64,000 nucleotides of DNA from an uncultured Erysipelotrichaceae bacterium (lineage in GTDB: Bacteria > Bacillota_I > Bacilli_A > RF39 > UBA660): the NCBI GenBank assembly GCA_902785135.1, contig CACZXL010000007.1, positions 6,016-70,015 on the forward strand. The letters run 5' to 3'. A model generated the notes under the pieces. The model saw only the letters and a program-made list of their open reading frames with translations. It ran no database searches and was not told the DNA's origin. Below, piece after piece: positions 1-64,000 of this stretch (within the stretch, counting starts at the first letter, position 1; each line of letters opens with the position of its first letter). The position numbers and the translations under genes were made by a program.

Positions 1-743
1 CTATATTAAAGGATAAAATAAAAACATGGGAGGATTTAAATAGGGTTTGTTCAATAGTAGAACCTTTAGCCTATATTAATGATAGATCAGGTGGTCATAT
101 TCATGTTGGTACACAAACATTAGGTGATAATAGGGATTCATGGCTTAATTTTATAAAAATATGGTCAGTATATGAAAATATTATTTTTAGATTTACATAT
201 GGTAATTATTTAACAGCGAGACCAGTTATGCAGAGATATTCAGAACCAATGACAAAAGATTTTTGGAGATTTTATGAGAAATTAAAATCAACGAATGCAG
301 ATTTAAATACTATTATCAACACAATATCAAATACTAAATATCAAGCAGTAAATTTTAATAACGTATCAAGAAAAAAATGTAGTAGCTATAAACCTAACAA
401 TACTATAGAGTTTAGATGCCCAAATGGTTCGTTAGATCCTGCTATTTGGCAAAATAATGTTAATTTATTTGTTAATTTGTTATGTTATTCTAAAAGCTCA
501 TCTTTTAATGATGATATAGTAGAAAAAAGACATCAAATTAATAATGATAGATTTTCAAGTTTAGGCTATTATGATGAAATATATCTTGATCAAGCACTTG
601 AATTATGTGATATGGTTTTTTCAAATAATTTTGACAAAGTGTATTTTTTAAGACAATATTTAAAATCATTTAAAGTACGTAATGATAATTCATATAAAAA
701 ATCGTTGAAATTTACAAAAAAGGGAATTAAAAAAGTAGTTTAA
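1..743 (+). CDS. 5'-truncated ORF of unknown function; frame is open from window position 3 with no stop until 743
   Basis: I translated frame 0 from position 3 and found no stops, so the track ORF 228..743 is just the part after an internal Met. It contains a SGGHIHVG motif. I recognised no clear family. Confidence 0.45.
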   Translation, partial: ILKDKIKTWEDLNRVCSIVEPLAYINDRSGGHIHVGTQTLGDNRDSWLNFIKIWSVYENIIFRFTYGNYLTARPVMQRYSEPMTKDFWRFYEKLKSTNADLNTIINTISNTKYQAVNFNNVSRKKCSSYKPNNTIEFRCPNGSLDPAIWQNNVNLFVNLLCYSKSSSFNDDIVEKRHQINNDRFSSLGYYDEIYLDQALELCDMVFSNNFDKVYFLRQYLKSFKVRNDNSYKKSLKFTKKGIKKVV

Positions 744-823
744 TTTATAATAAATAAAGTTTTTGTCTTTTGACATACAAATATAATTATGTTATACTTT
801 TTGAAGATTTTGGGGTGATTTTT

Positions 824-1540
824 GTGATAAGATTACAAAAACAAATTGCGGATTTAGGTTATTGTTCAAGAAGAAAAGCAGAAGAATTAATTACTGCTGG
901 GAAAGTATATGTTAATGGTAAAAAGATAACTGAATTAGGAACTAAAGTAAATCCAACAGATGAAATAAGAATTAATAATGAAATATTATCTGTACAAGAA
1001 AAAGAATATTATATTTTTAATAAACCAAGAGAAGTTGTTACTACTACATCAGATGATAAGGGTAGAAAAACAGTATTAGATTTTTTTGATATAGATAAAA
1101 GAATATATCCAGTTGGAAGATTAGATTATGATACTACTGGTCTTATATTATTAACTAATGATGGAGAATTTGCTAATTTAATGATGAAACCTAGTAGTAA
1201 AATACAAAAGGTATATTTAGCAAAGATTAATGGTATTATGCCTAAAGAAGATTTAATTACTTTAAAAAATGGAATAGTTATAGATAAAAGAAAATGTATT
1301 CCAGATAAAGTTAAAGTAAAATCAATAGATAAAAAAACAAATACAAGTTTTATAGAAATAACTATTCATGAAGGTAGAAATCATGAGATTAAAAAAATGT
1401 TTGAATACTTTCATTTAGATGTATTAAAACTAACAAGATTAAGTTATGGATCTTTAACACTAGGTAATTTAAAATCTGGTGAATATAAAAAATTATCTAT
1501 AAAAGAAGTAAAAACTTTATATTCTTTAATAAAAAAATAA
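824..1540 (+). CDS. rluB: RluB/RsuA-family pseudouridine synthase with N-terminal S4 domain
   Basis: S4-like segment IRLQKQIADLGYCSRRKAEELITAGKVYVNGKK and catalytic segment PVGRLDYDTTGLILLTNDGEFANLM. Likely GTG start at 824 after the Shine-Dalgarno tggggtga; the track start at 770 is probably too early. Confidence 0.8.
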   Translation: MIRLQKQIADLGYCSRRKAEELITAGKVYVNGKKITELGTKVNPTDEIRINNEILSVQEKEYYIFNKPREVVTTTSDDKGRKTVLDFFDIDKRIYPVGRLDYDTTGLILLTNDGEFANLMMKPSSKIQKVYLAKINGIMPKEDLITLKNGIVIDKRKCIPDKVKVKSIDKKTNTSFIEITIHEGRNHEIKKMFEYFHLDVLKLTRLSYGSLTLGNLKSGEYKKLSIKEVKTLYSLIKK

Positions 1541-1563
1541 TCACTTTATAGTGATTATTTTTC
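1539..1563. terminator. Bidirectional rho-independent terminator shared by convergent rluB and ferredoxin
   Basis: Inverted repeat aatcac-tttata-gtgatt with T-run on the + strand and A-run (T-run on -) on the other side. Confidence 0.6.
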
Positions 1564-1761
1564 TTCTTCCTCTTTAACTTCTTCAATTGCGCCAACTGGA
1601 CAACTATTTTTAGCGTCTTCTACTGAATCCTTGTTTTCATCATTGATTTTTTCATTATCAACTTTTATATTTCCTTCATCATCAAATTCAAATATGTCCA
1701 TCGCAATTCCTGTGCACATTCCACATCTTAAACATTTGTCTTGATCTATTTTATATTTCAT
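1555..1761 (-). CDS. Small 4Fe-4S ferredoxin
   Basis: 68 aa with CLRCGMCTGIA and CPVGAIEE cysteine motifs and an acidic tail. Confidence 0.8.
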   Translation of the reverse strand: MKYKIDQDKCLRCGMCTGIAMDIFEFDDEGNIKVDNEKINDENKDSVEDAKNSCPVGAIEEVKEEEEK

Positions 1762-1861
1762 ATTAAGACCTCCTTTTCTTAATTATACTACAAAATTATC
1801 TAAAAATATTTAAAAATATTTAAAAATATGATATCATTTTACTATAAAGTAGGTGACATAT

Positions 1862-2620
1862 ATGAATTCTAGAATGGATAAGTATTCTTTTGATTCTGAA
1901 ACTACTAGTAGATCTAGTAGAAATAAGAAACTATATGAAGATTTATATAGTGATACTAGTTATAATAATTCTGTAGTTTTAGATGATTCTAAAGAAATAG
2001 ATATCAATAAAATAAAAGAATTAATAAAAAGAGAAAATGGCACTGAAAGAAAAAGACAAATAAGACCTACTAAAGAATTATATGAAGATTTAGAAACTAT
2101 AAAAGAAGAAGTTAATGATAAAGTATATGATATAAATGAAGTTTTAAAAGAAGCTAAAAGTAAAAGAGATATATTAGAAGAAGCAAATGAAAAAAGAAAA
2201 ACTAATTATAAATATCAAAGCCATTTAGATATTGAATCTGAACTTGCTAAAACAAGAAAGGTTTATGATAAATTGTTACAAGAAGAAACAGAACTTCTTG
2301 ATATTATGAATACATTAACTAATGTACCTACTAATCAAGGTACAGATGCATATAAAGATCTAACTAGTGAAGCAAATAAATTAAAAACAGGTACTGTAGA
2401 AGTAAAAGAATTAACAAAAGAACAAGAACCTGTAGATGATGATTCTAGAGAGTATAGTACAAATACATTTATGTTTGATAAAAGAGACTTTGTAACAGAA
2501 GAATCACTAAAAGAACATTTAGCAGGCACTAATAAATTTATTAAGTTCTTAATATTCTTATTAACAGTAGCGATATTATTAGGTGCTTTCTATGTTATTA
2601 AGACATATATATTAAAATAG
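1862..2620 (+). CDS. Hypothetical coiled-coil protein with C-terminal transmembrane anchor
   Basis: ATG at 1862, 5 nt after aggtga. Charged K/E-rich body and hydrophobic C-terminus FLIFLLTVAILLGAFYVI. Confidence 0.55.
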   Translation: MNSRMDKYSFDSETTSRSSRNKKLYEDLYSDTSYNNSVVLDDSKEIDINKIKELIKRENGTERKRQIRPTKELYEDLETIKEEVNDKVYDINEVLKEAKSKRDILEEANEKRKTNYKYQSHLDIESELAKTRKVYDKLLQEETELLDIMNTLTNVPTNQGTDAYKDLTSEANKLKTGTVEVKELTKEQEPVDDDSREYSTNTFMFDKRDFVTEESLKEHLAGTNKFIKFLIFLLTVAILLGAFYVIKTYILK

Positions 2621-2654
2621 GAGTATAACTCCTATTTTTTTCATATAATTAAAT

Positions 2655-3272
2655 ATGAAAAAGAAGATAGTTATTATATTAATATCAATTTTTTTATTAA
2701 CGATATTACTTATTTATTTTTATAGTAAAAAGATAACGCCATTACTAATGAAATATGCAAAAATAGAAGGTAAAAAAATTGCGATAGATATTATTAGTAA
2801 GGGTGTTAGTAAAGACATGATAGATATATTAGATCAAGAAAATATTTTTATTGTGGAAAAAGATAATAATGGAAATGTAGAAACAATAGATTATAATTCT
2901 AAAATTGTTAACGAAATATTATTAGTAACTTCAAAAAGAGTAACTAACAATTTTAAGGATAAAGAAAAGAAGAATAAGGGTATTATTACTAAAATACCTA
3001 TAGGTGTAGTAACAAATAATGTATTCTTTGAAAATTTAGGACCAAAAATACCTGTTAAACTTAATTTAGATGGTAATGTTTTAACTAGTCTTAATACTAA
3101 GGTCAAAGAGTATGGATTAAATAGCGCTCTTATAGAAGTATCTGTTAGAATAGAGGCTAATGTACAAATCATTGTACCTCTTCAAACTAAAGAGATAAAG
3201 GTAATAAATGATATTCCTATCTCTATAAAAATAACAAAAGGTAATGTTTCTAGTATTATAAATACTGAATAA
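2655..3272 (+). CDS. yunB: Sporulation protein YunB family
   Basis: N-terminal TM helix, then ITPLLMKYAKIEGKKIAIDIISKG and NNGNVETIDYNSKIVNEI, which resemble conserved YunB blocks as I recall them. Confidence 0.7.
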   Translation: MKKKIVIILISIFLLTILLIYFYSKKITPLLMKYAKIEGKKIAIDIISKGVSKDMIDILDQENIFIVEKDNNGNVETIDYNSKIVNEILLVTSKRVTNNFKDKEKKNKGIITKIPIGVVTNNVFFENLGPKIPVKLNLDGNVLTSLNTKVKEYGLNSALIEVSVRIEANVQIIVPLQTKEIKVINDIPISIKITKGNVSSIINTE

Positions 3273-3317
3273 CTATTAATATTATAAAAAATATGATAGA
3301 ATATAAGTGGTGATATA

Positions 3318-3602
3318 ATGAAAAAGACAGTAGAAATAGAAGGAAATAACTATGAAATTATAACTGATAATAGAGAAGGTTATGATAAAGATGAATTTAT
3401 AAATAGATATACTGATTATTTCAGTGATTATGATTATATAGTAGGTGATTGGTCATACGGTAAACTAAGATTGAAAGGTTTTTATGACGATAATAATAAG
3501 AAGGCGAACAAAATTAATAAAATTAGTCTATTAGATAAGTATTTAGAGGAAAATTGCGCTTATGGATGCAAATATTTTGTTGCTAAAAAGATAATAGTAT
3601 GA
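3318..3602 (+). CDS. YutD-like (DUF1027) small protein
   Basis: About 94 aa, Y/D-rich, placed next to yunB as in Bacillus. The family assignment is from memory only. Confidence 0.4.
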   Translation: MKKTVEIEGNNYEIITDNREGYDKDEFINRYTDYFSDYDYIVGDWSYGKLRLKGFYDDNNKKANKINKISLLDKYLEENCAYGCKYFVAKKIIV

Positions 3603-3636
3603 TATAATTTTTTTAAATAGAAGAGGTGTATAAAAT

Positions 3637-4515
3637 ATGATAGAGAACAAATTTTATGTTATAAATGAAGATGGTATCAGAGTTGATGCTAGAATTCTAT
3701 CTAAATTTAGATTATCAAATGGAAATAATTACATAACATATACATATGATGAATATAATAATGACGGAATGATTAAAATTTATGAAACAGGAATAACTAA
3801 TGATAACGGAATTCTTTCTTATAAAGAAATATCAACAGATCAAGAATGGAATGATATTAAAACTGTTCTTAAAACATTAGCTAAATCAGAAGAAGAAGCA
3901 TTTCCTGCCGTATTAAAAGCTGATTTAAAAATAGTAGGTGAAGAAGTTGATATTAAGAATCCTAAGAAGTTATTAGTTTCTAAGAAATTTGCTGATGTAT
4001 TAGCTAGTAAATATAGTGAAGATACTACTGATACAAGTGTTGGTACTGCTCCAGTAATTGAAACACCTGTAATAGAAGCACCTGCATCACCAGTTGTAGA
4101 AGCTGAACCTGAGTTAGAAAAGACAATAAAAATTCCTACATTTGAAGAATTACAAGCAAGAAATAAGAGTATTCAAGCTGCTATGAATACAGTTAAAGAA
4201 GAAGTTCCAGAACCAGTTCAACCCAAGATGCCAGTATATGAATCAAGAGTTAAAAAAGTTGATTATGAAGAAAAATTTAAAAAGGATGTTGAACCAGTTT
4301 TACTTGATGTTTATGCTCAACAACAAAAACATATTGAAGAATTAGAAGAAGAATTATCAAAAACTAAATTTGATTTATTTGAAAAACAAAAAGAAGCTTT
4401 ATCTTTAAGTAATGAAAAAGCTCAAATTGAAAGAAAGACTAAAGCTTTAGAACAAGAATTAGATGGCGTTCAAAAGAAAATGAGCGGAATCCTAGATGTA
4501 TTACAAGAAAAATAA
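3637..4515 (+). CDS. DUF1292 (YrzB-like) domain protein with long Pro/Glu-rich and coiled-coil C-terminal extension
   Basis: The N-terminal ~95 aa (EDGIRVDARILSKF...TDQEWNDIKTVLKTLA) fits the DUF1292 pattern. The remainder is low-complexity and coiled-coil. Confidence 0.5.
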   Translation: MIENKFYVINEDGIRVDARILSKFRLSNGNNYITYTYDEYNNDGMIKIYETGITNDNGILSYKEISTDQEWNDIKTVLKTLAKSEEEAFPAVLKADLKIVGEEVDIKNPKKLLVSKKFADVLASKYSEDTTDTSVGTAPVIETPVIEAPASPVVEAEPELEKTIKIPTFEELQARNKSIQAAMNTVKEEVPEPVQPKMPVYESRVKKVDYEEKFKKDVEPVLLDVYAQQQKHIEELEEELSKTKFDLFEKQKEALSLSNEKAQIERKTKALEQELDGVQKKMSGILDVLQEK

Positions 4516-4594
4516 GAAGATTACTTCTTATTTTTTTATATAGTATTAAATTACCATTTTTTGAGAAACCTAATAGTAGTAGGAGGTGAAAAAA

Positions 4595-4732
4595 ATGGAA
4601 AATAATACACGTAAGAATTCATCTAACACAAAAAGAAACACTAGAAGTAAATGTAATTCTGAAACAAGAAAATCAACAAGATCTAATTCAACTTCAAAAT
4701 CTAAATCAAGAAGTAATAAAACAAGTAGATAG
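4595..4732 (+). CDS. Unannotated 45-aa highly basic Ser/Thr/Arg/Lys-rich peptide (below track length cutoff)
   Basis: aggaggtga lies 5 nt upstream of the ATG. Translation is MENNTRKNSSNTKRNTRSKCNSETRKSTRSNSTSKSKSRSNKTSR. It is followed by hairpin agtagac-N8-gtctac plus a T-run at 4738-4768. Confidence 0.4.
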   Translation: MENNTRKNSSNTKRNTRSKCNSETRKSTRSNSTSKSKSRSNKTSR

Positions 4733-4737
4733 TTATA

Positions 4738-4768
4738 AAAAGTAGACGATTTAATGTCTACTTTTTTA
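4738..4768 (+). terminator. Rho-independent terminator after the small basic ORF
   Basis: Perfect 7-bp stem agtagac/gtctact followed by tttttt. Confidence 0.6.
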
Positions 4769-4824
4769 ATTTTAGTGTTTCTTTTTGCATATTATTATGA
4801 TATAATTATATAAAATAAGGCGGT

Positions 4825-5784
4825 ATGTTTATGGATATACAAAGTAGAGTAGTTAATTATTATAAAACAAATAGTTTTATACAAAAATATTTAAAAGGAA
4901 TAGACCCTAAATCAAATGAGGTCGTTTTAGCGTATAATAATGAAAATAGAAGAGTAGGAATTGATGTTTTAGAAGGTATTAAATCAGAAGAAGAATTAAT
5001 TAATTTCTTCCAAGGAAAAGTAGTTTCTAATGAACCTGTTGCTCCTGTAGTACCAGAAGTACCAGTTGCACCAGTTCAACCACAACCAGTAGCACCAGTA
5101 GTTCCTGAACAACCAGCAGTAGTTGCTCCTGTTCAAACTCCAAGTTTAGATTCAGTATCTATTACACCAGTGTCTACTGAAGCACAAATGGTTGATGAAT
5201 CTAAACCAGAATCATTAGATGATATTAAGTTACTAACTGAATTAAAGAATAAAGAAGGTTTAGATAATTTATTAAAGAAATATGCAATTAATCCTACAAC
5301 TGGATTAATAGATATAAATAATGCAATTAGTACGGTAACAAGAAATACCATGAATGAAGTAGAGGACTGTATTAGAAATAGTTTTGATTTTAATACTGAT
5401 TTAACTCAATATGATATTCAAGGTAAATATATTGGTCCAAAACAAATAAGTGCAGCGAATGAAGATGAATTAATTATTAAGAGTTTTAATAATATAAAGA
5501 TATATTTAGATGCATCTAAAATGTATCCAGAACAAGTAAATTATAATGATGAACAAATTAATAGTTTCTTAAAAACATATATATCAAAGGTTAAAGAAGA
5601 ATTACATGGTTCTGAACCTCAAACAGATTCATCTAATACTAATCCAACTCCACCAGCTATGATGGATACTGATATACCTGCTGGAGTAAATGCAAGTGCT
5701 GGATTTGCAGATATATTTGTTTTAACAGTAATTGTATTGGTATATGCAGTTATTATTGTAAATTTAATATTGAAATTAAAATAG
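4825..5784 (+). CDS. Hypothetical protein with proline-rich PVxP linker and C-terminal membrane anchor
   Basis: PVAPVVPEVPVAPVQPQPVAPVVPEQP repeat region and hydrophobic C-terminus IFVLTVIVLVYAVIIV. Confidence 0.55.
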   Translation: MFMDIQSRVVNYYKTNSFIQKYLKGIDPKSNEVVLAYNNENRRVGIDVLEGIKSEEELINFFQGKVVSNEPVAPVVPEVPVAPVQPQPVAPVVPEQPAVVAPVQTPSLDSVSITPVSTEAQMVDESKPESLDDIKLLTELKNKEGLDNLLKKYAINPTTGLIDINNAISTVTRNTMNEVEDCIRNSFDFNTDLTQYDIQGKYIGPKQISAANEDELIIKSFNNIKIYLDASKMYPEQVNYNDEQINSFLKTYISKVKEELHGSEPQTDSSNTNPTPPAMMDTDIPAGVNASAGFADIFVLTVIVLVYAVIIVNLILKLK

Positions 5785-5856
5785 TTATAGGTTTTCTATA
5801 ACTTTTTTTATTTAAAATAATTTGATTTTATTGTATAATTATAAAGAGGTGAAAAA

Positions 5857-7044
5857 ATGAAAGTATTATCAGTTAATGCAGGTAGTTCATCATTAAAATT
5901 TAAAATGTTTGAAATGCCTGAAGAAGAAGTTTTAATCGCTGGTACTTTTGAAAGAATTGGCGGTAAAGGTAGTTTTTATAGAGTTACAATAAACGGAGAG
6001 GAAACAAAGAAAGAAGCTGAATTAAAGAGTCATTCAGATGCTGTTGAAATATTAATTCAAGAATTATTTGATAACAATGTTATCGAATCATTAGATGAGT
6101 TATCAGCAGTAGCTCATAGATTAGTTCATGGAGGAGATAAATATCCAAATTCAGTAATATTAGATGAAGATGCTTTAAAGATTGTTGAAAGCTTTAAAGA
6201 TTTAGCTCCATTACATGTTCCAGCAAATGTTATGTGCGTTAAAGCATTTATGGAAAAGGCTCCAAATGCTGCTCAAGTTGGATGTTTTGATACAGCATTC
6301 CATCAAACAATAGATAAAGAAAGATATATTTATCCAGTACCATTTGAGTGGTATGAAAAATATAAAGTTCGTAAATATGGTTTCCATGGACAAAGTCATA
6401 AATATATTACTGAGACTATAGGTAATATTTTAAATAATAAAGAAGTTAATGCAATAGTTTGTCATATTGGACAAGGGGCATCAATAAGCGCAATAGAAAA
6501 TGGTAAGTGTATTGATACTTCTATGGGATTTACTCCTAATTCTGGTGTAATTATGGGTACACGTAGTGGAGATATAGACTATGGTATTATTAAATATATG
6601 ATGAATGAAGCAGGAATGACTTTTGATGAAGTAGATAGAGCATTAAATAAAGAAAGTGGTTTATTAGGATTAAGTAAAGTTTCTAATGACTGGAGAGATG
6701 TTGATGCTGCTATTACTGAAGGAAATAAACAAGCTTATTTAGCTCATAAAATATTCGTTAATTCAATAGTAGATTATATCGCTAGATACTATGTTGAATT
6801 AAAAGGACAAGTAGATGCATTAGTATTTACTGCAGGTTTAGGTGAAAATGCTCATCATATTAGAAGAATGGTTATAGATAGATTAAACTGTTTAGGATTT
6901 GAATGTGATAGAGAAGCAAATGATAATACAAGATTTGGTAAAGAAGGAATAATAAGTACAAGTAATTCTAAGATTCCAGTATATGTTATTGGAACAAATG
7001 AAGAATTAATGATGGCAAGAGATGCTTTAGATTTAATAAAATAG
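5857..7044 (+). CDS. ackA: Acetate kinase
   Basis: N-terminal VLSVNAGSSSLKFKMF signature, 395 aa, and acetate/propionate kinase family blocks throughout. Confidence 0.9.
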   Translation: MKVLSVNAGSSSLKFKMFEMPEEEVLIAGTFERIGGKGSFYRVTINGEETKKEAELKSHSDAVEILIQELFDNNVIESLDELSAVAHRLVHGGDKYPNSVILDEDALKIVESFKDLAPLHVPANVMCVKAFMEKAPNAAQVGCFDTAFHQTIDKERYIYPVPFEWYEKYKVRKYGFHGQSHKYITETIGNILNNKEVNAIVCHIGQGASISAIENGKCIDTSMGFTPNSGVIMGTRSGDIDYGIIKYMMNEAGMTFDEVDRALNKESGLLGLSKVSNDWRDVDAAITEGNKQAYLAHKIFVNSIVDYIARYYVELKGQVDALVFTAGLGENAHHIRRMVIDRLNCLGFECDREANDNTRFGKEGIISTSNSKIPVYVIGTNEELMMARDALDLIK

Positions 7045-7059
7045 AAATGAAGTGATTAG

Positions 7060-8013
7060 ATGAAAGAATTATATAGAGAAATATATAAGAAAATAAAGGA
7101 ATTTGATAAGATAGTTATCGCAAGACATATAGGTGCGGATCCTGATGCTTTAGGTAGTACATTAGGGTTAAAAGAAATTATTTTAAATACTTTTCCTAAT
7201 AAAAAGGTATCATGTATAGGAGTTTATTCATCTGTATTTAAATATATGGGTAAAATGGATAAGTTAAATGAAGATGAAATAAAAGATTCTTTATTAATAG
7301 TATGTGATACACCTAACGTTATTAGAATTGATGGAATAGATGATCCTAGAAAGTTTAAATATGTTATTAAGATTGATCATCATCCAGAAGTAGATCATTT
7401 TGAAGACTTAAAATGGGTTGATGTTAAATCATCTTCAGTATGTCAAATGCTTATCGAATTAACAAATGAAACTAGATTAAAAATGAGTAAAATTGCTGCC
7501 GAAAAGCTATATATGGGTTTAGTTTCAGATACAAATAGATTCTTATATGAATATACTACACCAAAGACTTTTGAATTAGTGGCTGGTTTAGTTAGAGAAA
7601 ACAAATTAGATATAGTTTCTTTATATAATAATTTATATCAAAGACCATTGATAGATATTAGATTTCAAGGTTATGTAGCGCAAAACTTAAAAGTTTCTGA
7701 AAGTGGATTTGCTTATATATTTATTGATGATAAAACTATAGAAAAATTTGGTGGAGATACTGGTCTTTCCGGGAATGTAATAGGAAGTTTTAATAATATT
7801 AATGAAATATTAGTATGGGTAATATTTACTGAAGATAAAAAGCAAGGGCTTATTAAGGTAAATGCTAGAAGTAGAGGACCTGTTATTAATACTATATTAG
7901 AGAATTATGGTGGAGGAGGTCATGCTATGGCATCTGGTGCCAGACTAACTAAAAAAGAAGATGTAGATAAACTTATAGAAGATTTTGATAAGTTATGTAA
8001 AGAATACAAATAG
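7060..8013 (+). CDS. nrnA: DHH/DHHA1 phosphoesterase, NrnA-like oligoribonuclease / pAp phosphatase
   Basis: DHH motif in IKIDHHPE and DHHA1 GGGGHAMASGA motif. 317 aa. Confidence 0.8.
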   Translation: MKELYREIYKKIKEFDKIVIARHIGADPDALGSTLGLKEIILNTFPNKKVSCIGVYSSVFKYMGKMDKLNEDEIKDSLLIVCDTPNVIRIDGIDDPRKFKYVIKIDHHPEVDHFEDLKWVDVKSSSVCQMLIELTNETRLKMSKIAAEKLYMGLVSDTNRFLYEYTTPKTFELVAGLVRENKLDIVSLYNNLYQRPLIDIRFQGYVAQNLKVSESGFAYIFIDDKTIEKFGGDTGLSGNVIGSFNNINEILVWVIFTEDKKQGLIKVNARSRGPVINTILENYGGGGHAMASGARLTKKEDVDKLIEDFDKLCKEYK

Positions 8014-8059
8014 TATTCTTTTTTATTATAAAATTTGATATAATTATTAGGGTGGTAAA

Positions 8060-9472
8060 ATGAAAAAAACAAAAATAGTATGTAGTATAGGACCAGCTAG
8101 TATAGATCCAAATATAATGGAAGAAATGGTCAATGAAGGAATGAATGTAGCGAGAATTAATTTTTCTCATGCAGGATATGATAATTGTAATGAAATAATA
8201 AAATCAGTAAATGAAGTTAGAAATAGAACTGGTAAAAATATAGGTTTATTATTTGATACAAAAGGTCCAGAATTTAGAAATGATGAAGTTATAGATGGTG
8301 GAATAGAATTAGTTGAAGGAAACACCATAAGAGTTGTAAAAGAACATGTTGTAGGAGATAACAATAGATTCTCTGTTAATCATCCTGAAGCTATTGATTC
8401 TATAGAAGTTGGTAACTTTATTTTATTAGAAAATGGTCTTATGAAGATAGAAGTTATTTCTAAAGAAGAAGATGGTATAACTTGTAAAGTTATTTCAGGT
8501 GGAAATTTAGGTAGTAAGAAAAGTTTAAATGTACCAGGGGTTCATTTAAATGTTCCATTCATGAGTGATAAGGATAGAGAAGATATAATTTTTGCTTGTC
8601 AAAATGATGGAGACTTTTTAGCAGCGTCTTTCGTATCTTGCGCAAATGATGTTTTAGAAATTAAAAAGATTATAGATGAACAAGGTTCAGAAATGAAAAT
8701 TATATCTAAAATAGAAAACACTATGGCTATAAATAATATAGAAGAAATTATTAGTGTTTCAGATGGTATTATGGTAGCAAGAGGAGATCTAGGTGTTGAA
8801 GCATCAATGGAAGATTTACCTCATTATCAAAAAGATATTATTAAAAGATGTAGAGCACATTCTAAATTTGTTATAGTAGCAACAGAAATGCTTGAATCAA
8901 TGAAAGAAAACTTAAGACCAACAAGAGCAGAGGTATCAGATGTAGCTAATGCTGTATTAGATGGAACAGATGCTGTTATGTTATCTGGTGAAACTACAGT
9001 TGGTAAATATCCAGTAAATGTTGTTAAAACAATGGCTGATATATGTGAAAGACAAGAAAAATATGTTAAATTCGATAGAAATTATGATTTTGATAGAAAG
9101 AATAATATAGTAGAAATGGTAGCAACATCTGCAGTAGCATCTGCAAATGAATTAGATGCAAGTTTAATAGTTACTGGTACTTTATCTGGTTATACAGCAA
9201 GAAAACTTAGTAATATGAAACCAGATTGTATAATATTCTCAACTTGTCATGAAGCTAGAGTAGCTAGATCATTAAGTTTATATTATGGTGTAGAGACACA
9301 AGTAATAGAATTCTATAAATCTACTGATGAAATGATAAATAATTCAATTAAAATAGCTAAAGAAAGATTTAATCTTAGTGAAGGAGAATTAGTTGTCGTA
9401 ACTGGTGGATTTACTGAAAATATGTTTGAACAACATACAACAAATCTTATGAAAATAGTAAAAATAAAGTAA
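8060..9472 (+). CDS. pyk: Pyruvate kinase
   Basis: MKKTKIVCSIGPAS N-terminus, FSHAGY, MVARGDLGVE active-site block. 470 aa. Confidence 0.93.
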   Translation: MKKTKIVCSIGPASIDPNIMEEMVNEGMNVARINFSHAGYDNCNEIIKSVNEVRNRTGKNIGLLFDTKGPEFRNDEVIDGGIELVEGNTIRVVKEHVVGDNNRFSVNHPEAIDSIEVGNFILLENGLMKIEVISKEEDGITCKVISGGNLGSKKSLNVPGVHLNVPFMSDKDREDIIFACQNDGDFLAASFVSCANDVLEIKKIIDEQGSEMKIISKIENTMAINNIEEIISVSDGIMVARGDLGVEASMEDLPHYQKDIIKRCRAHSKFVIVATEMLESMKENLRPTRAEVSDVANAVLDGTDAVMLSGETTVGKYPVNVVKTMADICERQEKYVKFDRNYDFDRKNNIVEMVATSAVASANELDASLIVTGTLSGYTARKLSNMKPDCIIFSTCHEARVARSLSLYYGVETQVIEFYKSTDEMINNSIKIAKERFNLSEGELVVVTGGFTENMFEQHTTNLMKIVKIK

Positions 9473-9521
9473 TATTGCTTTATTTTTTTTTATTTGTTAT
9501 AATGAAACCAGGTGAAAAATT

Positions 9522-10103
9522 ATGAAAATTAATAGTGTTGAAATGACTATTAGCGCTGTAAGACAGAGTCAATATCCAGAAGATAAGAATCCAGAATTCT
9601 TACTTGTTGGTAGAAGTAATGTAGGGAAAAGTAGTTTTATTAATTGTATTATAGAAAGAAGACAAGCTGCTAGAGTTTCATCTAAACCAGGTAAAACTCA
9701 AACTTTAAACTTCTATAATGTCAATAATAGTTTTTATTTAGTTGATGTTCCAGGATATGGTTATGCATCAGTTAGTAAAGAAATGCAAGCTAAATTTGGT
9801 AAGATGATTGAGGAATATATAGAAAATAGAGATTGTCTTAAAAAAGTATTTATGCTTGTAGATTTTAGAATAAAACCTACACAAGATGATTTATTAATGT
9901 ATAATTTCTTAAAATATTATAATTTACCTGTTACTATAGTTGCGACTAAAGTAGATAAAGTTAGTAAAAATGATAGAGATAAACAAATTAAGCTTATTAA
10001 TGAAACATTAAATGTACAAGAAGGCGATGAACTAGTATTATTCTCTATTAAGACTAAGTTAGGTAAGTCAGAAATACACAAACAAATTGAAGAATTAATA
10101 TAA
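9522..10103 (+). CDS. engB: Ribosome biogenesis GTPase EngB/YsxC
   Basis: G1 motif GRSNVGKSS, DVPGYGYA. 193 aa. Confidence 0.9.
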   Translation: MKINSVEMTISAVRQSQYPEDKNPEFLLVGRSNVGKSSFINCIIERRQAARVSSKPGKTQTLNFYNVNNSFYLVDVPGYGYASVSKEMQAKFGKMIEEYIENRDCLKKVFMLVDFRIKPTQDDLLMYNFLKYYNLPVTIVATKVDKVSKNDRDKQIKLINETLNVQEGDELVLFSIKTKLGKSEIHKQIEELI

Positions 10104-10174
10104 GAAGAAAAGTAATACTTTTCTTTTTTTTTACTTTTTGGTATAATCTTTAAAGAAAAAAAGAGGTGATGGCG

Positions 10175-11488
10175 ATGAAACTACCTAGTGTTGCTTTAGT
10201 TGGTAGACCAAATGTAGGTAAGAGTTCTGTTTTTAATAGAATATTAAGACAAAAAGTATCTATTATAGAAGATACTCCAGGTATTACTAGAGATAGAATA
10301 TATGGTACTGCTGAATATAAGGGATATAAGTTTAATCTTATTGATACTGGTGGAATAGATATTTCTGATGATAAATTTAATACAGATATTAAGATACAAG
10401 CAGAAATAGCGATAGATGAAGCAGATGTAGTAATATTCGTTGTAGATGGTAAAGAAGGTTTAAATACTAATGATAAGGTTGTTAGAGATATTCTTTATAA
10501 ATCTAATAAAAAGATAATTGTAGCGATAAATAAAATAGATAATAATCAAACTAAAGAAAACTTATATGATTTTTATGAATTAGGTTTTGAACATTATGTT
10601 CCTATAAGTGCGGAACATGGTACTAACTTTGATAGTTTATTAGATGAAGTTGTTAAAGATTTTAATGATCAAGATATAGTAGATGATGATGATAGATTAA
10701 AATTTTGTATAATAGGTAGACCAAATGTAGGTAAAAGTTCACTTGTTAATGCACTTCTTAGAGAAGATAGAGTAATTGTTAGTAATGAAGCTGGTACAAC
10801 TAGAGATTCAGTAGATACAGTATTTAAATATGATAAAAAAGATTATGTAGTTATAGATACTGCTGGTATGAGAAAAAAAGGAAAAATTTATGAAGCAGTA
10901 GAAAAGTATAGTTTATTAAGAGCGATGAAATCAATTGATAGAAGTGATGTTTGTGTAATAGTTATAAATGCTGAGGAAGGTATTATAGAACATGATAAAC
11001 ATATCGCATCATATGCATTAGAGGCAGGTAAACCTATGGTACTTGTTGTTAATAAATGGGATTTAATGAAGGATACTGATATTAAGACATTTACTAAAGA
11101 AATGAGAGCAGAATTTCAATTCCTATCATATGTACCAATTGTATTCTTAAGTGCTAAAGAAGGAACAAGAGTTCATACTTTGATGCCAGAAATAATAAAA
11201 GTATATAATAATGCTAGAAGAGAATTAAAGACTAGTTTATTAAATAATGTTATTAGAGATGCATATGATTTAAATGCTGCTCCTTCATATAAAGGTAGAA
11301 GATTAAAAATATATTATTGTGTTCAAGTAGGAATATCACCTATAAGAATTAATATGTTTGTAAATGATAAAGGATTAGTGCATTTCTCATATTTAAGATA
11401 TTTAGAAAATAAGATTAGAGAAAACTTTGATTTAGAAGGTACACCTTTAGAAATACAATTTAAAAATAAAGGTGAATCAGGAATGTAA
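10175..11488 (+). CDS. der: Tandem-GTPase Der/EngA
   Basis: Two G domains (GRPNVGKSS twice) and a KH-like C-terminus. ATG at 10175 follows aagaggtga; the track start at 10166 is likely too early. Confidence 0.93.
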   Translation: MKLPSVALVGRPNVGKSSVFNRILRQKVSIIEDTPGITRDRIYGTAEYKGYKFNLIDTGGIDISDDKFNTDIKIQAEIAIDEADVVIFVVDGKEGLNTNDKVVRDILYKSNKKIIVAINKIDNNQTKENLYDFYELGFEHYVPISAEHGTNFDSLLDEVVKDFNDQDIVDDDDRLKFCIIGRPNVGKSSLVNALLREDRVIVSNEAGTTRDSVDTVFKYDKKDYVVIDTAGMRKKGKIYEAVEKYSLLRAMKSIDRSDVCVIVINAEEGIIEHDKHIASYALEAGKPMVLVVNKWDLMKDTDIKTFTKEMRAEFQFLSYVPIVFLSAKEGTRVHTLMPEIIKVYNNARRELKTSLLNNVIRDAYDLNAAPSYKGRRLKIYYCVQVGISPIRINMFVNDKGLVHFSYLRYLENKIRENFDLEGTPLEIQFKNKGESGM

Positions 11489-11550
11489 AACTTACAATAA
11501 ATTATTGTAAGTTTTTTTTATTAATGATAAAATTTATATAGAATGGGAGT

Positions 11551-12072
11551 GTGTGTATGAAAAAACTATTAAAAGGAATATTCATTTTAATAATAATTTT
11601 CTCACTAGGATTAAATGTGATACTTTTAAACGAAAGAAAGAATTATAGTAATGATTGTGAAGCTGTTGATATAAAGGATACAACAAAAGATGAGAATAAT
11701 AAAACAAAAAATATAAAGCTTACAAAAGATGGATTTGCAAGACAATTTAAAGAATATCAGTCTAAATCTAAATTAGCTAATTCTGATGCAGTTGTTGTAT
11801 GGGATGTAACTAAATTAATAGAAGTTGGTTATTTTAAAAGTAATGAAACAAAAAAATTATATTATGTTACAGAAAAATATAGTTGTATGGAAGGTACTGA
11901 TTGTATAAAAGCAAGTGGAAAAGTAGATACTGATGCTGAATATAATAATGTTACAACTTTTGTAGTGGCGGCTACTCCAGTTGATGAAACTTCAACTATA
12001 TTTGAAATATTAGATTATTCTATAGAAAAAAATGATGACTTTCAAAAGATTAATCCAGTAGAAGTTAAATAA
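11551..12072 (+). CDS. Hypothetical membrane-anchored or secreted protein
   Basis: N-terminal hydrophobic segment LLKGIFILIIIFSLGLNVILL. No recognisable domain. Confidence 0.5.
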   Translation: MCMKKLLKGIFILIIIFSLGLNVILLNERKNYSNDCEAVDIKDTTKDENNKTKNIKLTKDGFARQFKEYQSKSKLANSDAVVVWDVTKLIEVGYFKSNETKKLYYVTEKYSCMEGTDCIKASGKVDTDAEYNNVTTFVVAATPVDETSTIFEILDYSIEKNDDFQKINPVEVK

Positions 12073-12126
12073 AAAACTATCACTTATCAAATTAAATTAC
12101 ATATATTAATGTAAGAGGTGTTTAAT

Positions 12127-12369
12127 TTGAGATTAAGTGATAGTTTTTTTAATAAAGTTGAAAAGAAAACTAATGTGAATAAAGAATCTATATTAAGTCT
12201 AGCTAAGAAGCTACAAGGTGATAATATAAAAGACGAAAAGGTTTTAAGAGAGGTTATAAAAGAACTAAGTTCTATGACAGGTAAAGAAGTAAGTAAAGAA
12301 CAAGAAGATAAAATAGTAAGTACAGTTGTTAATGATAAAGTGCCTGATAATTTAGATAAAATGATTTAA
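12127..12369 (+). CDS. Stage VI sporulation protein F-like (SpoVIF/YjcC family)
   Basis: FFNKVEKKTNVN...DEKVLREVIKELS...VSKEQEDKIV resembles SpoVIF as I recall it. It lies immediately upstream of spoIVA. Start may be TTG at 12127 or GTG at 12118. Confidence 0.55.
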   Translation: MRLSDSFFNKVEKKTNVNKESILSLAKKLQGDNIKDEKVLREVIKELSSMTGKEVSKEQEDKIVSTVVNDKVPDNLDKMI

Positions 12370-12423
12370 TAGTAATAATTAATAATCTTATTCATATATT
12401 TAACTATAGAAAGTAGGGATTAT

Positions 12424-13893
12424 ATGGATAAAATAGATATAATAAAAAGTATATCAACTAGAACAAATGGTGATATATATTTAGGAGTAGTTGGTGCGGT
12501 AAGAACAGGTAAATCTACATTTATAAAGAAATTTGTTGAAAACTTAGTTGTGCCAAATATAAGTGATGAGTATGAAAAGAAAAGGTGTTTAGATGAAATA
12601 CCTCAGACATCTGGTGGAAAACAAATAATGACAATAGAACCAAAATTTGTACCTAGTAATTCTGCTAAAATAAAAGTAGATGATTTTGGTTGTAATGTTA
12701 GATTAGTAGATTGTGTTGGATATGTTATTCCAGGTTCTAAAGGTTTTGAGGATGAAATGGGAGAACCTAGAATGGTTAAGACTCCTTGGTTTGAAGATGA
12801 AATTGCGTTTGTTGAAGCAGCAGAAATAGGAACAGAAAAAGTGATAAGAGATCATTCTACTATTGGTATAGTGGTTACAACTGATGGTAGTTTTACAGAT
12901 ATTCCAAGAAGTGGATATATAGATGCAGAAAAGAATGTAGTATCAGAATTAAAAGAAATAGGAAAACCATTTATAGTTATTTTAAATAGCGCTCATCCTA
13001 GTTTGCCAGATACAATTAATTTATCTGAAAAGATGAGGGAAGAATATAATGTACCTGTTATTCCTATATCTGTAGAAACTATGAGTGAAAAAGATATTTA
13101 TAAAATATTAAGAGAAGCATTATATGAGTTTCCTGTATTAAGTGTGAATGTTAATATACCTGATTGGATAGGATCTTTAAGAAGCACAAATCAAATCAAA
13201 AAAATATACATTGATCAAATAAAAGATAGTGTTATAGAAGTAGATAAGTTAAGAGATATAGAAACTATAAATAATCATTTTAAAGAATGCGATAAGATAG
13301 AAAAAGCCTATATATCAAATGTAGATCCTTCAAAAGGAGAGGTAACAATAAATATAGATGCTCCCAATGATTTATATGATGAAGTTTTAAGAGAAGTTTC
13401 AGGAACAGATAAAATTAGTAAAGCAAAACTATTATCAGTATTTCAAGATTATAATGATACAAAAGAGGAATTTAATGAATATAAAAATGCATTAAAAATG
13501 GTAAAAAGTACTGGATATGGAATAGCGATTCCTACGATAAAGGATATGAAATTAGATAAACCAGAAATAATTAAACAAAATGGAAGGTATGGAGTCAAAC
13601 TAAAGGCTGTCGCTTCATCAATTCACATGATAAAGGTAGATGTAGAAAGTACATTTGAACCAATAATAGGATCTGAACTTCAAAGTAAAGAGTTAATTGA
13701 TTATTTAAGTAAAGATAATAATGAAGATATATGGAAAAGTGAAATCTTTGGAAGAAGTCTTGATTCTATAGTACAAGAGGGTATTCAGGCTAAACTTTCA
13801 TTGATGCCAGATAACCTTAGATTTAAACTACAAAATACACTTTCAAAGGTTGTAAATAAAGGCTCAAATAACTTAATTGCGATAGTTTTATAG
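12424..13893 (+). CDS. spoIVA: Stage IV sporulation protein A (spore coat morphogenetic ATPase)
   Basis: N-terminal Walker A GVVGAVRTGKSTFIKKF. 489 aa, matching the SpoIVA length. SpoIVA-specific middle and C-terminal blocks are present. Confidence 0.9.
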   Translation: MDKIDIIKSISTRTNGDIYLGVVGAVRTGKSTFIKKFVENLVVPNISDEYEKKRCLDEIPQTSGGKQIMTIEPKFVPSNSAKIKVDDFGCNVRLVDCVGYVIPGSKGFEDEMGEPRMVKTPWFEDEIAFVEAAEIGTEKVIRDHSTIGIVVTTDGSFTDIPRSGYIDAEKNVVSELKEIGKPFIVILNSAHPSLPDTINLSEKMREEYNVPVIPISVETMSEKDIYKILREALYEFPVLSVNVNIPDWIGSLRSTNQIKKIYIDQIKDSVIEVDKLRDIETINNHFKECDKIEKAYISNVDPSKGEVTINIDAPNDLYDEVLREVSGTDKISKAKLLSVFQDYNDTKEEFNEYKNALKMVKSTGYGIAIPTIKDMKLDKPEIIKQNGRYGVKLKAVASSIHMIKVDVESTFEPIIGSELQSKELIDYLSKDNNEDIWKSEIFGRSLDSIVQEGIQAKLSLMPDNLRFKLQNTLSKVVNKGSNNLIAIVL

Positions 13894-14048
13894 AAAAAAA
13901 GTTAATTTTTAGTAAAAAAATGGGTAAAAATGCCCGTTTTTTCTTTATTTTTAAACAAAATATATTGATTTTCTTGTTAAAAAATGGTATGTTTAGTATG
14001 TAAGCATAGAGTGCTTATTACATAATATGTCAAACGGAGGTAATGAAA

Positions 14049-14324
14049 ATGACAAAATTAGAATTTATTGAAGCTATTGCAGCAAAATCAGGATTAACTA
14101 AAGCTGATTCAGCTAGAGCAGTAGAAGCTTTCCAAAGCGTAGTTACAGAAACATTAAAGAAAGGTGATAAAGTTACTTTAACTGGATTTGGTGTATTCAG
14201 CGTTTCAAAAAGAGAAGCTAGAAACGGAAGAAACCCAAGAACTGGTGAAGTTGTTAAAATCGCTGCTAGTAAATCAGTTAAATTCAAAACTGGTTCTAAA
14301 TTAAAAGACGCAGTTAATAAATAA
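14049..14324 (+). CDS. hup: HU family DNA-binding protein
   Basis: MTKLEFIEAIAAKSGLTKADS...GFGVFSVSKREARNGRNPRTGE...KFKTGSKLKDAV is the classic HU signature. ATG at 14049 has better spacing to ggagg than 14043. Confidence 0.93.
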   Translation: MTKLEFIEAIAAKSGLTKADSARAVEAFQSVVTETLKKGDKVTLTGFGVFSVSKREARNGRNPRTGEVVKIAASKSVKFKTGSKLKDAVNK

Positions 14325-14326
14325 GA

Positions 14327-14356
14327 AAAACCATTTTATATGGTTTTTTTCTTTTT
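14327..14356 (+). terminator. Rho-independent terminator after hup
   Basis: aaaaccat-tttat-atggtttt hairpin followed by a T-run. Confidence 0.6.
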
Positions 14357-14391
14357 CTAAAAAACATGTTATAATTAGGTAGGTGAATGCT

Positions 14392-15498
14392 ATGTTTGAA
14401 AATGCTATAGAAGTATTAAAAATAATTGAAAAAAAAGGCTTTAAAGCATATATAGTTGGTGGTTATGTTAGAGATATTTATTTATCTAGAACTTCTACTG
14501 ATATTGATATATGTACTAGTGCAAAACCTAAAGATCTTTTAAAAATATTTAAAAGAAATATAATTATAGATGAAAAATATGGTTCTGTTAAATTAGAATA
14601 TAAAAAGAATTTCTTTGATATAACTACATTTAGAAAAGATATTAAATATAAAGATAATAGAAGACCATCACAAATAGAATATGTAGATGAATTAGAAGAA
14701 GATCTAGTAAGAAGAGACTTTTCTATTAATACTATGTGTATGGATAGTAATGGTAATATAATTGATACTTTTAATGCAAAAAAGGATATAGCAGATAAAA
14801 TAATTAAGACTGTATCTGACTCAAATAAAATAATAGAAGAAGATTCACTAAGAATATTACGTGCGATTAGATTTGCGACAACATTAAATTTTAGAATAGA
14901 TAAAAAACTAGAAAAAGCTATTAAAAAGAATTCTAAATTATTAAAGAATTTATCTTTCCACAGGAAAAAATCAGAACTAAATCTAGTATTTAGATCTAAT
15001 AATTATCAATATGGTATTGATTTAATTAATAAATATAAGTTATATAAAGAATTAGAAATAAATAAGATTAGTAAATTAAAAAAGACTTCTGATGTATTAG
15101 GAATGTGGGCTCAAATAGAGTATTCTGATAATTATCCTTTTAGTAATTTAGAAAAAGAAACAATAAAAAATATCAGAGAATTGCTTTTATATGGTAAAAT
15201 AGATTCATATGCCCTTTATAAGTATGGTAATTATATACCTTTAACAGTCGCTGAAATAAAAGGTATAGATAAAAAAGAAATATTAGATATGTATGATAGT
15301 TTACCTATTTATTCTAAAGATGATATTAAAATAAGCATAATGGACATATGTATATTACTTAAAGTAGAACCTAGTAAAAGAGTAAGAGATATTTTAAGTG
15401 ATATAGAATATAAAATACTATCTAATGAATTAGATAATAAGAAGGAAACACTAAAAGAATATATATTAAAAGGATATGGTGATAGTAATGAAAAATGA
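14392..15498 (+). CDS. cca: CCA-adding tRNA nucleotidyltransferase / poly(A) polymerase family
   Basis: PolA head-domain motif GGYVRD...DIDI and an RxxRF-like LRILRAIRFA block. ATG at 14392 follows aggtaggtga. Confidence 0.7.
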   Translation: MFENAIEVLKIIEKKGFKAYIVGGYVRDIYLSRTSTDIDICTSAKPKDLLKIFKRNIIIDEKYGSVKLEYKKNFFDITTFRKDIKYKDNRRPSQIEYVDELEEDLVRRDFSINTMCMDSNGNIIDTFNAKKDIADKIIKTVSDSNKIIEEDSLRILRAIRFATTLNFRIDKKLEKAIKKNSKLLKNLSFHRKKSELNLVFRSNNYQYGIDLINKYKLYKELEINKISKLKKTSDVLGMWAQIEYSDNYPFSNLEKETIKNIRELLLYGKIDSYALYKYGNYIPLTVAEIKGIDKKEILDMYDSLPIYSKDDIKISIMDICILLKVEPSKRVRDILSDIEYKILSNELDNKKETLKEYILKGYGDSNEK

Positions 15499-16120
15499 TA
15501 TTTTAAAAGATACAATTAAAGTAAATGATAATCTTATTATTCCAGGTTATATTATTAAAAACTTTGATAAATTAGAGTTAGAAGGTTTAAATTTAATACT
15601 ATTACTATATTTTATAAATCAAAAAGATAATATTACTTTTGATGTTTCAAAGATTAGTAAAGATTTAAATCTAGAAAGTTCTAAAGTTTTAGAATTAATT
15701 AATGAATTAAATGAAAAAAATTATATTTCTATTGAAATGAAAAAGAGTAATGGAGTTATAGAGGAATTTATTTCTACAGAGTTATTCTATAATAAAATTA
15801 GTTCATTATTACTAGATAATGAAAAAAACGATAATAATAATGATATATATTCGTTGTTTGAGAAAGAATTTGGTAGAACACTTAGTCCTACAGAATATGA
15901 AAATATAAATAGATGGATAGAAAGTGAAATAGATGAAGAATTAATTAAAGAAGCTTTAAAAGAAGCTATTTTAAGTAATGTAAGAAGTATGAGATATATT
16001 GATTCAATATTATTAAATTGGACTAAAAAAGGTTATAAAAAAAGAGAAGATATTAAAAGAAAAAAAGAGTCTAATGATAATACAGAAGAGATATATGATT
16101 ATGATTGGTTAAATGAATAA
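15488..16120 (+). CDS. DnaD-domain replication initiation/membrane attachment-like protein
   Basis: C-terminal DnaD-like block FEKEFGRTLSPTEYENINRWIESEIDEELIKEALKEA. It overlaps the cca 3' end. Confidence 0.55.
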   Translation: MKNDILKDTIKVNDNLIIPGYIIKNFDKLELEGLNLILLLYFINQKDNITFDVSKISKDLNLESSKVLELINELNEKNYISIEMKKSNGVIEEFISTELFYNKISSLLLDNEKNDNNNDIYSLFEKEFGRTLSPTEYENINRWIESEIDEELIKEALKEAILSNVRSMRYIDSILLNWTKKGYKKREDIKRKKESNDNTEEIYDYDWLNE

Positions 16121-16144
16121 AAAAAAACTCCTATTGGAGTTTTT

Positions 16145-16702
16145 TTATTCGAATACTTTTGCGATACCCTTAATATTTTTCTTAAATATAACAACATCTA
16201 TAATATCACATATTGAATATACTATTGTTAATGCACCTAATACTTTAACCATAGATAATGCAGCTATTTCAGGATTAAATATTAGACATAAACCACATAT
16301 AATAGTTAATAATGATAATATATAAGTAATTGGCCAATATGTATTATTTGAATCTTTTAATGCTAATGCCATTCTTAATTTAAATGTTGAATTTATAATA
16401 AACCATAATCCAACCATCATAGGTAACAAAATATTAACATAATCTGGATTAGATACTATTATTATAGATAGTATTACTGATAATAAACCTGATGTAAATC
16501 CATCAAAGAAATAGAATATTTTAAATTGCTTATAATCATCAATAATTGAAAAGATACCATTTAGTAATAATATCGCAACAATGAAATAAGACATAATATC
16601 TATAGACAGTTTAGTAAATACTAATAATATAAATCCCACTAATAAAAATGCTACTGAACTAATTAAAGAAATAGTCATCAACTTATTAAACTTTTTTCTC
16701 AT
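16145..16702 (-). CDS. HdeD/DUF308-family small polytopic membrane protein
   Basis: 185 aa with about six hydrophobic helices. The pattern is typical of DUF308 acid-resistance membrane proteins. Confidence 0.5.
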   Translation of the reverse strand: MRKKFNKLMTISLISSVAFLLVGFILLVFTKLSIDIMSYFIVAILLLNGIFSIIDDYKQFKIFYFFDGFTSGLLSVILSIIIVSNPDYVNILLPMMVGLWFIINSTFKLRMALALKDSNNTYWPITYILSLLTIICGLCLIFNPEIAALSMVKVLGALTIVYSICDIIDVVIFKKNIKGIAKVFE

Positions 16703-16798
16703 AATACATTTCTCCTATTATCTTTATAATATATTTTTTTTTAATAAAAGTCAATCTATATAGGGGAACTACTTTACACGAAATAGAATAATATTATT

Positions 16799-18259
16799 AT
16801 GAGAATAAAAAAAGTATTTGATAATTGCTACATAGATTATAATTATTATTTGAATTATAAAAATAATTATTTGTTTTTAAAATTTTTTATAAATAAGCAT
16901 AATAAGAAGTATCTAAATAATATTATTAATAAAGATTATATAATTGATGATAAAAAACTTGATAAGAATCAAAAAGAGGCTGTTTTTAGCGATGAAAACA
17001 ATATTTTAGTATTATCTAGCGCTGGTTCAGGAAAAACTCTTACAATATGTGCTAAAATACGTTATTTAATTGAAGAAAAAAATATTAAAGAAAATGAAAT
17101 ACTATGTCTATCATTTACAAATGATTCAGTAAATGATCTAAAAGAAAGAATAAATTATAATGTAGATATATTTACTTTTCATAAATTAGCGTTAGAAATA
17201 TTAAAAGACTATAATATAAGTAATTCAATCGCAAGTAATTATTTAGAATATATAATAGAAGAAATATTTATATCTATTTGTAAAAATATAGATCCTAAAA
17301 CATTAAAATACTTCGTAAATACAATATCTAGTTTTATTAATTTATTAAAAAATAATAATTATAATATTGATAAAATAAAGAAAAATAATAATTTATTAAA
17401 AGTAATAGAAAAAATATATTATATTTATGAAGAAGAATTATATAGTTCAGGTCTAATAGATTTTAATGATATGATTAATAAGACTATTGAATTGATTAAT
17501 AAAAAAGGATTAAAAAGATATTATAAATATATAATAATAGATGAATTCCAAGATATATCCTTAAACAGATATAATCTAATAAAAACTATAAAAGACGCCT
17601 GTAACACAAAGTTATTTGTAGTAGGAGATGACTACCAATCTATATATAGGTTTGCTGGGTCCTATCTTAAATTAGTAACTGATTTTAAAAAGTATTTTGG
17701 ATATACTAAAATTATAAAACTTGTTAATACATATAGGAATTCGTTAGAATTAATAAAAGTATCTAATACTTTTATTTTAAAGAATAAAAATCAAATTAAA
17801 AAGAATATTAATTCAAATAAACATATTGATAAACCTATTAAGATAATTCATTTTGATAAAAATCTTGATATTAAATTTAATAAACTAGTAGATGAAATAG
17901 ATACTAAGATTATGGTCTTAGGAAGAAATAATTATGATTTAGAATTAGTATCTAATGATAATAAAAAACTATCATTTTATACTGTTCATAAGTCTAAAGG
18001 ATTAGAAGAAGAAAATGTAATAGTATTAAATTTAGTTGATGATAGATATGGTTTTCCAAATAAGAAAAAAGAAGAAGTGTTAGATTTATTACTTCCTAAA
18101 GAGAAGTATAGATATGAAGAAGAAAGAAGATTATTTTATGTAGCGCTAACAAGGACAAAAAACAATGTTTTCTTATTTGTGGATAAGAATAAACCATCTA
18201 TTTTTATAAAAGAAATAATTAGAAAGAATAAAAAATATATTGAAGTACTTAATTTATAA
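16799..18259 (+). CDS. Short UvrD/Rep-superfamily (SF1) DNA helicase, solitary
   Basis: Motifs I LSSAGSGKT, II IIIDEFQD, III VVGDDYQSIYRFAGS, V HKSKGLEEENV and VI YVALTRTKNNV. Only 486 aa. The gene lies in extremely AT-rich DNA. Confidence 0.75.
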   Translation: MRIKKVFDNCYIDYNYYLNYKNNYLFLKFFINKHNKKYLNNIINKDYIIDDKKLDKNQKEAVFSDENNILVLSSAGSGKTLTICAKIRYLIEEKNIKENEILCLSFTNDSVNDLKERINYNVDIFTFHKLALEILKDYNISNSIASNYLEYIIEEIFISICKNIDPKTLKYFVNTISSFINLLKNNNYNIDKIKKNNNLLKVIEKIYYIYEEELYSSGLIDFNDMINKTIELINKKGLKRYYKYIIIDEFQDISLNRYNLIKTIKDACNTKLFVVGDDYQSIYRFAGSYLKLVTDFKKYFGYTKIIKLVNTYRNSLELIKVSNTFILKNKNQIKKNINSNKHIDKPIKIIHFDKNLDIKFNKLVDEIDTKIMVLGRNNYDLELVSNDNKKLSFYTVHKSKGLEEENVIVLNLVDDRYGFPNKKKEEVLDLLLPKEKYRYEEERRLFYVALTRTKNNVFLFVDKNKPSIFIKEIIRKNKKYIEVLNL

Positions 18260-18284
18260 ATGATATAATTAAATTGGTGATGTT

Positions 18285-19004
18285 ATGAACAAAGTTCCTA
18301 ATCATGTTGCGATTATTATGGATGGAAATGGTAGATGGGCAACCAATAGAGGCTTGGTAAGAACTGAAGGACATAGAAAAGGTGCCTATATGTTAGAAAA
18401 GTTAGCGGTTCATATACTTAATACTGGTACAAAATATTTAACTGTTTATGCTTTTTCAACAGATAATTTTAAAAGACCTGAAACTGAAGTAACTTTCTTA
18501 ATGAATTTATTTATAAAAATGTTTAAATCTGAGATGGATAATATTATTAAAAACGATATAAAAGTAGTATTTTCAGGTAGAAAAGAAAACTTAAGGGATG
18601 ATGTTCTTGAAGCAATGGAATATGTCTCTAATAAGTCTAAAAATAATAAAAAAGGTATATTAAATATATGTTTAAACTATGGTTCACAAGAAGAAATAGT
18701 AGATGCGACTAAAAAAATAGTAAAAGATGTACAAGATGGCATTATAAATATAGATGATATAGATAAAGAAATGTATTATAAATATATGTATAAAGATCTT
18801 CCTCCAATAGATTTAATGATAAGAACTAGTGGAGAACAAAGACTTTCAAACTTTATGTTATATCAGTTAACATATTCAGAATTATACTTTACAGATACTT
18901 ATTTTCCTGATTTTGATGAAAAAGAATATGATAAAGCAATAGATGCTTATAATAATAGAGATAGAAGATTTGGAAAAATAAAAGATGGAAGTGAAAACAA
19001 ATGA
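18285..19004 (+). CDS. uppS: Undecaprenyl diphosphate synthase (isoprenyl transferase)
   Basis: HVAIIMDGNGRWA and the downstream RTSGEQRLSNFMLYQLTYSELYF block. Confidence 0.9.
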   Translation: MNKVPNHVAIIMDGNGRWATNRGLVRTEGHRKGAYMLEKLAVHILNTGTKYLTVYAFSTDNFKRPETEVTFLMNLFIKMFKSEMDNIIKNDIKVVFSGRKENLRDDVLEAMEYVSNKSKNNKKGILNICLNYGSQEEIVDATKKIVKDVQDGIINIDDIDKEMYYKYMYKDLPPIDLMIRTSGEQRLSNFMLYQLTYSELYFTDTYFPDFDEKEYDKAIDAYNNRDRRFGKIKDGSENK

Positions 19005-19902
19005 AAAAATGTGTGATTATTTATAATAAGAAAAGTGGTAAAGTTAAACCAAGTACGTTAATTAATAGTTTTTATAATATTGTTGAAGATTATGGTTATA
19101 AATTAGAAGTAATAACTACTAATAGAAAAGGCCATGCGACAACTATAATGGAAGAATTACCTAATGATATAGATTTAGTTATTGCAGCAGGTGGAGATGG
19201 AACTTTTAATGAAGCTATTAGAGGTAATATAAAAAGGAAGAAAAAATTATTAATGGCTCATTTGCCTTTAGGTACAACTAATGATGTAGGAACTATGTAT
19301 GGATTTAGTAAAAACTATAATATTGATTTGGAATTAATACTTACAGGTGTTAAAAAAAATATAGATGTAATTATGCTTAACGGTGATCCTTTTGTTTATG
19401 TAGCGGCTTTTGGTAATTTTATAAATGTAACAAAGAAAGATTTGGTAGACTTGCTTATTTATTATTTGGTTTTACTGAAATAAAAGAAAGAATTCATATG
19501 AATCATATTAAATATACTATTGATGGAGTAGAAAAAGAAGGTAAATTCTCTTATATATTTATTACAAATAGTAATAGAATAGGTGGAGTAGATAATATAT
19601 ATCCTGATATTAAATTAGATGATAATAAATTTGAAGTTTTACTTTGTAATATAAAAAATAAAGCAGAAATAATACGTTCTTTATATTTAATGAGAAATAA
19701 AGGTATAGAAAATGTTCCAGGATGTGAATACTATTGTACATCTAATTTAAAAATAGAATTTGATGAGACACCTAAATTCTCTTGGGGATTAGATGGAGAA
19801 GAATATAAATCTGAAACAAATATTTTTGAATTCACAGTAAACAAAGATATAAACATTTTATTACCTGAATATAATATAGATAAATTATTTATTGAAAAGT
19901 AG
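19001..19902 (+). pseudogene. DAGK_cat/YegS-type lipid kinase split by a frameshift. ORF 19001..19483 carries the catalytic domain, and 19441..19902 in a different frame carries the accessory domain
   Basis: The first ORF has AAGGDGT and LPLGTTND and ends AAFGNFINVTKKDLVDLL then stop. Frame +1 from 19441 reads FGRLAYLLFGFTEIKE..., continuing the same family. The shift lies between 19417 and 19440 in an A-rich run (caaagaaaga). Confidence 0.65.
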
Positions 19903-19910
19903 GTGACAAT

Positions 19911-20738
19911 ATGAAATTTACAAAAATGCATGGACTTGGAAATGATTATATTTATATAGATTGTACTAAAAATAAGAATAAAATAGATACACCAGAGGAG
20001 TTGTCTAAAAAAGTAAGTGATAGACACTTTGGAATAGGATCTGATGGGCTTATTTTAATCTGTGATAGTGACAAATGTGACTTCAAAATGAGAATGTTTA
20101 ACGCTGATGGATCTGAAGCTGAAATGTGTGGAAATGGAATTAGATGTGTAGGAAAATATGTTTATGATTTTGGTCTAACAGATAAGAATAAAATTACTAT
20201 TGAAACTAAGGCTGGAATAAAAAAACTAAAACTAAATATCGAAAATGAAAAAGTAAAAACAGTAACAGTAGATATGGGAGAACCTATACTAGATAAAAAT
20301 GAAATACCTTTTATTTCAGATAGTAAATTTGTAGAATTAAAAGTACTAGATAGAGAATTTATATTCACACCAGTTTCGATGGGTAATCCACATGCCATTA
20401 CTTTTATTAATAATTTAGATACATTTGATATAGATAAATATGGAAAAATAGTAGAAGTTGATAAACATTTTCCAAATAAGACAAATGTAGAATTTATTGA
20501 AATACTTGATAAAAATCATATAAAAATGAGAGTTTATGAAAGAGGTACAGGCGAAACACTTGCCTGTGGAACAGGTGCTTGTGCTTCAGTTGTCGCATCA
20601 GTTCTAAATAATTTAACAGATAGGACTGTTAATGTTAAGCTTCTAGGAGGTTCTCTAAATATTAATTATAATGAAGATGGTCATGTTTATATGACTGGAG
20701 AAGCTACTACAGTATTTAATGGAGAAATAGATATATAA
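19911..20738 (+). CDS. dapF: Diaminopimelate epimerase
   Basis: [15 protein letters not shown] and the two catalytic Cys contexts ([17 protein letters not shown]). 275 aa. Confidence 0.9.
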
Positions 20739-20755
20739 TAAACATGGAGGTAATT

Positions 20756-21265
20756 ATGGAAAATATTCCTAATGATTTTATAAATATTTTCGCAAAAGAA
20801 GGTGTAAAAACCAATTTGCCTAGTGATAGTTTTGATTTACATATGGAATGGGTTAAATGGTTATCATATACCTCTAGTAATGAAGAAGATAAAAAGGAAC
20901 TATTGAATTTGTTTAAAAAATACGGTACAAAAAATATGGATCCTAATGATTATCAAAAGGTACTTGATTATATGACTTTTAATTCATTAGAAGATTATAT
21001 GAATAGTAAATTAACAAAAGAAGAATTAGAAGAAGCAAAAGAAAAAATTGAAAAGTACAAAAAGATATCAAAAGATGAATTAAGTGATAAAGTAAAGAAT
21101 GAAAAAGTAGAAAGTAATTATATGAATATGTCTATGGTAGATGCATATGTATTACATTACTTATATAAAATAGTTATTGTTAGAGGTTCAATTTCTTTGG
21201 AAAATAATATAAAGCATTCAAAAATAATGCATATATGTCGCAAAGAAGTTTTGAATATGCATTAA
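20756..21265 (+). CDS. Hypothetical protein
   Basis: ORF with plausible ATG (MENIPNDF). No recognisable domain. Confidence 0.45.
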   Translation: MENIPNDFINIFAKEGVKTNLPSDSFDLHMEWVKWLSYTSSNEEDKKELLNLFKKYGTKNMDPNDYQKVLDYMTFNSLEDYMNSKLTKEELEEAKEKIEKYKKISKDELSDKVKNEKVESNYMNMSMVDAYVLHYLYKIVIVRGSISLENNIKHSKIMHICRKEVLNMH

Positions 21266-21334
21266 AACCAAATAAAAATAAGTAGAGATAGAAATTTCTA
21301 TCTTTTTTTATGCTATAATTATATTGGTGATTAT

Positions 21335-23668
21335 ATGGTTTTAGAAGACAATAGAGTATATATAGTTCCAGAAAACATAAAGAAGGAATTATTATTAGAA
21401 TTAACAAATAAGAAACTATTAATAGATATAAAGTTCTTTTCATTAAAAGAATTTATAAATAACTTAACTTTTACTTATGATGAAAAAGCTATTTATTATT
21501 TAATGAAGAACTATAATTATAAGTATGATAACGCTAAAACCATATTAGATAACTTATATTATATAAATGAAGAAACTTTTAATGACCAAAAATTAATAAA
21601 ATTAAAAAAGATTAAAGAAGAAATAAAAGATCTTCTTATTTATAATGAGTATTTTTATGATTATATAAAAACAAGAAAGATATATATCTATGGTTATTAT
21701 TTTATTAATGAATATGATCTAAAACTATTAAAAGATTTAGATTATGAAATAATAGAAAAATCTGTTAAAGATTATAAACATGATATATATATATTTAATA
21801 ATATATTTGATGAAGTAGTATTTGTATCTTCTAAAATAAGAGAGTTAATAGAAAAGGGTATAGATATAAATAAGATTAAATTAATAAATGTACCATCAGA
21901 ATATAATTTTATCTTAAAACAAGTATTTAATATGTTTAATTTAAATATAAATACTAATAAAGAAAGTATTTATTCTACTAAGATAGTACAAGACTTCTTA
22001 AAAGATATAGATACTTTACCTGAAATAAATATAAATGATGAAGATAACTTATATATTTATAACAAAATAATAGATACTTTAAATAAGTATAGTTTTGATA
22101 TGGATAAAGATATTAAAAGAGAAATACTTATTCATGAATTTAAATCTATTAAAACTAATAGATCATTATTTGAAAATGAAATAGAAATAAAAAATATTAA
22201 TAATATTAAAGATGATGAATATGCATTTTTACTAGGTTTTAATGAAGGTAATTATCCTGTTATTAAAAAGGATGAAGATTATTTATCAGATAAAGAAAAA
22301 GAAAACTTAGGTATATCTACTTCTTTCGAAATAAATAAAATAGAAAAAGAATCTATTATTAATAATATTAAATCTATTAAAAATTTAATTATAACTTATA
22401 AAGATAAAACTCCATTTAATGAGTATTATCCATCTACTTTAATTGAGGAATTAGGTTTTGATGTTAAAGAAGAAGAGGGTAGTTTAAATTATTCTAATTC
22501 ATTAAATAAACTATTATTGTCAAAAGACTTAGATAACTTTGTTAAATATGGAGAAAAAACAAATAGATTAGAAGTATTATTCTCTAACTATAAAGGTATT
22601 AAATATATGTCTTATGATAATAAGTTTAAAGGTTTAGATAAAGAAAAACTTTATAAATATATAAATAATGAACTAACTTTATCATATTCATCAATAGATA
22701 ACTTTTATAAATGTAAGTTTAGATATTATATAAATAATATATTAAAACTAGATAAATATGAAGAAACATTCGCGATATTTATAGGTAATTTATTTCATGA
22801 TATATTATCAAAATGTTTTGAAGATAATTTTGACTTTGAAAAAGAATATTATGACTATATAAAAGAAAAAGATTTTACTAATAAAGAAGAATTCTTTATA
22901 GAAAAAATTAAAGAAGATCTATTATTCGTAATTGAATCTATAAAAAAACAATATAGTTATAGTAATTTTAAAGATGCTTTATATGAAAATAAGTTTGAGA
23001 TAAATAAAGATAAAACTATTAAAGTTAAGTTTATAGGATTTATAGATAAATTATTAACGCGTGTTTATAATGGTAAAACATTATTAGTTATAGTAGATTA
23101 TAAGACTGGTTCTCAAGATCTTAATTTATCTAATTGTTACTATGGATTAAACTTACAATTACCAGTTTATTTATATTTATCTAAGAAGGGTGATCTTAAA
23201 AATAGTGAAGTAGTAGGTTTCTACTTACAAAAAATACTCACACCAATACCAAAGATAGATACTAAAAAAGATTATAGTCTTCAAAAAGAAGATAATCTAA
23301 GATTACAAGGTTATTCTTTATATGATGAAGAATTATTAAATGAATTTGATTCTACATATGAAAATAGTAGAGTAGTTAAATCTCTTTCTAAAACATCAAA
23401 TGGTTTTAGTAGTTATTCTAAATTACTTACTAAAGATCAAATGGATAAATTAGAAGAATTAGTAGATAAAAAGATAGATAATGCAAGAGATATGATACTG
23501 GATGCTGATTTTGAAATAGATCCAAAAGTAATGAAGTTTAAAAATATAAGCTGTGAATACTGTAAATTTAAAGATATATGTTATATGAATCAAAATAATA
23601 TTAAATATCTAAAAGAAATAACAGATTTGAATTTTTTAGGAGGTGATGATGATGCCAACATGGACTAA
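21335..23668 (+). CDS. addB: AddB/RexB-type helicase-nuclease subunit B, compact 777-aa form
   Basis: C-terminal RecB-like nuclease (IVDYKTGSQD) and a Fe-S cysteine cluster (CKFRYY ... CEYCKFKDIC). It sits directly upstream of addA. No intact N-terminal Walker A. Confidence 0.75.
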   Translation: MVLEDNRVYIVPENIKKELLLELTNKKLLIDIKFFSLKEFINNLTFTYDEKAIYYLMKNYNYKYDNAKTILDNLYYINEETFNDQKLIKLKKIKEEIKDLLIYNEYFYDYIKTRKIYIYGYYFINEYDLKLLKDLDYEIIEKSVKDYKHDIYIFNNIFDEVVFVSSKIRELIEKGIDINKIKLINVPSEYNFILKQVFNMFNLNINTNKESIYSTKIVQDFLKDIDTLPEININDEDNLYIYNKIIDTLNKYSFDMDKDIKREILIHEFKSIKTNRSLFENEIEIKNINNIKDDEYAFLLGFNEGNYPVIKKDEDYLSDKEKENLGISTSFEINKIEKESIINNIKSIKNLIITYKDKTPFNEYYPSTLIEELGFDVKEEEGSLNYSNSLNKLLLSKDLDNFVKYGEKTNRLEVLFSNYKGIKYMSYDNKFKGLDKEKLYKYINNELTLSYSSIDNFYKCKFRYYINNILKLDKYEETFAIFIGNLFHDILSKCFEDNFDFEKEYYDYIKEKDFTNKEEFFIEKIKEDLLFVIESIKKQYSYSNFKDALYENKFEINKDKTIKVKFIGFIDKLLTRVYNGKTLLVIVDYKTGSQDLNLSNCYYGLNLQLPVYLYLSKKGDLKNSEVVGFYLQKILTPIPKIDTKKDYSLQKEDNLRLQGYSLYDEELLNEFDSTYENSRVVKSLSKTSNGFSSYSKLLTKDQMDKLEELVDKKIDNARDMILDADFEIDPKVMKFKNISCEYCKFKDICYMNQNNIKYLKEITDLNFLGGDDDANMD

Positions 23669-26600
23669 AGAACAAAATGATGCCATACTAAAAGATAAAT
23701 CTAATATTATTGTTTCCGCTGGGGCTGGATCAGGAAAAACTGCAGTTCTATCTGAAAGAGTTATTAGAAAGTTAAAAGAAGGTGTTCATATTAATGAATT
23801 ATTACTTCTTACTTTTACTAATGCTGCTGCTAAAGAAATGAAAGAAAGAATAAGAAAAAAAATAAAAAAAGAAGGATTAACTAAAGAACTAGAAATGATA
23901 GATCAAGCATATATCACTACATTTGATAGTTATGCTCTTTCAATAGTAAAAAAATATAATTATAAATTAAATGTATCTAAAGATTTATCTATTGTAGATT
24001 CTGATTTAATTAATTATGAAAAAGAAAAAATATTAGATACTTTATTTGAAGAATTATATAAAGATAAGAATCCTGATTTCTTAAAATTAATAAATGATTT
24101 TTGTGTTAAAGATGATACTGAAATTAGAAAATATATTTTAAGTATTTCATCTAAACTAGATTTAATTATAGATTTAGATAAATACTTTGATGAATATGAA
24201 TCTAATTATTTTAGTGATGAATATTTAAATAATATTCTAGAACTATATCTAAATAAAATTAGAGAAAAGCAAGAAAATGTAAGACTATTATTAGAAAACC
24301 TAAACCATTATGTAGATAATAAATATAATGAAAAGATATGGGATACATTAAAAGGTTTATTAGAATCAAAAACATATGAAGAAATTAAATCTAATTCAGA
24401 ACTTAAACTTCCACCACTAAGTAAAGACTTTAGTGAAGCAAAACCATTTAAAGATGAAATAAAAAAAGAAACTGATGAAATAAAGAAGTTATGTTCATAT
24501 ATAAATCTAGAAGACGCTAAAGAAGAAATAATAAAAACTAGGGCCTATATAAAATCTATAATATTAATAATAAAAGAACTAAAAAATAGATTAGATGATT
24601 TTAAATATAAATATAATTTATTTGAATTTAATGATATTGCAAAACTATCTATAAAATTATTAAAAGAAAATGAAGATATTAGAAATGAAATAAAATATTC
24701 ATTAAACGAAATAATGATAGATGAATATCAAGATACAAGTGATATTCAAGAAGCATTTATATCTTTAATAGAAAATAATAATGTTTATATGGTTGGAGAT
24801 ATAAAACAGTCTATTTATAGATTTAGAAATGCTAATCCATATATATTTAAGAATAAATATGAAAAGTATTCTAATAATGATGGTGGAATTAAAATAGATC
24901 TAAATAAGAATTTTAGATCAAGAGAAGAAACTCTTCTTAATATTAATACTATATTTAATTATATTATGAATAAGGATATAGGAGGAGCGGACTATAAATT
25001 CTCTCATCAAATGGTATTTGGTAATAATACTTATAATAATGAAGGTAAAACAGATCAAGATTATAACTTTGAAATATATAATTATGATTATGATAAAGAA
25101 AAAGGATTTACTAAAGAAGAAACTGAAATATTTATAATCGCAAATGATATAAAAAATAAAATAGATAATAAATATAAGATATTTGATAAAGATGAATTAG
25201 TAGTAAGAGATTGTAGTTATAATGATTTTGTAATACTACTTGATAGAGCAAAGGATTTTGAATTATATAAGAAGATATTTGAGTATAAAGGTATACCTTT
25301 ATCAATATATAAAGATGAAAAAGTAAATGATGAAGTAATATTAACAGTATTAAAGAACATGATTGTGTCTTTAGATAAAATAAATAAAAAAGAATTTGAT
25401 AATGACTTTAAACATGCTTTTACATCTATTTTAAGATCATTTGTATTTGAATATACTGATCAAGAGATATTTGATTTATATCTAGAAAATAACTTCTATA
25501 AAAATGATATATATAATGAATTAAGATCTATTAATATAGATAGTAAAACTCCAAAAGAAATAATAAATATATTATTAGATAAATTTAATATAATAGATAA
25601 ATTAACTAAAATAGGAGATATAGATAAGAACTTAGTAATAATAGAATATCTATTAAACTATTTAGATACTAAAGAAAGTATAGGTTATACAATTAGTGAT
25701 ATAGCAGTTTATCTAAATGATATTCTAGAGAAAAAATATGAAATAAAGTTCTCTAGTAATAAAGAATCAAGTAATTCTGTTAAGATTATGACTATACATA
25801 AATCTAAAGGACTAGAATATAACATTTGTTATTACGCAGGTTTATATAATAAGTTTAATATAAGAGATTTAAGTGATAGTTTTATGTATTATAAAAATTA
25901 TGGAATTGTAACACCTTTCTTTAATAATGGTATAGGAGAAACTATATATAAATTCTTAATTAAAGAAGATTACCTTAAAGAGGAAATATCTGAGAAAATT
26001 AGGTTATTTTATGTCGCACTTACAAGAGCGAAAGAAAAGATGATCATGCTCGCAGATCTAAATGGAGATACATATAATTCTAAAGATGAAGATGGAGTAT
26101 TAGAAAATAGTATTAGATTAAAATATAGATCTTTCCAAGATATCATTATGTCTATTGAAGAAGAACTAAGTAAATATGTAACTAAGATTGATAATATAGA
26201 TATTACTAAAGATTATGAGTTAGTTAAAAAATATAATTTTAAAGATTATATTAATGAAAGTGATATAAAGCTAAGTGTTAAAGAATTAGATATAGATAAT
26301 AAAGTTCTTAATAAAGCATCATTTTCTAAAAAACATAATAAGCTTTTAACAGAAGAAGAAATAAAGAACATGAACTTTGGTACTAAGATGCATTATGTAT
26401 TTGAAATAACTGATTTTAATAATCCTGATAATGATATAGTTAAATCTTTCTTAGAAGTATATGATATTAAAGATTCAATAAATATATATAAAGAATATGA
26501 ATTTATGTATCAAGAAGAAGATACTATATATAATGGTGTTATAGACTTAATGTTTGAGTATACTGATCATTTTGATATAATTGATTATAAGTTAAAGAAT

Positions 26601-26729
26601 ATATCAGATGAAGCATATTTAAATCAATTAGAGGGGTATAAAAAGTATATAGAAGATATAACTAATAAGAAAGTAAACATATATTTATATTCAATTATGA
26701 ATAAAGAATTAAAGAAACTAGGTGATTAA
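23643..26729 (+). CDS. addA: AddA-type ATP-dependent helicase/nuclease subunit A, compact 1028-aa form
   Basis: UvrD motifs (SAGAGSGKT, IDEYQDTS, VGDIKQSIYRFR, HKSKGLEY, LFYVALTRAKEKM) plus a C-terminal RecB nuclease block GVIDLMFEYTDHFDIIDYK. Confidence 0.8.
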   Translation: MMMMPTWTKEQNDAILKDKSNIIVSAGAGSGKTAVLSERVIRKLKEGVHINELLLLTFTNAAAKEMKERIRKKIKKEGLTKELEMIDQAYITTFDSYALSIVKKYNYKLNVSKDLSIVDSDLINYEKEKILDTLFEELYKDKNPDFLKLINDFCVKDDTEIRKYILSISSKLDLIIDLDKYFDEYESNYFSDEYLNNILELYLNKIREKQENVRLLLENLNHYVDNKYNEKIWDTLKGLLESKTYEEIKSNSELKLPPLSKDFSEAKPFKDEIKKETDEIKKLCSYINLEDAKEEIIKTRAYIKSIILIIKELKNRLDDFKYKYNLFEFNDIAKLSIKLLKENEDIRNEIKYSLNEIMIDEYQDTSDIQEAFISLIENNNVYMVGDIKQSIYRFRNANPYIFKNKYEKYSNNDGGIKIDLNKNFRSREETLLNINTIFNYIMNKDIGGADYKFSHQMVFGNNTYNNEGKTDQDYNFEIYNYDYDKEKGFTKEETEIFIIANDIKNKIDNKYKIFDKDELVVRDCSYNDFVILLDRAKDFELYKKIFEYKGIPLSIYKDEKVNDEVILTVLKNMIVSLDKINKKEFDNDFKHAFTSILRSFVFEYTDQEIFDLYLENNFYKNDIYNELRSINIDSKTPKEIINILLDKFNIIDKLTKIGDIDKNLVIIEYLLNYLDTKESIGYTISDIAVYLNDILEKKYEIKFSSNKESSNSVKIMTIHKSKGLEYNICYYAGLYNKFNIRDLSDSFMYYKNYGIVTPFFNNGIGETIYKFLIKEDYLKEEISEKIRLFYVALTRAKEKMIMLADLNGDTYNSKDEDGVLENSIRLKYRSFQDIIMSIEEELSKYVTKIDNIDITKDYELVKKYNFKDYINESDIKLSVKELDIDNKVLNKASFSKKHNKLLTEEEIKNMNFGTKMHYVFEITDFNNPDNDIVKSFLEVYDIKDSINIYKEYEFMYQEEDTIYNGVIDLMFEYTDHFDIIDYKLKNISDEAYLNQLEGYKKYIEDITNKKVNIYLYSIMNKELKKLGD

Positions 26730-26730
26730 A

Positions 26731-27633
26731 ATGAAAACAATACAAGAATTAGAACGCTTTTTTGAATTAGATTTAAAAGTAAAAAAGTTGATTGAAGTAT
26801 CTAGACCAAATTTATATGATGCGGATCCTGTTGAAATAGAATCTAAATTAATGAGTTCGGTAAATTCAACAAGATTAATGCTAAATCAAATGGTACTTCT
26901 TTCTGGTTTAGATTTGGAAGAAGAGTTTGATGAACTACATGAAAATATATTGAATGATATAAAAAACTGTAATTACAATGTTAATAAATTAGAATCAGTT
27001 TATGAAAATGATTTTTTAAGGATGACCAATGGTTTTGAAGATTCATTAGAAGAAAATATATTTGGTTATTGTAATAAAGAAAAAATATATATTCCTTTAG
27101 AACACTGTAAAACAATAAATGATATGCTACATTATGTTCATTTTTATGTCATGAATAATGAAGATACATTTAAAAATATGGATGAAATAGATGTAAAAAA
27201 ACAAGATGATGAAGTAGAATGGATGACTTATAAACTATATGGTAAAGATACTGAAATCGCAAGAGATATATTTAATAAATTACCAGAAAATGAAACTAAA
27301 ATAGATGAAGTATCATTTGATAATCATATAATAATAATGGTAAGAGATAGAGGACATGCTTTAACTATAGATGTTCAAAATGAATTAGATCATTATAGAG
27401 TATCTTACTATATACCAAAAATATGTAATATAGATATGGTAAATTCTTTAAAAGGTATTAGTAAAGTAGATCCTAATAAAAAGTCTGATTTTGATTCTGC
27501 ACATGGTGAATTTGTTGTAGATAAATCATCAGTAGGGGATGAAATAAACAAATTAATAACAAGTGTTCCAACTGATGAGGATATTAAACGTGTTTCTATT
27601 GAAGAAATGTTTAGAAATGCAAGAAAAATGTAA
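26731..27633 (+). CDS. Hypothetical protein
   Basis: ORF with no recognisable domain. It follows addA. Confidence 0.45.
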   Translation: MKTIQELERFFELDLKVKKLIEVSRPNLYDADPVEIESKLMSSVNSTRLMLNQMVLLSGLDLEEEFDELHENILNDIKNCNYNVNKLESVYENDFLRMTNGFEDSLEENIFGYCNKEKIYIPLEHCKTINDMLHYVHFYVMNNEDTFKNMDEIDVKKQDDEVEWMTYKLYGKDTEIARDIFNKLPENETKIDEVSFDNHIIIMVRDRGHALTIDVQNELDHYRVSYYIPKICNIDMVNSLKGISKVDPNKKSDFDSAHGEFVVDKSSVGDEINKLITSVPTDEDIKRVSIEEMFRNARKM

Positions 27634-27699
27634 TATTTACTTTTATAAATAAATATGTTAAAATACCTTTAACGAAAGCAATGAAAAAGAAGAGTAGTA

Positions 27700-27870
27700 T
27701 ATGAATTATTAAAGAGAGTCTATGTTTGGTGAGAATAGATATAATGATTATATGAATGAAGCTTTGGAGCTGAAGTCGTATTTAGGCGTTAACTAATTAA
27801 AGTGCATAGTTCCTATGAAGTAAGGTGGTACCGCTAGAAATAGTCCTTACATTATAGGGACTTTTTTATT
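27700..27870 (+). promoter_or_regulatory. T-box riboswitch leader upstream of gltX
   Basis: Stem I AGAGAGTCTATGTTTGGTGAGAATAG, candidate Glu specifier GAA in tatatGAAtGAAgc, T-box core aaGGTGGTACCGCtag at 27823-27838, and terminator agtcctta-catta-tagggact plus T6 at 27842-27868. Confidence 0.7.
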
Positions 27871-28110
27871 TAAAGGAGGCTTTTACGAGTTCTGAATTAT
27901 TAAAAGGTATTAAAAAAGTATTATAAGTATTTAGTAAAGAATATAAAGAAGAAACTAAATACAGAGAATTTATGGAAAGTAATTTAGATAGAATGAAGAT
28001 AAAACTAACAGAAGATGATATTGATAAAAAAATAAAAGTATTAAAAAATAATAATTATAAAAGTAATTTTAAAATTAATATAGGAAGTTATGAATAAAAG
28101 GAGTGATAAT

Positions 28111-29772
28111 ATGACTAATAAAGAATATGCAGATTTACTTTTACCAGGTGTAGAGCATACTTGGGAAGAATATGAAGCTATGTATCCAGAAAGAGATTTA
28201 CCAGAAGGCGCAATAGTAACAAGATATGCACCAAGTCCTACAGGATTTGTTCATATAGGAGCTTTACTTGTGTCATTTCTAGCAGGTAGATTTGCGGCGC
28301 AAACAAATGGTGTTAATTTCTTAAGAATAGAAGATACTGACCAAGAAAGAAGCGTAGAAAATGGAATATCTGGAATAATTAATAGTTTAAATTCTTTTGG
28401 TATTACTTTTGATGAAGGTCAAATGTCTGAAACTGAATATAAAGGAAACTATGGCCCATATATACAAACTGAAAGAGGAGATATTTACAAGGCATACGCT
28501 AAAAAGTTAATTGAGGAAGATAAGGCTTATGCTTCATTCTTATCTAAAGAAGAATTAGATAAAATAAGAGAAGAACAATCTAAATCTAAACAAAGATTAG
28601 GTATTTATGGTAGATATGCTAAAGATAGAAATCTATCAAAAGAAGAAACTTTAGAAAGAATAAATAATGGTGAAAGTTATATAATAAGAATTAAATCACC
28701 AGGAAGTTTCTTTAATAAGATTAAAGTTAATGATTTGATTAAGGGTACTATGGAAATGCCTGAAAATGATATTGATGAAGTTATTATTAAGAGTGACGGT
28801 ATTCCAACATATCATTTTGCGCATGCAGTAGATGATCATTTAATGCATACTACACATGTAATTAGAGGTGATGAATGGTTATCTTCTTTATCAAAACATA
28901 TTCAATTATTTGAAATGTTAGGATTTAAGGCACCAAAGTATGCACATATCGCACCACTTACTAAAAATGATAATGGTACTATAAGAAAGCTAAGTAAGAG
29001 AAAAGATCCAGAAGCATCTGTTGATTATTTTACTGAAGATGGTGTTCCTAAAGAAGCAATAATGCTTTATCTAGCGACAGTTGCGAACTCTAATTTTGAA
29101 GGATGGCTTGATCAAAATCCAAATGGTAAGATTGAAGACTTTAAATTTGAATTTAAAAAATGTTCATCTTCTTCAGGATCTTTATTTGATTTACCAAAAT
29201 TATATAATATATCTAAAAACTTTATTAGTAAATTAACTAAAGATGAAGTATATAATAGAACATTAGAATATGCTACTAAATATGATGAAGAATTTAAAGA
29301 TATATTAGAAAAGTATCCTGAGTATTCAAAAGATATATTTAATATAGAAAGAGAACAAAAGAAACCAAGAAAAGATTATGAAAAATTCTCTGATGTTAAA
29401 GGTCAAGTTTGGTATATGTATGATGAGTTATTTGATAAATATGTTTCTGAATATGGGTATGATTATCAAAGTATAACTGATATTAATGAAATAAAAAATA
29501 TTATTAATACATATATTGAAAAATACTATAATGAAAATGATGATAAAGATACTTGGTTTAATAAAGTTAAAGAACTAAGTGAAGAATTAGGTTATGCTGG
29601 AAATATGAAGGATTATAAAGAAAATCCAGATAATTATAAAGGATCAGTTGCGGATGTTTCAACAGTAATAAGAGTAAGTCTTACTACTAGAAGTCAAACA
29701 CCTGATTTATATGAAATACTTAAGTTATTAGGTAAAGAAAGAATAAAAAATAGATTTGATATTGTAAAATAG
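28111..29772 (+). CDS. gltX: Glutamate--tRNA ligase (class I, GluRS-type), with an unusual ~30-aa N-terminal extension
   Basis: TRYAPSPTGFVHIGA (HIGH region), LRIEDTDQERS, KLSKR (KMSKS). ATG at 28111 follows aaaggagtga. Confidence 0.8.
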   Translation: MTNKEYADLLLPGVEHTWEEYEAMYPERDLPEGAIVTRYAPSPTGFVHIGALLVSFLAGRFAAQTNGVNFLRIEDTDQERSVENGISGIINSLNSFGITFDEGQMSETEYKGNYGPYIQTERGDIYKAYAKKLIEEDKAYASFLSKEELDKIREEQSKSKQRLGIYGRYAKDRNLSKEETLERINNGESYIIRIKSPGSFFNKIKVNDLIKGTMEMPENDIDEVIIKSDGIPTYHFAHAVDDHLMHTTHVIRGDEWLSSLSKHIQLFEMLGFKAPKYAHIAPLTKNDNGTIRKLSKRKDPEASVDYFTEDGVPKEAIMLYLATVANSNFEGWLDQNPNGKIEDFKFEFKKCSSSSGSLFDLPKLYNISKNFISKLTKDEVYNRTLEYATKYDEEFKDILEKYPEYSKDIFNIEREQKKPRKDYEKFSDVKGQVWYMYDELFDKYVSEYGYDYQSITDINEIKNIINTYIEKYYNENDDKDTWFNKVKELSEELGYAGNMKDYKENPDNYKGSVADVSTVIRVSLTTRSQTPDLYEILKLLGKERIKNRFDIVK

Positions 29773-29841
29773 ACAATAAAAGTCTATTTTTTTCTTTTAT
29801 TTATATGTAATTATGGTATACTGATAATAGAGGGTGGTAAA

Positions 29842-30369
29842 ATGAAGGAGATTATTTTAAACAAAGCTAGACTTAAAGAAGATGAAATTACTGAAGTATT
29901 AGAAAAATCTAGAATAGTATTAAGAAACGATGATAATGAAATAGTTTTTACTAGATTTGGTAGAGTATACTTTCTTCCAGGTGGAAAAATAGAATCAGGG
30001 GAAAATCCTGTAGATACTATTAAAAGAGAAGTTATGGAAGAAACTAATATTAATATATTATTAGATGATATAGAACCTTTTTGCGTAGTTAAAAACTATT
30101 TAAGAGATTATGAATCGAAAGATGGTACTTTAGTTAATAGATTAGTTATTACTTATTATTTTACTGGTTTTACTTCAGATGATAATATTGAATATTTTAA
30201 TAATACTAGAGTAGAAAAAGAAGATAATTTAAGAGGATTCTTTATAGATTTAGATGAAGGTATTGAATTAATAGGAGATTATAATAAAGAAGATCCAAGA
30301 GCGACATACCTTGCTTTAGAAACTATGAAAGTTCTTGAAGAATATAGAGAATTAAATGTAGAAGAATAA
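29842..30369 (+). CDS. NUDIX hydrolase
   Basis: Nudix box GGKIESGENPVDTIKREVMEETNI. Confidence 0.75.
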   Translation: MKEIILNKARLKEDEITEVLEKSRIVLRNDDNEIVFTRFGRVYFLPGGKIESGENPVDTIKREVMEETNINILLDDIEPFCVVKNYLRDYESKDGTLVNRLVITYYFTGFTSDDNIEYFNNTRVEKEDNLRGFFIDLDEGIELIGDYNKEDPRATYLALETMKVLEEYRELNVEE

Positions 30370-30437
30370 TATTCTTCTTTTTTATTTGTTAAAAAAATAT
30401 TTTTGTTGTATAATACATCTATGAAAGAGGGATTGCC

Positions 30438-30896
30438 ATGGAAGAAAATAGAGTTACTTTTGAAATTGTGTATAGTAGAGTAAATGAATTCTTAAGAAGA
30501 TATCCGCTTAATATTGCATGGAGAATAAAACAACATAGTAAAGTAGTTGCGAAACATATAAATGAAGATGAAGATATTATTTTTATATTTCCAGCACAAA
30601 AGAATAATAAAACGTTAGATATTTTTTCAACAGTTATTCTAGCTTTTACAGATAAAAGAATATTAATTGCGCAAAAAAGATTATTATGGGGATATAATTT
30701 ATTATCAATAACTCCTGATATGTTTAATGACTTTGAAGTTTATAAAGGTTTGATTTTTGGTAAAGTTGAAATAGATACAGTTAAAGAAGTAGTTGATTTA
30801 TCTGATATAGATCCTAAGGCTTTAGTAGAAATAGAAACTCAATTATCTGAGTATTTATTAAAAGTAAAACCTTGTTATATGAAGGAAAATATGTAA
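30438..30896 (+). CDS. Hypothetical protein, possibly bacterial PH-like fold
   Basis: 152 aa. No strong motif. Confidence 0.45.
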   Translation: MEENRVTFEIVYSRVNEFLRRYPLNIAWRIKQHSKVVAKHINEDEDIIFIFPAQKNNKTLDIFSTVILAFTDKRILIAQKRLLWGYNLLSITPDMFNDFEVYKGLIFGKVEIDTVKEVVDLSDIDPKALVEIETQLSEYLLKVKPCYMKENM

Positions 30897-30922
30897 TCAT
30901 AATAAAAAAATTGAATATTATA

Positions 30923-30951
30923 TTGTAAACAAAAGTATTTTTTGTTATAAT
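30923..30951 (+). promoter_or_regulatory. Sigma-A-type promoter for the tRNA pair
   Basis: TTGTAA, 17 nt, TGtTATAAT (extended -10), ending about 12 nt before tRNA-Cys. Confidence 0.5.
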
Positions 30952-30962
30952 TATTCACGGAC

Positions 30963-31036
30963 GGACCTATAGCCAAGTGGTAAGGCACGGGACTGCAACT
31001 CCCTGATCGTTGGTTCAAATCCGACTAGGTCCTCCA
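30963..31036 (+). tRNA. tRNA-Cys (GCA)
   Basis: Acceptor stem ggaccta/taggtcc, anticodon loop ctGCAac, T-arm gttgg-ttcaaat-ccgac, encoded CCA. Confidence 0.85.
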
Positions 31037-31042
31037 TGGATT

Positions 31043-31117
31043 GCAGGTGTAGTACAATGGTTAGTACGAGGCCTTGCCAAGGCTTAGACGAGAGTTCGAT
31101 TCTCTTCACCTGCTCCA
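31043..31117 (+). tRNA. tRNA-Gly (GCC)
   Basis: Acceptor stem gcaggtg/cacctgc, anticodon loop ttGCCaa, T-loop ttcgatt, discriminator U, encoded CCA. Confidence 0.9.
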
Positions 31118-31127
31118 TATGTAAATA

Positions 31128-31152
31128 ACGCCATTATAGGCGTTTTTTTTAT
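31128..31152 (+). terminator. Terminator after the tRNA pair
   Basis: aacgcc-attatag-gcgtt followed by T8. Confidence 0.65.
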
Positions 31153-31174
31153 GGAGCGGTGAAGAGAATCTAAA

Positions 31175-31207
31175 TAAAAAAACTAGTCAATGACTAGTTT
31201 TGTTTTT
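31175..31207. terminator. Palindromic bidirectional terminator (copy 1), A-run, CTAGTCAATGACTAG, T-run
   Basis: Perfect 15-bp palindrome at 31183-31197 flanked by A7 and T-rich tracts. It supplies the TAG stop of the minus-strand gene that ends at 31194. Confidence 0.6.
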
Positions 31208-32024
31208 CCACAATATATTTTAATGCTTTATTAGATTTATTCTTATAATGTTCTTCATATCTTTTTTTATAATCAATTAATTCTAATGTTTTTATTAAAA
31301 AGTCTATATCTTTTATTTCGGAAGGATTCTTAAATATTACTTTTTTTGCTTCTTCTAAGCTCATATCTTTAATTATAGGGTATAAATCTGGCCATAATAA
31401 CTTAATATGCTCTACATAGTTACGTTTTGGATCAACTTCCCACATTATATCCTCGTCATAAACATATTCTTTTTTATTTTTACTATCCCTAATTACATCA
31501 TGTATATCATACATATAGTTATGAGGTAATATGTCCTTATTAAAATCTCTATTTATAACACCCTTTGTAATGTTATATGTATTATCTGGATTAAAAATAT
31601 GATATGGCAATACCCCATTCATTTTTTTGTGTATAATATTAACTTCCCAACTAAGGTTTTTAGGTTTTTCAAATTCATGATATACAAAATTTCCATTTTC
31701 CAAATTTATTTTACTTGTTGAAGCCTTTCTTAAAAAAATATCATCATAAGGATATGCATAAAAAGTAATTAAATTTAAATCATCATTATTCTTATTATAC
31801 GAATATAATTTAACATCATTCCAACCAAATTTTGAATATAGCGATAATTCTGATATGAAAAATCTTTCATCATATTCTCTCGTATCAATACCTGAGTAAT
31901 TTGCAAGCTCTTTCATTTTAAAAATCATGTAACTATAAAAATCTATTTGTTCCTTTTTATCTTTATCTGAATCATATTCTTTATTATACATTTCTGTTAA
32001 AAAATCTTTAATTGTTTCTCCCAT
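31194..32024 (-). CDS. Hypothetical protein (276 aa)
   Basis: ORF with ggagg-like Shine-Dalgarno (revcomp of 32026-32040). No recognisable domain. Confidence 0.5.
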   Translation of the reverse strand: MGETIKDFLTEMYNKEYDSDKDKKEQIDFYSYMIFKMKELANYSGIDTREYDERFFISELSLYSKFGWNDVKLYSYNKNNDDLNLITFYAYPYDDIFLRKASTSKINLENGNFVYHEFEKPKNLSWEVNIIHKKMNGVLPYHIFNPDNTYNITKGVINRDFNKDILPHNYMYDIHDVIRDSKNKKEYVYDEDIMWEVDPKRNYVEHIKLLWPDLYPIIKDMSLEEAKKVIFKNPSEIKDIDFLIKTLELIDYKKRYEEHYKNKSNKALKYIVEKQN

Positions 32025-32317
32025 AAATCCTCCATAATAATTATTATATCAAATTTTTATGATAATTCTTTCTTTTTAGTTTTCTTTTTTACCTAAAATA
32101 CTTTCAGGTTGATAATATAGTTTTTTAAATAAGAATTCTTCTTTATCATCAAGTTTAGTAAAAAAATTTTTTACTTGCATTGACATGCTCACAATATCTT
32201 TCTCCTTCTTGACTTAGTATTATAGCATTAATTATATGAATTTAAATAAAATAATCTAAAATAATTGATTATTTTTTTTATTAGTATATAATAAAAAATT
32301 ATTAGAGGAGTGTTATT

Positions 32318-32839
32318 ATGTCTGTTATTAAATCAGAATATGTTTTAGCAAATGCATTTTTAAGTACAAATAATGAAAGATTATCTATAGATATGTTATT
32401 TGATTATTATACTGATTTTAAGAAAAAAATTGAAAGCATTGAACAATATAAAGTTACCGCTTTTTCATTAGAAAGACTTCTTAGTAGTTTTGATAAAACT
32501 TTTAAATTAGAAAAAGATGATTTTAATATTACTATTGATAAAGATTTTGATAAACAAATATTAAGAGAAGGTCTACCAGATTTAATAATTGGTTTATTTG
32601 AAGAAACAGGTAATGAATTAAAAATGAGAAGTTGTCTTAACTGTTATAATAGTTGTTATATTACTAGAAATGGAGTTGAAAATCTGTTTTGTATTATGAA
32701 TGAACCATATAATTATCCACCATTTATGGTAGATGAAGATGATTATTGTAAAGAACATATATTTGTGGATGGTAATTGTTGCAAAGATGAAAAAGATGAA
32801 TTACATAAATCAAGAAAAATGGTAAATAAAAAAAACTAG
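32318..32839 (+). CDS. Hypothetical protein with cysteine-rich C-terminal half
   Basis: C-terminal CLNCYNSCY...FC...YCKEH...GNCCKD pattern suggests a metal-binding module. aggag lies upstream of the ATG. Confidence 0.5.
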   Translation: MSVIKSEYVLANAFLSTNNERLSIDMLFDYYTDFKKKIESIEQYKVTAFSLERLLSSFDKTFKLEKDDFNITIDKDFDKQILREGLPDLIIGLFEETGNELKMRSCLNCYNSCYITRNGVENLFCIMNEPYNYPPFMVDEDDYCKEHIFVDGNCCKDEKDELHKSRKMVNKKN

Positions 32840-32860
32840 TCATTGACTAGTCTTTTTTTG
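32829..32860. terminator. Palindromic bidirectional terminator (copy 2), A-run, CTAGTCATTGACTAG, T-run
   Basis: 15-bp palindrome at 32836-32850, differing from copy 1 only at the central base. It supplies TAG stops for both convergent genes (+ strand 32837-39, - strand 32847-49). Confidence 0.6.
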
Positions 32861-33623
32861 TAATATCTTTTACTTTATTAACTGCTTTACCTACATTCTT
32901 TTCTCCAAATGCTTGAAGAACTTCAATAGGTATAGCAAATATAATTGTATTAGATTGATCTGATGATAGATCGTTTAATGTTGCTAATGTTCTTAGGTGT
33001 AATGCACCAGGAGAATCACTTAATACGCTTGCAGCTTTAGCTAAGTTATCAGCAGCTTCTTTTTCACCTTTAGACTTAGTGATAACTGCTTCTTTTTCTC
33101 TTTCAGCTTCAGCAACTTTAGCAATAACTCTTTGCATTTCTTCTGGAAGTTTAACGTCTTTTAATTCAACGTTTTCAACTTTTATTCCCCAAGGATCAGT
33201 AGCTTCATCTATAACTTTACAAATTTCAGTAGATATTTTATCTCTTTCAGATAATAATTCATCTAAAGAAACTGCTCCAACAGCATTTCTCATTGTTGTT
33301 TGAGCTAATTGTCCAACAGCATATTGATATCTTTCAACAGCAAGTATACATTTAGATGCATCAAATACTTTATAGTATATAACTGCATTAATTCTAATAG
33401 ATACGTTATCTTTTGTAATAGCGTCTTGTTCTGGAACATCAACTGCTTTAGTTCTTATATCTACTTTTTTATACGATTCTATTACTGGTAAAACAATTTT
33501 CCAACCTGGTTTCATTATTTTAACAAATTTACCAAATCTAAATTTGATACCTCTTTCATATTCAGAAATTTGTCTAATAGATATTAGTATTATAAATATA
33601 ATTACTCCTATTAAAATATACAT
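32847..33623 (-). CDS. SPFH/band-7 (stomatin/prohibitin-like) membrane protein
   Basis: N-terminal TM helix, then YERGIKFRFGKF...VDIRTKAVDVPEQDAITKDNVSIRINAVIYYKV and AEAEREKEA coiled-coil. Start at 33623 follows aggagg; the track start at 33737 is too early. Confidence 0.8.
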   Translation of the reverse strand: MYILIGVIIFIILISIRQISEYERGIKFRFGKFVKIMKPGWKIVLPVIESYKKVDIRTKAVDVPEQDAITKDNVSIRINAVIYYKVFDASKCILAVERYQYAVGQLAQTTMRNAVGAVSLDELLSERDKISTEICKVIDEATDPWGIKVENVELKDVKLPEEMQRVIAKVAEAEREKEAVITKSKGEKEAADNLAKAASVLSDSPGALHLRTLATLNDLSSDQSNTIIFAIPIEVLQAFGEKNVGKAVNKVKDITKKD

Positions 33624-33723
33624 ATTATCCTCCTTTGTTATATTATATCTTTTTTCTGGATTAAAAATCAATATTTCTTGAAAAATATGTCTTATTAATA
33701 TATACTTATTATAGAAAGGAGTT

Positions 33724-33981
33724 ATGAATATGAACATAGATATAACTTCAATTATTACATATGGCGTGATCGCATTATTAATAATAATATTGATAATTGT
33801 TATAGTTTCAATAATAAAATCTAAACGTTCTAAAAAAGAACCTAGTGCTAGTATTCTAGATGTTAATTTAGATGGAGTACCTGATTCAAATGATAGAACA
33901 TTTAATTATGGTTATGAAAAAGAAGATACAATTGTTATGAATCCTGTTGAAGGTGAAAATAACGAGATAGAAAAGAAATAG
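33724..33981 (+). CDS. Small single-pass membrane protein
   Basis: TM helix GVIALLIIILIIVIVSII, then a charged tail. Confidence 0.45.
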   Translation: MNMNIDITSIITYGVIALLIIILIIVIVSIIKSKRSKKEPSASILDVNLDGVPDSNDRTFNYGYEKEDTIVMNPVEGENNEIEKK

Positions 33982-33985
33982 TTAA

Positions 33986-34549
33986 CTATTTCTTTTTTTC
34001 TTTTTTATTATATATTTCATATAATCTTTTAAATCTTTCAAAGTGTACTATTTCTCTTTGTCTTAAAAAAGATAATGGTGATAATATATCGGGATCATCA
34101 GTTAAATCCATTAAGTTTTCGTATGTTGCTCTTGCTTTTTGTTCAGCAGCCATATCTTCAGAGATATCTGCTAATGGATCACCTGTAACAGCAAAGTATT
34201 CTACAGAAAAAGGTATTCCATTAGAATTTTCAGGATATATACCTAGTTTATGTTCAGTATACTGAGAACCTAATCCTTCTTTTTCTAATTCTTCAGCAGT
34301 TGCACCTTCAAGTAATTGATAGACCATCGCACTTATTATTTCCATATGTGCCATTTCTTCTGTTGCAATATCAGTTAGTTCACTTTTACCAAAATCATCA
34401 GGCATAGTATATCTTTGATTTAAATATCTAAGCGTCGCACCTAATTCCCCATTAGGTCCTCCACACTGAGTAATTATATACTTTGCCATTTTTATATTTT
34501 TATTTTTTATATTTACAGGAAACTGTAATTTTTTTTCATATTTCCACAT
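33986..34549 (-). CDS. cotJC: CotJC-type manganese catalase / rubrerythrin-like spore coat protein
   Basis: MWKYEKKLQFPV N-terminus typical of CotJC. Di-metal ligands sit in EEMAHMEI and ATEEMAH contexts. Its start overlaps the cotJB stop by 4 nt (ATGA). Confidence 0.8.
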   Translation of the reverse strand: MWKYEKKLQFPVNIKNKNIKMAKYIITQCGGPNGELGATLRYLNQRYTMPDDFGKSELTDIATEEMAHMEIISAMVYQLLEGATAEELEKEGLGSQYTEHKLGIYPENSNGIPFSVEYFAVTGDPLADISEDMAAEQKARATYENLMDLTDDPDILSPLSFLRQREIVHFERFKRLYEIYNKKEKKK

Positions 34550-34551
34550 AT

Positions 34552-34914
34552 TTACATCCTTTCCCAAGGCCAAGGAGAATTGACCCAGTCCCATTTAAAA
34601 TCTTCGTTTATTCCTAGACATATTCTTCCATATCTAGATTCATATTCTTTTTCTAATTTATCTGCTTCTTCTTTATATTGGTTATATAAACCGATCGCTT
34701 GAATATCATTAGGGTATACATCTAAATATAAATTCATTTCATGCGCAGCGAAACAATATCTTTGTAAGTTTATTAGTAATTCTTCTTGAGAATTATTTCC
34801 TCTAACATTTGCAATATATTTATATGGCCAAAATAAATTATCAAACATATTACCTCTATTAAAACCTTCATCAACACTAACTAATTTATTGTTTGTTGAT
34901 AAATTATCGTACAT
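34552..34914 (-). CDS. cotJB: CotJB-family spore coat protein, possibly with an N-terminal extension
   Basis: C-terminal 85 aa (LINLQRYCFAAHEMNLYLDVYPND...NSPWPWE) matches CotJB. The N-terminal ~35 aa are unassigned. Confidence 0.6.
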   Translation of the reverse strand: MYDNLSTNNKLVSVDEGFNRGNMFDNLFWPYKYIANVRGNNSQEELLINLQRYCFAAHEMNLYLDVYPNDIQAIGLYNQYKEEADKLEKEYESRYGRICLGINEDFKWDWVNSPWPWERM

Positions 34915-35006
34915 CTAATCATTCCTTTCTTTTTATACTATGATAAATGCCTTATATTTCATAGTTAAAAAGCCTATTTTATGTTAAAATTATTATGGGT
35001 GATATA

Positions 35007-36209
35007 ATGGATAGAATTATTATGCATATTGATGTTAATTCAGCTTTTTTATCTTGGTCTGCCTTAAAATTATTAAAGGAAGGTTCTAAGATAGATTTAA
35101 GAAATGAAATATCTGTTGTATCAGGTAGAGAAGCTAGTAGACATGGTATAGTTGTTGCGGCCTCTATACCCGCTAAAAAGATTGGCATTAGATCACCAAT
35201 GAATCTTAGAGATGCAAAAAAAATATACAAAGATGTAATTGTTACTCATCAAGATAGAGAGTTTTATAAAGAGTGTTCTAAGAATATGCTTAGATTAATA
35301 AAATATTTATTTCCTAAGTATGAACAGTATTCTATAGATGAATGTTTTGTTGATTATACTGAAATGAAAAAGTTATATGGTGATGAAGTAAAATTCGCAC
35401 ATAAATTAAAAAATGAAATATATAAAAGGTTTGGTTTTACTGTTAATGTTGGGATAGGTAACAATAAATTACTCGCAAAAATGGCAAGTGATTTTGAAAA
35501 ACCAAATAAAGTTCATACTTTATATCTAAATGAAATAGAAGAAAAAATGTGGCCTCTTCCTATATCTGATTTATTTATGGCTGGTAAATCAGCTTGTCAG
35601 AAATTAAAAGGACTAGGGATAGAGACTATTGGAGATCTTGCTAAATATGATCAAAATAAACTAATAGGTCTCCTAAAATCACATGGCAAAATGCTTTATG
35701 AATACGCAAATGGTATTGATGATTCTCCTGTGGAAAATAGATATGATGATAGAAAAGGTATTGGTTTTTCAAAAACAATGGAAGATGATATAGAAGATAA
35801 AGCTACAATATATGAAATGCTTAGTAAGTTTTCAAATCAAATATCTTTAGAATTAAAAAAGAGAGGGATGTACGCAAAAACATTAGTGGTAACTATAAGA
35901 TATGCTTCTTTTAAAACATATAATCATCAAATTAAATTTGAAAATAATACAAATTTAGAAGAAGAAATATTTAAATATTCAAAACAAGCTTTTAATAAAT
36001 TATGGAATCTTGAACCAATAAGATTAATAGGTCTTAGAGTATCAGATTTATCTAATAATAATGATATACAGTTATCTTTATTTGATGAAAATAATAAAGT
36101 AATAACAGAAAAAGAAATAGATAAGTTAATAGATGATATTAATAAAGAATTTGGTTCTGGTACAGTATTTAAAGGGTTTAATAATGTAAATCAAAAGAAA
36201 AAGTCTTGA
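35007..36209 (+). CDS. Y-family translesion DNA polymerase (DinB/UmuC-like)
   Basis: IMHIDVNSAFLSWSA N-terminus, SIDECFVD catalytic block, HhH/little-finger region. Confidence 0.8.
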   Translation: MDRIIMHIDVNSAFLSWSALKLLKEGSKIDLRNEISVVSGREASRHGIVVAASIPAKKIGIRSPMNLRDAKKIYKDVIVTHQDREFYKECSKNMLRLIKYLFPKYEQYSIDECFVDYTEMKKLYGDEVKFAHKLKNEIYKRFGFTVNVGIGNNKLLAKMASDFEKPNKVHTLYLNEIEEKMWPLPISDLFMAGKSACQKLKGLGIETIGDLAKYDQNKLIGLLKSHGKMLYEYANGIDDSPVENRYDDRKGIGFSKTMEDDIEDKATIYEMLSKFSNQISLELKKRGMYAKTLVVTIRYASFKTYNHQIKFENNTNLEEEIFKYSKQAFNKLWNLEPIRLIGLRVSDLSNNNDIQLSLFDENNKVITEKEIDKLIDDINKEFGSGTVFKGFNNVNQKKKS

Positions 36210-36254
36210 TATTTAATATAAAAACAAACTATAATAAAAGAAGGAGGGATACTT

Positions 36255-36476
36255 ATGAATAATGATAAAGTATTACGATCTTATAGACACACTACTTCTG
36301 ATCCAGATGCTGTAGAAAAGAAAATATTAGAAAACTACATAAATAATCCTGATGTAGAAGTAAAAATTCAAAGAGTTCCGGCTGGTGGGGAAGGTTTATT
36401 ATCTGGAAGAGGAAATAAAAATGACACTACATTAATTATAAATATTTGTGAAAAAAAACCAAAAAGAACTTTATAA
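36255..36476 (+). CDS. Small hypothetical protein downstream of the Y-family polymerase
   Basis: 73-aa ORF with aggagg Shine-Dalgarno. Position is reminiscent of the small genes that follow polY genes in Bacillus. Weak assignment. Confidence 0.35.
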   Translation: MNNDKVLRSYRHTTSDPDAVEKKILENYINNPDVEVKIQRVPAGGEGLLSGRGNKNDTTLIINICEKKPKRTL

Positions 36477-36527
36477 AAAACATTATAATATGTTTTTTTT
36501 TGGTATAATGAATAAGGGTGAACATAT

Positions 36528-38666
36528 ATGAATGAACAAATAATAAAAGAAATAGCCTTAGAACAAGGTATTAAAGAAGAACAAGTATCTAAAACATTAG
36601 AAATGTTATCAGAAGGTAATACAATTCCTTTTATCGCAAGATATAGAAAAGATGTTACTGGTAATTTAGATGAAGATAAAATAAAAGCAATATCTGATGT
36701 TTATGAATACCAATGTAATTTATTAAAAAGAAAAGAAGATGTAATTAGATTAATAGATGAAAAAGGTCTTCTTACTGATGAATTAAAAGCTCAAATAATG
36801 AAAGCTGAAAAATTAGTAGATGTAGAAGATATTTATAGACCATATAAAGAAAAGAAAAAGACTAAAGCTACAGAAGCAATTAAAAATGGTTTAGAACCAC
36901 TTGCGAAGATTATTCTATCTTTTCCAGATACTTTATATGTGGATAAGTTTATTAATGAAAATGTTAAGACTAAGGAAGATGCTATACAAGGTGCTATGTA
37001 TATAATCGCAGAATATATTTCTGATAATGCATATTATAGAAAATGGATTAGAAATTTTACTTATAAAACAGGTAAAATTAAAACCAAATTAAAAAAGAAT
37101 GCAGTAGATGAAAAGAAAATATATGAAATGTATTATGAATATGAAGAAGATGTTAAATTTATTAAACCACATAGAGTACTTGCAGTTAATAGAGCAGAAA
37201 AAGAAGATGTTATATCTGTTTCTATTGAAGTAGATAAGAATAAAATATATTCATTTTTAGAAGAAAAGATGGTTAAAAAAGAAAATGAATGTGCAGAATT
37301 AGTTAGAGAATCTATAAAAGATAGTTATGCTAGATTAATTGGTCCATCTATTGAAAGAGAAATAAGAAGTGAACTATCTGAAGAAGCAGGAGATGTCGCA
37401 ATAGAAAATTTTGGTAAGAACTTAGAAAGTTTATTACTTCAACCACCAATTAAAGATAAGAGAGTGCTTGCTTTTGATCCGGGTTATACTAATGGATGTA
37501 AATTAGCATGTTTAGATGAAACAGGGAAGTATTTATATTCATGTGTAATTAAACCATTCGCATCATCTGAAAAGTCATTAATTGATGCTAAAAATACATT
37601 ATTAAAACTAATAAAAGAATATAAAATAGATATTGTTTCTATTGGTAATGGAACTGCATCAAGAGAATCAGAAAAATTAATCGCTGATCTAATTAATGAA
37701 TATAAATTAGATACTAAATATATAATTGTTAATGAAGCTGGAGCATCTATTTATAGTACTGAAAAAGTTGCGCAAGAAGAATTTCCTGATCTTTCTCCAA
37801 ATGAAAGAAGTGCAGTATCAATTGGAAGAAGATTACAAGATCCGCTAGCAGAATTAGTTAAGATTCCACCAGATGGAATTGGAGTAGGTCTATATCAACA
37901 TGATGTATCTGATTCTAAATTAAAAGATAGATTGGATTTCGTTGTGGAAAAGTCAGTTAATACAGTAGGTGTTAATATCAATACTGCATCTTCTTCTATT
38001 CTTAAATATATTTCTGGTTTAACAAAAAGATCTATTGATAAGATAATAGAATTTAGAAATAAAAATGGTAAGATTACATCAAGAGAAGAGTTAAAGAAAA
38101 AGAAAGTATTAACAGACAAAACTTATGAACAAGCAATAGGTTTTATGAGAATACTTGATGGAGATAATGTATTAGATAAAACTAGTATCCACCCAGAAAG
38201 TTATGATGTAACTTTAAAACTACTTGAATCAATTAATTCTAATTTAGATGAAATAGGTACTGAAAAACTTATAAATAAGTTGGATAATATAGATTTAGAA
38301 TCTAAATCAAAAGAATTAAATATAGATATATATACTTTAGAAGATATAGTTAAATCTCTTCAAAAACCAAATAGAGATCCAAGAGATGAGTTACAAGCAC
38401 CAATACTTAAAAGTAATGTTCTAGAAATAGATGACTTAGAAAAAGGTATGAAATTAGAAGGAACTGTTAGAAATGTTGTAGACTTTGGTGCGTTTGTAGA
38501 TATAGGTCTTCATAATGATGGTCTAGTACATATTTCAGAAATATCTGATTCTTATATTAAACATCCAAGTGATGTATTATCAGTAGGAGATATAGTAACA
38601 GTATATGTTAAAGATATATTTAAAGATAAAGAAAAAGTTTCTTTAACAATGAAAGAAGAATCATAA
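36528..38666 (+). CDS. tex: Tex-like transcription accessory protein (YqgF/HhH/S1 domains)
   Basis: 712 aa. IARYRKDVTGNLDED N-terminus, YqgF-like core, C-terminal S1 domain (GTVRNVVDFGAFVDIG). Confidence 0.9.
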   Translation: MNEQIIKEIALEQGIKEEQVSKTLEMLSEGNTIPFIARYRKDVTGNLDEDKIKAISDVYEYQCNLLKRKEDVIRLIDEKGLLTDELKAQIMKAEKLVDVEDIYRPYKEKKKTKATEAIKNGLEPLAKIILSFPDTLYVDKFINENVKTKEDAIQGAMYIIAEYISDNAYYRKWIRNFTYKTGKIKTKLKKNAVDEKKIYEMYYEYEEDVKFIKPHRVLAVNRAEKEDVISVSIEVDKNKIYSFLEEKMVKKENECAELVRESIKDSYARLIGPSIEREIRSELSEEAGDVAIENFGKNLESLLLQPPIKDKRVLAFDPGYTNGCKLACLDETGKYLYSCVIKPFASSEKSLIDAKNTLLKLIKEYKIDIVSIGNGTASRESEKLIADLINEYKLDTKYIIVNEAGASIYSTEKVAQEEFPDLSPNERSAVSIGRRLQDPLAELVKIPPDGIGVGLYQHDVSDSKLKDRLDFVVEKSVNTVGVNINTASSSILKYISGLTKRSIDKIIEFRNKNGKITSREELKKKKVLTDKTYEQAIGFMRILDGDNVLDKTSIHPESYDVTLKLLESINSNLDEIGTEKLINKLDNIDLESKSKELNIDIYTLEDIVKSLQKPNRDPRDELQAPILKSNVLEIDDLEKGMKLEGTVRNVVDFGAFVDIGLHNDGLVHISEISDSYIKHPSDVLSVGDIVTVYVKDIFKDKEKVSLTMKEES

Positions 38667-38679
38667 GATTCTTTTTTTA

Positions 38680-38708
38680 TTGACAATTAATATTAAAAGA
38701 TTTATAAT
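38680..38708 (+). promoter_or_regulatory. Consensus sigma-A promoter, TTGACA, 17 nt, TATAAT
   Basis: Perfect -35 at 38680-38685 and -10 at 38703-38708 with 17-nt spacer. It drives the metG T-box leader. Confidence 0.7.
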
Positions 38709-38710
38709 CT

Positions 38711-38970
38711 ATTTATCTTGAAAACCTTTGATGGGAAGAGTAAAAAGATGGATTTTATAGAGAGTCTATGGTTGGTGGAAATAGATATTAAAGTCTTTTG
38801 AACATGGTCCTTGAATAGGTGATTAACTGATATGTAAGTTAATACAGGTGTGCCTGTTACAGCACTAAACCAAATTGGTTATTAAGGTTAATATAGTAAT
38901 ATATTAATGAAAAAGAGTGGTAACACGAGTTTGATCGTCTCTTAGAAGTTTTCTTCTAAGAGTTTTTTAT
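38711..38970 (+). promoter_or_regulatory. T-box riboswitch leader upstream of metG-proS
   Basis: Stem I AGAGAGTCTATGGTTGGTGGAAATAG is nearly identical to the gltX leader. Candidate Met specifier ATG in gaacATGGtcc. T-box-like aGTGGTAACACGag. Terminator tctcttagaag-ttttc-ttctaagag plus T6 at 38938-38968. Confidence 0.65.
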
Positions 38971-38987
38971 TTAAAGGAGGAATAAAA

Positions 38988-40619
38988 ATGAATATAATAG
39001 TAGGTATAAGTTGGCCATTTGCGAATGGTGATCTTCATATTGGGCATGCTGCATCTTCTTTACCAGGGGATGTAATCGCAAGATACCATAGATTAAAAGG
39101 TAATAATGTATTAATGGTATCAGGTACTGATTCACATGGTACACCAATTGAAGTTAAAGCTTTAAAAGAAAATAAAAATCCTAAAGATATAGTTTCTGAA
39201 TGTCATAAAGCTTTTACTAAAGATTGGATAGATCTTGGTATGAGTTATGATCTATTTAATAGAACTGATGATGATTATCATAAAGAATTTGTTCAAGAAC
39301 AATTTAAAAAATATGATGAAAATGGTCTATTATATGAAAAAGAAGAAGAACAATTATACTGTGAAAACTGTAATATGTTTTTAGCGGACCGTTACATATT
39401 AGGTACTTGTCCAAAGTGTGGCGCTGATATTAAAGGTGATGAATGTGAAAAATGTGGTAGTCTTTTAACTATTGATGAAGTAAAAGATACTAGATGCGCA
39501 ATATGTGGAAATCCTACAACTAAAAAAGCAAATAAGAATCTTTATTTTAAATTATCTAAATTTGAAGATGATATTAGAAAAATGTGTGAAGAACATAAAG
39601 ATTTATGGAGAGATAACGCAGTTAAGTTTACTGAAAGATATTTAAATGAAGGTATACCTGATAGATGTGTATCTAGAGTACAAAAATATGGTATAGATAT
39701 ACCTGTTAAAGGATATGAAGATAAGAAATTATATGGTTGGTTTGAAAATGTATGGGGTTATGTAACTGCATCTAAAAAACAAGCTGAAGCTCAAGGATTA
39801 GATTGGAATGACTTTTGGAAAAAAGATAGAGATAATAAAATATATCTAGTACACGCTAAAGATAATATTCCTTTCCATACAGTAATATTCCCAATATTAT
39901 TAATGGGTACAAATGATAATTATAAAATGCCAGATAAAATAGTTTCAGATGAATATGTAAATATTGAAGGAGAAAAATTATCTAAGAGTAAGGGTAATTA
40001 TATTCCAATAAGACATTTACTAGATAGATATTCAGTTGATACAACTAGATATTTCTTAACTAGTAATGATCCAGAAAACAAGGACTTTAATTTTACTTGG
40101 GAAGGATTTATTAATTCACATAATGGTGAACTTTTAGGTAAATGGGGAAATTTTGTTAATAGAACACTTCAATTTATAAATAAGTCATTTGATGGAAAAC
40201 TATCTAATACAGAAATAGATTCAGAAATTGAATCTAAGTTAAAAGAATTATATGTTACAGTAGGTAGTGATATAGATAATGGTGATATTAAAAAAGGTAT
40301 TGAAACTATATTTGATTTCATATCTTATTCAAATAAATATTTTGATGAAAATGAACCATGGAATCTTGCTAAAACTGATGTAGATAAATGTGAAAAGGTT
40401 TTATATAATTGTTGTAACATTATTTTAAACGTAAATAATTTATTAAAACCTTATTTAATAGAAAGTACTGCAAAAGTAGAAAAATACTTGAATAAGGGTA
40501 TTAAAACATGGAATTATGAAAGATTAGAGGAAGTAAATTTAGAAAAAGAAATAGAAGCTTTATTTGTTAGATATGATAAATCATTAATAGAAGAAGAAAA
40601 AAGTATATTAGGTAAATAA
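38988..40619 (+). CDS. metG: Methionine--tRNA ligase (short form without C-terminal tRNA-binding domain)
   Basis: PFANGDLHIGHA (HIGH), zinc knuckles CENC...CPKC, KLSKSKGN (KMSKS). Confidence 0.9.
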   Translation: MNIIVGISWPFANGDLHIGHAASSLPGDVIARYHRLKGNNVLMVSGTDSHGTPIEVKALKENKNPKDIVSECHKAFTKDWIDLGMSYDLFNRTDDDYHKEFVQEQFKKYDENGLLYEKEEEQLYCENCNMFLADRYILGTCPKCGADIKGDECEKCGSLLTIDEVKDTRCAICGNPTTKKANKNLYFKLSKFEDDIRKMCEEHKDLWRDNAVKFTERYLNEGIPDRCVSRVQKYGIDIPVKGYEDKKLYGWFENVWGYVTASKKQAEAQGLDWNDFWKKDRDNKIYLVHAKDNIPFHTVIFPILLMGTNDNYKMPDKIVSDEYVNIEGEKLSKSKGNYIPIRHLLDRYSVDTTRYFLTSNDPENKDFNFTWEGFINSHNGELLGKWGNFVNRTLQFINKSFDGKLSNTEIDSEIESKLKELYVTVGSDIDNGDIKKGIETIFDFISYSNKYFDENEPWNLAKTDVDKCEKVLYNCCNIILNVNNLLKPYLIESTAKVEKYLNKGIKTWNYERLEEVNLEKEIEALFVRYDKSLIEEEKSILGK

Positions 40620-40663
40620 TATACTTTTTTTGTGATATAATATCTTTGTTAGGGAGTGATATT

Positions 40664-42088
40664 ATGGCAAATAATAAGATTACAAGTAGAGATGTTGATT
40701 TTGCAAAATGGTATACTGATGTCGTTAGAGCAGCATCTTTAGCAGATTATTCATCAGTAAAAGGGTGCATTGTTATTGAACCAAATGGATATGCTATTTG
40801 GGAAAAAATGCAAAGTATTCTAGATAAAGAATTTAAAAAGTTAGGACACGTTAATGTTCAAATGCCGTTACTTATTCCTGAATCAATGTTAAATAAAGAA
40901 AAAGAACTAGTTAATGGATTTGCTCCAGAAGTTGCATGGGTGACTATTGGAGGTCAAAAAGAACTAGATGATAAATTGTGTATAAGACCAACATCTGAAA
41001 CATTGTTCTGTGATTATTATAAAGATCATGTTAGTTCATATAAAGATTTACCAAAATTATATAATCAATGGTGTAATGTGTTAAGATGGGAAAAAGAAAC
41101 AAGACCTTTTTTAAGAAGTAGAGAATTTTTATGGCAAGAAGGACATACTATTCATTCTTCAAAAGAAGAAGCAATGAATGAAACTAATCAAATGATGGAA
41201 GTATATTATAAATTCTTTCATGATTATTTAGCTATACCTTCTATTAAAGGTAAAAAGACAGAAAAAGAAAAATTTTCGGGTGCAGAATATACATTAACTA
41301 ATGAAGCATTAATGTATAACGGAGTAGCTCTTCAAGCTGCGACTTCTCATTACTTTGGTCAAAAATTTGCGGAAGCATATGATGTTAAATTTACTAATAA
41401 GAATAATGAACTAGAATATGTATATCAAACTTCTTGGGGATGCACAACTAGAATGATTGGTGGTTTAATAATGGTTCATTCAGATGATTATGGATTAGTT
41501 TTACCTCCTAAAATCGCACCAAAACAGGTAGTAATTGTGCCAATTGGTGATAGTGAAGAAGTTAAAACATTATCTAATAGCTTTAAAGAACAATTATTAG
41601 AAAAAGATATAATTACATATATAGATGATAGTGATAAATCTCCTGGATTTAAATTTGCAGAAGCAGAAGTAAATGGTATTCCGGTAAGAATAGAAATAGG
41701 AGAAAGAGATTTAGCAAAAGGAACAATTACTATTGCTAGAAGAGATACTAGAGAAAAAATAGAAGTATCTAAAGATGTAGATATAGTTACTTATGTATCT
41801 GAATTATTAGATACTATTCAAAAAGATATGTATGAAAGAGCAGAAAAAAGAAGAGATGAACTTACTTTTGAAGCACATACGTTAGATGATATGAAAAAAA
41901 TATTAGAAACACAACCAGGATTTATACATGCAATGTGGTGCGGTGATAAAGAGTGTGAAGAAAAGATAAAAGAGATTAAAGGATGCAAATCAAGATGTAT
42001 ACTTGAGGGTGCAAAATCTATAGATGACAAGTGTGTATGTTGTGGTAAAGAAGCAAAATATCATGTTATCTGGGGTATTCAATATTAA
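40664..42088 (+). CDS. proS: Proline--tRNA ligase, archaeal/eukaryotic-type class II
   Basis: About 475 aa with class II motifs and C-terminal zinc-binding CxxC...CxxC (CGDKECEEK...CVCCGKE). ATG at 40664 follows agggag. Confidence 0.88.
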   Translation: MANNKITSRDVDFAKWYTDVVRAASLADYSSVKGCIVIEPNGYAIWEKMQSILDKEFKKLGHVNVQMPLLIPESMLNKEKELVNGFAPEVAWVTIGGQKELDDKLCIRPTSETLFCDYYKDHVSSYKDLPKLYNQWCNVLRWEKETRPFLRSREFLWQEGHTIHSSKEEAMNETNQMMEVYYKFFHDYLAIPSIKGKKTEKEKFSGAEYTLTNEALMYNGVALQAATSHYFGQKFAEAYDVKFTNKNNELEYVYQTSWGCTTRMIGGLIMVHSDDYGLVLPPKIAPKQVVIVPIGDSEEVKTLSNSFKEQLLEKDIITYIDDSDKSPGFKFAEAEVNGIPVRIEIGERDLAKGTITIARRDTREKIEVSKDVDIVTYVSELLDTIQKDMYERAEKRRDELTFEAHTLDDMKKILETQPGFIHAMWCGDKECEEKIKEIKGCKSRCILEGAKSIDDKCVCCGKEAKYHVIWGIQY

Positions 42089-42097
42089 TAAAAATGA

Positions 42098-42132
42098 AAG
42101 GCACATTTTACTAAAAAATGTGCTTCTTTGTG
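42098..42132 (+). terminator. Rho-independent terminator after proS
   Basis: ggcacatttt-acta-aaaatgtgc followed by a T-rich run. Confidence 0.6.
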
Positions 42133-42238
42133 CTATAATAATGATATTGCAACCAAAAGTTTACGAAATTTCCAAGCAAAGTTGATAGATTGTAAACCCA
42201 AAAATGATGTAAACTTGTAGTTGAAAGAGGTGAATAGT

Positions 42239-43783
42239 ATGAAGTTTGGTGACAAACTTGTAGGACTAAGAAAAAAGAATGGTCTTAGTCAAGAAGAACT
42301 AGCTGAAAAGCTAGGTGTATCTAGACAATCTGTTAGTAAATGGGAAAGTAATAATGCATATCCTGAAACTGATAAGATTGTTCAAATATGTAATTTGTTT
42401 GATTGTTCTATGGATGATCTAATTAATGATCAAATAACTGATTTAAAACAAATTGATAGAAAGGAAAAAAATAATTTAGCTAAATCTGTTGATTCATTTT
42501 TTGATTATATTTCTAAAACAATTAATATGTTTAGTGATATGACTTTTGGAAGTGGATTCAAATGTGTATTAAAAATGGGATTACTTGCATTAGGATTATT
42601 CTTACTAGGATTATTTGTAGTAGGAGTAACTTCTTCTGTTATTGGTAGACTATTTGGATTCTTAAACCATGGTTATGTAATTGAAACAGTAATTCATAGT
42701 GTTTTAGGAACTATATGGTTAGTAATAGCTATAATTGTATTCTTTTATACATTTAAAATAAGATATCTTGATTATTATGTTAAAGCAAAGGAAGAAAAAC
42801 AAGAAAATATTAATCCAGAAAATAAAGAAAAAATAGAATTAAAACCAACTGAAAAAATAATTATTAGAGATTCTAATGATAAATCTTATTCATTTTTATC
42901 AGGACTTGCTAAAGTAGTAAAATTCTTTATTAAATTAATGTTAATATTCTTTATGATGGGAATTATACCAGGGGTGATAGGTCTTGGAGTTGTATTATTC
43001 TTATCATTAATCCATATTACAGTATCTTCTTTATTTGTAGGAATATTTATTTCTGCTTTGGCTGCAATCATTGCGGGATTAGTAATCTTAACTGTATTTA
43101 TTGATTTTATATTTAATAAAAAATCAAAATATAGATTATTATTAATCTTATTCTTATTATCAATTGTATTCTTTGGTGTAGGAATTGGAATAACTACATA
43201 TAGCTTTAAAAACTTCAATATTAAGGATGCTAAGTCATTAATTAATGATAAATCTGTAATAGATGTTAAATATAGTGATAATTTAGTAATTATTTCGTCA
43301 GGATTAGGTGATGTAAACTATGAGTTTGATGAATCGTTAGGAGATAATATTAAAATTGAAGTTAAATATAATAACAAAATAAATATGGTAGAAACTGCTA
43401 ATGAAGATTATTATGGTGCAGATACATTAGTTATTTATAGAGAAACTAAAGATTTTAATATGAAAGATATTTATGATATTGTTATTAAAGATATAAAGAA
43501 TAATACACTAAGAGAATATGACAATACATTTGTTATTACTATTAAATCATCTAAAGCTACTATAGATAATGTTTTAGCTAATACAAGTAAAGTTTATAGA
43601 TATAATCAAACAAAAACAGATAATGGTTATAAATTAGATAGTATTACACATAGAATAAATGAATATAATATCTGTGAATCTGAAGTTAGATATAATGCCT
43701 TCTCCAATGAAATAAAATCTAGCGAAGGATGTAACTGCGAAAAAATAGAAAGAGATAATTCTGTTGAAATTAGCTGTGAATAA
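42239..43783 (+). CDS. XRE-family HTH transcriptional regulator fused to a polytopic membrane domain and C-terminal extracytoplasmic domain
   Basis: N-terminal LSQEELAEKLGVSRQSVSKWE HTH, several TM helices, and a ~200-aa C-terminal domain. ATG at 42239 follows gaaagaggtga. Confidence 0.7.
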   Translation: MKFGDKLVGLRKKNGLSQEELAEKLGVSRQSVSKWESNNAYPETDKIVQICNLFDCSMDDLINDQITDLKQIDRKEKNNLAKSVDSFFDYISKTINMFSDMTFGSGFKCVLKMGLLALGLFLLGLFVVGVTSSVIGRLFGFLNHGYVIETVIHSVLGTIWLVIAIIVFFYTFKIRYLDYYVKAKEEKQENINPENKEKIELKPTEKIIIRDSNDKSYSFLSGLAKVVKFFIKLMLIFFMMGIIPGVIGLGVVLFLSLIHITVSSLFVGIFISALAAIIAGLVILTVFIDFIFNKKSKYRLLLILFLLSIVFFGVGIGITTYSFKNFNIKDAKSLINDKSVIDVKYSDNLVIISSGLGDVNYEFDESLGDNIKIEVKYNNKINMVETANEDYYGADTLVIYRETKDFNMKDIYDIVIKDIKNNTLREYDNTFVITIKSSKATIDNVLANTSKVYRYNQTKTDNGYKLDSITHRINEYNICESEVRYNAFSNEIKSSEGCNCEKIERDNSVEISCE

Positions 43784-43835
43784 GTATGGAGAAATCCATA
43801 CTTTTTTTGTATAATAATTATAGGAGTGTAACAAT

Positions 43836-44198
43836 ATGAAAAAATTTAAACAAGATTTAAAAGAATTTAAAATTCCTATTATTGTAGTTACTATATATAT
43901 TATTTTTATGAAAATAGTATTTGGAAGTGTATGCCCGATAAAAGTATTTTTTCATATTGATTGTCCAGGTTGTGGATTAACTCGTGCAACAATAGCGCTC
44001 CTAAAGGGTGATATAGCAAAATCATTACATTATAATTATACTTGTATATTATGGTTAATAACGTTTATGTTATTTATTATAGATAGATATATAAAACCAT
44101 TAAGAATTAAACCTTTTCCAGTTCTTTTTATTATTACGAGTGTAGTAACAATAATTAGATATATTTTAATTATGGTATTTAATATACATATTTTTTAA
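43836..44198 (+). CDS. DUF2752-family small membrane protein
   Basis: CPGCGLTRA motif plus three TM helices. Confidence 0.55.
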   Translation: MKKFKQDLKEFKIPIIVVTIYIIFMKIVFGSVCPIKVFFHIDCPGCGLTRATIALLKGDIAKSLHYNYTCILWLITFMLFIIDRYIKPLRIKPFPVLFIITSVVTIIRYILIMVFNIHIF

Positions 44199-44251
44199 GT
44201 TTATTTGAAATATTTATTTTTATAATATATAATATATTAAAGGAGAGTAGT

Positions 44252-44641
44252 ATGAAGAAAAAAATAATAATTATATCAGTATGTTTAATTATTATATTCT
44301 TTATAGTCTACAAATTTACTAGAACAGAAAACAATATTAAGATAACATTTTTAAAAGATAACGAAGAATATAAAGATGTAATTGTTAAAAATATTGATAA
44401 TATTCAGATTAATAAGTATACTGAAGCTGGATTAGAAAGCAAAGTAATAACTAATAAAGAAGATATTAGTTCTGTTTATAGTGATTTATTAAATATTAAA
44501 TATGGAGAAGAAACAGATATGGCTTGTGAAGATAATACAACTATATATTTAATAACTCTAAAAAATGGAAAGAAAAAAACAATTACTATCGAATGTGATT
44601 GGATTATCATAGGAGATAAAAGATATTTAATAGAAAAATAG
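44252..44641 (+). CDS. Hypothetical N-terminally anchored protein
   Basis: Single TM helix IIIISVCLIIIFFIV, then a ~100-aa domain. Confidence 0.5.
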   Translation: MKKKIIIISVCLIIIFFIVYKFTRTENNIKITFLKDNEEYKDVIVKNIDNIQINKYTEAGLESKVITNKEDISSVYSDLLNIKYGEETDMACEDNTTIYLITLKNGKKKTITIECDWIIIGDKRYLIEK

Positions 44642-44649
44642 GAGGATAT

Positions 44650-44787
44650 ATGGAAAAAAAATGTAATTGTGGACCTGATTGTAAATGTGGGTGTAACGAA
44701 GGAAAAAAATGTACTTGCAATGGTGAATGTAAGTGTGGATGCAAAAAAGAAACTAAGAAAAAATGTGGTTGCAAGAAGAATTGCTAA
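44650..44787 (+). CDS. Unannotated 45-aa cysteine-rich metallothionein-like peptide (below track cutoff)
   Basis: aggagga lies 5 nt upstream of the ATG. Translation is MEKKCNCGPDCKCGCNEGKKCTCNGECKCGCKKETKKKCGCKKNC, with 14 Cys in CxC/CxxC/CGC arrangements. Followed by terminator hairpin aagatatttt-aaaaaa-atatctttttt. Confidence 0.6.
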   Translation: MEKKCNCGPDCKCGCNEGKKCTCNGECKCGCKKETKKKCGCKKNC

Positions 44788-44871
44788 AAGATATTTTAAA
44801 AAAATATCTTTTTTTCTTTAAAATATTTACAAATAATGCTATAATGATTAATGTAGGAGTAGGAGTACAAT

Positions 44872-45516
44872 ATGAGGTATAGTAGAGGTAGAATAATTTT
44901 AACAACAATTATAAGTATTTCTTGTTTTGCATTAGTAGTATTTGTAATTTATAAAGGTATAGGATATGCTAAAAAAGTAAATGGTGTTGAAGAACCAAAA
45001 GTAAAAGCAAATGTTACTGAAAAGAAAAAAATAGTAAAAAAAGTTGAAACGAAAAAAACAACTAAGAAAGATGAAAAAGAAAAAAAGACTACTAAAAAAG
45101 CAGAAAAGAAAACAACAAAAGAACAAGTAGTAGTAAAAAAAGAAGAAGTAAAAAAAGAAACAAAACCTGTTACTACAGAGCCTGTTCAAAAACAAGAAAT
45201 AAAAAAAGAAGAAGTAAAAGAGGTTCCTACGTTTGATAATGGTATAGTTGGCAAATATGTGATAAAAGAATTAACAATTGATGGAAAAGAATATACAAAA
45301 AAAGAAATAGATAAGCTAATAAAAGAAGGATATTCTATGAACCTTGAAATAGACTCTTCTGGGTTAGCTACTATACATGTTTTATCAATAAATCATTTTT
45401 ATGCAGTTGATGATACATATTTTGATGATGGAAAAAACAAAATAGTGTATTCTCATAGTAATACAAGAATAAGAATAACTGTGGATAACGCAAAAATGTT
45501 ATTTATAAAGAAATAA
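44872..45516 (+). CDS. Hypothetical membrane-anchored protein with lysine-rich KKxTTKK repeat linker
   Basis: N-terminal TM helix, low-complexity K/E/T repeats, C-terminal ~100-aa domain. Confidence 0.5.
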   Translation: MRYSRGRIILTTIISISCFALVVFVIYKGIGYAKKVNGVEEPKVKANVTEKKKIVKKVETKKTTKKDEKEKKTTKKAEKKTTKEQVVVKKEEVKKETKPVTTEPVQKQEIKKEEVKEVPTFDNGIVGKYVIKELTIDGKEYTKKEIDKLIKEGYSMNLEIDSSGLATIHVLSINHFYAVDDTYFDDGKNKIVYSHSNTRIRITVDNAKMLFIKK

Positions 45517-45520
45517 AGAG

Positions 45521-47524
45521 GTGGAAAATATGGAGCTAGAAAATTTAAAAAGGATACTAGATGCAATGAAAGAAGATTATGATAAACAATCTAATCTTAA
45601 AAAATTCTACAAAGAAACTTTAACAGAAGATGAATATAAGAACTTTGAAAAAGTATTAAAAGATAATAAGAGTCAAATAACAGAAATAGAAGGTATTATA
45701 AAGAAAATGACTCAATATTCAGATCAGTATGAATATGAAAGAATAATGTCTATGTCTGAAACAGAATTTAATTCTATTAAAGACGAAGAAATATATAGAA
45801 AGAAACAAGAAATAAAAGATCATAATAAAGAAATAAATGAAAAGAATGCGTCTATTACTGATGAGATTGAAACATTGACTCAAGAAAATACTGATTTAAA
45901 AGCTGAATTAGAAGAAATGACTAATAATATCGCAGAAACAGGTAAATATACTAAGGAATCTGTTGATAGAGCGAAAAAAATCAAAAATACTATTCAAAGT
46001 AATAATGAAAAAATTGAACAAAATAAAGAATTAATTGAAAATAATGATAAAGATATTATTGTTAATGATGAAATTATTTTAGATTTTGAATCATATAAAG
46101 AACAAAGATTAAGTAAGTTATCTAAAAAAGGTTATATGGAAAAAATACCAGAAGTATCTGTTATGGATGAATTCTTATGTAAATTACAAAAGAAGGGTAA
46201 AACTCCAGAAGAAATTGAAAAAGCTATTAATTGCTTTAAAGAAGACTATATTGGAGGATATGAAAAAGAAGCTTATGAATACTTTGATCCTATTCATAGA
46301 GCAGATTTTGATATTAAAGATGAATCTGGTGATGAACAAGCTCAAAAAGTAACTGAATTGCTTGAAAAATATTTTGAAGTAGTTGAAAAAGGTGAAAAGA
46401 ATACTTCTTCTGATAAGGGTGTTATAGAAAGAAAAATGCTTGTTAGATATAATACTAATAAAAGACATAATATATCTGAAATAACTAAAGTTAGATTATT
46501 AAGAGAGTTAGTAGAAGGTGGTTCTTTCTATAAAACAATAAAAAATAATTCTATATTAGATAATGGATGTTTCTTAAATCTTAATGATAGAATATCTGTT
46601 TTAAAGGATAGATTACTACAAATAGAAGAATGGAAAGAAGCAAACCCTAGTTCAAGAGATTATATTAAAATAATTACTTTAATTGATGATTATAAAGAAA
46701 TAACTAAAACAAGAAAAGGTAAAGAAGAATATAAAGATAGAATTAGAGATTTAGTTAAATCCTTAAAGAATTATTTCTCTAAAGAATACTTTGAAAATAA
46801 TACTTATGCCTTAAAAGTACTATCATTATTTGATGATATTTCAAATAATAATAAAGAAGTAAAAATATTAACAACTGAAATAGATAAGATTAATAATAAA
46901 AAGATAGTAATAAATAAGAAAGAACTACAAAAACAAACTGAAGATTTAACAAAAGAAATAAAGAGATTAAATGCAAAAACTGATCAAGATAATAAAGAAA
47001 TATTAGATATATTATCAATGGTATCTGATGTATTAGAAAAAGTATTAAGAGAACCAGAAGAAATAATGTATCCAAAAGATGATAATAAAGAAGAAATTGA
47101 TATTATCTTTAATAAACTTCATCCAAAAGACAAAAATATTGACTTCTCTGTTTCATATGAAGAAGATTGTTTATATGAATTAGAAAAAGATTTACAAAAA
47201 GCACAAGTATATTTAGATAGTTATGAAGCTAAAAAAGTATCTAATAGAAAAGCTTCTATCGCATATTTATGTGCCAATATGGGCGTTACAAGTATATCTG
47301 ATAGTACCGTTGATGCTTTAATGGATGAAAAGAATAAAAAGAACCCTATAAAGGCTTCTGAAATAGGAAAGAGAATAAATGAAGCTAGAATAAATCTATA
47401 TTTAAGAGAACAAAAAGAAAGAGCTCAAAGTGAATCATCTAAGGCTAAATCAGAAATACTAGGAGCAATTTTGGATCATATAGATTTAGATGAAACAAAA
47501 ACTGATATTTTTGCTGCAATATAA
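45521..47524 (+). CDS. Large hypothetical coiled-coil protein (667 aa)
   Basis: Long E/K-rich heptad-like stretches. No enzymatic motif. Confidence 0.5.
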   Translation: MENMELENLKRILDAMKEDYDKQSNLKKFYKETLTEDEYKNFEKVLKDNKSQITEIEGIIKKMTQYSDQYEYERIMSMSETEFNSIKDEEIYRKKQEIKDHNKEINEKNASITDEIETLTQENTDLKAELEEMTNNIAETGKYTKESVDRAKKIKNTIQSNNEKIEQNKELIENNDKDIIVNDEIILDFESYKEQRLSKLSKKGYMEKIPEVSVMDEFLCKLQKKGKTPEEIEKAINCFKEDYIGGYEKEAYEYFDPIHRADFDIKDESGDEQAQKVTELLEKYFEVVEKGEKNTSSDKGVIERKMLVRYNTNKRHNISEITKVRLLRELVEGGSFYKTIKNNSILDNGCFLNLNDRISVLKDRLLQIEEWKEANPSSRDYIKIITLIDDYKEITKTRKGKEEYKDRIRDLVKSLKNYFSKEYFENNTYALKVLSLFDDISNNNKEVKILTTEIDKINNKKIVINKKELQKQTEDLTKEIKRLNAKTDQDNKEILDILSMVSDVLEKVLREPEEIMYPKDDNKEEIDIIFNKLHPKDKNIDFSVSYEEDCLYELEKDLQKAQVYLDSYEAKKVSNRKASIAYLCANMGVTSISDSTVDALMDEKNKKNPIKASEIGKRINEARINLYLREQKERAQSESSKAKSEILGAILDHIDLDETKTDIFAAI

Positions 47525-47527
47525 CAT

Positions 47528-47560
47528 AAAAAAAGTAACTGAATTTAATCAGTTACTTTT
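47528..47560. terminator. Bidirectional terminator between convergent genes
   Basis: aaaaaagtaactga-atttaa-tcagttacttttt, a perfect 9-bp stem flanked by A- and T-runs. Confidence 0.65.
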
Positions 47561-48254
47561 TAAATATTTTTTCAATGAATTTAATTATAATTTCGAATAT
47601 ATTTTTAGTATCTTTTTTATTAGATACTACTTTTTTTGCAATTTTTTCTTCTTTTTTAACTTCGTTAATCTCTTTGTTTTCAACAGCAGTTTCTACAACG
47701 CTCTCAGTTGTATCATTTTTTTCTTCAATTTCAGTATTTTCTGCTACTTCAACATAGTTTTCAACAGTATTTTGTTCATTTTTAACTTCAATATTTTTAG
47801 CATTAACATATAGTCCATTAACATTAGCACTTACTAATTCTGCATTAGCATCAACTAATTCAGGTTTTGTTAATGTAATTGAACTATTTCCTTCTCCGAT
47901 AGCTTTAAATGTTAAAGTATAAACATTAGTTCTTTCTTTGATACCATTTTCTAAAGAAAAATCCATAGCAGCAATTTTATTAATTCTGTTATTGATTATA
48001 ACTTCGTATGCATCACCTTGAGTAGTACTTACTAATTCTAATACAGTATTATCATAATTAATATAACCACCAAAAGCAACTACACCATTATTAGTACCAT
48101 CAATATTATCAAGTACCATGTTTACTGTGAATTCATCACCTACGTTAACATTAGTTTGTCCTTCAAATTTTACTGTTGAAACTCCAGCAGCATTAACTGT
48201 CATAGGTAAAGTAGCTAAACCTACTAAAGCTCCTATTAAATATCTTTTTTTCAT
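47553..48254 (-). CDS. Secreted protein with cohesin-like domain
   Basis: Signal peptide MKKRYLIGALVGLATLPMTVNA. The domain VKFEGQTNVNVGDEFTVNMVLDNIDG...GGYINYDNTVLELVS...YTLTFKAIGEGNSSITL follows a type-I cohesin sequence pattern. aaggggggaaatctt precedes the ATG at 48254. Confidence 0.5.
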   Translation of the reverse strand: MKKRYLIGALVGLATLPMTVNAAGVSTVKFEGQTNVNVGDEFTVNMVLDNIDGTNNGVVAFGGYINYDNTVLELVSTTQGDAYEVIINNRINKIAAMDFSLENGIKERTNVYTLTFKAIGEGNSSITLTKPELVDANAELVSANVNGLYVNAKNIEVKNEQNTVENYVEVAENTEIEEKNDTTESVVETAVENKEINEVKKEEKIAKKVVSNKKDTKNIFEIIIKFIEKIFKK

Positions 48255-48311
48255 AAGATTTCCCCCCTTTACTTTATGGCACAAACCCCTCGTTTCATAA
48301 AGTTGTGCGCT

Positions 48312-48340
48312 ATTATAACAAATTTCTTTAAATAATGCAA
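48312..48340 (-). promoter_or_regulatory. Sigma-A promoter for the cohesin-like gene (minus strand)
   Basis: Reverse complement reads TTGCAT, 17 nt, TGtTATAAT. A 5'-UTR hairpin gcacaac...gttgtgcc follows. Confidence 0.55.
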
Positions 48341-48677
48341 ATTTTTTTAAATTTTATCAATTCCTTTATTATATTAGTGTTCCCTTTATTTTATAAGGAA
48401 TACTTATAATTTTGTAAGAAATTGCATGTAAAATGATTGACAGATTTTCTTATTAATAATATAGGATAGTTCACTTTTTTAGTAAATATTTTTTTGATAA
48501 AAAAATAATATTAAAATGTGTAAAAAATCGTGTAAAATGTAAATTTTAATAAATTTTAATAATTTAAAAAGTGGTGGAAAAATGCATCACTTTTCCACAG
48601 CGTTTTCAGTTCTTTCAAACACCCGTTTTACCTTTATAAAATAAGGGAAAAATAGCAAAAAAATATGTCGTTTTTTG

Positions 48678-48707
48678 TTGACTTTTTTGACTGATTTTTG
48701 ATATAAT
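48678..48707 (+). promoter_or_regulatory. Sigma-A promoter for the giant ORF
   Basis: TTGACT at 48678-83, 18-nt spacer, TGaTATAAT at 48699-48707, about 130 nt upstream of the ATG at 48837. Confidence 0.55.
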
Positions 48708-48836
48708 TATAATAGATAATAGGATAGTATAAAGAGTAGTGTAACAATGTCTCTTTGTATTAAATATGATCCTGTTGTTTTAACTATGAAATAAAATGGA
48801 AAATCAGTAATAGTTAGGGAAGTTTAGAGGTGTCTT

Positions 48837-51800
48837 ATGAAAAAATCTAGTAGGGTTAGATTATTACTTTTTGCATTAGTAGTATTTGTAATGCAATTAT
48901 TTGCTTTTAACGGAAAGGTAAAAGCAGAGTATGTTTCTTATGGTAAAACATACAATGAAGTATTTTACGTTGTTAATGGCGAACATTATAGGATGAAATT
49001 GTTTAAGAGCGATTTTGATCAATGTGGTAGCGCGGATCCAGATTATAAGAATTGGAAAAGCGTTTATATTTTTCCGTCACAACATACTTATGTCCATGGC
49101 TTAATGAATTGTATAAGAGATGTTGATGGTAACAGAGAAATACAGAAAGAAGCATTTATAGATGATCATACTGCTGTTGTTGGATGGTATAGTAACCCTG
49201 AATTAACTGGTAGTCCTATTAAATCGGCACCTTACGGACAAGATACTACTGTTTATGGTAAAACAGCACCAGCTATAACTATTTGGGTTGATGGTAAAAA
49301 AGTTAGTATGGTTAAAAATAAAACATATGACTTTGAATACATTAATTCATATAATAGATATGATAATGAAATTACATCTGAAAATAGTAAAATGACTATA
49401 GATGGTAAATATATTACTGCTATGGCTTATTGGACAAAAACAAAAGCACATGTAGATGCAAATGATAGAATTGATTTATATAGAAACGTGCATTTTTATA
49501 ATTCTCAATACTTTCCAGCTATTCATGAAATATTTAATATAAGAGGGCAAAATCCACAACTTTATAAGAGCCAAAATTCTGATAGAATCGATTATTATCA
49601 AGTACTACCAACATATTATGAAGTACTTGATTTGATAGATGAAGAAGGTAATTCATATAATTTTAAAAAAATTACTGCAACAGAAGATGTTGATGGTAAA
49701 CATTTTACAGTAATAACAAGTGATGAAATATGTGTTAAACATGGTTTATCAGGTCCTTTGAATGAACACGAAAAAGACCATCGTTTCCTTGGATATACTT
49801 TATTAGATACAGACTTAGAAGATTATGTTTATTATTCTGATGGTTATGTAAGACAAATAAATTCTTGTAATACACATGATTTTAATTTAAAAGCTCATTT
49901 TGATGGAATTAATCCTGGAGAACAAGTTAATATCGTTGAACTAAAAGGATATGGAGGTACAAGGGAAAAAGTATTAAGAGGATCAAAATATACTATTCCA
50001 ACTCCTCAAGAAAAAGCTCCTACTACATTTACAGTTACATTTGATTATCAAGATGGAGTTACACCTTCTTTAATTAAAACAGGAAAAGTAACATATACAC
50101 CAGTTGGCTATTCGTTAGATGGCGTTGTATATCCTGCTGGAACTAAAATTACTGTTGTTAAAAATATAGTTTTAGAACCAGTTTATAAAGAAACAATAAG
50201 TGATGTAGATTTTCCAACAGATCCTTCAAGACAATACTATACTTTTAAAGGATGGTTTGATCAAGGTGTTGGTGGAAGAGCAGTATCAAAAATAGAAGCT
50301 GTATCACAAAAATTATATGCTCAATGGGTTGAAAAAGATAAAGTAACAGTAATAAGACCTGATGGCGTATCTATAAATTTACAAAAAGGTACTGAATATA
50401 CACTACCATTTATTCCAAAGAAAAAACCTGCTATTTTAGCAACAGTACTTGCATATCATAACAATGAAACAGATGATTATGATTTATATTATGTTAAAAC
50501 TAATTATATAATTGGTGGATACAACATTAATAACAAACATTATGATGTTGGTGATACTATAGTTGTTAATGAAAATATAGATTTAAGACAACATTTGATT
50601 TATAACGAAGAAAGAGAAAATCCTACTTTTAAAGAATTAACAAGAGATGATTATACATTCTTAGGATACTATGATTCAGTAACAGGTGGTACAAAGTATA
50701 CTGAATATACCGGAACTACAAACAAAATATTATATGCACATTGGTCAAATGATAATAACAATGTAAAAATAACATATCCTGATGGAACGTTTGATAAAGT
50801 TTTAAAAGGTTCAAATTATACACTTAGAGATGGAATAGCAAAATCAGATGAATCAAAGACAGTAACATTTAAATATCAAGATGATTCTACAGCAGATTAT
50901 ATAACTTCTGTTAATAAACAATTTACTTCAAATGGATGGTATATAGATGGAATTCATTATGATGAAGGTCAAACTATAACTGCAGATAAAGATATGACTG
51001 TTGAATCAGATTATATAGAAACAATAATACCTGCTACTTTCCCAAGTAATCCTGTAAGAGTTGGTTACAATTTTAAAGGTTGGTATAATCAAGCATCTGG
51101 TGGAACTAAATATACAAGTTACAGTATATTTGATGATATAACACTTTATGCACAATGGACAACTTTATCTTATCAAGAAATGACTGTTACAGTACTTCCT
51201 GCTGGAACAGTTACAAAAGTAAGAAAAGGTTATTCTTATACATTACCTACATTACCAAGTAAAGATGATGATGAGTTAGCCACAGTAACTTTAAAATATC
51301 AAGATGGTTCTACAAAAGATAAAATAAAAAAAGTAACTAAATCTTATACAGTAGATAAATGGGATATATCAGGAGATACATATACAACTACAACTGCTGG
51401 AACAAGCATTAGAGTAAATAATAATCTTGTAATTAGTCCTATATATAAAGAAACTATTAATCCAGTAACATTTAAAGATGCTGAAAGAGAAGGTTATTTA
51501 TTTAGAGGATGGTATGATATTGAAGGTAATAGATATACTTATTATGATGGTATTGATGATATAACTCTATACGCTCATTGGGAAGAAACTGAGTTCCCTA
51601 TTGGTGTAGAATTTGAATTACCAGAACTTGATACAATAGACGATGAAGTATTATCAACAGTAACATTTAAATATAAAAATGATCATAGAGATACTACAAG
51701 TAATGTTGTTAGACAATATATTAAAAATGGTTGGATAGTAGATGGAAAATTATATCAACCTGGGGACAAAGTAACTTTAAAATATGATTCTATTATCAAA

Positions 51801-54800
51801 GAAGACTATACAGAAACTATTGTACCTGCAGAATTCCCAGAGGATCCAATAAAAGAAGGCAGTACATTCAAAGGATGGTTTGATAAAGAAACAAATGGTG
51901 GTAATAAATATACTACTTATGATGGTGAAGAAGATATTACTTTATATGCTAGATGGAAAAGAAATGGTACAGCAGAACCATATACTTTAGGTATAAATAA
52001 TACTCCAAAAGAAAGTATAGTGATTTCAACAAAAACATTCGTTTTACATAATGGTGAGGAAGATATAACAGTTAATATAATGGAAGACTTTGTTCCAAAT
52101 GGATGGTTAGTAGATGGTGAACCATATCCTGATGGAGCAACTATTATGAAATATCCAGATACTGTTATAAGACCAAATTATACAATATTTGTTAGAAATG
52201 CTGATTTTCCAGCAGATCCAGTTAAACCAGGATATAAATTTATTGGATGGTTCACTTCTGAAACTGGTGGATATCAAGTAACAATTTTAAATACTTATGA
52301 TTCTAATACATTACATGCACAATATACAGATAGTTTTGCATACTTAATTGATGGACCTTCATTTAATTCAAAAATATATTCTAAATACGCTAATGATTAT
52401 TCTTCAAGTTATTCATTTAGAAGAGCTACTTCAGAAGAATTGCAAGAAGTTATTAATACATTAGATTCAAGCAATGTTATTTCTACTAATGATTCTCCAG
52501 TTCCAGTATATTTTTGGAGAACAGGATCAACAATTCTAGTAGGATCAACTGCAGATACAATATATTTTAATCCGGATTCTTCATTTATGTTCTCTACAAA
52601 AGAAAATGAAAGAAACACTTCTGCAGCAAGAGAATATTATTCATCGATTGATTTAAGCAAATTCAATAGTTCAATAGTTACAAATATGAAAGGTATGTTT
52701 GCATATCAAAATAATGCAACAACAATCAACTTAAGAAATTTTAATACAAGTAGAGTAACAGATATGTCTTGGTTATTTTATGCAACATCATCTTTAAGTA
52801 CAGTAGATGTAACTTCATTTGATACTCATAATGTTACAACAATGAAAAATATGTTTGGTGCTGGTAGATTTACAAGCTTAAATGTAACTAGATTTGATAC
52901 AAGTAATGTAACAGATATGTCATACATGTTTGAAAATAACTTGTTGACAGATCCATTAAATTTAAGCAGATTTGATACTAGTAAAGTTACTAATATGAGT
53001 TACATGCTTTCATCAATAGGATATGTTCCAAGTATAGATGTTTCAAGTTTTGATACAAGTAATGTAACAGACATGTCAAATATGTTCTCTAGTACACCTT
53101 GGGTTACAACTTTAAATTTAGGAAGCTTTGATACAAGTAGTGTAGAAAATGCAAATAATATGTTCTATAATACTGGTTCAAATAAATTAACAACAATTTA
53201 TGTTTCTGAAAAATGGAATTTAAGTGATCTTCCAAGTAATCAAAGAATATTCTTTAATAATAATCAACTAGTTGGACAAAAAGGAACAGTATATGATGGT
53301 CATGATTATAAGGATTATGCGATTATAGACGACGCTCCTAATAATCCGGGTTATTTAACACATGTTAAAAATATAAAACCAATACCAGAAGGTACTCATA
53401 CAGTTAGTCTTCCTGATTATACTGAAGAAGTAGATCATGGATCAACTTATGATATTCCAAATAATAGATATCCAAAAGAAAACGAGGATGTCGCTAAAGT
53501 AACATTTAAATATGGAAATGGTCATGAAGATACAACAAGTAAAGTTCAAAAACAATTTATAGGTAATGGATTTACAATTGATGGGGTTCATTATGATGAT
53601 GGTGGATCTATTGTTGTAGTAAAGGATATTGCTTTAATACCTGATTATACTGAAGTTAATTTAGGTGCAGAGTTCCCAGAAGATCCTTCAAATAATCAAT
53701 TTGAATTTATTGGATGGTTTGATCATGAATTTGGTGGTACTCAATATACAAATTATGCTGGTAATGAAGATATTACTTTATATGCTCAATGGAAAGTAAA
53801 TGTTGCTCCTATACCAGGACAAGATTATGTATTACCTACAAATAATTATCTTAAAGAAGATGAAATATTAGGAACAGTAACATTTAAATACCATAATGGC
53901 ACTGCTGATACAACAAGTACTGTTATTAAACAATATATTAATCATGGTTGGTTGGTAAATGGAGATTATTATAACGATGGTGATGTTATTAATGTTGTAG
54001 AAGGTGTTGATTATATAATTGAACCTAATTATATAGTTAAGACTATTCAAGCTGAATATCCAGAAAATCCTAGTAAAGATGGTTATGAATTTGCTGGATG
54101 GTATACTGAAGAAACTGGTGGTAAATTAGTATCTGCTTATAGTGGAGAAACAGATATAACATTACATGCTCAATATTCTGATGATTATGCATTATTAGAT
54201 TTAGGTGGTAATGTAAATACTAAGTTAAAGAGTTTATGTAATAGTTATACTGGATTAAATGATTTATCATTTAGAAAAGCAACTCAAGATGAATATAATC
54301 TAGTATCTAGTTCTTTAACTGATGATAATAAAATTTCTTCTAGTGATTCACCTAAAACAGTATATGCATGGTTAAGTGGAGATGAAGTAATATATTATTC
54401 TGATGCAGATATTATCTATGCAAAACCAAATTCTATCTGGATGTTTAAAGAGACAACTTTTAAAACAATAGATATATCTGGTATAAATACAACAAAGGTT
54501 ACTGATCTAGGTTATTTCTTCGAAGAATGTCATTCGTTAGAAGAGATAATTGGTTTAGATACTTTATATACTCATAATGTTAAAGGAATGGCATATATGT
54601 TCCATAACACTACTAGTTTAAAAACTGTAGATTTAAGTCATTTTGATACAAGTAAAGTTACAGGCTTTCATAGTATGTTCTCAGGTAGTGCTGTAACAAA
54701 ACTAGATTTAAGAAGTTTTGATATAAGTTCTGCTACTAGAATAGATAGAATGTTCCAATCAACTCGAAGTCTTAAAGAACTTGATATAACTAGTTTTGAT

Positions 54801-57800
54801 ACAAGTAATATAACTAATATGGAAGGCACGTTTGCATATACTGCTTTAGATGAAATTGATTTAAGTCATTTTGATACAAGTAAAGTAAATAATGTTAGAG
54901 CAATGTTTTCTAATGTTGAGGCTACAACTATTTATGTATCTGAAAAATGGGGTCTAAGTAATTCAATTGATGATTATAGATTATTCTGGAGAGCTTATAA
55001 CCTTGTTGGACAAAAAGGAACAGTATATGATGAAGGACAAATTGATAGAGCTTATGCAATTATAGACGATGCTCCAGAACATCCAGGATATTTAACTTAT
55101 AGAAAAGCACCAGGTTCACCTGATACATATTCTGTAGTTTATCCTGATGGAAGAGTATTTAATGTAGTAGCTGGTGGAACTCATACATTATTAGAAAATA
55201 ATTATCCTAAAGAAGATAGTAAGTTAGCAACAGTAACATTTAAATACTATAATGGTCACGAAGATACTCAAAGTTATGTAATGAGAAATTATACTCCTAA
55301 TGGTTGGTTAGTAGAAGGAACTCATTATGGTAATGGACAAAATATAACTGTTAATAGTGATATATTATTGGAACCAGATTATACTAATGCAACTATTAAA
55401 GCAGAATTCCCAGAAAATCCAACTGCTGAAAATTTAAAATTTAAAGGTTGGTATTCAGCAGCTTCTGGTGGTTCAAAATATTCATCATATTATAACCTTT
55501 ATGATATTACATTACATGCTCAATGGGATAGTACAACAAATCCAATGCCAGGTAGTCCTTATACATTGCCAACAAATAATACTACTAAGGCTAGTGAAAA
55601 TGTAGCTAGTGTATTATTTAAATATCAAAATGGTAAAGAAGATACAGTTAGTTATGTTAAAAAGAACTTTAAACCAAATGGATGGTTAGTAGATGGAGTT
55701 CATAAGAATACTGGTGAAATAATAAATGTTACTGAAGATACAGTTATTGAACCAGATTATACAATTACTTATTCATCTGCTTCATTCCCAGCAAATCCTA
55801 CAAGAACTGGATATACATTTATGGGATGGTTCGATGCAGAATTTGGTGGTAATATTTATAGTAGAACTACTGGATATAAAGAACCTAGAAATATTACTTT
55901 ATATGCTCATTGGAGTAAAACAGGTAATACTTATACTTTACCTTTGAATGAAGAAACAAAAGAAAGTGAAGTAGTATCTCTTGTAACGTTTAAATACCAT
56001 AATGGAGAAGCAGATACTTATGGACAAGTAATTAGAAAATATGTTCCAAATGGATGGCTTGTAAATGGTGTTCATAAAGAAACTGGAGAAAATATTACAA
56101 AGACTGACCAAACTATTATAGAACCAGACTTTAGAGAAGTTATTGTACCAGTAGAGTTACCTAAAAATCCTACTAAAACCGATTATTTGTTTGAAGGTTG
56201 GTATGATGCAGAAACTGGTGGAAATAAAATTGTAGTTTATAAAGGAACAGAAAATATTACATTGCATGCTCACTATACTAATAATTATGCAATTTTAACA
56301 ACTGGACCTTTATTCCATAATAAGGTGGTAGAATTAACATCATCATATACTTCTTCAGCACAATTTACATTTAGAAAAGCAACTGAATCAGAGTATAACG
56401 AAGTAGCTGAAACATTAACAAATGCTAATATTATTTCAGCTAGAACATCTCCAAATGTAGCTTATATGTGGACATCTGGAAACTTAATTCTATATTATTC
56501 ACCTGTAGATATAATATTTATGAATGAAGATAGTTCTTCAATGTTCTTTGTAGCTAATAGTAATACGCAATTTAATAAATTTTTATCTATAGATATGACT
56601 GGATTAAACTCAAGTAGAGTTAGAAGTATGCATGCTTTATTTAAGGCAGAATCCAATAGTGGTATAACTACATCTATTGATTTAACAAATTTTGATACTC
56701 ACAATGTTACTGATATGTATGGAATGTTTTCTGGTTTAAATAAGATTACATCAATAGATACAAGTTCATTTGATACAAGAAAAGTAAAAGATATGTCCGG
56801 AATGTTTGATAATTGTAGTAAGATTACATCATTAGATTTGAGTCATTTTGATACAAGTAATGTTACAAATATGACAAATATGTTCGGCTCATGTTATAGT
56901 TTAACATATTTGAATGTATCAAATTTTGACACAAGTAAAGTAAAAAAATTTGACTATATGTTTGCAGGTTGTAGAGCATTAACAGAAATAGATGTTAGAA
57001 GCTTTAATACTGAAGGGGTAACTAGTGAATATGAATCTGGTTATGCAAGTATGTTCGGAAATATGTCGTCTATAACTGAACTAGATTTAACATCATTCTC
57101 TGGTGGAGTAGGAAATATGGTTAGCATGTTTTCTGGTTGTAGTAATTTAGTAACAATATATGTTTCAGAAAAATGGGAAGAACCTAGAAGTGAATATTTT
57201 GAAGGAAGAACATTCGAGAGTGATACAAAACTAGTTGGACAAAAAGGAACAACATATGATGCAAATCACGTTGATTCAGAATATGCTAGAGTAGATGAAG
57301 GCCCATCTAGACCTGGATATTTAACATTTAAAGGATTGATAGGTACTCATAAAGTTACTCTTCCTAACAGAGTTGAGGAAGTTAAACATGGTGGAAGTTT
57401 CGTAATACCTAAAAATACAATTTCTAAAGCAAGTGAAGATTTAGCAACAGTAACATTTAAATATGGAAATGGACAAGATGATACAACTAGTAAAGTTCAA
57501 AAACAATATGTACCTAATGGTTGGTCTATTGAAGGATTGCCTTATTCAGATAATGAAGTGATAATAGTTTTAGAAGATATTACTATTGATGCTGAATATT
57601 CAGAAATACAAGTTGGAGCAACTTATCCATCAACTCCTTATAAAGAAGGATATGCATTTGTTGGATGGTATACAGAAGAAACTGGAGGAGAAAGAGTAGA
57701 TTCATATAATGAATTAAATGATATAACATTATATGCTCATTGGACTCTAGATCCGCCAGAACCAAATCAACCATATGTATTACCTTTAAATGATAATGCT

Positions 57801-60800
57801 AAAGCAAGTGAAGACTTAGCAGAAGTAACATTTAAATTTAATAATGGTGACGTAGATTATATTGGTTATGTTACAAAAGTATATACACCAAATGGATGGC
57901 TTGTTGATGGTACTCATTATAATTCAGGAGATACTATTAATATTGGAGATACTATTCCTGAAATAATACCTGATTATACTGAAGTGATAAAAGGTGTTAC
58001 ATTCCCAACTGATCCTAAGAGAGTAGGTTTATACTTTGATGGTTGGTATGATGCTAAAGTTGGAGGAACTAAATATACTTCATATGAAGAAACAAATGAT
58101 ATTACTTTATATGCTAGATATACTGATCAAGGTGATTATGGTAAATATAAATTACCAATTAATAATGAAACTAAACCTTCAAAAATTATTTCAACAGTAA
58201 CATTTAAATATCATAATGGACAAGAAGATACTACTGCTAATGTAGTAAGAAGATATGAACCAAACGGATGGTTAGTAGATGGTGTCTATCATGGTAATGG
58301 TGAATATATAAAGAAAAATGATAATACTGTAATAGTACCAAGTTTTGCAGAATTTATCGATCAAGTTATATTCCCAGCTACACCTACAAAGAATGGAAGT
58401 TCATTTGTAGGATGGTATACAGCAGAAACTGGTGGAGACCATGTTACAACTTATAAAGGTACAATTGATATTACATTACATGCACAATATACTGAAAGTT
58501 ATTCAATATTAGTACCAGGTACTACTTTCCGTAATATTGTAGCTAATAAAACATTAGGTCAATTTACTGAAGCAACTCGTAATAATAATATATATTTCAG
58601 AAAAGCAAACCAATCTGAATATAATGCAGTTTCAGCAAATCTAACATCAGATAATATTATATCTACTTCAGATTCACCATATGTTACTTATATTTGGTTT
58701 AATGAAAGTAATGATGAAGTATTATATTATTCTGAGGCAGATGTAATATATGCAAACCCTGATTCGTCATATATGTTCTCACCAATAAATAAATGGGACC
58801 ATAATAATTTCTCATATAATATAATAGATTTATCTGGAATAAACTTTAATAAGGCTACTACTTTCTATTATATGTTCTATACATATTATTCTAGAGATTA
58901 TTTAAAAGAAATAATTTTTGGTGACATAGATACAAGTAATGTAACAAATATGTCTGGTATGTTCTTACATAATACAGGAATAAGGAACTTAGATGTAAGT
59001 AAGTTTAATACAGGTAATGTAACGAATATGTCTACTATGTTTGGTTCTTTAACTTCAATTGAAGAATTAGACGTAAGTAATTTTGATACTCATAATGTTA
59101 TTAATATGAATGGTTTATTTTCCGTTATGGAAAAGTTATCAGAGTTAGATTTAAGTAATTTTGACACAAGAAAAGTAACAAATATGGGATCTATGTTTTC
59201 TCAGTGTAAATCTTTAGATTATTTAGATGTAAGCATGCTTAATACACATAATGTAACAGATATGTCTTATATGTTTAGTGGTATGCTTGCTCTTAGAAAA
59301 CTTGATTTAGGTTCATTCGATACATCTAATGTAACGACTATGTACTCCATGTTTCAAAGTGATATGGTATTACGATATGTAAATCTATCTTCATTTGATA
59401 CATCTAAAGTAACAAATATGCAGCAAATGTTTGATGGAACTGGTTTAATGGAAATAGATGTAACAAGTTTTAATACTAGTAATGTAACAAATATGCAACA
59501 TATGTTTAATAATAGTGATTTCCTTAAAAGAATTGTAGGATTATCTTCATTCGATACTAGTAACGTAACAAGTATGCAAGGAATGCTTGCTTGGAATTCT
59601 TCTCTTGAATATGTAGATATTTCTAATTTTACATTTGATAGTATATCTGGTAATGGTGTTTATGGTTTATTTGAACGCGATGAAAATCTTAAAGAAGTTG
59701 TTTTTGGTGATATAAAATTCAATAATCCTTCATCAATGGCATTTATGTTTGATGATGATAGATCATTAGTAAGAATATCATATAATTCTATTGATACAAG
59801 CAATGTTAATAATATGGAGTATTTATTTGCATATTGTGAATCGCTAAATGATTTCTCTATGGTTACTGAATTTGATACATCTAATGTAACAAGAATGAAT
59901 GATATGTTCCTTGGAGTTTCAGTAACAACATTAGATTTAAGTAATTTTGATACAAGAAATGTAACAAGTATGAATGGTATGTTTGCTGGTTCTTGGGCAA
60001 GTGCTCCTAATAGAAATCTAAGGACAATATATGTTTCTGATTTCTGGGATACAAGCAAAGTTACAAATGGATCATCTATGTTTCAATATTCATCTAGTCT
60101 TGTTGGAGAAAAAGGAACTACATTTGATTCAAATCACATAGATGTTGATTATGCACATGTAGATGGTGGTACTTCTAATCCAGGATACTTAACTTATAAG
60201 AAGTCAGGTTATAACGTTACACTTCCAGATAGAGTAGATCATGTTAAAGCTGGTGACGAATATACAATTCCTTTAAATGATTACTTTAAAGATGATGAAA
60301 CATTATCTACAGTAACATTTAAATATCAAAACGGACAAGATGATACAACAAGTAATGTAGTTAAAAAATATGTTCCAAAAGAATGGAAGATAGAAGACGA
60401 AGATTATGAAAATAGAGAAGTAATAAAAGTATATAAAGATATTGTTTTACTTCCACAATATGAAGAAGAATTATTTGAAGCTGAATTCCCAGCTGATCCA
60501 ACAAAAGATAATTATATATTTGATGGATGGCATACTTCTGCTACTGGTGGAACTAGATACTTCAATTATGCTGGGGATAGTAATTTAACTTTATATGCTC
60601 ACTGGGCTAAACCAGATGATAAATTCTTTGATTTAACTTATTGCGATTTAGATGGAGAATGCGAAACAACTAGAGTAACTAATGGTACTAAAGTTAAATT
60701 AGCTAAACAATCTGCTTCTAAGGAATTATTATTATATCTAGATTATCAAGATGAAAATCCTAGAAGACAATATAAAGCTACATATAAAAAGGAATCAAGT

Positions 60801-63800
60801 AGTTTCTTAGTAAATGATAAATCATATAATGTTGATGATGTAGTAACAATTACTGAAGATACTACAATAGTTCCAGAAGTTAAAATAATAGAATCTAAAT
60901 CTACAATTGCAGAACCTACTAAAGAAGGTCAAAAGTTTATAGGTTGGTATACTGATGCTTCTGCTGGAAGTCAAATAGATATTGACTCTATAACATATGA
61001 TCAATTTGATACTTATAATGGTAATACTTTATATGCTCATTATGTAGAAGTAGGAACAAATCAAGTAGTAGTAGATTTTGATGGTGATATAAGAGTAGTT
61101 AATAAGGGAACTACAGAAAATCTTCCATCTACTAAGAATAAAGATAGTGATTCATTTATAATTCATTGGATTGATAGTCATGGAAGTAACTATAATTCAA
61201 CTATTACAAATAGTTACTCATTAGATAAGTTCTTAGTAAATGGAGAAGAAAAAGAAAAAGGAGCGTCAGTAACTTATAATGAAGATACTGTAATTAGATC
61301 TCAATACACAACTACTAGAAGTTATGATTCTAATACTACAAGTACTTATAGTATTAGTTATCCAAATTTATTACCAAATAATAATGAAGACTTCTTAGGA
61401 TGGTTTGTATTAGATGATGAAATAGATGATGTTTCTGATATTAATACTGAAACTAATATCTACGCTCACTATGTTGAAAAGATTAATTTAGATGTAGATG
61501 GTAAAGTTTCTAAAGTAAATAAAGGAACAGTTTATACTGTACCAACAAGTACTGTTAATGAATCTATTACTATCACATTAGATCAAAATTATGTAGGAGC
61601 ACCATCTCCAGTAGATTATACAATTACTACTTCTAATGAATTAGAATATCAAACTATTAATGGAGTAGTATACTTCCCAGGAGATGAAATAACTCTTAAT
61701 GAAGATACAGTAGTTGTAAGTACTGCTTCAGAAGAAGAAACAACTATTGAACCAGCATATACTAAACCAGAAAGAACTGGATATATATTCAAAGGTTGGT
61801 TACATAATAATGAAGAAGTATTTATAGAAAATATTACTGGTAGAACTACTTCACTAGATAATGAAACATTAACTGGTGATTGGGAAGAATTTAATTCTGA
61901 AACTAACGCAATATTACATGTAACTGGTAAATTTACATATGATATTCAAGTTACTAAAGGATCAGAATTAGAAATTATAGATTTTGCTAAAGATACTAAT
62001 GCAAGTATTAAATTAGTAGATAACGATAATAACAAAGAATATAATGTTACTTTAACAACTAATTATATGCCAACATCAGGAACATTTAATGGTACTCCAG
62101 TAAGTTCTGATAGTTCTATAGTTGTTAATGAAGAATCAACATTAGAATTAGAATATTTAGATGTTAATACAAGAGTATATGATATAGAATATCCAGAGTA
62201 CTTAGAAGAAGAACCTCCAGTAGAAATAACTAATAATACATATGTAGGTATTTATGAAGAAGATTCTACTGATTCAAATAGAATAGATTACTTAAGTCTA
62301 AGCGCAGAAAGTGATATAGATGGAAATACATACTATATTAAATATCTAAATCCTGATCAAGGATATGTATTAGTAACATTAGATGGAAATGCTTATGTAG
62401 TGCCTAAAGGACCTGGTAAATTACCTGGACCTACTACTAAAACAAGTGATGAATATACAATAACATTTGATTATAATAGATCATCTGGTAGAAAAGAAGA
62501 AAGAAAGATTATAAAGAGTTATCAATATGATAAATTCTATGTAACAGTACCAGAAGAAAGTTCTAATACATCTGGAAATTACCAATCAGAAGCAAACTTT
62601 AACTATGATACAAATACAGTTATTGATAGTTTATTCACTTATACAATTACTTATCCAGAAATACCTGAAGTAAATTCAGAAAACTTCTTAGGATGGTATA
62701 CTAAACCAAACGGAGGAGAATTAGTTACTTCTCTAGAAGGTAAAGTAGAAGATTATACATTATATGCTAGATATGATAATCAAATAATGAATATAACATT
62801 AGATGAAACAGTTTATACAGTTCCATATGGTGATGAATTTGAATTCCCAGCTGGACCAAGTAAAACTAGTGAATCAATAACACTTCATCTACATGATAAT
62901 TATGGTGAAGATAATGTTAATGACTATGTTATAAGTAAAGATTATACATTTAAATCTTATATAATAGATGGAGTAGAATATAATGCTGGTGATAAATTAA
63001 TAATCACTGAAGATAAATTAGGTCATTCTACATATACTGAATCTAAATCTACAAATGATGAATCATTATTAAGACCAGAAAGAGATAATTACTTATTCGC
63101 TGGATGGGAAGATTCAGAACATAATAGAGTAAATGTTTCATCATTAACCGCTGATGATACAGAATATGATGAAAAAGATTTATATGCTAAATGGGAAGAA
63201 GATAATGGAGATAATATTACTATTGATTATGATGGAGAAATAATAGTTGTTCCAAGTGGAACATATACACCATCAAGATTAACTAGTGAATATGAAAGTC
63301 CGTTAAAACCAAAAGATGAAATAATGACTGTAACAGTTGATTGGAATGGCGCAGAAGGTCATGATTCACCAACTAAACAAGTTGTTATTAAGAAAAATTG
63401 GATTCTTTCTAAGTTAATAATTAATGAAGATGAACTAATTGATTATGATAATACAGAATATGTATTTAATTTTGATACTAAAGTTCAAGGAGTATTTGAT
63501 AAGACTTATGAAGGTGATATTACTACTGAAGGTGGAGATAACTCAGAAGGTATTTATACTGAACCAGTAGGAGGAACTAAAATTGAGTCTAATGATCAAG
63601 TAACTGATGGTGCATATTATTATGTTCATTATAGAAATAGTTATAGTATCTATATAAATAATGAATTCTATGAATCTGTTAATGCAGGAAGGTATACTTT
63701 ACCAGTTAATACAGTTCCTAAGAACATGGATAATATCGCAACTATTACATATGATTATCAAGATGGTAGAGATAATACATACGGTTATGTTAGAAGAAAA

Positions 63801-64000
63801 TATACTCCAAACGGATGGAAGATTGGTAGTACATTCTATATCAATAATGCAATAATAAATGTTAATTCAGATAGATATTTAGTATCTCAATATACAGATT
63901 CTATTAATGGAGTAACAGAACTTCCAAATCCTACTAGAAAAGGATATAGATTTGATGGTTGGTATACTAATACTGAATATACTGAAAAGGTAACTTCATA
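48837..64000 (+). CDS. Giant secreted multi-repeat surface protein, 3'-truncated by the window edge (at least 5,054 codons). It has a signal peptide and an N-terminal unique domain. It then alternates about 20 Listeria-Bacteroides-type (Flg_new/InlB B-repeat-like) repeats with 4 DUF285-type LRR modules
   Basis: ATG at 48837 after ggaagtttagagg; signal peptide MKKSSRVRLLLFALVVFVMQLFAFNGKVKA. I translated long stretches in frame 0 (48837-52320, 52314-53350, 56271-56760, 60598-64000) and found no stop. ~75-aa repeats end in (F/Y)xGW(Y/F)xxxTGGxKYTxYxGxxDITLYAxW. Modules at about 52.3-53.35 kb, 54.17-55.09 kb, 56.27-57.31 kb and 58.49-60.19 kb carry 6-10 tandem FDTSNVTNMSxMF-type ~24-aa units and end IYVSEKW...LVGQKGTVYD...IDDAPxxPGYLTYK. 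The ORF track omits it because no stop lies in the window. Confidence 0.85.
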   Translation, partial: MKKSSRVRLLLFALVVFVMQLFAFNGKVKAEYVSYGKTYNEVFYVVNGEHYRMKLFKSDFDQCGSADPDYKNWKSVYIFPSQHTYVHGLMNCIRDVDGNREIQKEAFIDDHTAVVGWYSNPELTGSPIKSAPYGQDTTVYGKTAPAITIWVDGKKVSMVKNKTYDFEYINSYNRYDNEITSENSKMTIDGKYITAMAYWTKTKAHVDANDRIDLYRNVHFYNSQYFPAIHEIFNIRGQNPQLYKSQNSDRIDYYQVLPTYYEVLDLIDEEGNSYNFKKITATEDVDGKHFTVITSDEICVKHGLSGPLNEHEKDHRFLGYTLLDTDLEDYVYYSDGYVRQINSCNTHDFNLKAHFDGINPGEQVNIVELKGYGGTREKVLRGSKYTIPTPQEKAPTTFTVTFDYQDGVTPSLIKTGKVTYTPVGYSLDGVVYPAGTKITVVKNIVLEPVYKETISDVDFPTDPSRQYYTFKGWFDQGVGGRAVSKIEAVSQKLYAQWVEKDKVTVIRPDGVSINLQKGTEYTLPFIPKKKPAILATVLAYHNNETDDYDLYYVKTNYIIGGYNINNKHYDVGDTIVVNENIDLRQHLIYNEERENPTFKELTRDDYTFLGYYDSVTGGTKYTEYTGTTNKILYAHWSNDNNNVKITYPDGTFDKVLKGSNYTLRDGIAKSDESKTVTFKYQDDSTADYITSVNKQFTSNGWYIDGIHYDEGQTITADKDMTVESDYIETIIPATFPSNPVRVGYNFKGWYNQASGGTKYTSYSIFDDITLYAQWTTLSYQEMTVTVLPAGTVTKVRKGYSYTLPTLPSKDDDELATVTLKYQDGSTKDKIKKVTKSYTVDKWDISGDTYTTTTAGTSIRVNNNLVISPIYKETINPVTFKDAEREGYLFRGWYDIEGNRYTYYDGIDDITLYAHWEETEFPIGVEFELPELDTIDDEVLSTVTFKYKNDHRDTTSNVVRQYIKNGWIVDGKLYQPGDKVTLKYDSIIKEDYTETIVPAEFPEDPIKEGSTFKGWFDKETNGGNKYTTYDGEEDITLYARWKRNGTAEPYTLGINNTPKESIVISTKTFVLHNGEEDITVNIMEDFVPNGWLVDGEPYPDGATIMKYPDTVIRPNYTIFVRNADFPADPVKPGYKFIGWFTSETGGYQVTILNTYDSNTLHAQYTDSFAYLIDGPSFNSKIYSKYANDYSSSYSFRRATSEELQEVINTLDSSNVISTNDSPVPVYFWRTGSTILVGSTADTIYFNPDSSFMFSTKENERNTSAAREYYSSIDLSKFNSSIVTNMKGMFAYQNNATTINLRNFNTSRVTDMSWLFYATSSLSTVDVTSFDTHNVTTMKNMFGAGRFTSLNVTRFDTSNVTDMSYMFENNLLTDPLNLSRFDTSKVTNMSYMLSSIGYVPSIDVSSFDTSNVTDMSNMFSSTPWVTTLNLGSFDTSSVENANNMFYNTGSNKLTTIYVSEKWNLSDLPSNQRIFFNNNQLVGQKGTVYDGHDYKDYAIIDDAPNNPGYLTHVKNIKPIPEGTHTVSLPDYTEEVDHGSTYDIPNNRYPKENEDVAKVTFKYGNGHEDTTSKVQKQFIGNGFTIDGVHYDDGGSIVVVKDIALIPDYTEVNLGAEFPEDPSNNQFEFIGWFDHEFGGTQYTNYAGNEDITLYAQWKVNVAPIPGQDYVLPTNNYLKEDEILGTVTFKYHNGTADTTSTVIKQYINHGWLVNGDYYNDGDVINVVEGVDYIIEPNYIVKTIQAEYPENPSKDGYEFAGWYTEETGGKLVSAYSGETDITLHAQYSDDYALLDLGGNVNTKLKSLCNSYTGLNDLSFRKATQDEYNLVSSSLTDDNKISSSDSPKTVYAWLSGDEVIYYSDADIIYAKPNSIWMFKETTFKTIDISGINTTKVTDLGYFFEECHSLEEIIGLDTLYTHNVKGMAYMFHNTTSLKTVDLSHFDTSKVTGFHSMFSGSAVTKLDLRSFDISSATRIDRMFQSTRSLKELDITSFDTSNITNMEGTFAYTALDEIDLSHFDTSKVNNVRAMFSNVEATTIYVSEKWGLSNSIDDYRLFWRAYNLVGQKGTVYDEGQIDRAYAIIDDAPEHPGYLTYRKAPGSPDTYSVVYPDGRVFNVVAGGTHTLLENNYPKEDSKLATVTFKYYNGHEDTQSYVMRNYTPNGWLVEGTHYGNGQNITVNSDILLEPDYTNATIKAEFPENPTAENLKFKGWYSAASGGSKYSSYYNLYDITLHAQWDSTTNPMPGSPYTLPTNNTTKASENVASVLFKYQNGKEDTVSYVKKNFKPNGWLVDGVHKNTGEIINVTEDTVIEPDYTITYSSASFPANPTRTGYTFMGWFDAEFGGNIYSRTTGYKEPRNITLYAHWSKTGNTYTLPLNEETKESEVVSLVTFKYHNGEADTYGQVIRKYVPNGWLVNGVHKETGENITKTDQTIIEPDFREVIVPVELPKNPTKTDYLFEGWYDAETGGNKIVVYKGTENITLHAHYTNNYAILTTGPLFHNKVVELTSSYTSSAQFTFRKATESEYNEVAETLTNANIISARTSPNVAYMWTSGNLILYYSPVDIIFMNEDSSSMFFVANSNTQFNKFLSIDMTGLNSSRVRSMHALFKAESNSGITTSIDLTNFDTHNVTDMYGMFSGLNKITSIDTSSFDTRKVKDMSGMFDNCSKITSLDLSHFDTSNVTNMTNMFGSCYSLTYLNVSNFDTSKVKKFDYMFAGCRALTEIDVRSFNTEGVTSEYESGYASMFGNMSSITELDLTSFSGGVGNMVSMFSGCSNLVTIYVSEKWEEPRSEYFEGRTFESDTKLVGQKGTTYDANHVDSEYARVDEGPSRPGYLTFKGLIGTHKVTLPNRVEEVKHGGSFVIPKNTISKASEDLATVTFKYGNGQDDTTSKVQKQYVPNGWSIEGLPYSDNEVIIVLEDITIDAEYSEIQVGATYPSTPYKEGYAFVGWYTEETGGERVDSYNELNDITLYAHWTLDPPEPNQPYVLPLNDNAKASEDLAEVTFKFNNGDVDYIGYVTKVYTPNGWLVDGTHYNSGDTINIGDTIPEIIPDYTEVIKGVTFPTDPKRVGLYFDGWYDAKVGGTKYTSYEETNDITLYARYTDQGDYGKYKLPINNETKPSKIISTVTFKYHNGQEDTTANVVRRYEPNGWLVDGVYHGNGEYIKKNDNTVIVPSFAEFIDQVIFPATPTKNGSSFVGWYTAETGGDHVTTYKGTIDITLHAQYTESYSILVPGTTFRNIVANKTLGQFTEATRNNNIYFRKANQSEYNAVSANLTSDNIISTSDSPYVTYIWFNESNDEVLYYSEADVIYANPDSSYMFSPINKWDHNNFSYNIIDLSGINFNKATTFYYMFYTYYSRDYLKEIIFGDIDTSNVTNMSGMFLHNTGIRNLDVSKFNTGNVTNMSTMFGSLTSIEELDVSNFDTHNVINMNGLFSVMEKLSELDLSNFDTRKVTNMGSMFSQCKSLDYLDVSMLNTHNVTDMSYMFSGMLALRKLDLGSFDTSNVTTMYSMFQSDMVLRYVNLSSFDTSKVTNMQQMFDGTGLMEIDVTSFNTSNVTNMQHMFNNSDFLKRIVGLSSFDTSNVTSMQGMLAWNSSLEYVDISNFTFDSISGNGVYGLFERDENLKEVVFGDIKFNNPSSMAFMFDDDRSLVRISYNSIDTSNVNNMEYLFAYCESLNDFSMVTEFDTSNVTRMNDMFLGVSVTTLDLSNFDTRNVTSMNGMFAGSWASAPNRNLRTIYVSDFWDTSKVTNGSSMFQYSSSLVGEKGTTFDSNHIDVDYAHVDGGTSNPGYLTYKKSGYNVTLPDRVDHVKAGDEYTIPLNDYFKDDETLSTVTFKYQNGQDDTTSNVVKKYVPKEWKIEDEDYENREVIKVYKDIVLLPQYEEELFEAEFPADPTKDNYIFDGWHTSATGGTRYFNYAGDSNLTLYAHWAKPDDKFFDLTYCDLDGECETTRVTNGTKVKLAKQSASKELLLYLDYQDENPRRQYKATYKKESSSFLVNDKSYNVDDVVTITEDTTIVPEVKIIESKSTIAEPTKEGQKFIGWYTDASAGSQIDIDSITYDQFDTYNGNTLYAHYVEVGTNQVVVDFDGDIRVVNKGTTENLPSTKNKDSDSFIIHWIDSHGSNYNSTITNSYSLDKFLVNGEEKEKGASVTYNEDTVIRSQYTTTRSYDSNTTSTYSISYPNLLPNNNEDFLGWFVLDDEIDDVSDINTETNIYAHYVEKINLDVDGKVSKVNKGTVYTVPTSTVNESITITLDQNYVGAPSPVDYTITTSNELEYQTINGVVYFPGDEITLNEDTVVVSTASEEETTIEPAYTKPERTGYIFKGWLHNNEEVFIENITGRTTSLDNETLTGDWEEFNSETNAILHVTGKFTYDIQVTKGSELEIIDFAKDTNASIKLVDNDNNKEYNVTLTTNYMPTSGTFNGTPVSSDSSIVVNEESTLELEYLDVNTRVYDIEYPEYLEEEPPVEITNNTYVGIYEEDSTDSNRIDYLSLSAESDIDGNTYYIKYLNPDQGYVLVTLDGNAYVVPKGPGKLPGPTTKTSDEYTITFDYNRSSGRKEERKIIKSYQYDKFYVTVPEESSNTSGNYQSEANFNYDTNTVIDSLFTYTITYPEIPEVNSENFLGWYTKPNGGELVTSLEGKVEDYTLYARYDNQIMNITLDETVYTVPYGDEFEFPAGPSKTSESITLHLHDNYGEDNVNDYVISKDYTFKSYIIDGVEYNAGDKLIITEDKLGHSTYTESKSTNDESLLRPERDNYLFAGWEDSEHNRVNVSSLTADDTEYDEKDLYAKWEEDNGDNITIDYDGEIIVVPSGTYTPSRLTSEYESPLKPKDEIMTVTVDWNGAEGHDSPTKQVVIKKNWILSKLIINEDELIDYDNTEYVFNFDTKVQGVFDKTYEGDITTEGGDNSEGIYTEPVGGTKIESNDQVTDGAYYYVHYRNSYSIYINNEFYESVNAGRYTLPVNTVPKNMDNIATITYDYQDGRDNTYGYVRRKYTPNGWKIGSTFYINNAIINVNSDRYLVSQYTDSINGVTELPNPTRKGYRFDGWYTNTEYTEKVTS

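What the first reader, a model, noticed from the sequence alone, without database searches (positions are those of the whole stretch)
48837..64000. Single >15-kb ORF for a giant modular surface protein, missing from the ORF track
One frame is open from a good RBS, ATG and signal peptide at 48837 to the window end, at least 5,054 aa. The architecture is ordered. A ~390-aa unique N-terminal domain comes first. Then ~75-aa Listeria-Bacteroides-type repeats (…GYxFxGWYxxxTGGxKYTxY…DITLYAxW) appear in groups of 2-4. These are separated by four ~300-550-aa modules of FDTSNVTNMSxMF leucine-rich units, which is the DUF285 motif known from Mollicutes lipoproteins. The last 3.4 kb (60.6-64 kb) keeps only degenerate Flg_new-like repeats. 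A protein of this size and module combination in a small AT-rich sporeformer genome is unusual, and is a candidate host-adhesion or cell-cell contact protein.
Basis: partly seen in the sequence, partly recalled or inferred. Interest (0 to 1): 0.9.

Follow-up and report, generated by a model that had tools for sequence, protein, structure and literature searches.

The report
Giant dockerin-tethered rumen bacterial surface protein
The open frame is real and is the first 72% of a 6,989-residue secreted repeat protein from an uncultured ruminant-gut bacterium, most likely a very long adhesin plugged onto the cell surface through a dockerin-cohesin joint; it is a large but ordinary member of a protein class already known from gut Firmicutes.

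Summary
Observation confirmed. The frame from ATG 48837 has 0 stops in 5,054 codons (about 460 expected; 279-846 in the other frames). Pfam confirms Flg_new and DUF285 (PARCEL/BspA-type LRR).

The window is identical to a public rumen-type metagenome scaffold. There the gene runs 20,970 nt to a stop and was already called as a 6,989-aa protein.

Architecture: signal peptide; orphan 362-aa N-domain; 32 long (106-aa) Flg_new units; four capped PARCEL modules; then, beyond the window, an unassigned ~180-aa domain, Big_2, an ~85-aa X-module and a C-terminal dockerin. There is no LPXTG, lipobox or transmembrane anchor.

A divergent neighbouring gene (47553-48254, minus strand) encodes a signal peptide plus cohesin. 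Two downstream genes (2,288 and 646 aa) carry the same X-dockerin cassette, and a Cadherin-like 2,083-aa protein follows. The same cluster layout recurs in three other metagenome loci.

Best reading: a long-reach, multivalent adhesin held on a cohesin partner by a calcium-dependent dockerin. The ligand is unknown.

Signal-LRR-dockerin proteins and 10-30 kaa gut Clostridia proteins with these domains are already described, so this is a new member of a known kind. Interest is modest (0.3), not 0.9.

The parts
48678..48707 (+). Promoter-like site for the giant gene: TTGACT, 18-nt spacer, TATAAT, with TG before the -10
   Evidence: 11 of 12 consensus matches, the best in the region. This is a consensus match only and has not been shown to function.
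48827..48832 (+). Shine-Dalgarno-like GAGGTG, 4 nt before the ATG
   Evidence: Read directly from the sequence.
48837..48926 (+). Start codon and Sec-type signal peptide (aa 1-30, predicted cleavage after VKA); no lipobox
   Evidence: It is the only hydrophobic segment in the whole protein and the first ATG after the in-frame stop at 48825. The cleavage site is assigned by rule, not by a predictor.
48927..50012 (+). Orphan N-terminal domain (aa 31-392), the distal tip of the protein
   Evidence: The exhaustive HMMER search of 1.84 billion representatives finds only the protein itself, plus weak hits to one Flg_new-like stretch at about aa 105-175. There is no relative in JGI metagenomes. The single-sequence AF2 model is unusable, pLDDT 31.
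50013..52325 (+). Six long (about 106-aa) Flg_new-type units (aa 393-1163)
   Evidence: Own profile HMM, 57-143 bits per unit; Pfam Flg_new.
52326..53474 (+). PARCEL/DUF285 (BspA-type LRR) module 1: N-cap, about 7 units of 25-26 aa, C-cap (TIYVSEKW...PGYLT), and a linker (aa 1164-1546)
53475..54176 (+). Two long Flg_new units (aa 1547-1780)
   Evidence: 137-144 bits.
54177..55208 (+). PARCEL/DUF285 module 2 (aa 1781-2124), about 6 more degenerate units with the same caps
55209..56276 (+). Three long Flg_new units (aa 2125-2480)
   Evidence: 141-146 bits.
56277..57425 (+). PARCEL/DUF285 module 3 (aa 2481-2863)
   Evidence: The slice aa 2375-2969 retrieves more than 7,900 BspA-family proteins at 34-49% identity.
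57426..58490 (+). Three long Flg_new units (aa 2864-3218)
   Evidence: 134-144 bits.
58491..60287 (+). PARCEL/DUF285 module 4, the largest (aa 3219-3817, about 15 units)
   Evidence: The minus-strand ORF 59660-60058 lies inside it and is an antisense by-product, not a gene.
60288..64000 (+). One well-conserved Flg_new unit (aa 3818-3923), then degenerate Flg_new-like units to the window end; the last unit (from aa 4962) is cut by the window edge
   Evidence: The gene continues for 5,806 nt beyond the window (L083 25165-30970): 10 more Flg units, an unassigned ~180-aa domain, Big_2, an X-module, a dockerin, the stop codon and a terminator hairpin.
47553..48254 (-). Divergently transcribed 233-aa gene: signal peptide, cohesin domain, E/K-rich tail. 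Candidate docking partner.
   Evidence: Pfam Cohesin scores 29.7 bits for the whole ORF and 37 bits (E 5e-9) for the domain alone, against a cut-off of 24.1. A profile with three homologues hits solved cohesins: 5g5d 6e-6, ScaB 8e-5. No TM segment or LPXTG was found. Binding to the giant's dockerin is inferred, not shown.

Best explanation
What it is. Window 48837-64000 is the 5' 72% of a single 20,970-nt gene for a 6,989-aa protein (mature form about 790 kDa, pI 4.4) from an uncultured, low-GC, spore-coat-gene-bearing Firmicute of the ruminant gut.

Shown. The frame is intact. The order of parts is: Sec signal peptide; orphan 362-aa N-terminal domain; 32 long Flg_new (Listeria-Bacteroides) units; four capped BspA/PARCEL leucine-rich solenoid modules set among the first 15 of those units; then an unassigned ~180-aa domain, a Big_2 domain, an ~85-aa X-module and a C-terminal dockerin. 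The protein has no LPXTG, lipobox or membrane anchor. A cohesin-bearing secreted protein is encoded divergently next door. Two downstream paralogues carry the same Big_2-X-dockerin cassette.

Inferred mechanism. The protein is exported by Sec. Its C-terminal dockerin binds calcium and plugs non-covalently into a cohesin. The partner is either the adjacent 233-aa cohesin protein or the downstream Cadherin-like 2,083-aa protein, whose N-terminus is cohesin-like. The chain of beta-rich Flg_new units acts as a long spacer, and it holds out four variable LRR binding surfaces and the orphan tip domain. In short, it is a long-reach multivalent adhesin. The ligand (plant particle, another microbe or host surface) is unknown.

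Wider pattern. The gene belongs to a recurring cluster type in related metagenome contigs: large Flg_new±PARCEL proteins ending in X-dockerin, followed by Cadherin-like proteins with N-terminal cohesin-like domains. This amounts to a cellulosome-style assembly carrying binding modules, with no enzyme domain detected in the scanned proteins of these clusters.
For: ORF reality.
- 0 stops against about 460 expected.
- The window is identical over 25,164 bp to ENA scaffold STEW19-1_SAMEA5383941_METAG-scaffold_74, and the window protein is an exact prefix of the 6,989-aa product.
- A separate Logan assembly of run ERR3275098 matches window 41120-53004 with 0 mismatches.
- The longest exact repeat inside the gene is 29 bp, and internal DNA repeats are at most 81% identical, so repeat collapse is unlikely.

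Domains.
- Pfam and NCBIfam results.
- Own unit maps.

Dockerin.
- The tail aligns end to end with the dockerin of solved structure 8x3a (E 3.5e-5).
- A profile of three tails hits more than 12 solved dockerins: 8x39 9e-11, ScaB 4e-5, 4dh2 6e-5, R. bromii Amy16 2e-4, R. flavefaciens Doc8, C. thermocellum Xyn10B/CelS.
- All three tails match Pfam Dockerin_1, best E 1.4e-5.
- There is one canonical DxDxDGxxxxxD loop, at aa 6921.

Cohesin neighbour.

No other anchor: no LPXTG, lipobox or TM segment, and no SLH or choline-binding hit.

Shared cassette: the last 732 nt are 91% identical to the 3' end of gene 2, and gene 3 has the same cassette.

Recurrence of the cluster.
- L084: an open frame of at least 3,493 aa with 21 Flg units, Big_2 and X-dockerin, followed by Cadherin-like proteins. 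One of these ends in Dockerin_1 (35 bits); two begin with a domain homologous to the window's cohesin.
- L086/L087 and L088.

Own transcription unit: promoter upstream; hairpin plus T-run right after the stop, then a new promoter.

Literature.
- Expressed PARCEL proteins are surface proteins (PMC2996958).
- Signal-LRR-dockerin proteins exist in R. flavefaciens, and some dockerins may serve cell-surface structuring (PMC2930009).
- Giant gut Clostridia proteins with these domains have been proposed to act in adhesion (10.1101/2023.11.21.568195).
Against: - No binding, expression or localisation data exist. Adhesion is inferred from domain families whose ligands are mostly unknown.
- The giant's own dockerin tail is below Pfam's cut-off (15.4 against 22.9 bits). 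Its second calcium loop carries a 7-8-residue acidic insertion, so it may bind atypically or weakly.
- The adjacent cohesin protein has no recognisable cell-wall or membrane anchor, so how the complex would be fixed to the cell is unresolved.
- The cohesin-like call for gene 4's N-terminus is weak: Pfam E 0.0023, best PDB E 0.005.
- A 360-bp exact match between the 3' cassettes of the giant gene and gene 2 means a short-read assembler could have swapped the two 3' junctions. That would not change the architecture.
- The two assemblies probably used the same reads, so they are not fully independent.
- Neither the orphan N-domain nor the ~180-aa domain could be assigned.
Confidence: 0.65

Rival explanations
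1. Substrate-binding component of a cellulosome-like complex. The protein docks onto a scaffoldin as above, but its role is to bind plant cell-wall polymers or feed particles, holding the cell or an enzyme complex on fibre. This is analogous to the dockerin-borne cellulose-binding protein CttA of Ruminococcus flavefaciens, and it is not cell-cell or host adhesion.
For: - Nearest relatives come from ruminant-gut MAGs.
- Cohesin-dockerin hardware is present.
- An unassigned ~180-aa domain occurs in all three paralogues. Its (non-significant) best fold matches are all ConA-like lectin jelly-rolls.
- CttA-type dockerin-anchored binding proteins are described in PMC2930009.
Against: - Pfam detected no carbohydrate-binding module or glycoside hydrolase in the giant protein, genes 2 and 3, the N-terminus of gene 4 or the related-cluster proteins scanned.
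- The lectin-like hint rests on a pLDDT-42 model with E > 0.3 and carries no weight.
- BspA/PARCEL LRRs and Flg_new units are usually linked to protein or cell-surface binding (general knowledge of the families, not tested here).
Confidence: 0.2
2. The dockerin-like tail does not act as a cohesin ligand. It is a calcium-binding EF-hand-like stabilising element, or it binds something else. The protein is then released, or it is held on the cell by another route such as its acidic surface or interaction with the wall. The neighbouring cohesin gene would be coincidental.
For: - The tail is below Pfam's Dockerin_1 cut-off, and its second loop is interrupted by an acidic insertion.
- The cohesin protein has no evident cell anchor.
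- Cohesin- and dockerin-like modules are known outside cellulosomes with unclear roles (general knowledge).
Against: - The profile hits many solved dockerins over their full length.
- The cassette is conserved in three paralogues and in three other loci. Two of those loci also encode proteins whose N-terminal domain is homologous to the window's cohesin.
- Cohesin and dockerin genes are adjacent here. No alternative anchor was found.
Confidence: 0.12
3. Assembly artefact or decaying pseudogene. The 21-kb frame is a chimera of several shorter repeat-protein genes joined by a short-read assembler, or it is a gene that is no longer expressed.
For: - It comes from a short-read metagenome scaffold.
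- The Logan contig ends inside the gene, at window 53004.
- There is a 360-bp exact match with gene 2 at the 3' end.
- No expression data exist.
Against: - Zero stops in 6,989 codons at 28% GC is incompatible with decay.
- Apart from that 3' match with gene 2, the gene offers nothing to mis-join on: its longest internal exact repeat is 29 bp and its internal repeats are at most 81% identical.
- Two assemblers agree over the first 4.2 kb.
- The architecture is orderly, with one signal peptide at the start, one anchor cassette at the end, and promoter and terminator in the expected places.
- A related locus has an open frame of at least 3,493 aa of the same build.
Confidence: 0.03

Closest known systems
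BspA-family / PARCEL (DUF285, PF03382; TIGR02167) leucine-rich repeat surface proteins (Roske et al. 2010, PMC2996958)
   Same: Tandem 25-26-residue FDTSxVTxMxxMF units score far above the curated cut-offs. The modules have the family's usual N-cap and C-cap, which are also seen in hits P0002 and P0061. The protein is secreted or surface-targeted. The antisense frame is partly open, echoing the dyad symmetry described for PARCEL DNA.
   Different: There are four separate capped modules in one chain, set among the Flg_new units, and the protein is 6,989 aa long. The hits listed were about 550-1,040 aa, though the listing may be length-limited. It has a Sec signal peptide and a dockerin rather than the lipoprotein anchor of the Mollicutes members. 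Identity to the nearest relatives is only 34-49%.
Listeria-Bacteroides repeat (Flg_new, PF09479 / TIGR02543), as in the B-repeats of Listeria internalins
   Same: 28 Pfam-detectable stretches, with the GYxFxGWY...TLYAxW signature.
   Different: The unit is extended to about 106 aa by an N-terminal TVTFKYxNG...PNGWxVDG half. The protein is not an internalin: NCBIfam InlA/InlH models score 119-129 bits against cut-offs of 1,050-1,600, and there is no LPXTG.
Dockerin-bearing non-enzymatic proteins of rumen Ruminococcus cellulosomes (SIGN-LRR-Doc proteins; X-dockerin-anchored CttA), Rincon et al. 2010, PMC2930009
   Same: Signal peptide, LRR or other binding modules, and a C-terminal dockerin preceded by an extra module. 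Cohesin genes lie in the same cluster. The setting is the rumen.
   Different: It is far larger. Its LRRs are of the DUF285 type. The dockerin is divergent, with an insertion in the second loop. The organism is not a Ruminococcus: the closest ProRS matches, at 75-80%, are to unnamed rumen 'Bacilli/Firmicutes' MAGs. No enzyme domains were detected in the scanned proteins of the cluster.
Giant (10,000-30,000 aa) Clostridia proteins from mammalian gut metagenomes (West-Roberts et al. 2023, bioRxiv 10.1101/2023.11.21.568195)
   Same: The same domain vocabulary is reported there: Listeria-Bacteroides repeats, dockerin repeats and leucine-rich repeats, with an adhesion role proposed.
   Different: This protein is smaller (6,989 aa). 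It is resolved here module by module, with its cohesin neighbour and paralogues. It was not compared directly with those sequences.

Membership tests
Flg_new / Listeria-Bacteroides repeat (PF09479, TIGR02543) | Match to the family HMM above the curated cut-off, in tandem copies | tested here: met
   256.1, 192.2 and 175.8 bits against a cut-off of 27; 11 + 8 + 9 stretches. TIGR02543 scores 130 and 99.5 bits against a cut-off of 20.95.
DUF285 / PARCEL / BspA-family LRR surface protein (PF03382, TIGR02167) | Tandem 25-26-residue repeats matching the family HMM above the cut-off | tested here: met
   PF03382 scores 194.9 and 372.6 bits against a cut-off of 25. TIGR02167 scores 180 and 319 bits against a cut-off of 30. 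31 units were mapped with an own HMM. More than 7,900 homologues were found, several named 'BspA family leucine-rich repeat surface protein' by NCBI.
DUF285 / PARCEL | Dyad symmetry of the repeat-coding DNA (the 'palindromic' in the name; PMC2996958) | tested here: inconclusive
   Antisense frame -1 of every module has 10-22 stops against 25-52 in the other antisense frames, and an open stretch of up to 140 codons. It does not match the PARCEL HMM, and no formal palindrome statistic was run.
Mollicutes PARCEL lipoproteins (e.g. NF045896 Mbov_0838 family) | Lipoprotein signal peptide with lipobox cysteine; full-length match to the family model | tested here: not met
   No lipobox in the first 40 residues. 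NF045896 scores 72-108 bits against a cut-off of 500.
Class 1 internalins (InlA, InlH/InlC2) | Full-length model match; LPXTG sortase signal | tested here: not met
   119-129 bits against cut-offs of 1,050-1,600, repeat region only. No LPXTG anywhere in the 6,989 aa.
Type I dockerin (PF00404) | Match to the Pfam model above its cut-off | tested here: not met
   The giant's own tail scores 15.4-15.5 bits (E 0.02) against a cut-off of 22.9. The gene 3 tail scores 19.2 bits. The P0134 tail reaches E 1.4e-5.
Type I dockerin (PF00404) | Full-length sequence homology to experimentally solved dockerins | tested here: met
   Single sequence: 8x3a E 3.5e-5 over 69 residues. Three-sequence profile: 8x39 9e-11, then 4uyq_B, 4dh2_B, 9qf9, 5m2s_B, 5m2o_B, 2ccl_B, 3ul4_B, 1ohz_B and 2mte_A, all dockerins.
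Type I dockerin (PF00404) | Two calcium-binding loops (DxDxDGxxxxxD), each followed by a helix | tested here: inconclusive
   The first loop is canonical (DIDQDGYVDISD, aa 6921). The second, DVDIDEEAEEDEMIDISD, carries a 7-8-residue insertion in the giant, gene 2 and P0134. Gene 3 lacks this insertion; its loop reads ADIENDGIDIID.
Type I dockerin (PF00404) | Calcium-dependent binding to a cognate cohesin | not testable with these tools
   This needs recombinant proteins or a complex prediction. The structure tool takes single chains only.
Cohesin (PF00963): neighbouring gene 47553-48254(-) | Match to the Pfam model above its cut-off, and homology to solved cohesins | tested here: met
   29.7 bits for the whole ORF and 37 bits for the domain, against a cut-off of 24.1. 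Profile hits: 5g5d 6e-6, 3l8q 8e-5, 1zv9/1qzn/3f2l/3bwz about 2e-4.
Cellulosome (enzyme-assembling cohesin-dockerin complex) | Dockerin-bearing carbohydrate-active enzymes and a multi-cohesin scaffoldin in the same genome | not tested
   Only the 64-kb window, 17 kb further downstream on L083 and three related loci were seen. Pfam detected no GH, CE, PL or CBM domain in the cluster proteins scanned. The rest of the genome is unavailable.

The most novel reading that the evidence does not exclude
The locus may represent a conserved, non-enzymatic 'adhesosome' of uncultured low-GC ruminant-gut Firmicutes. In this reading, a cellulosome-style cohesin-dockerin scaffold, built on Cadherin-like repeat proteins with two divergent cohesin types, displays interchangeable giant Flg_new/BspA adhesins that share a dedicated Big_2-X-dockerin cassette kept alike by gene conversion. 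Each adhesin would carry its own lineage-specific tip, here an orphan 362-aa domain with no relative among 1.84 billion representative proteins, and the tip would set what the cell sticks to.
Probability: 0.3. Interest if true: 0.5.

Novelty: new member of a known kind. Interest (0 to 1): 0.3.

Why it matters
If the model holds, this bacterium spends 21 kb, plus about 15 kb more in three neighbouring genes, on long binding proteins hung on cohesins. That would add to the evidence that cohesin-dockerin systems in the rumen organise adhesion as well as enzymes. It would also give a concrete, testable cohesin/X-dockerin pair and four LRR modules for ligand hunting. In practical terms, the case shows that window-edge ORFs drop out of ORF lists. 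It also shows that the gene was already in public protein sets, so the finding adds annotation detail and does not reveal a new kind of system.

Tried and rejected
- N-terminal domain, word-indexed search (5.8 billion proteins): nothing found, not even the protein itself. This tool listed no hit above 1,041 aa and also missed genes 2 and 3, so its negatives are weak. The exhaustive HMMER search then found the full-length protein.
- Genome-collection scan with the last 499 aa of the window: no relative among GTDB species representatives. The species, or this region, is therefore absent from the representatives.
- ProRS scan: named the nearest organisms but showed no synteny for the giant gene.
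- JGI metagenome scan with the N-domain: nothing.
- AF2 on the N-domain (pLDDT 31) and on the ~180-aa domain (pLDDT 42), both single-sequence and both unusable. Foldseek on the latter gave only non-significant galectin and LNS jelly-roll matches.
- Pfam and PDB sequence searches of the X-module and the ~180-aa domain: nothing meaningful.
- Rejected: internalin membership, lipoprotein anchoring, and LPXTG, SLH or choline-binding anchors.
- Rejected: the minus-strand ORF 59660-60058 as a gene.
- First attempt failed on a frame error of mine.
Full report
1. The observation

The frame that starts at ATG 48837 is open through all 5,054 codons to the window end. At the local composition (28% G+C) about 460 stops would be expected. 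The other five frames of the same stretch carry 279-846. The ATG is the first start codon after an in-frame stop at 48825. It is preceded by GAGGTG at 48827-48832. An 11/12 sigma-70 consensus with an extended -10 lies at 48678-48707.

The first 30 residues have the charge, hydrophobic core and VKA|E layout of a Sec signal peptide. They contain no lipobox cysteine, and they are the only hydrophobic segment in the protein.

Pfam confirms both domain calls far above the curated cut-offs, as does NCBIfam:
- Flg_new: 256 and 192 bits.
- DUF285: 195 and 373 bits.
- NCBIfam names the DUF285 units 'PARCEL repeat-containing surface protein'.

2. The true extent of the gene

The fast word-indexed protein search found nothing for the N-terminal domain, not even the protein itself. 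The exhaustive HMMER scan of 1.84 billion representatives returned one strong hit, a 6,989-aa protein.

Its contig is ENA scaffold STEW19-1_SAMEA5383941_METAG-scaffold_74 (152 kb). That scaffold is identical to window 38837-64000 over 25,164 bases with no mismatch, and the window protein is an exact prefix of the full product. The window therefore lies on this scaffold, and the gene is 20,970 nt long.

A hairpin plus T-run follows the stop directly, and then a consensus promoter for the next gene. The ORF was 'missing from the ORF track' only because frames that run off a window edge are not listed. Public gene calling had already found it.

3. Is the assembly sound?

- A Logan assembly of run ERR3275098 reproduces window 41120-53004 exactly. 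It probably used the same reads, so this shows agreement between assemblers, not independent data.
- The longest exact repeat inside the gene is 29 bp, and internal DNA repeats are at most 81% identical over at most 353 bp. The repeats are therefore old, and the gene body is not an assembly trap.
- The one weak point is a 360-bp exact match between the 3' cassettes of this gene and the next one (732 nt at 91% identity). A swap there would leave the architecture unchanged.

4. Anatomy

Profiles built from the protein itself give this order:
- Signal peptide, aa 1-30.
- Orphan domain, aa 31-392.
- Six long Flg_new units.
- PARCEL module 1, aa 1164-1546.
- Two Flg units.
- PARCEL module 2, aa 1781-2124.
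- Three Flg units.
- PARCEL module 3, aa 2481-2863.
- Three Flg units.
- PARCEL module 4, aa 3219-3817.
- One good Flg unit, then a run of degenerate ones that extends past the window edge to about aa 6294.
- An unassigned ~180-aa domain, starting at aa 6296.
- Two well-conserved Flg units, aa 6509-6750.
- Big_2.
- An ~85-aa X-module.
- A ~70-aa C-terminal tail.

There are 32 Flg units in all, 22 of them starting inside the window. The unit is about 106 aa, and the 13 best units average 43% pairwise identity. Pfam's 65-residue model covers only its second half.

Each PARCEL module has a conserved ~100-aa N-cap (FRKAT...DSP...YYS.AD.IY) and a 56-58-aa C-cap (TIYVSEKW...LVGQKGT...PGYLT). The same caps appear in unrelated BspA-family hits. 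The mature protein is about 790 kDa with pI 4.4.

5. The anchor

There is no LPXTG, lipobox or transmembrane segment. Pfam found no SLH or choline-binding repeat in the C-terminal 1,989 aa.

The tail reads RGDIDQDGYVDISD...YAADVDIDEEAEEDEMIDISD...FILG. The evidence that it is a dockerin:
- On its own it falls below Pfam's Dockerin_1 cut-off (15.4 against 22.9 bits).
- It aligns end to end with a dockerin in solved structure 8x3a (E 3.5e-5).
- A profile of three such tails hits a dozen solved dockerins from Acetivibrio, Ruminococcus flavefaciens, R. bromii and C. thermocellum (best 9e-11).

I accept it as a divergent type-I-like dockerin. Its first calcium loop is canonical, and its second carries a 7-8-residue acidic insertion.

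6. The partner

The gene transcribed divergently from the same intergenic region (47553-48254, minus strand) encodes a signal peptide, a cohesin domain and an E/K-rich tail.
- Pfam Cohesin scores 29.7 bits for the ORF and 37 bits for the domain alone, against a cut-off of 24.1.
- A four-member profile hits solved cohesins at 6e-6.
- The protein has no evident cell anchor.

Downstream on the same strand lie three more genes:
- Gene 2: 2,288 aa, Flg_new + DUF285 + Big_2, with a nearly identical X-dockerin.
- Gene 3: 646 aa. It has the same layout as the giant's last ~780 residues, behind its own signal peptide.
- Gene 4: 2,083 aa, Cadherin-like, with a weakly cohesin-like N-terminus (Pfam E 0.0023; the best PDB profile hits are all cohesins, but only at 0.005).

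7. Recurrence elsewhere

Searching with the X-dockerin cassette found related loci.
- L084 (scaffold name XIEF21-1; 31% G+C) holds an open frame of at least 3,493 aa with 21 long Flg units, Big_2 and X-dockerin. It is 46% identical to the giant's last 490 residues. Cadherin-like proteins follow it: one ends in a confident Dockerin_1, and two begin with a domain homologous to the window's cohesin (E 5e-20 and 3e-9).
- L086/L087 hold tandem genes of at least 1,924 aa and 1,520 aa with Flg_new + DUF285 + X-dockerin, followed by Cadherin-like proteins of 1,836 and 710 aa. The 710-aa protein again starts with the cohesin-type domain.
- L088 repeats the pattern on a short contig.

The giant gene is therefore one member of a recurring cluster type. 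The N-terminal domain is the exception: it has no relative beyond itself in 1.84 billion representatives or in JGI metagenomes, apart from one Flg_new-like stretch.

8. Organism and context

The nearest ProRS sequences (75-80% identity) come from goat-rumen, cattle-rumen (RUG/hRUG) and roe-deer gut MAGs labelled only 'Bacilli', 'Firmicutes' or 'Clostridia'. None shows synteny for the giant gene. The window also carries cotJB- and cotJC-like genes, two T-box leaders and housekeeping tRNA synthetases. 'AT-rich sporeformer of the ruminant gut' is therefore fair, but genome size is unknown.

9. How it most likely works

Shown: an intact secreted 6,989-aa chain with the order tip domain, stalk of Flg_new units carrying four LRR solenoid modules, then Big_2-X-dockerin; a cohesin gene next door; and paralogues sharing the anchor cassette.

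Inferred: after Sec export, the dockerin binds a cohesin, either on the small neighbour or on the Cadherin-like protein. This tethers the C-terminus, so the Flg_new chain projects the LRR surfaces and the orphan tip away from the cell as a multivalent adhesin.

This borrows from three sources:
- The established role of cohesin-dockerin pairs in surface assembly.
- The surface location of expressed PARCEL proteins (PMC2996958).
- The view that some rumen dockerin proteins structure the cell surface instead of degrading fibre (PMC2930009).

I put about 0.65 on this overall. The ORF and architecture are close to certain. Tethering by cohesin-dockerin is about 0.65-0.7. Adhesion as the function is about 0.5-0.6.

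Rivals:
- A fibre- or substrate-binding role within a cellulosome-like complex (0.2).
- A dockerin-like tail that is not a cohesin ligand (0.12).
- An artefact or pseudogene (0.03).

10. Comparison and novelty

By HMM, the protein is a member of the BspA/PARCEL and Flg_new repeat families. It is not an internalin and not a Mollicutes-type lipoprotein. It works like the signal-LRR-dockerin and X-dockerin binding proteins of R. flavefaciens (PMC2930009). It also belongs with the 10,000-30,000-aa gut Clostridia proteins carrying Listeria-Bacteroides repeats, dockerins and LRRs that West-Roberts et al. already noted (10.1101/2023.11.21.568195).

The PARCEL module alone has more than 7,900 relatives, many of which also carry a precomputed Pfam Dockerin_1 (PF00404) hit. 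I therefore rate it a new member of a known kind.

What is mildly new is the resolved alternation of four capped LRR modules along a Flg_new stalk, the orphan tip, and the conserved cluster with Cadherin-like cohesin proteins and no detected enzymes. Interest is 0.3.

Noticed in passing
window 27672-27851 and 38719-38945 (+): Two T-box leaders above Rfam's gathering score. One lies ahead of a class-I Glu/Gln-type tRNA synthetase gene (28090-29772), the other ahead of MetRS (38988-40619).
   Followed up: no
window 33986-34594 (-) and 34552-34914 (-): A cotJC-like (Mn-catalase family) and cotJB-like spore-coat gene pair.
   Followed up: partly
window 59660-60058 (-): A 132-codon minus-strand ORF lies inside PARCEL module 4. 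In all four modules, antisense frame -1 has 2-3 times fewer stops than the other off-frames. This probably echoes the dyad symmetry reported for PARCEL-coding DNA. It is not a gene.
   Followed up: partly
window 42221-43783 (+): A 520-aa protein with an N-terminal HTH_3 (Cro/CI-type) domain followed by about 8 predicted membrane segments. It could be a membrane-bound regulator and lies 5 kb upstream of the surface-protein cluster.
   Followed up: no
window 44252-47524 (+): Three ORFs with no family match lie directly upstream of the cohesin gene: a 129-aa TM-anchored protein, a 214-aa TM-anchored K/E/T-rich protein, and a 667-aa E/K-rich coiled-coil-like protein. L086 has a similar K/E/T-rich TM protein (205 aa) beside its adhesin genes.
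   Followed up: no
window 47490-47813 (+): A 107-codon phenylalanine-rich, low-complexity ORF, largely antisense to the 3' part of the cohesin gene. It is probably spurious.
   Followed up: no
window 48574-48598: An 11-bp-stem hairpin with a T-run in the divergent intergenic region between the cohesin gene and the giant gene. A bidirectional terminator-like hairpin also lies at 47530-47561.
   Followed up: no
L083 30040-30970 vs 37200-37934 (beyond the window): The 3' Big_2-X-dockerin cassettes of the giant gene and gene 2 are 91% identical in DNA and include a 360-bp exact match, whereas the gene bodies are at most 78% alike. This suggests recent gene conversion of the anchor cassette.
   Followed up: partly
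P0061: A partial protein labelled Methanobrevibacter sp. is 44% identical to the query slice (66% of it covered) and has the same long Flg unit, N-cap and PARCEL build. This could reflect horizontal transfer among rumen organisms or mis-binning.
   Followed up: no
tool behaviour: The word-indexed protein search listed no hit longer than 1,041 aa. It failed to return the 6,989-aa protein itself, gene 2 or gene 3. Its 'no homologue' results for giant proteins should not be trusted.
   Followed up: yes
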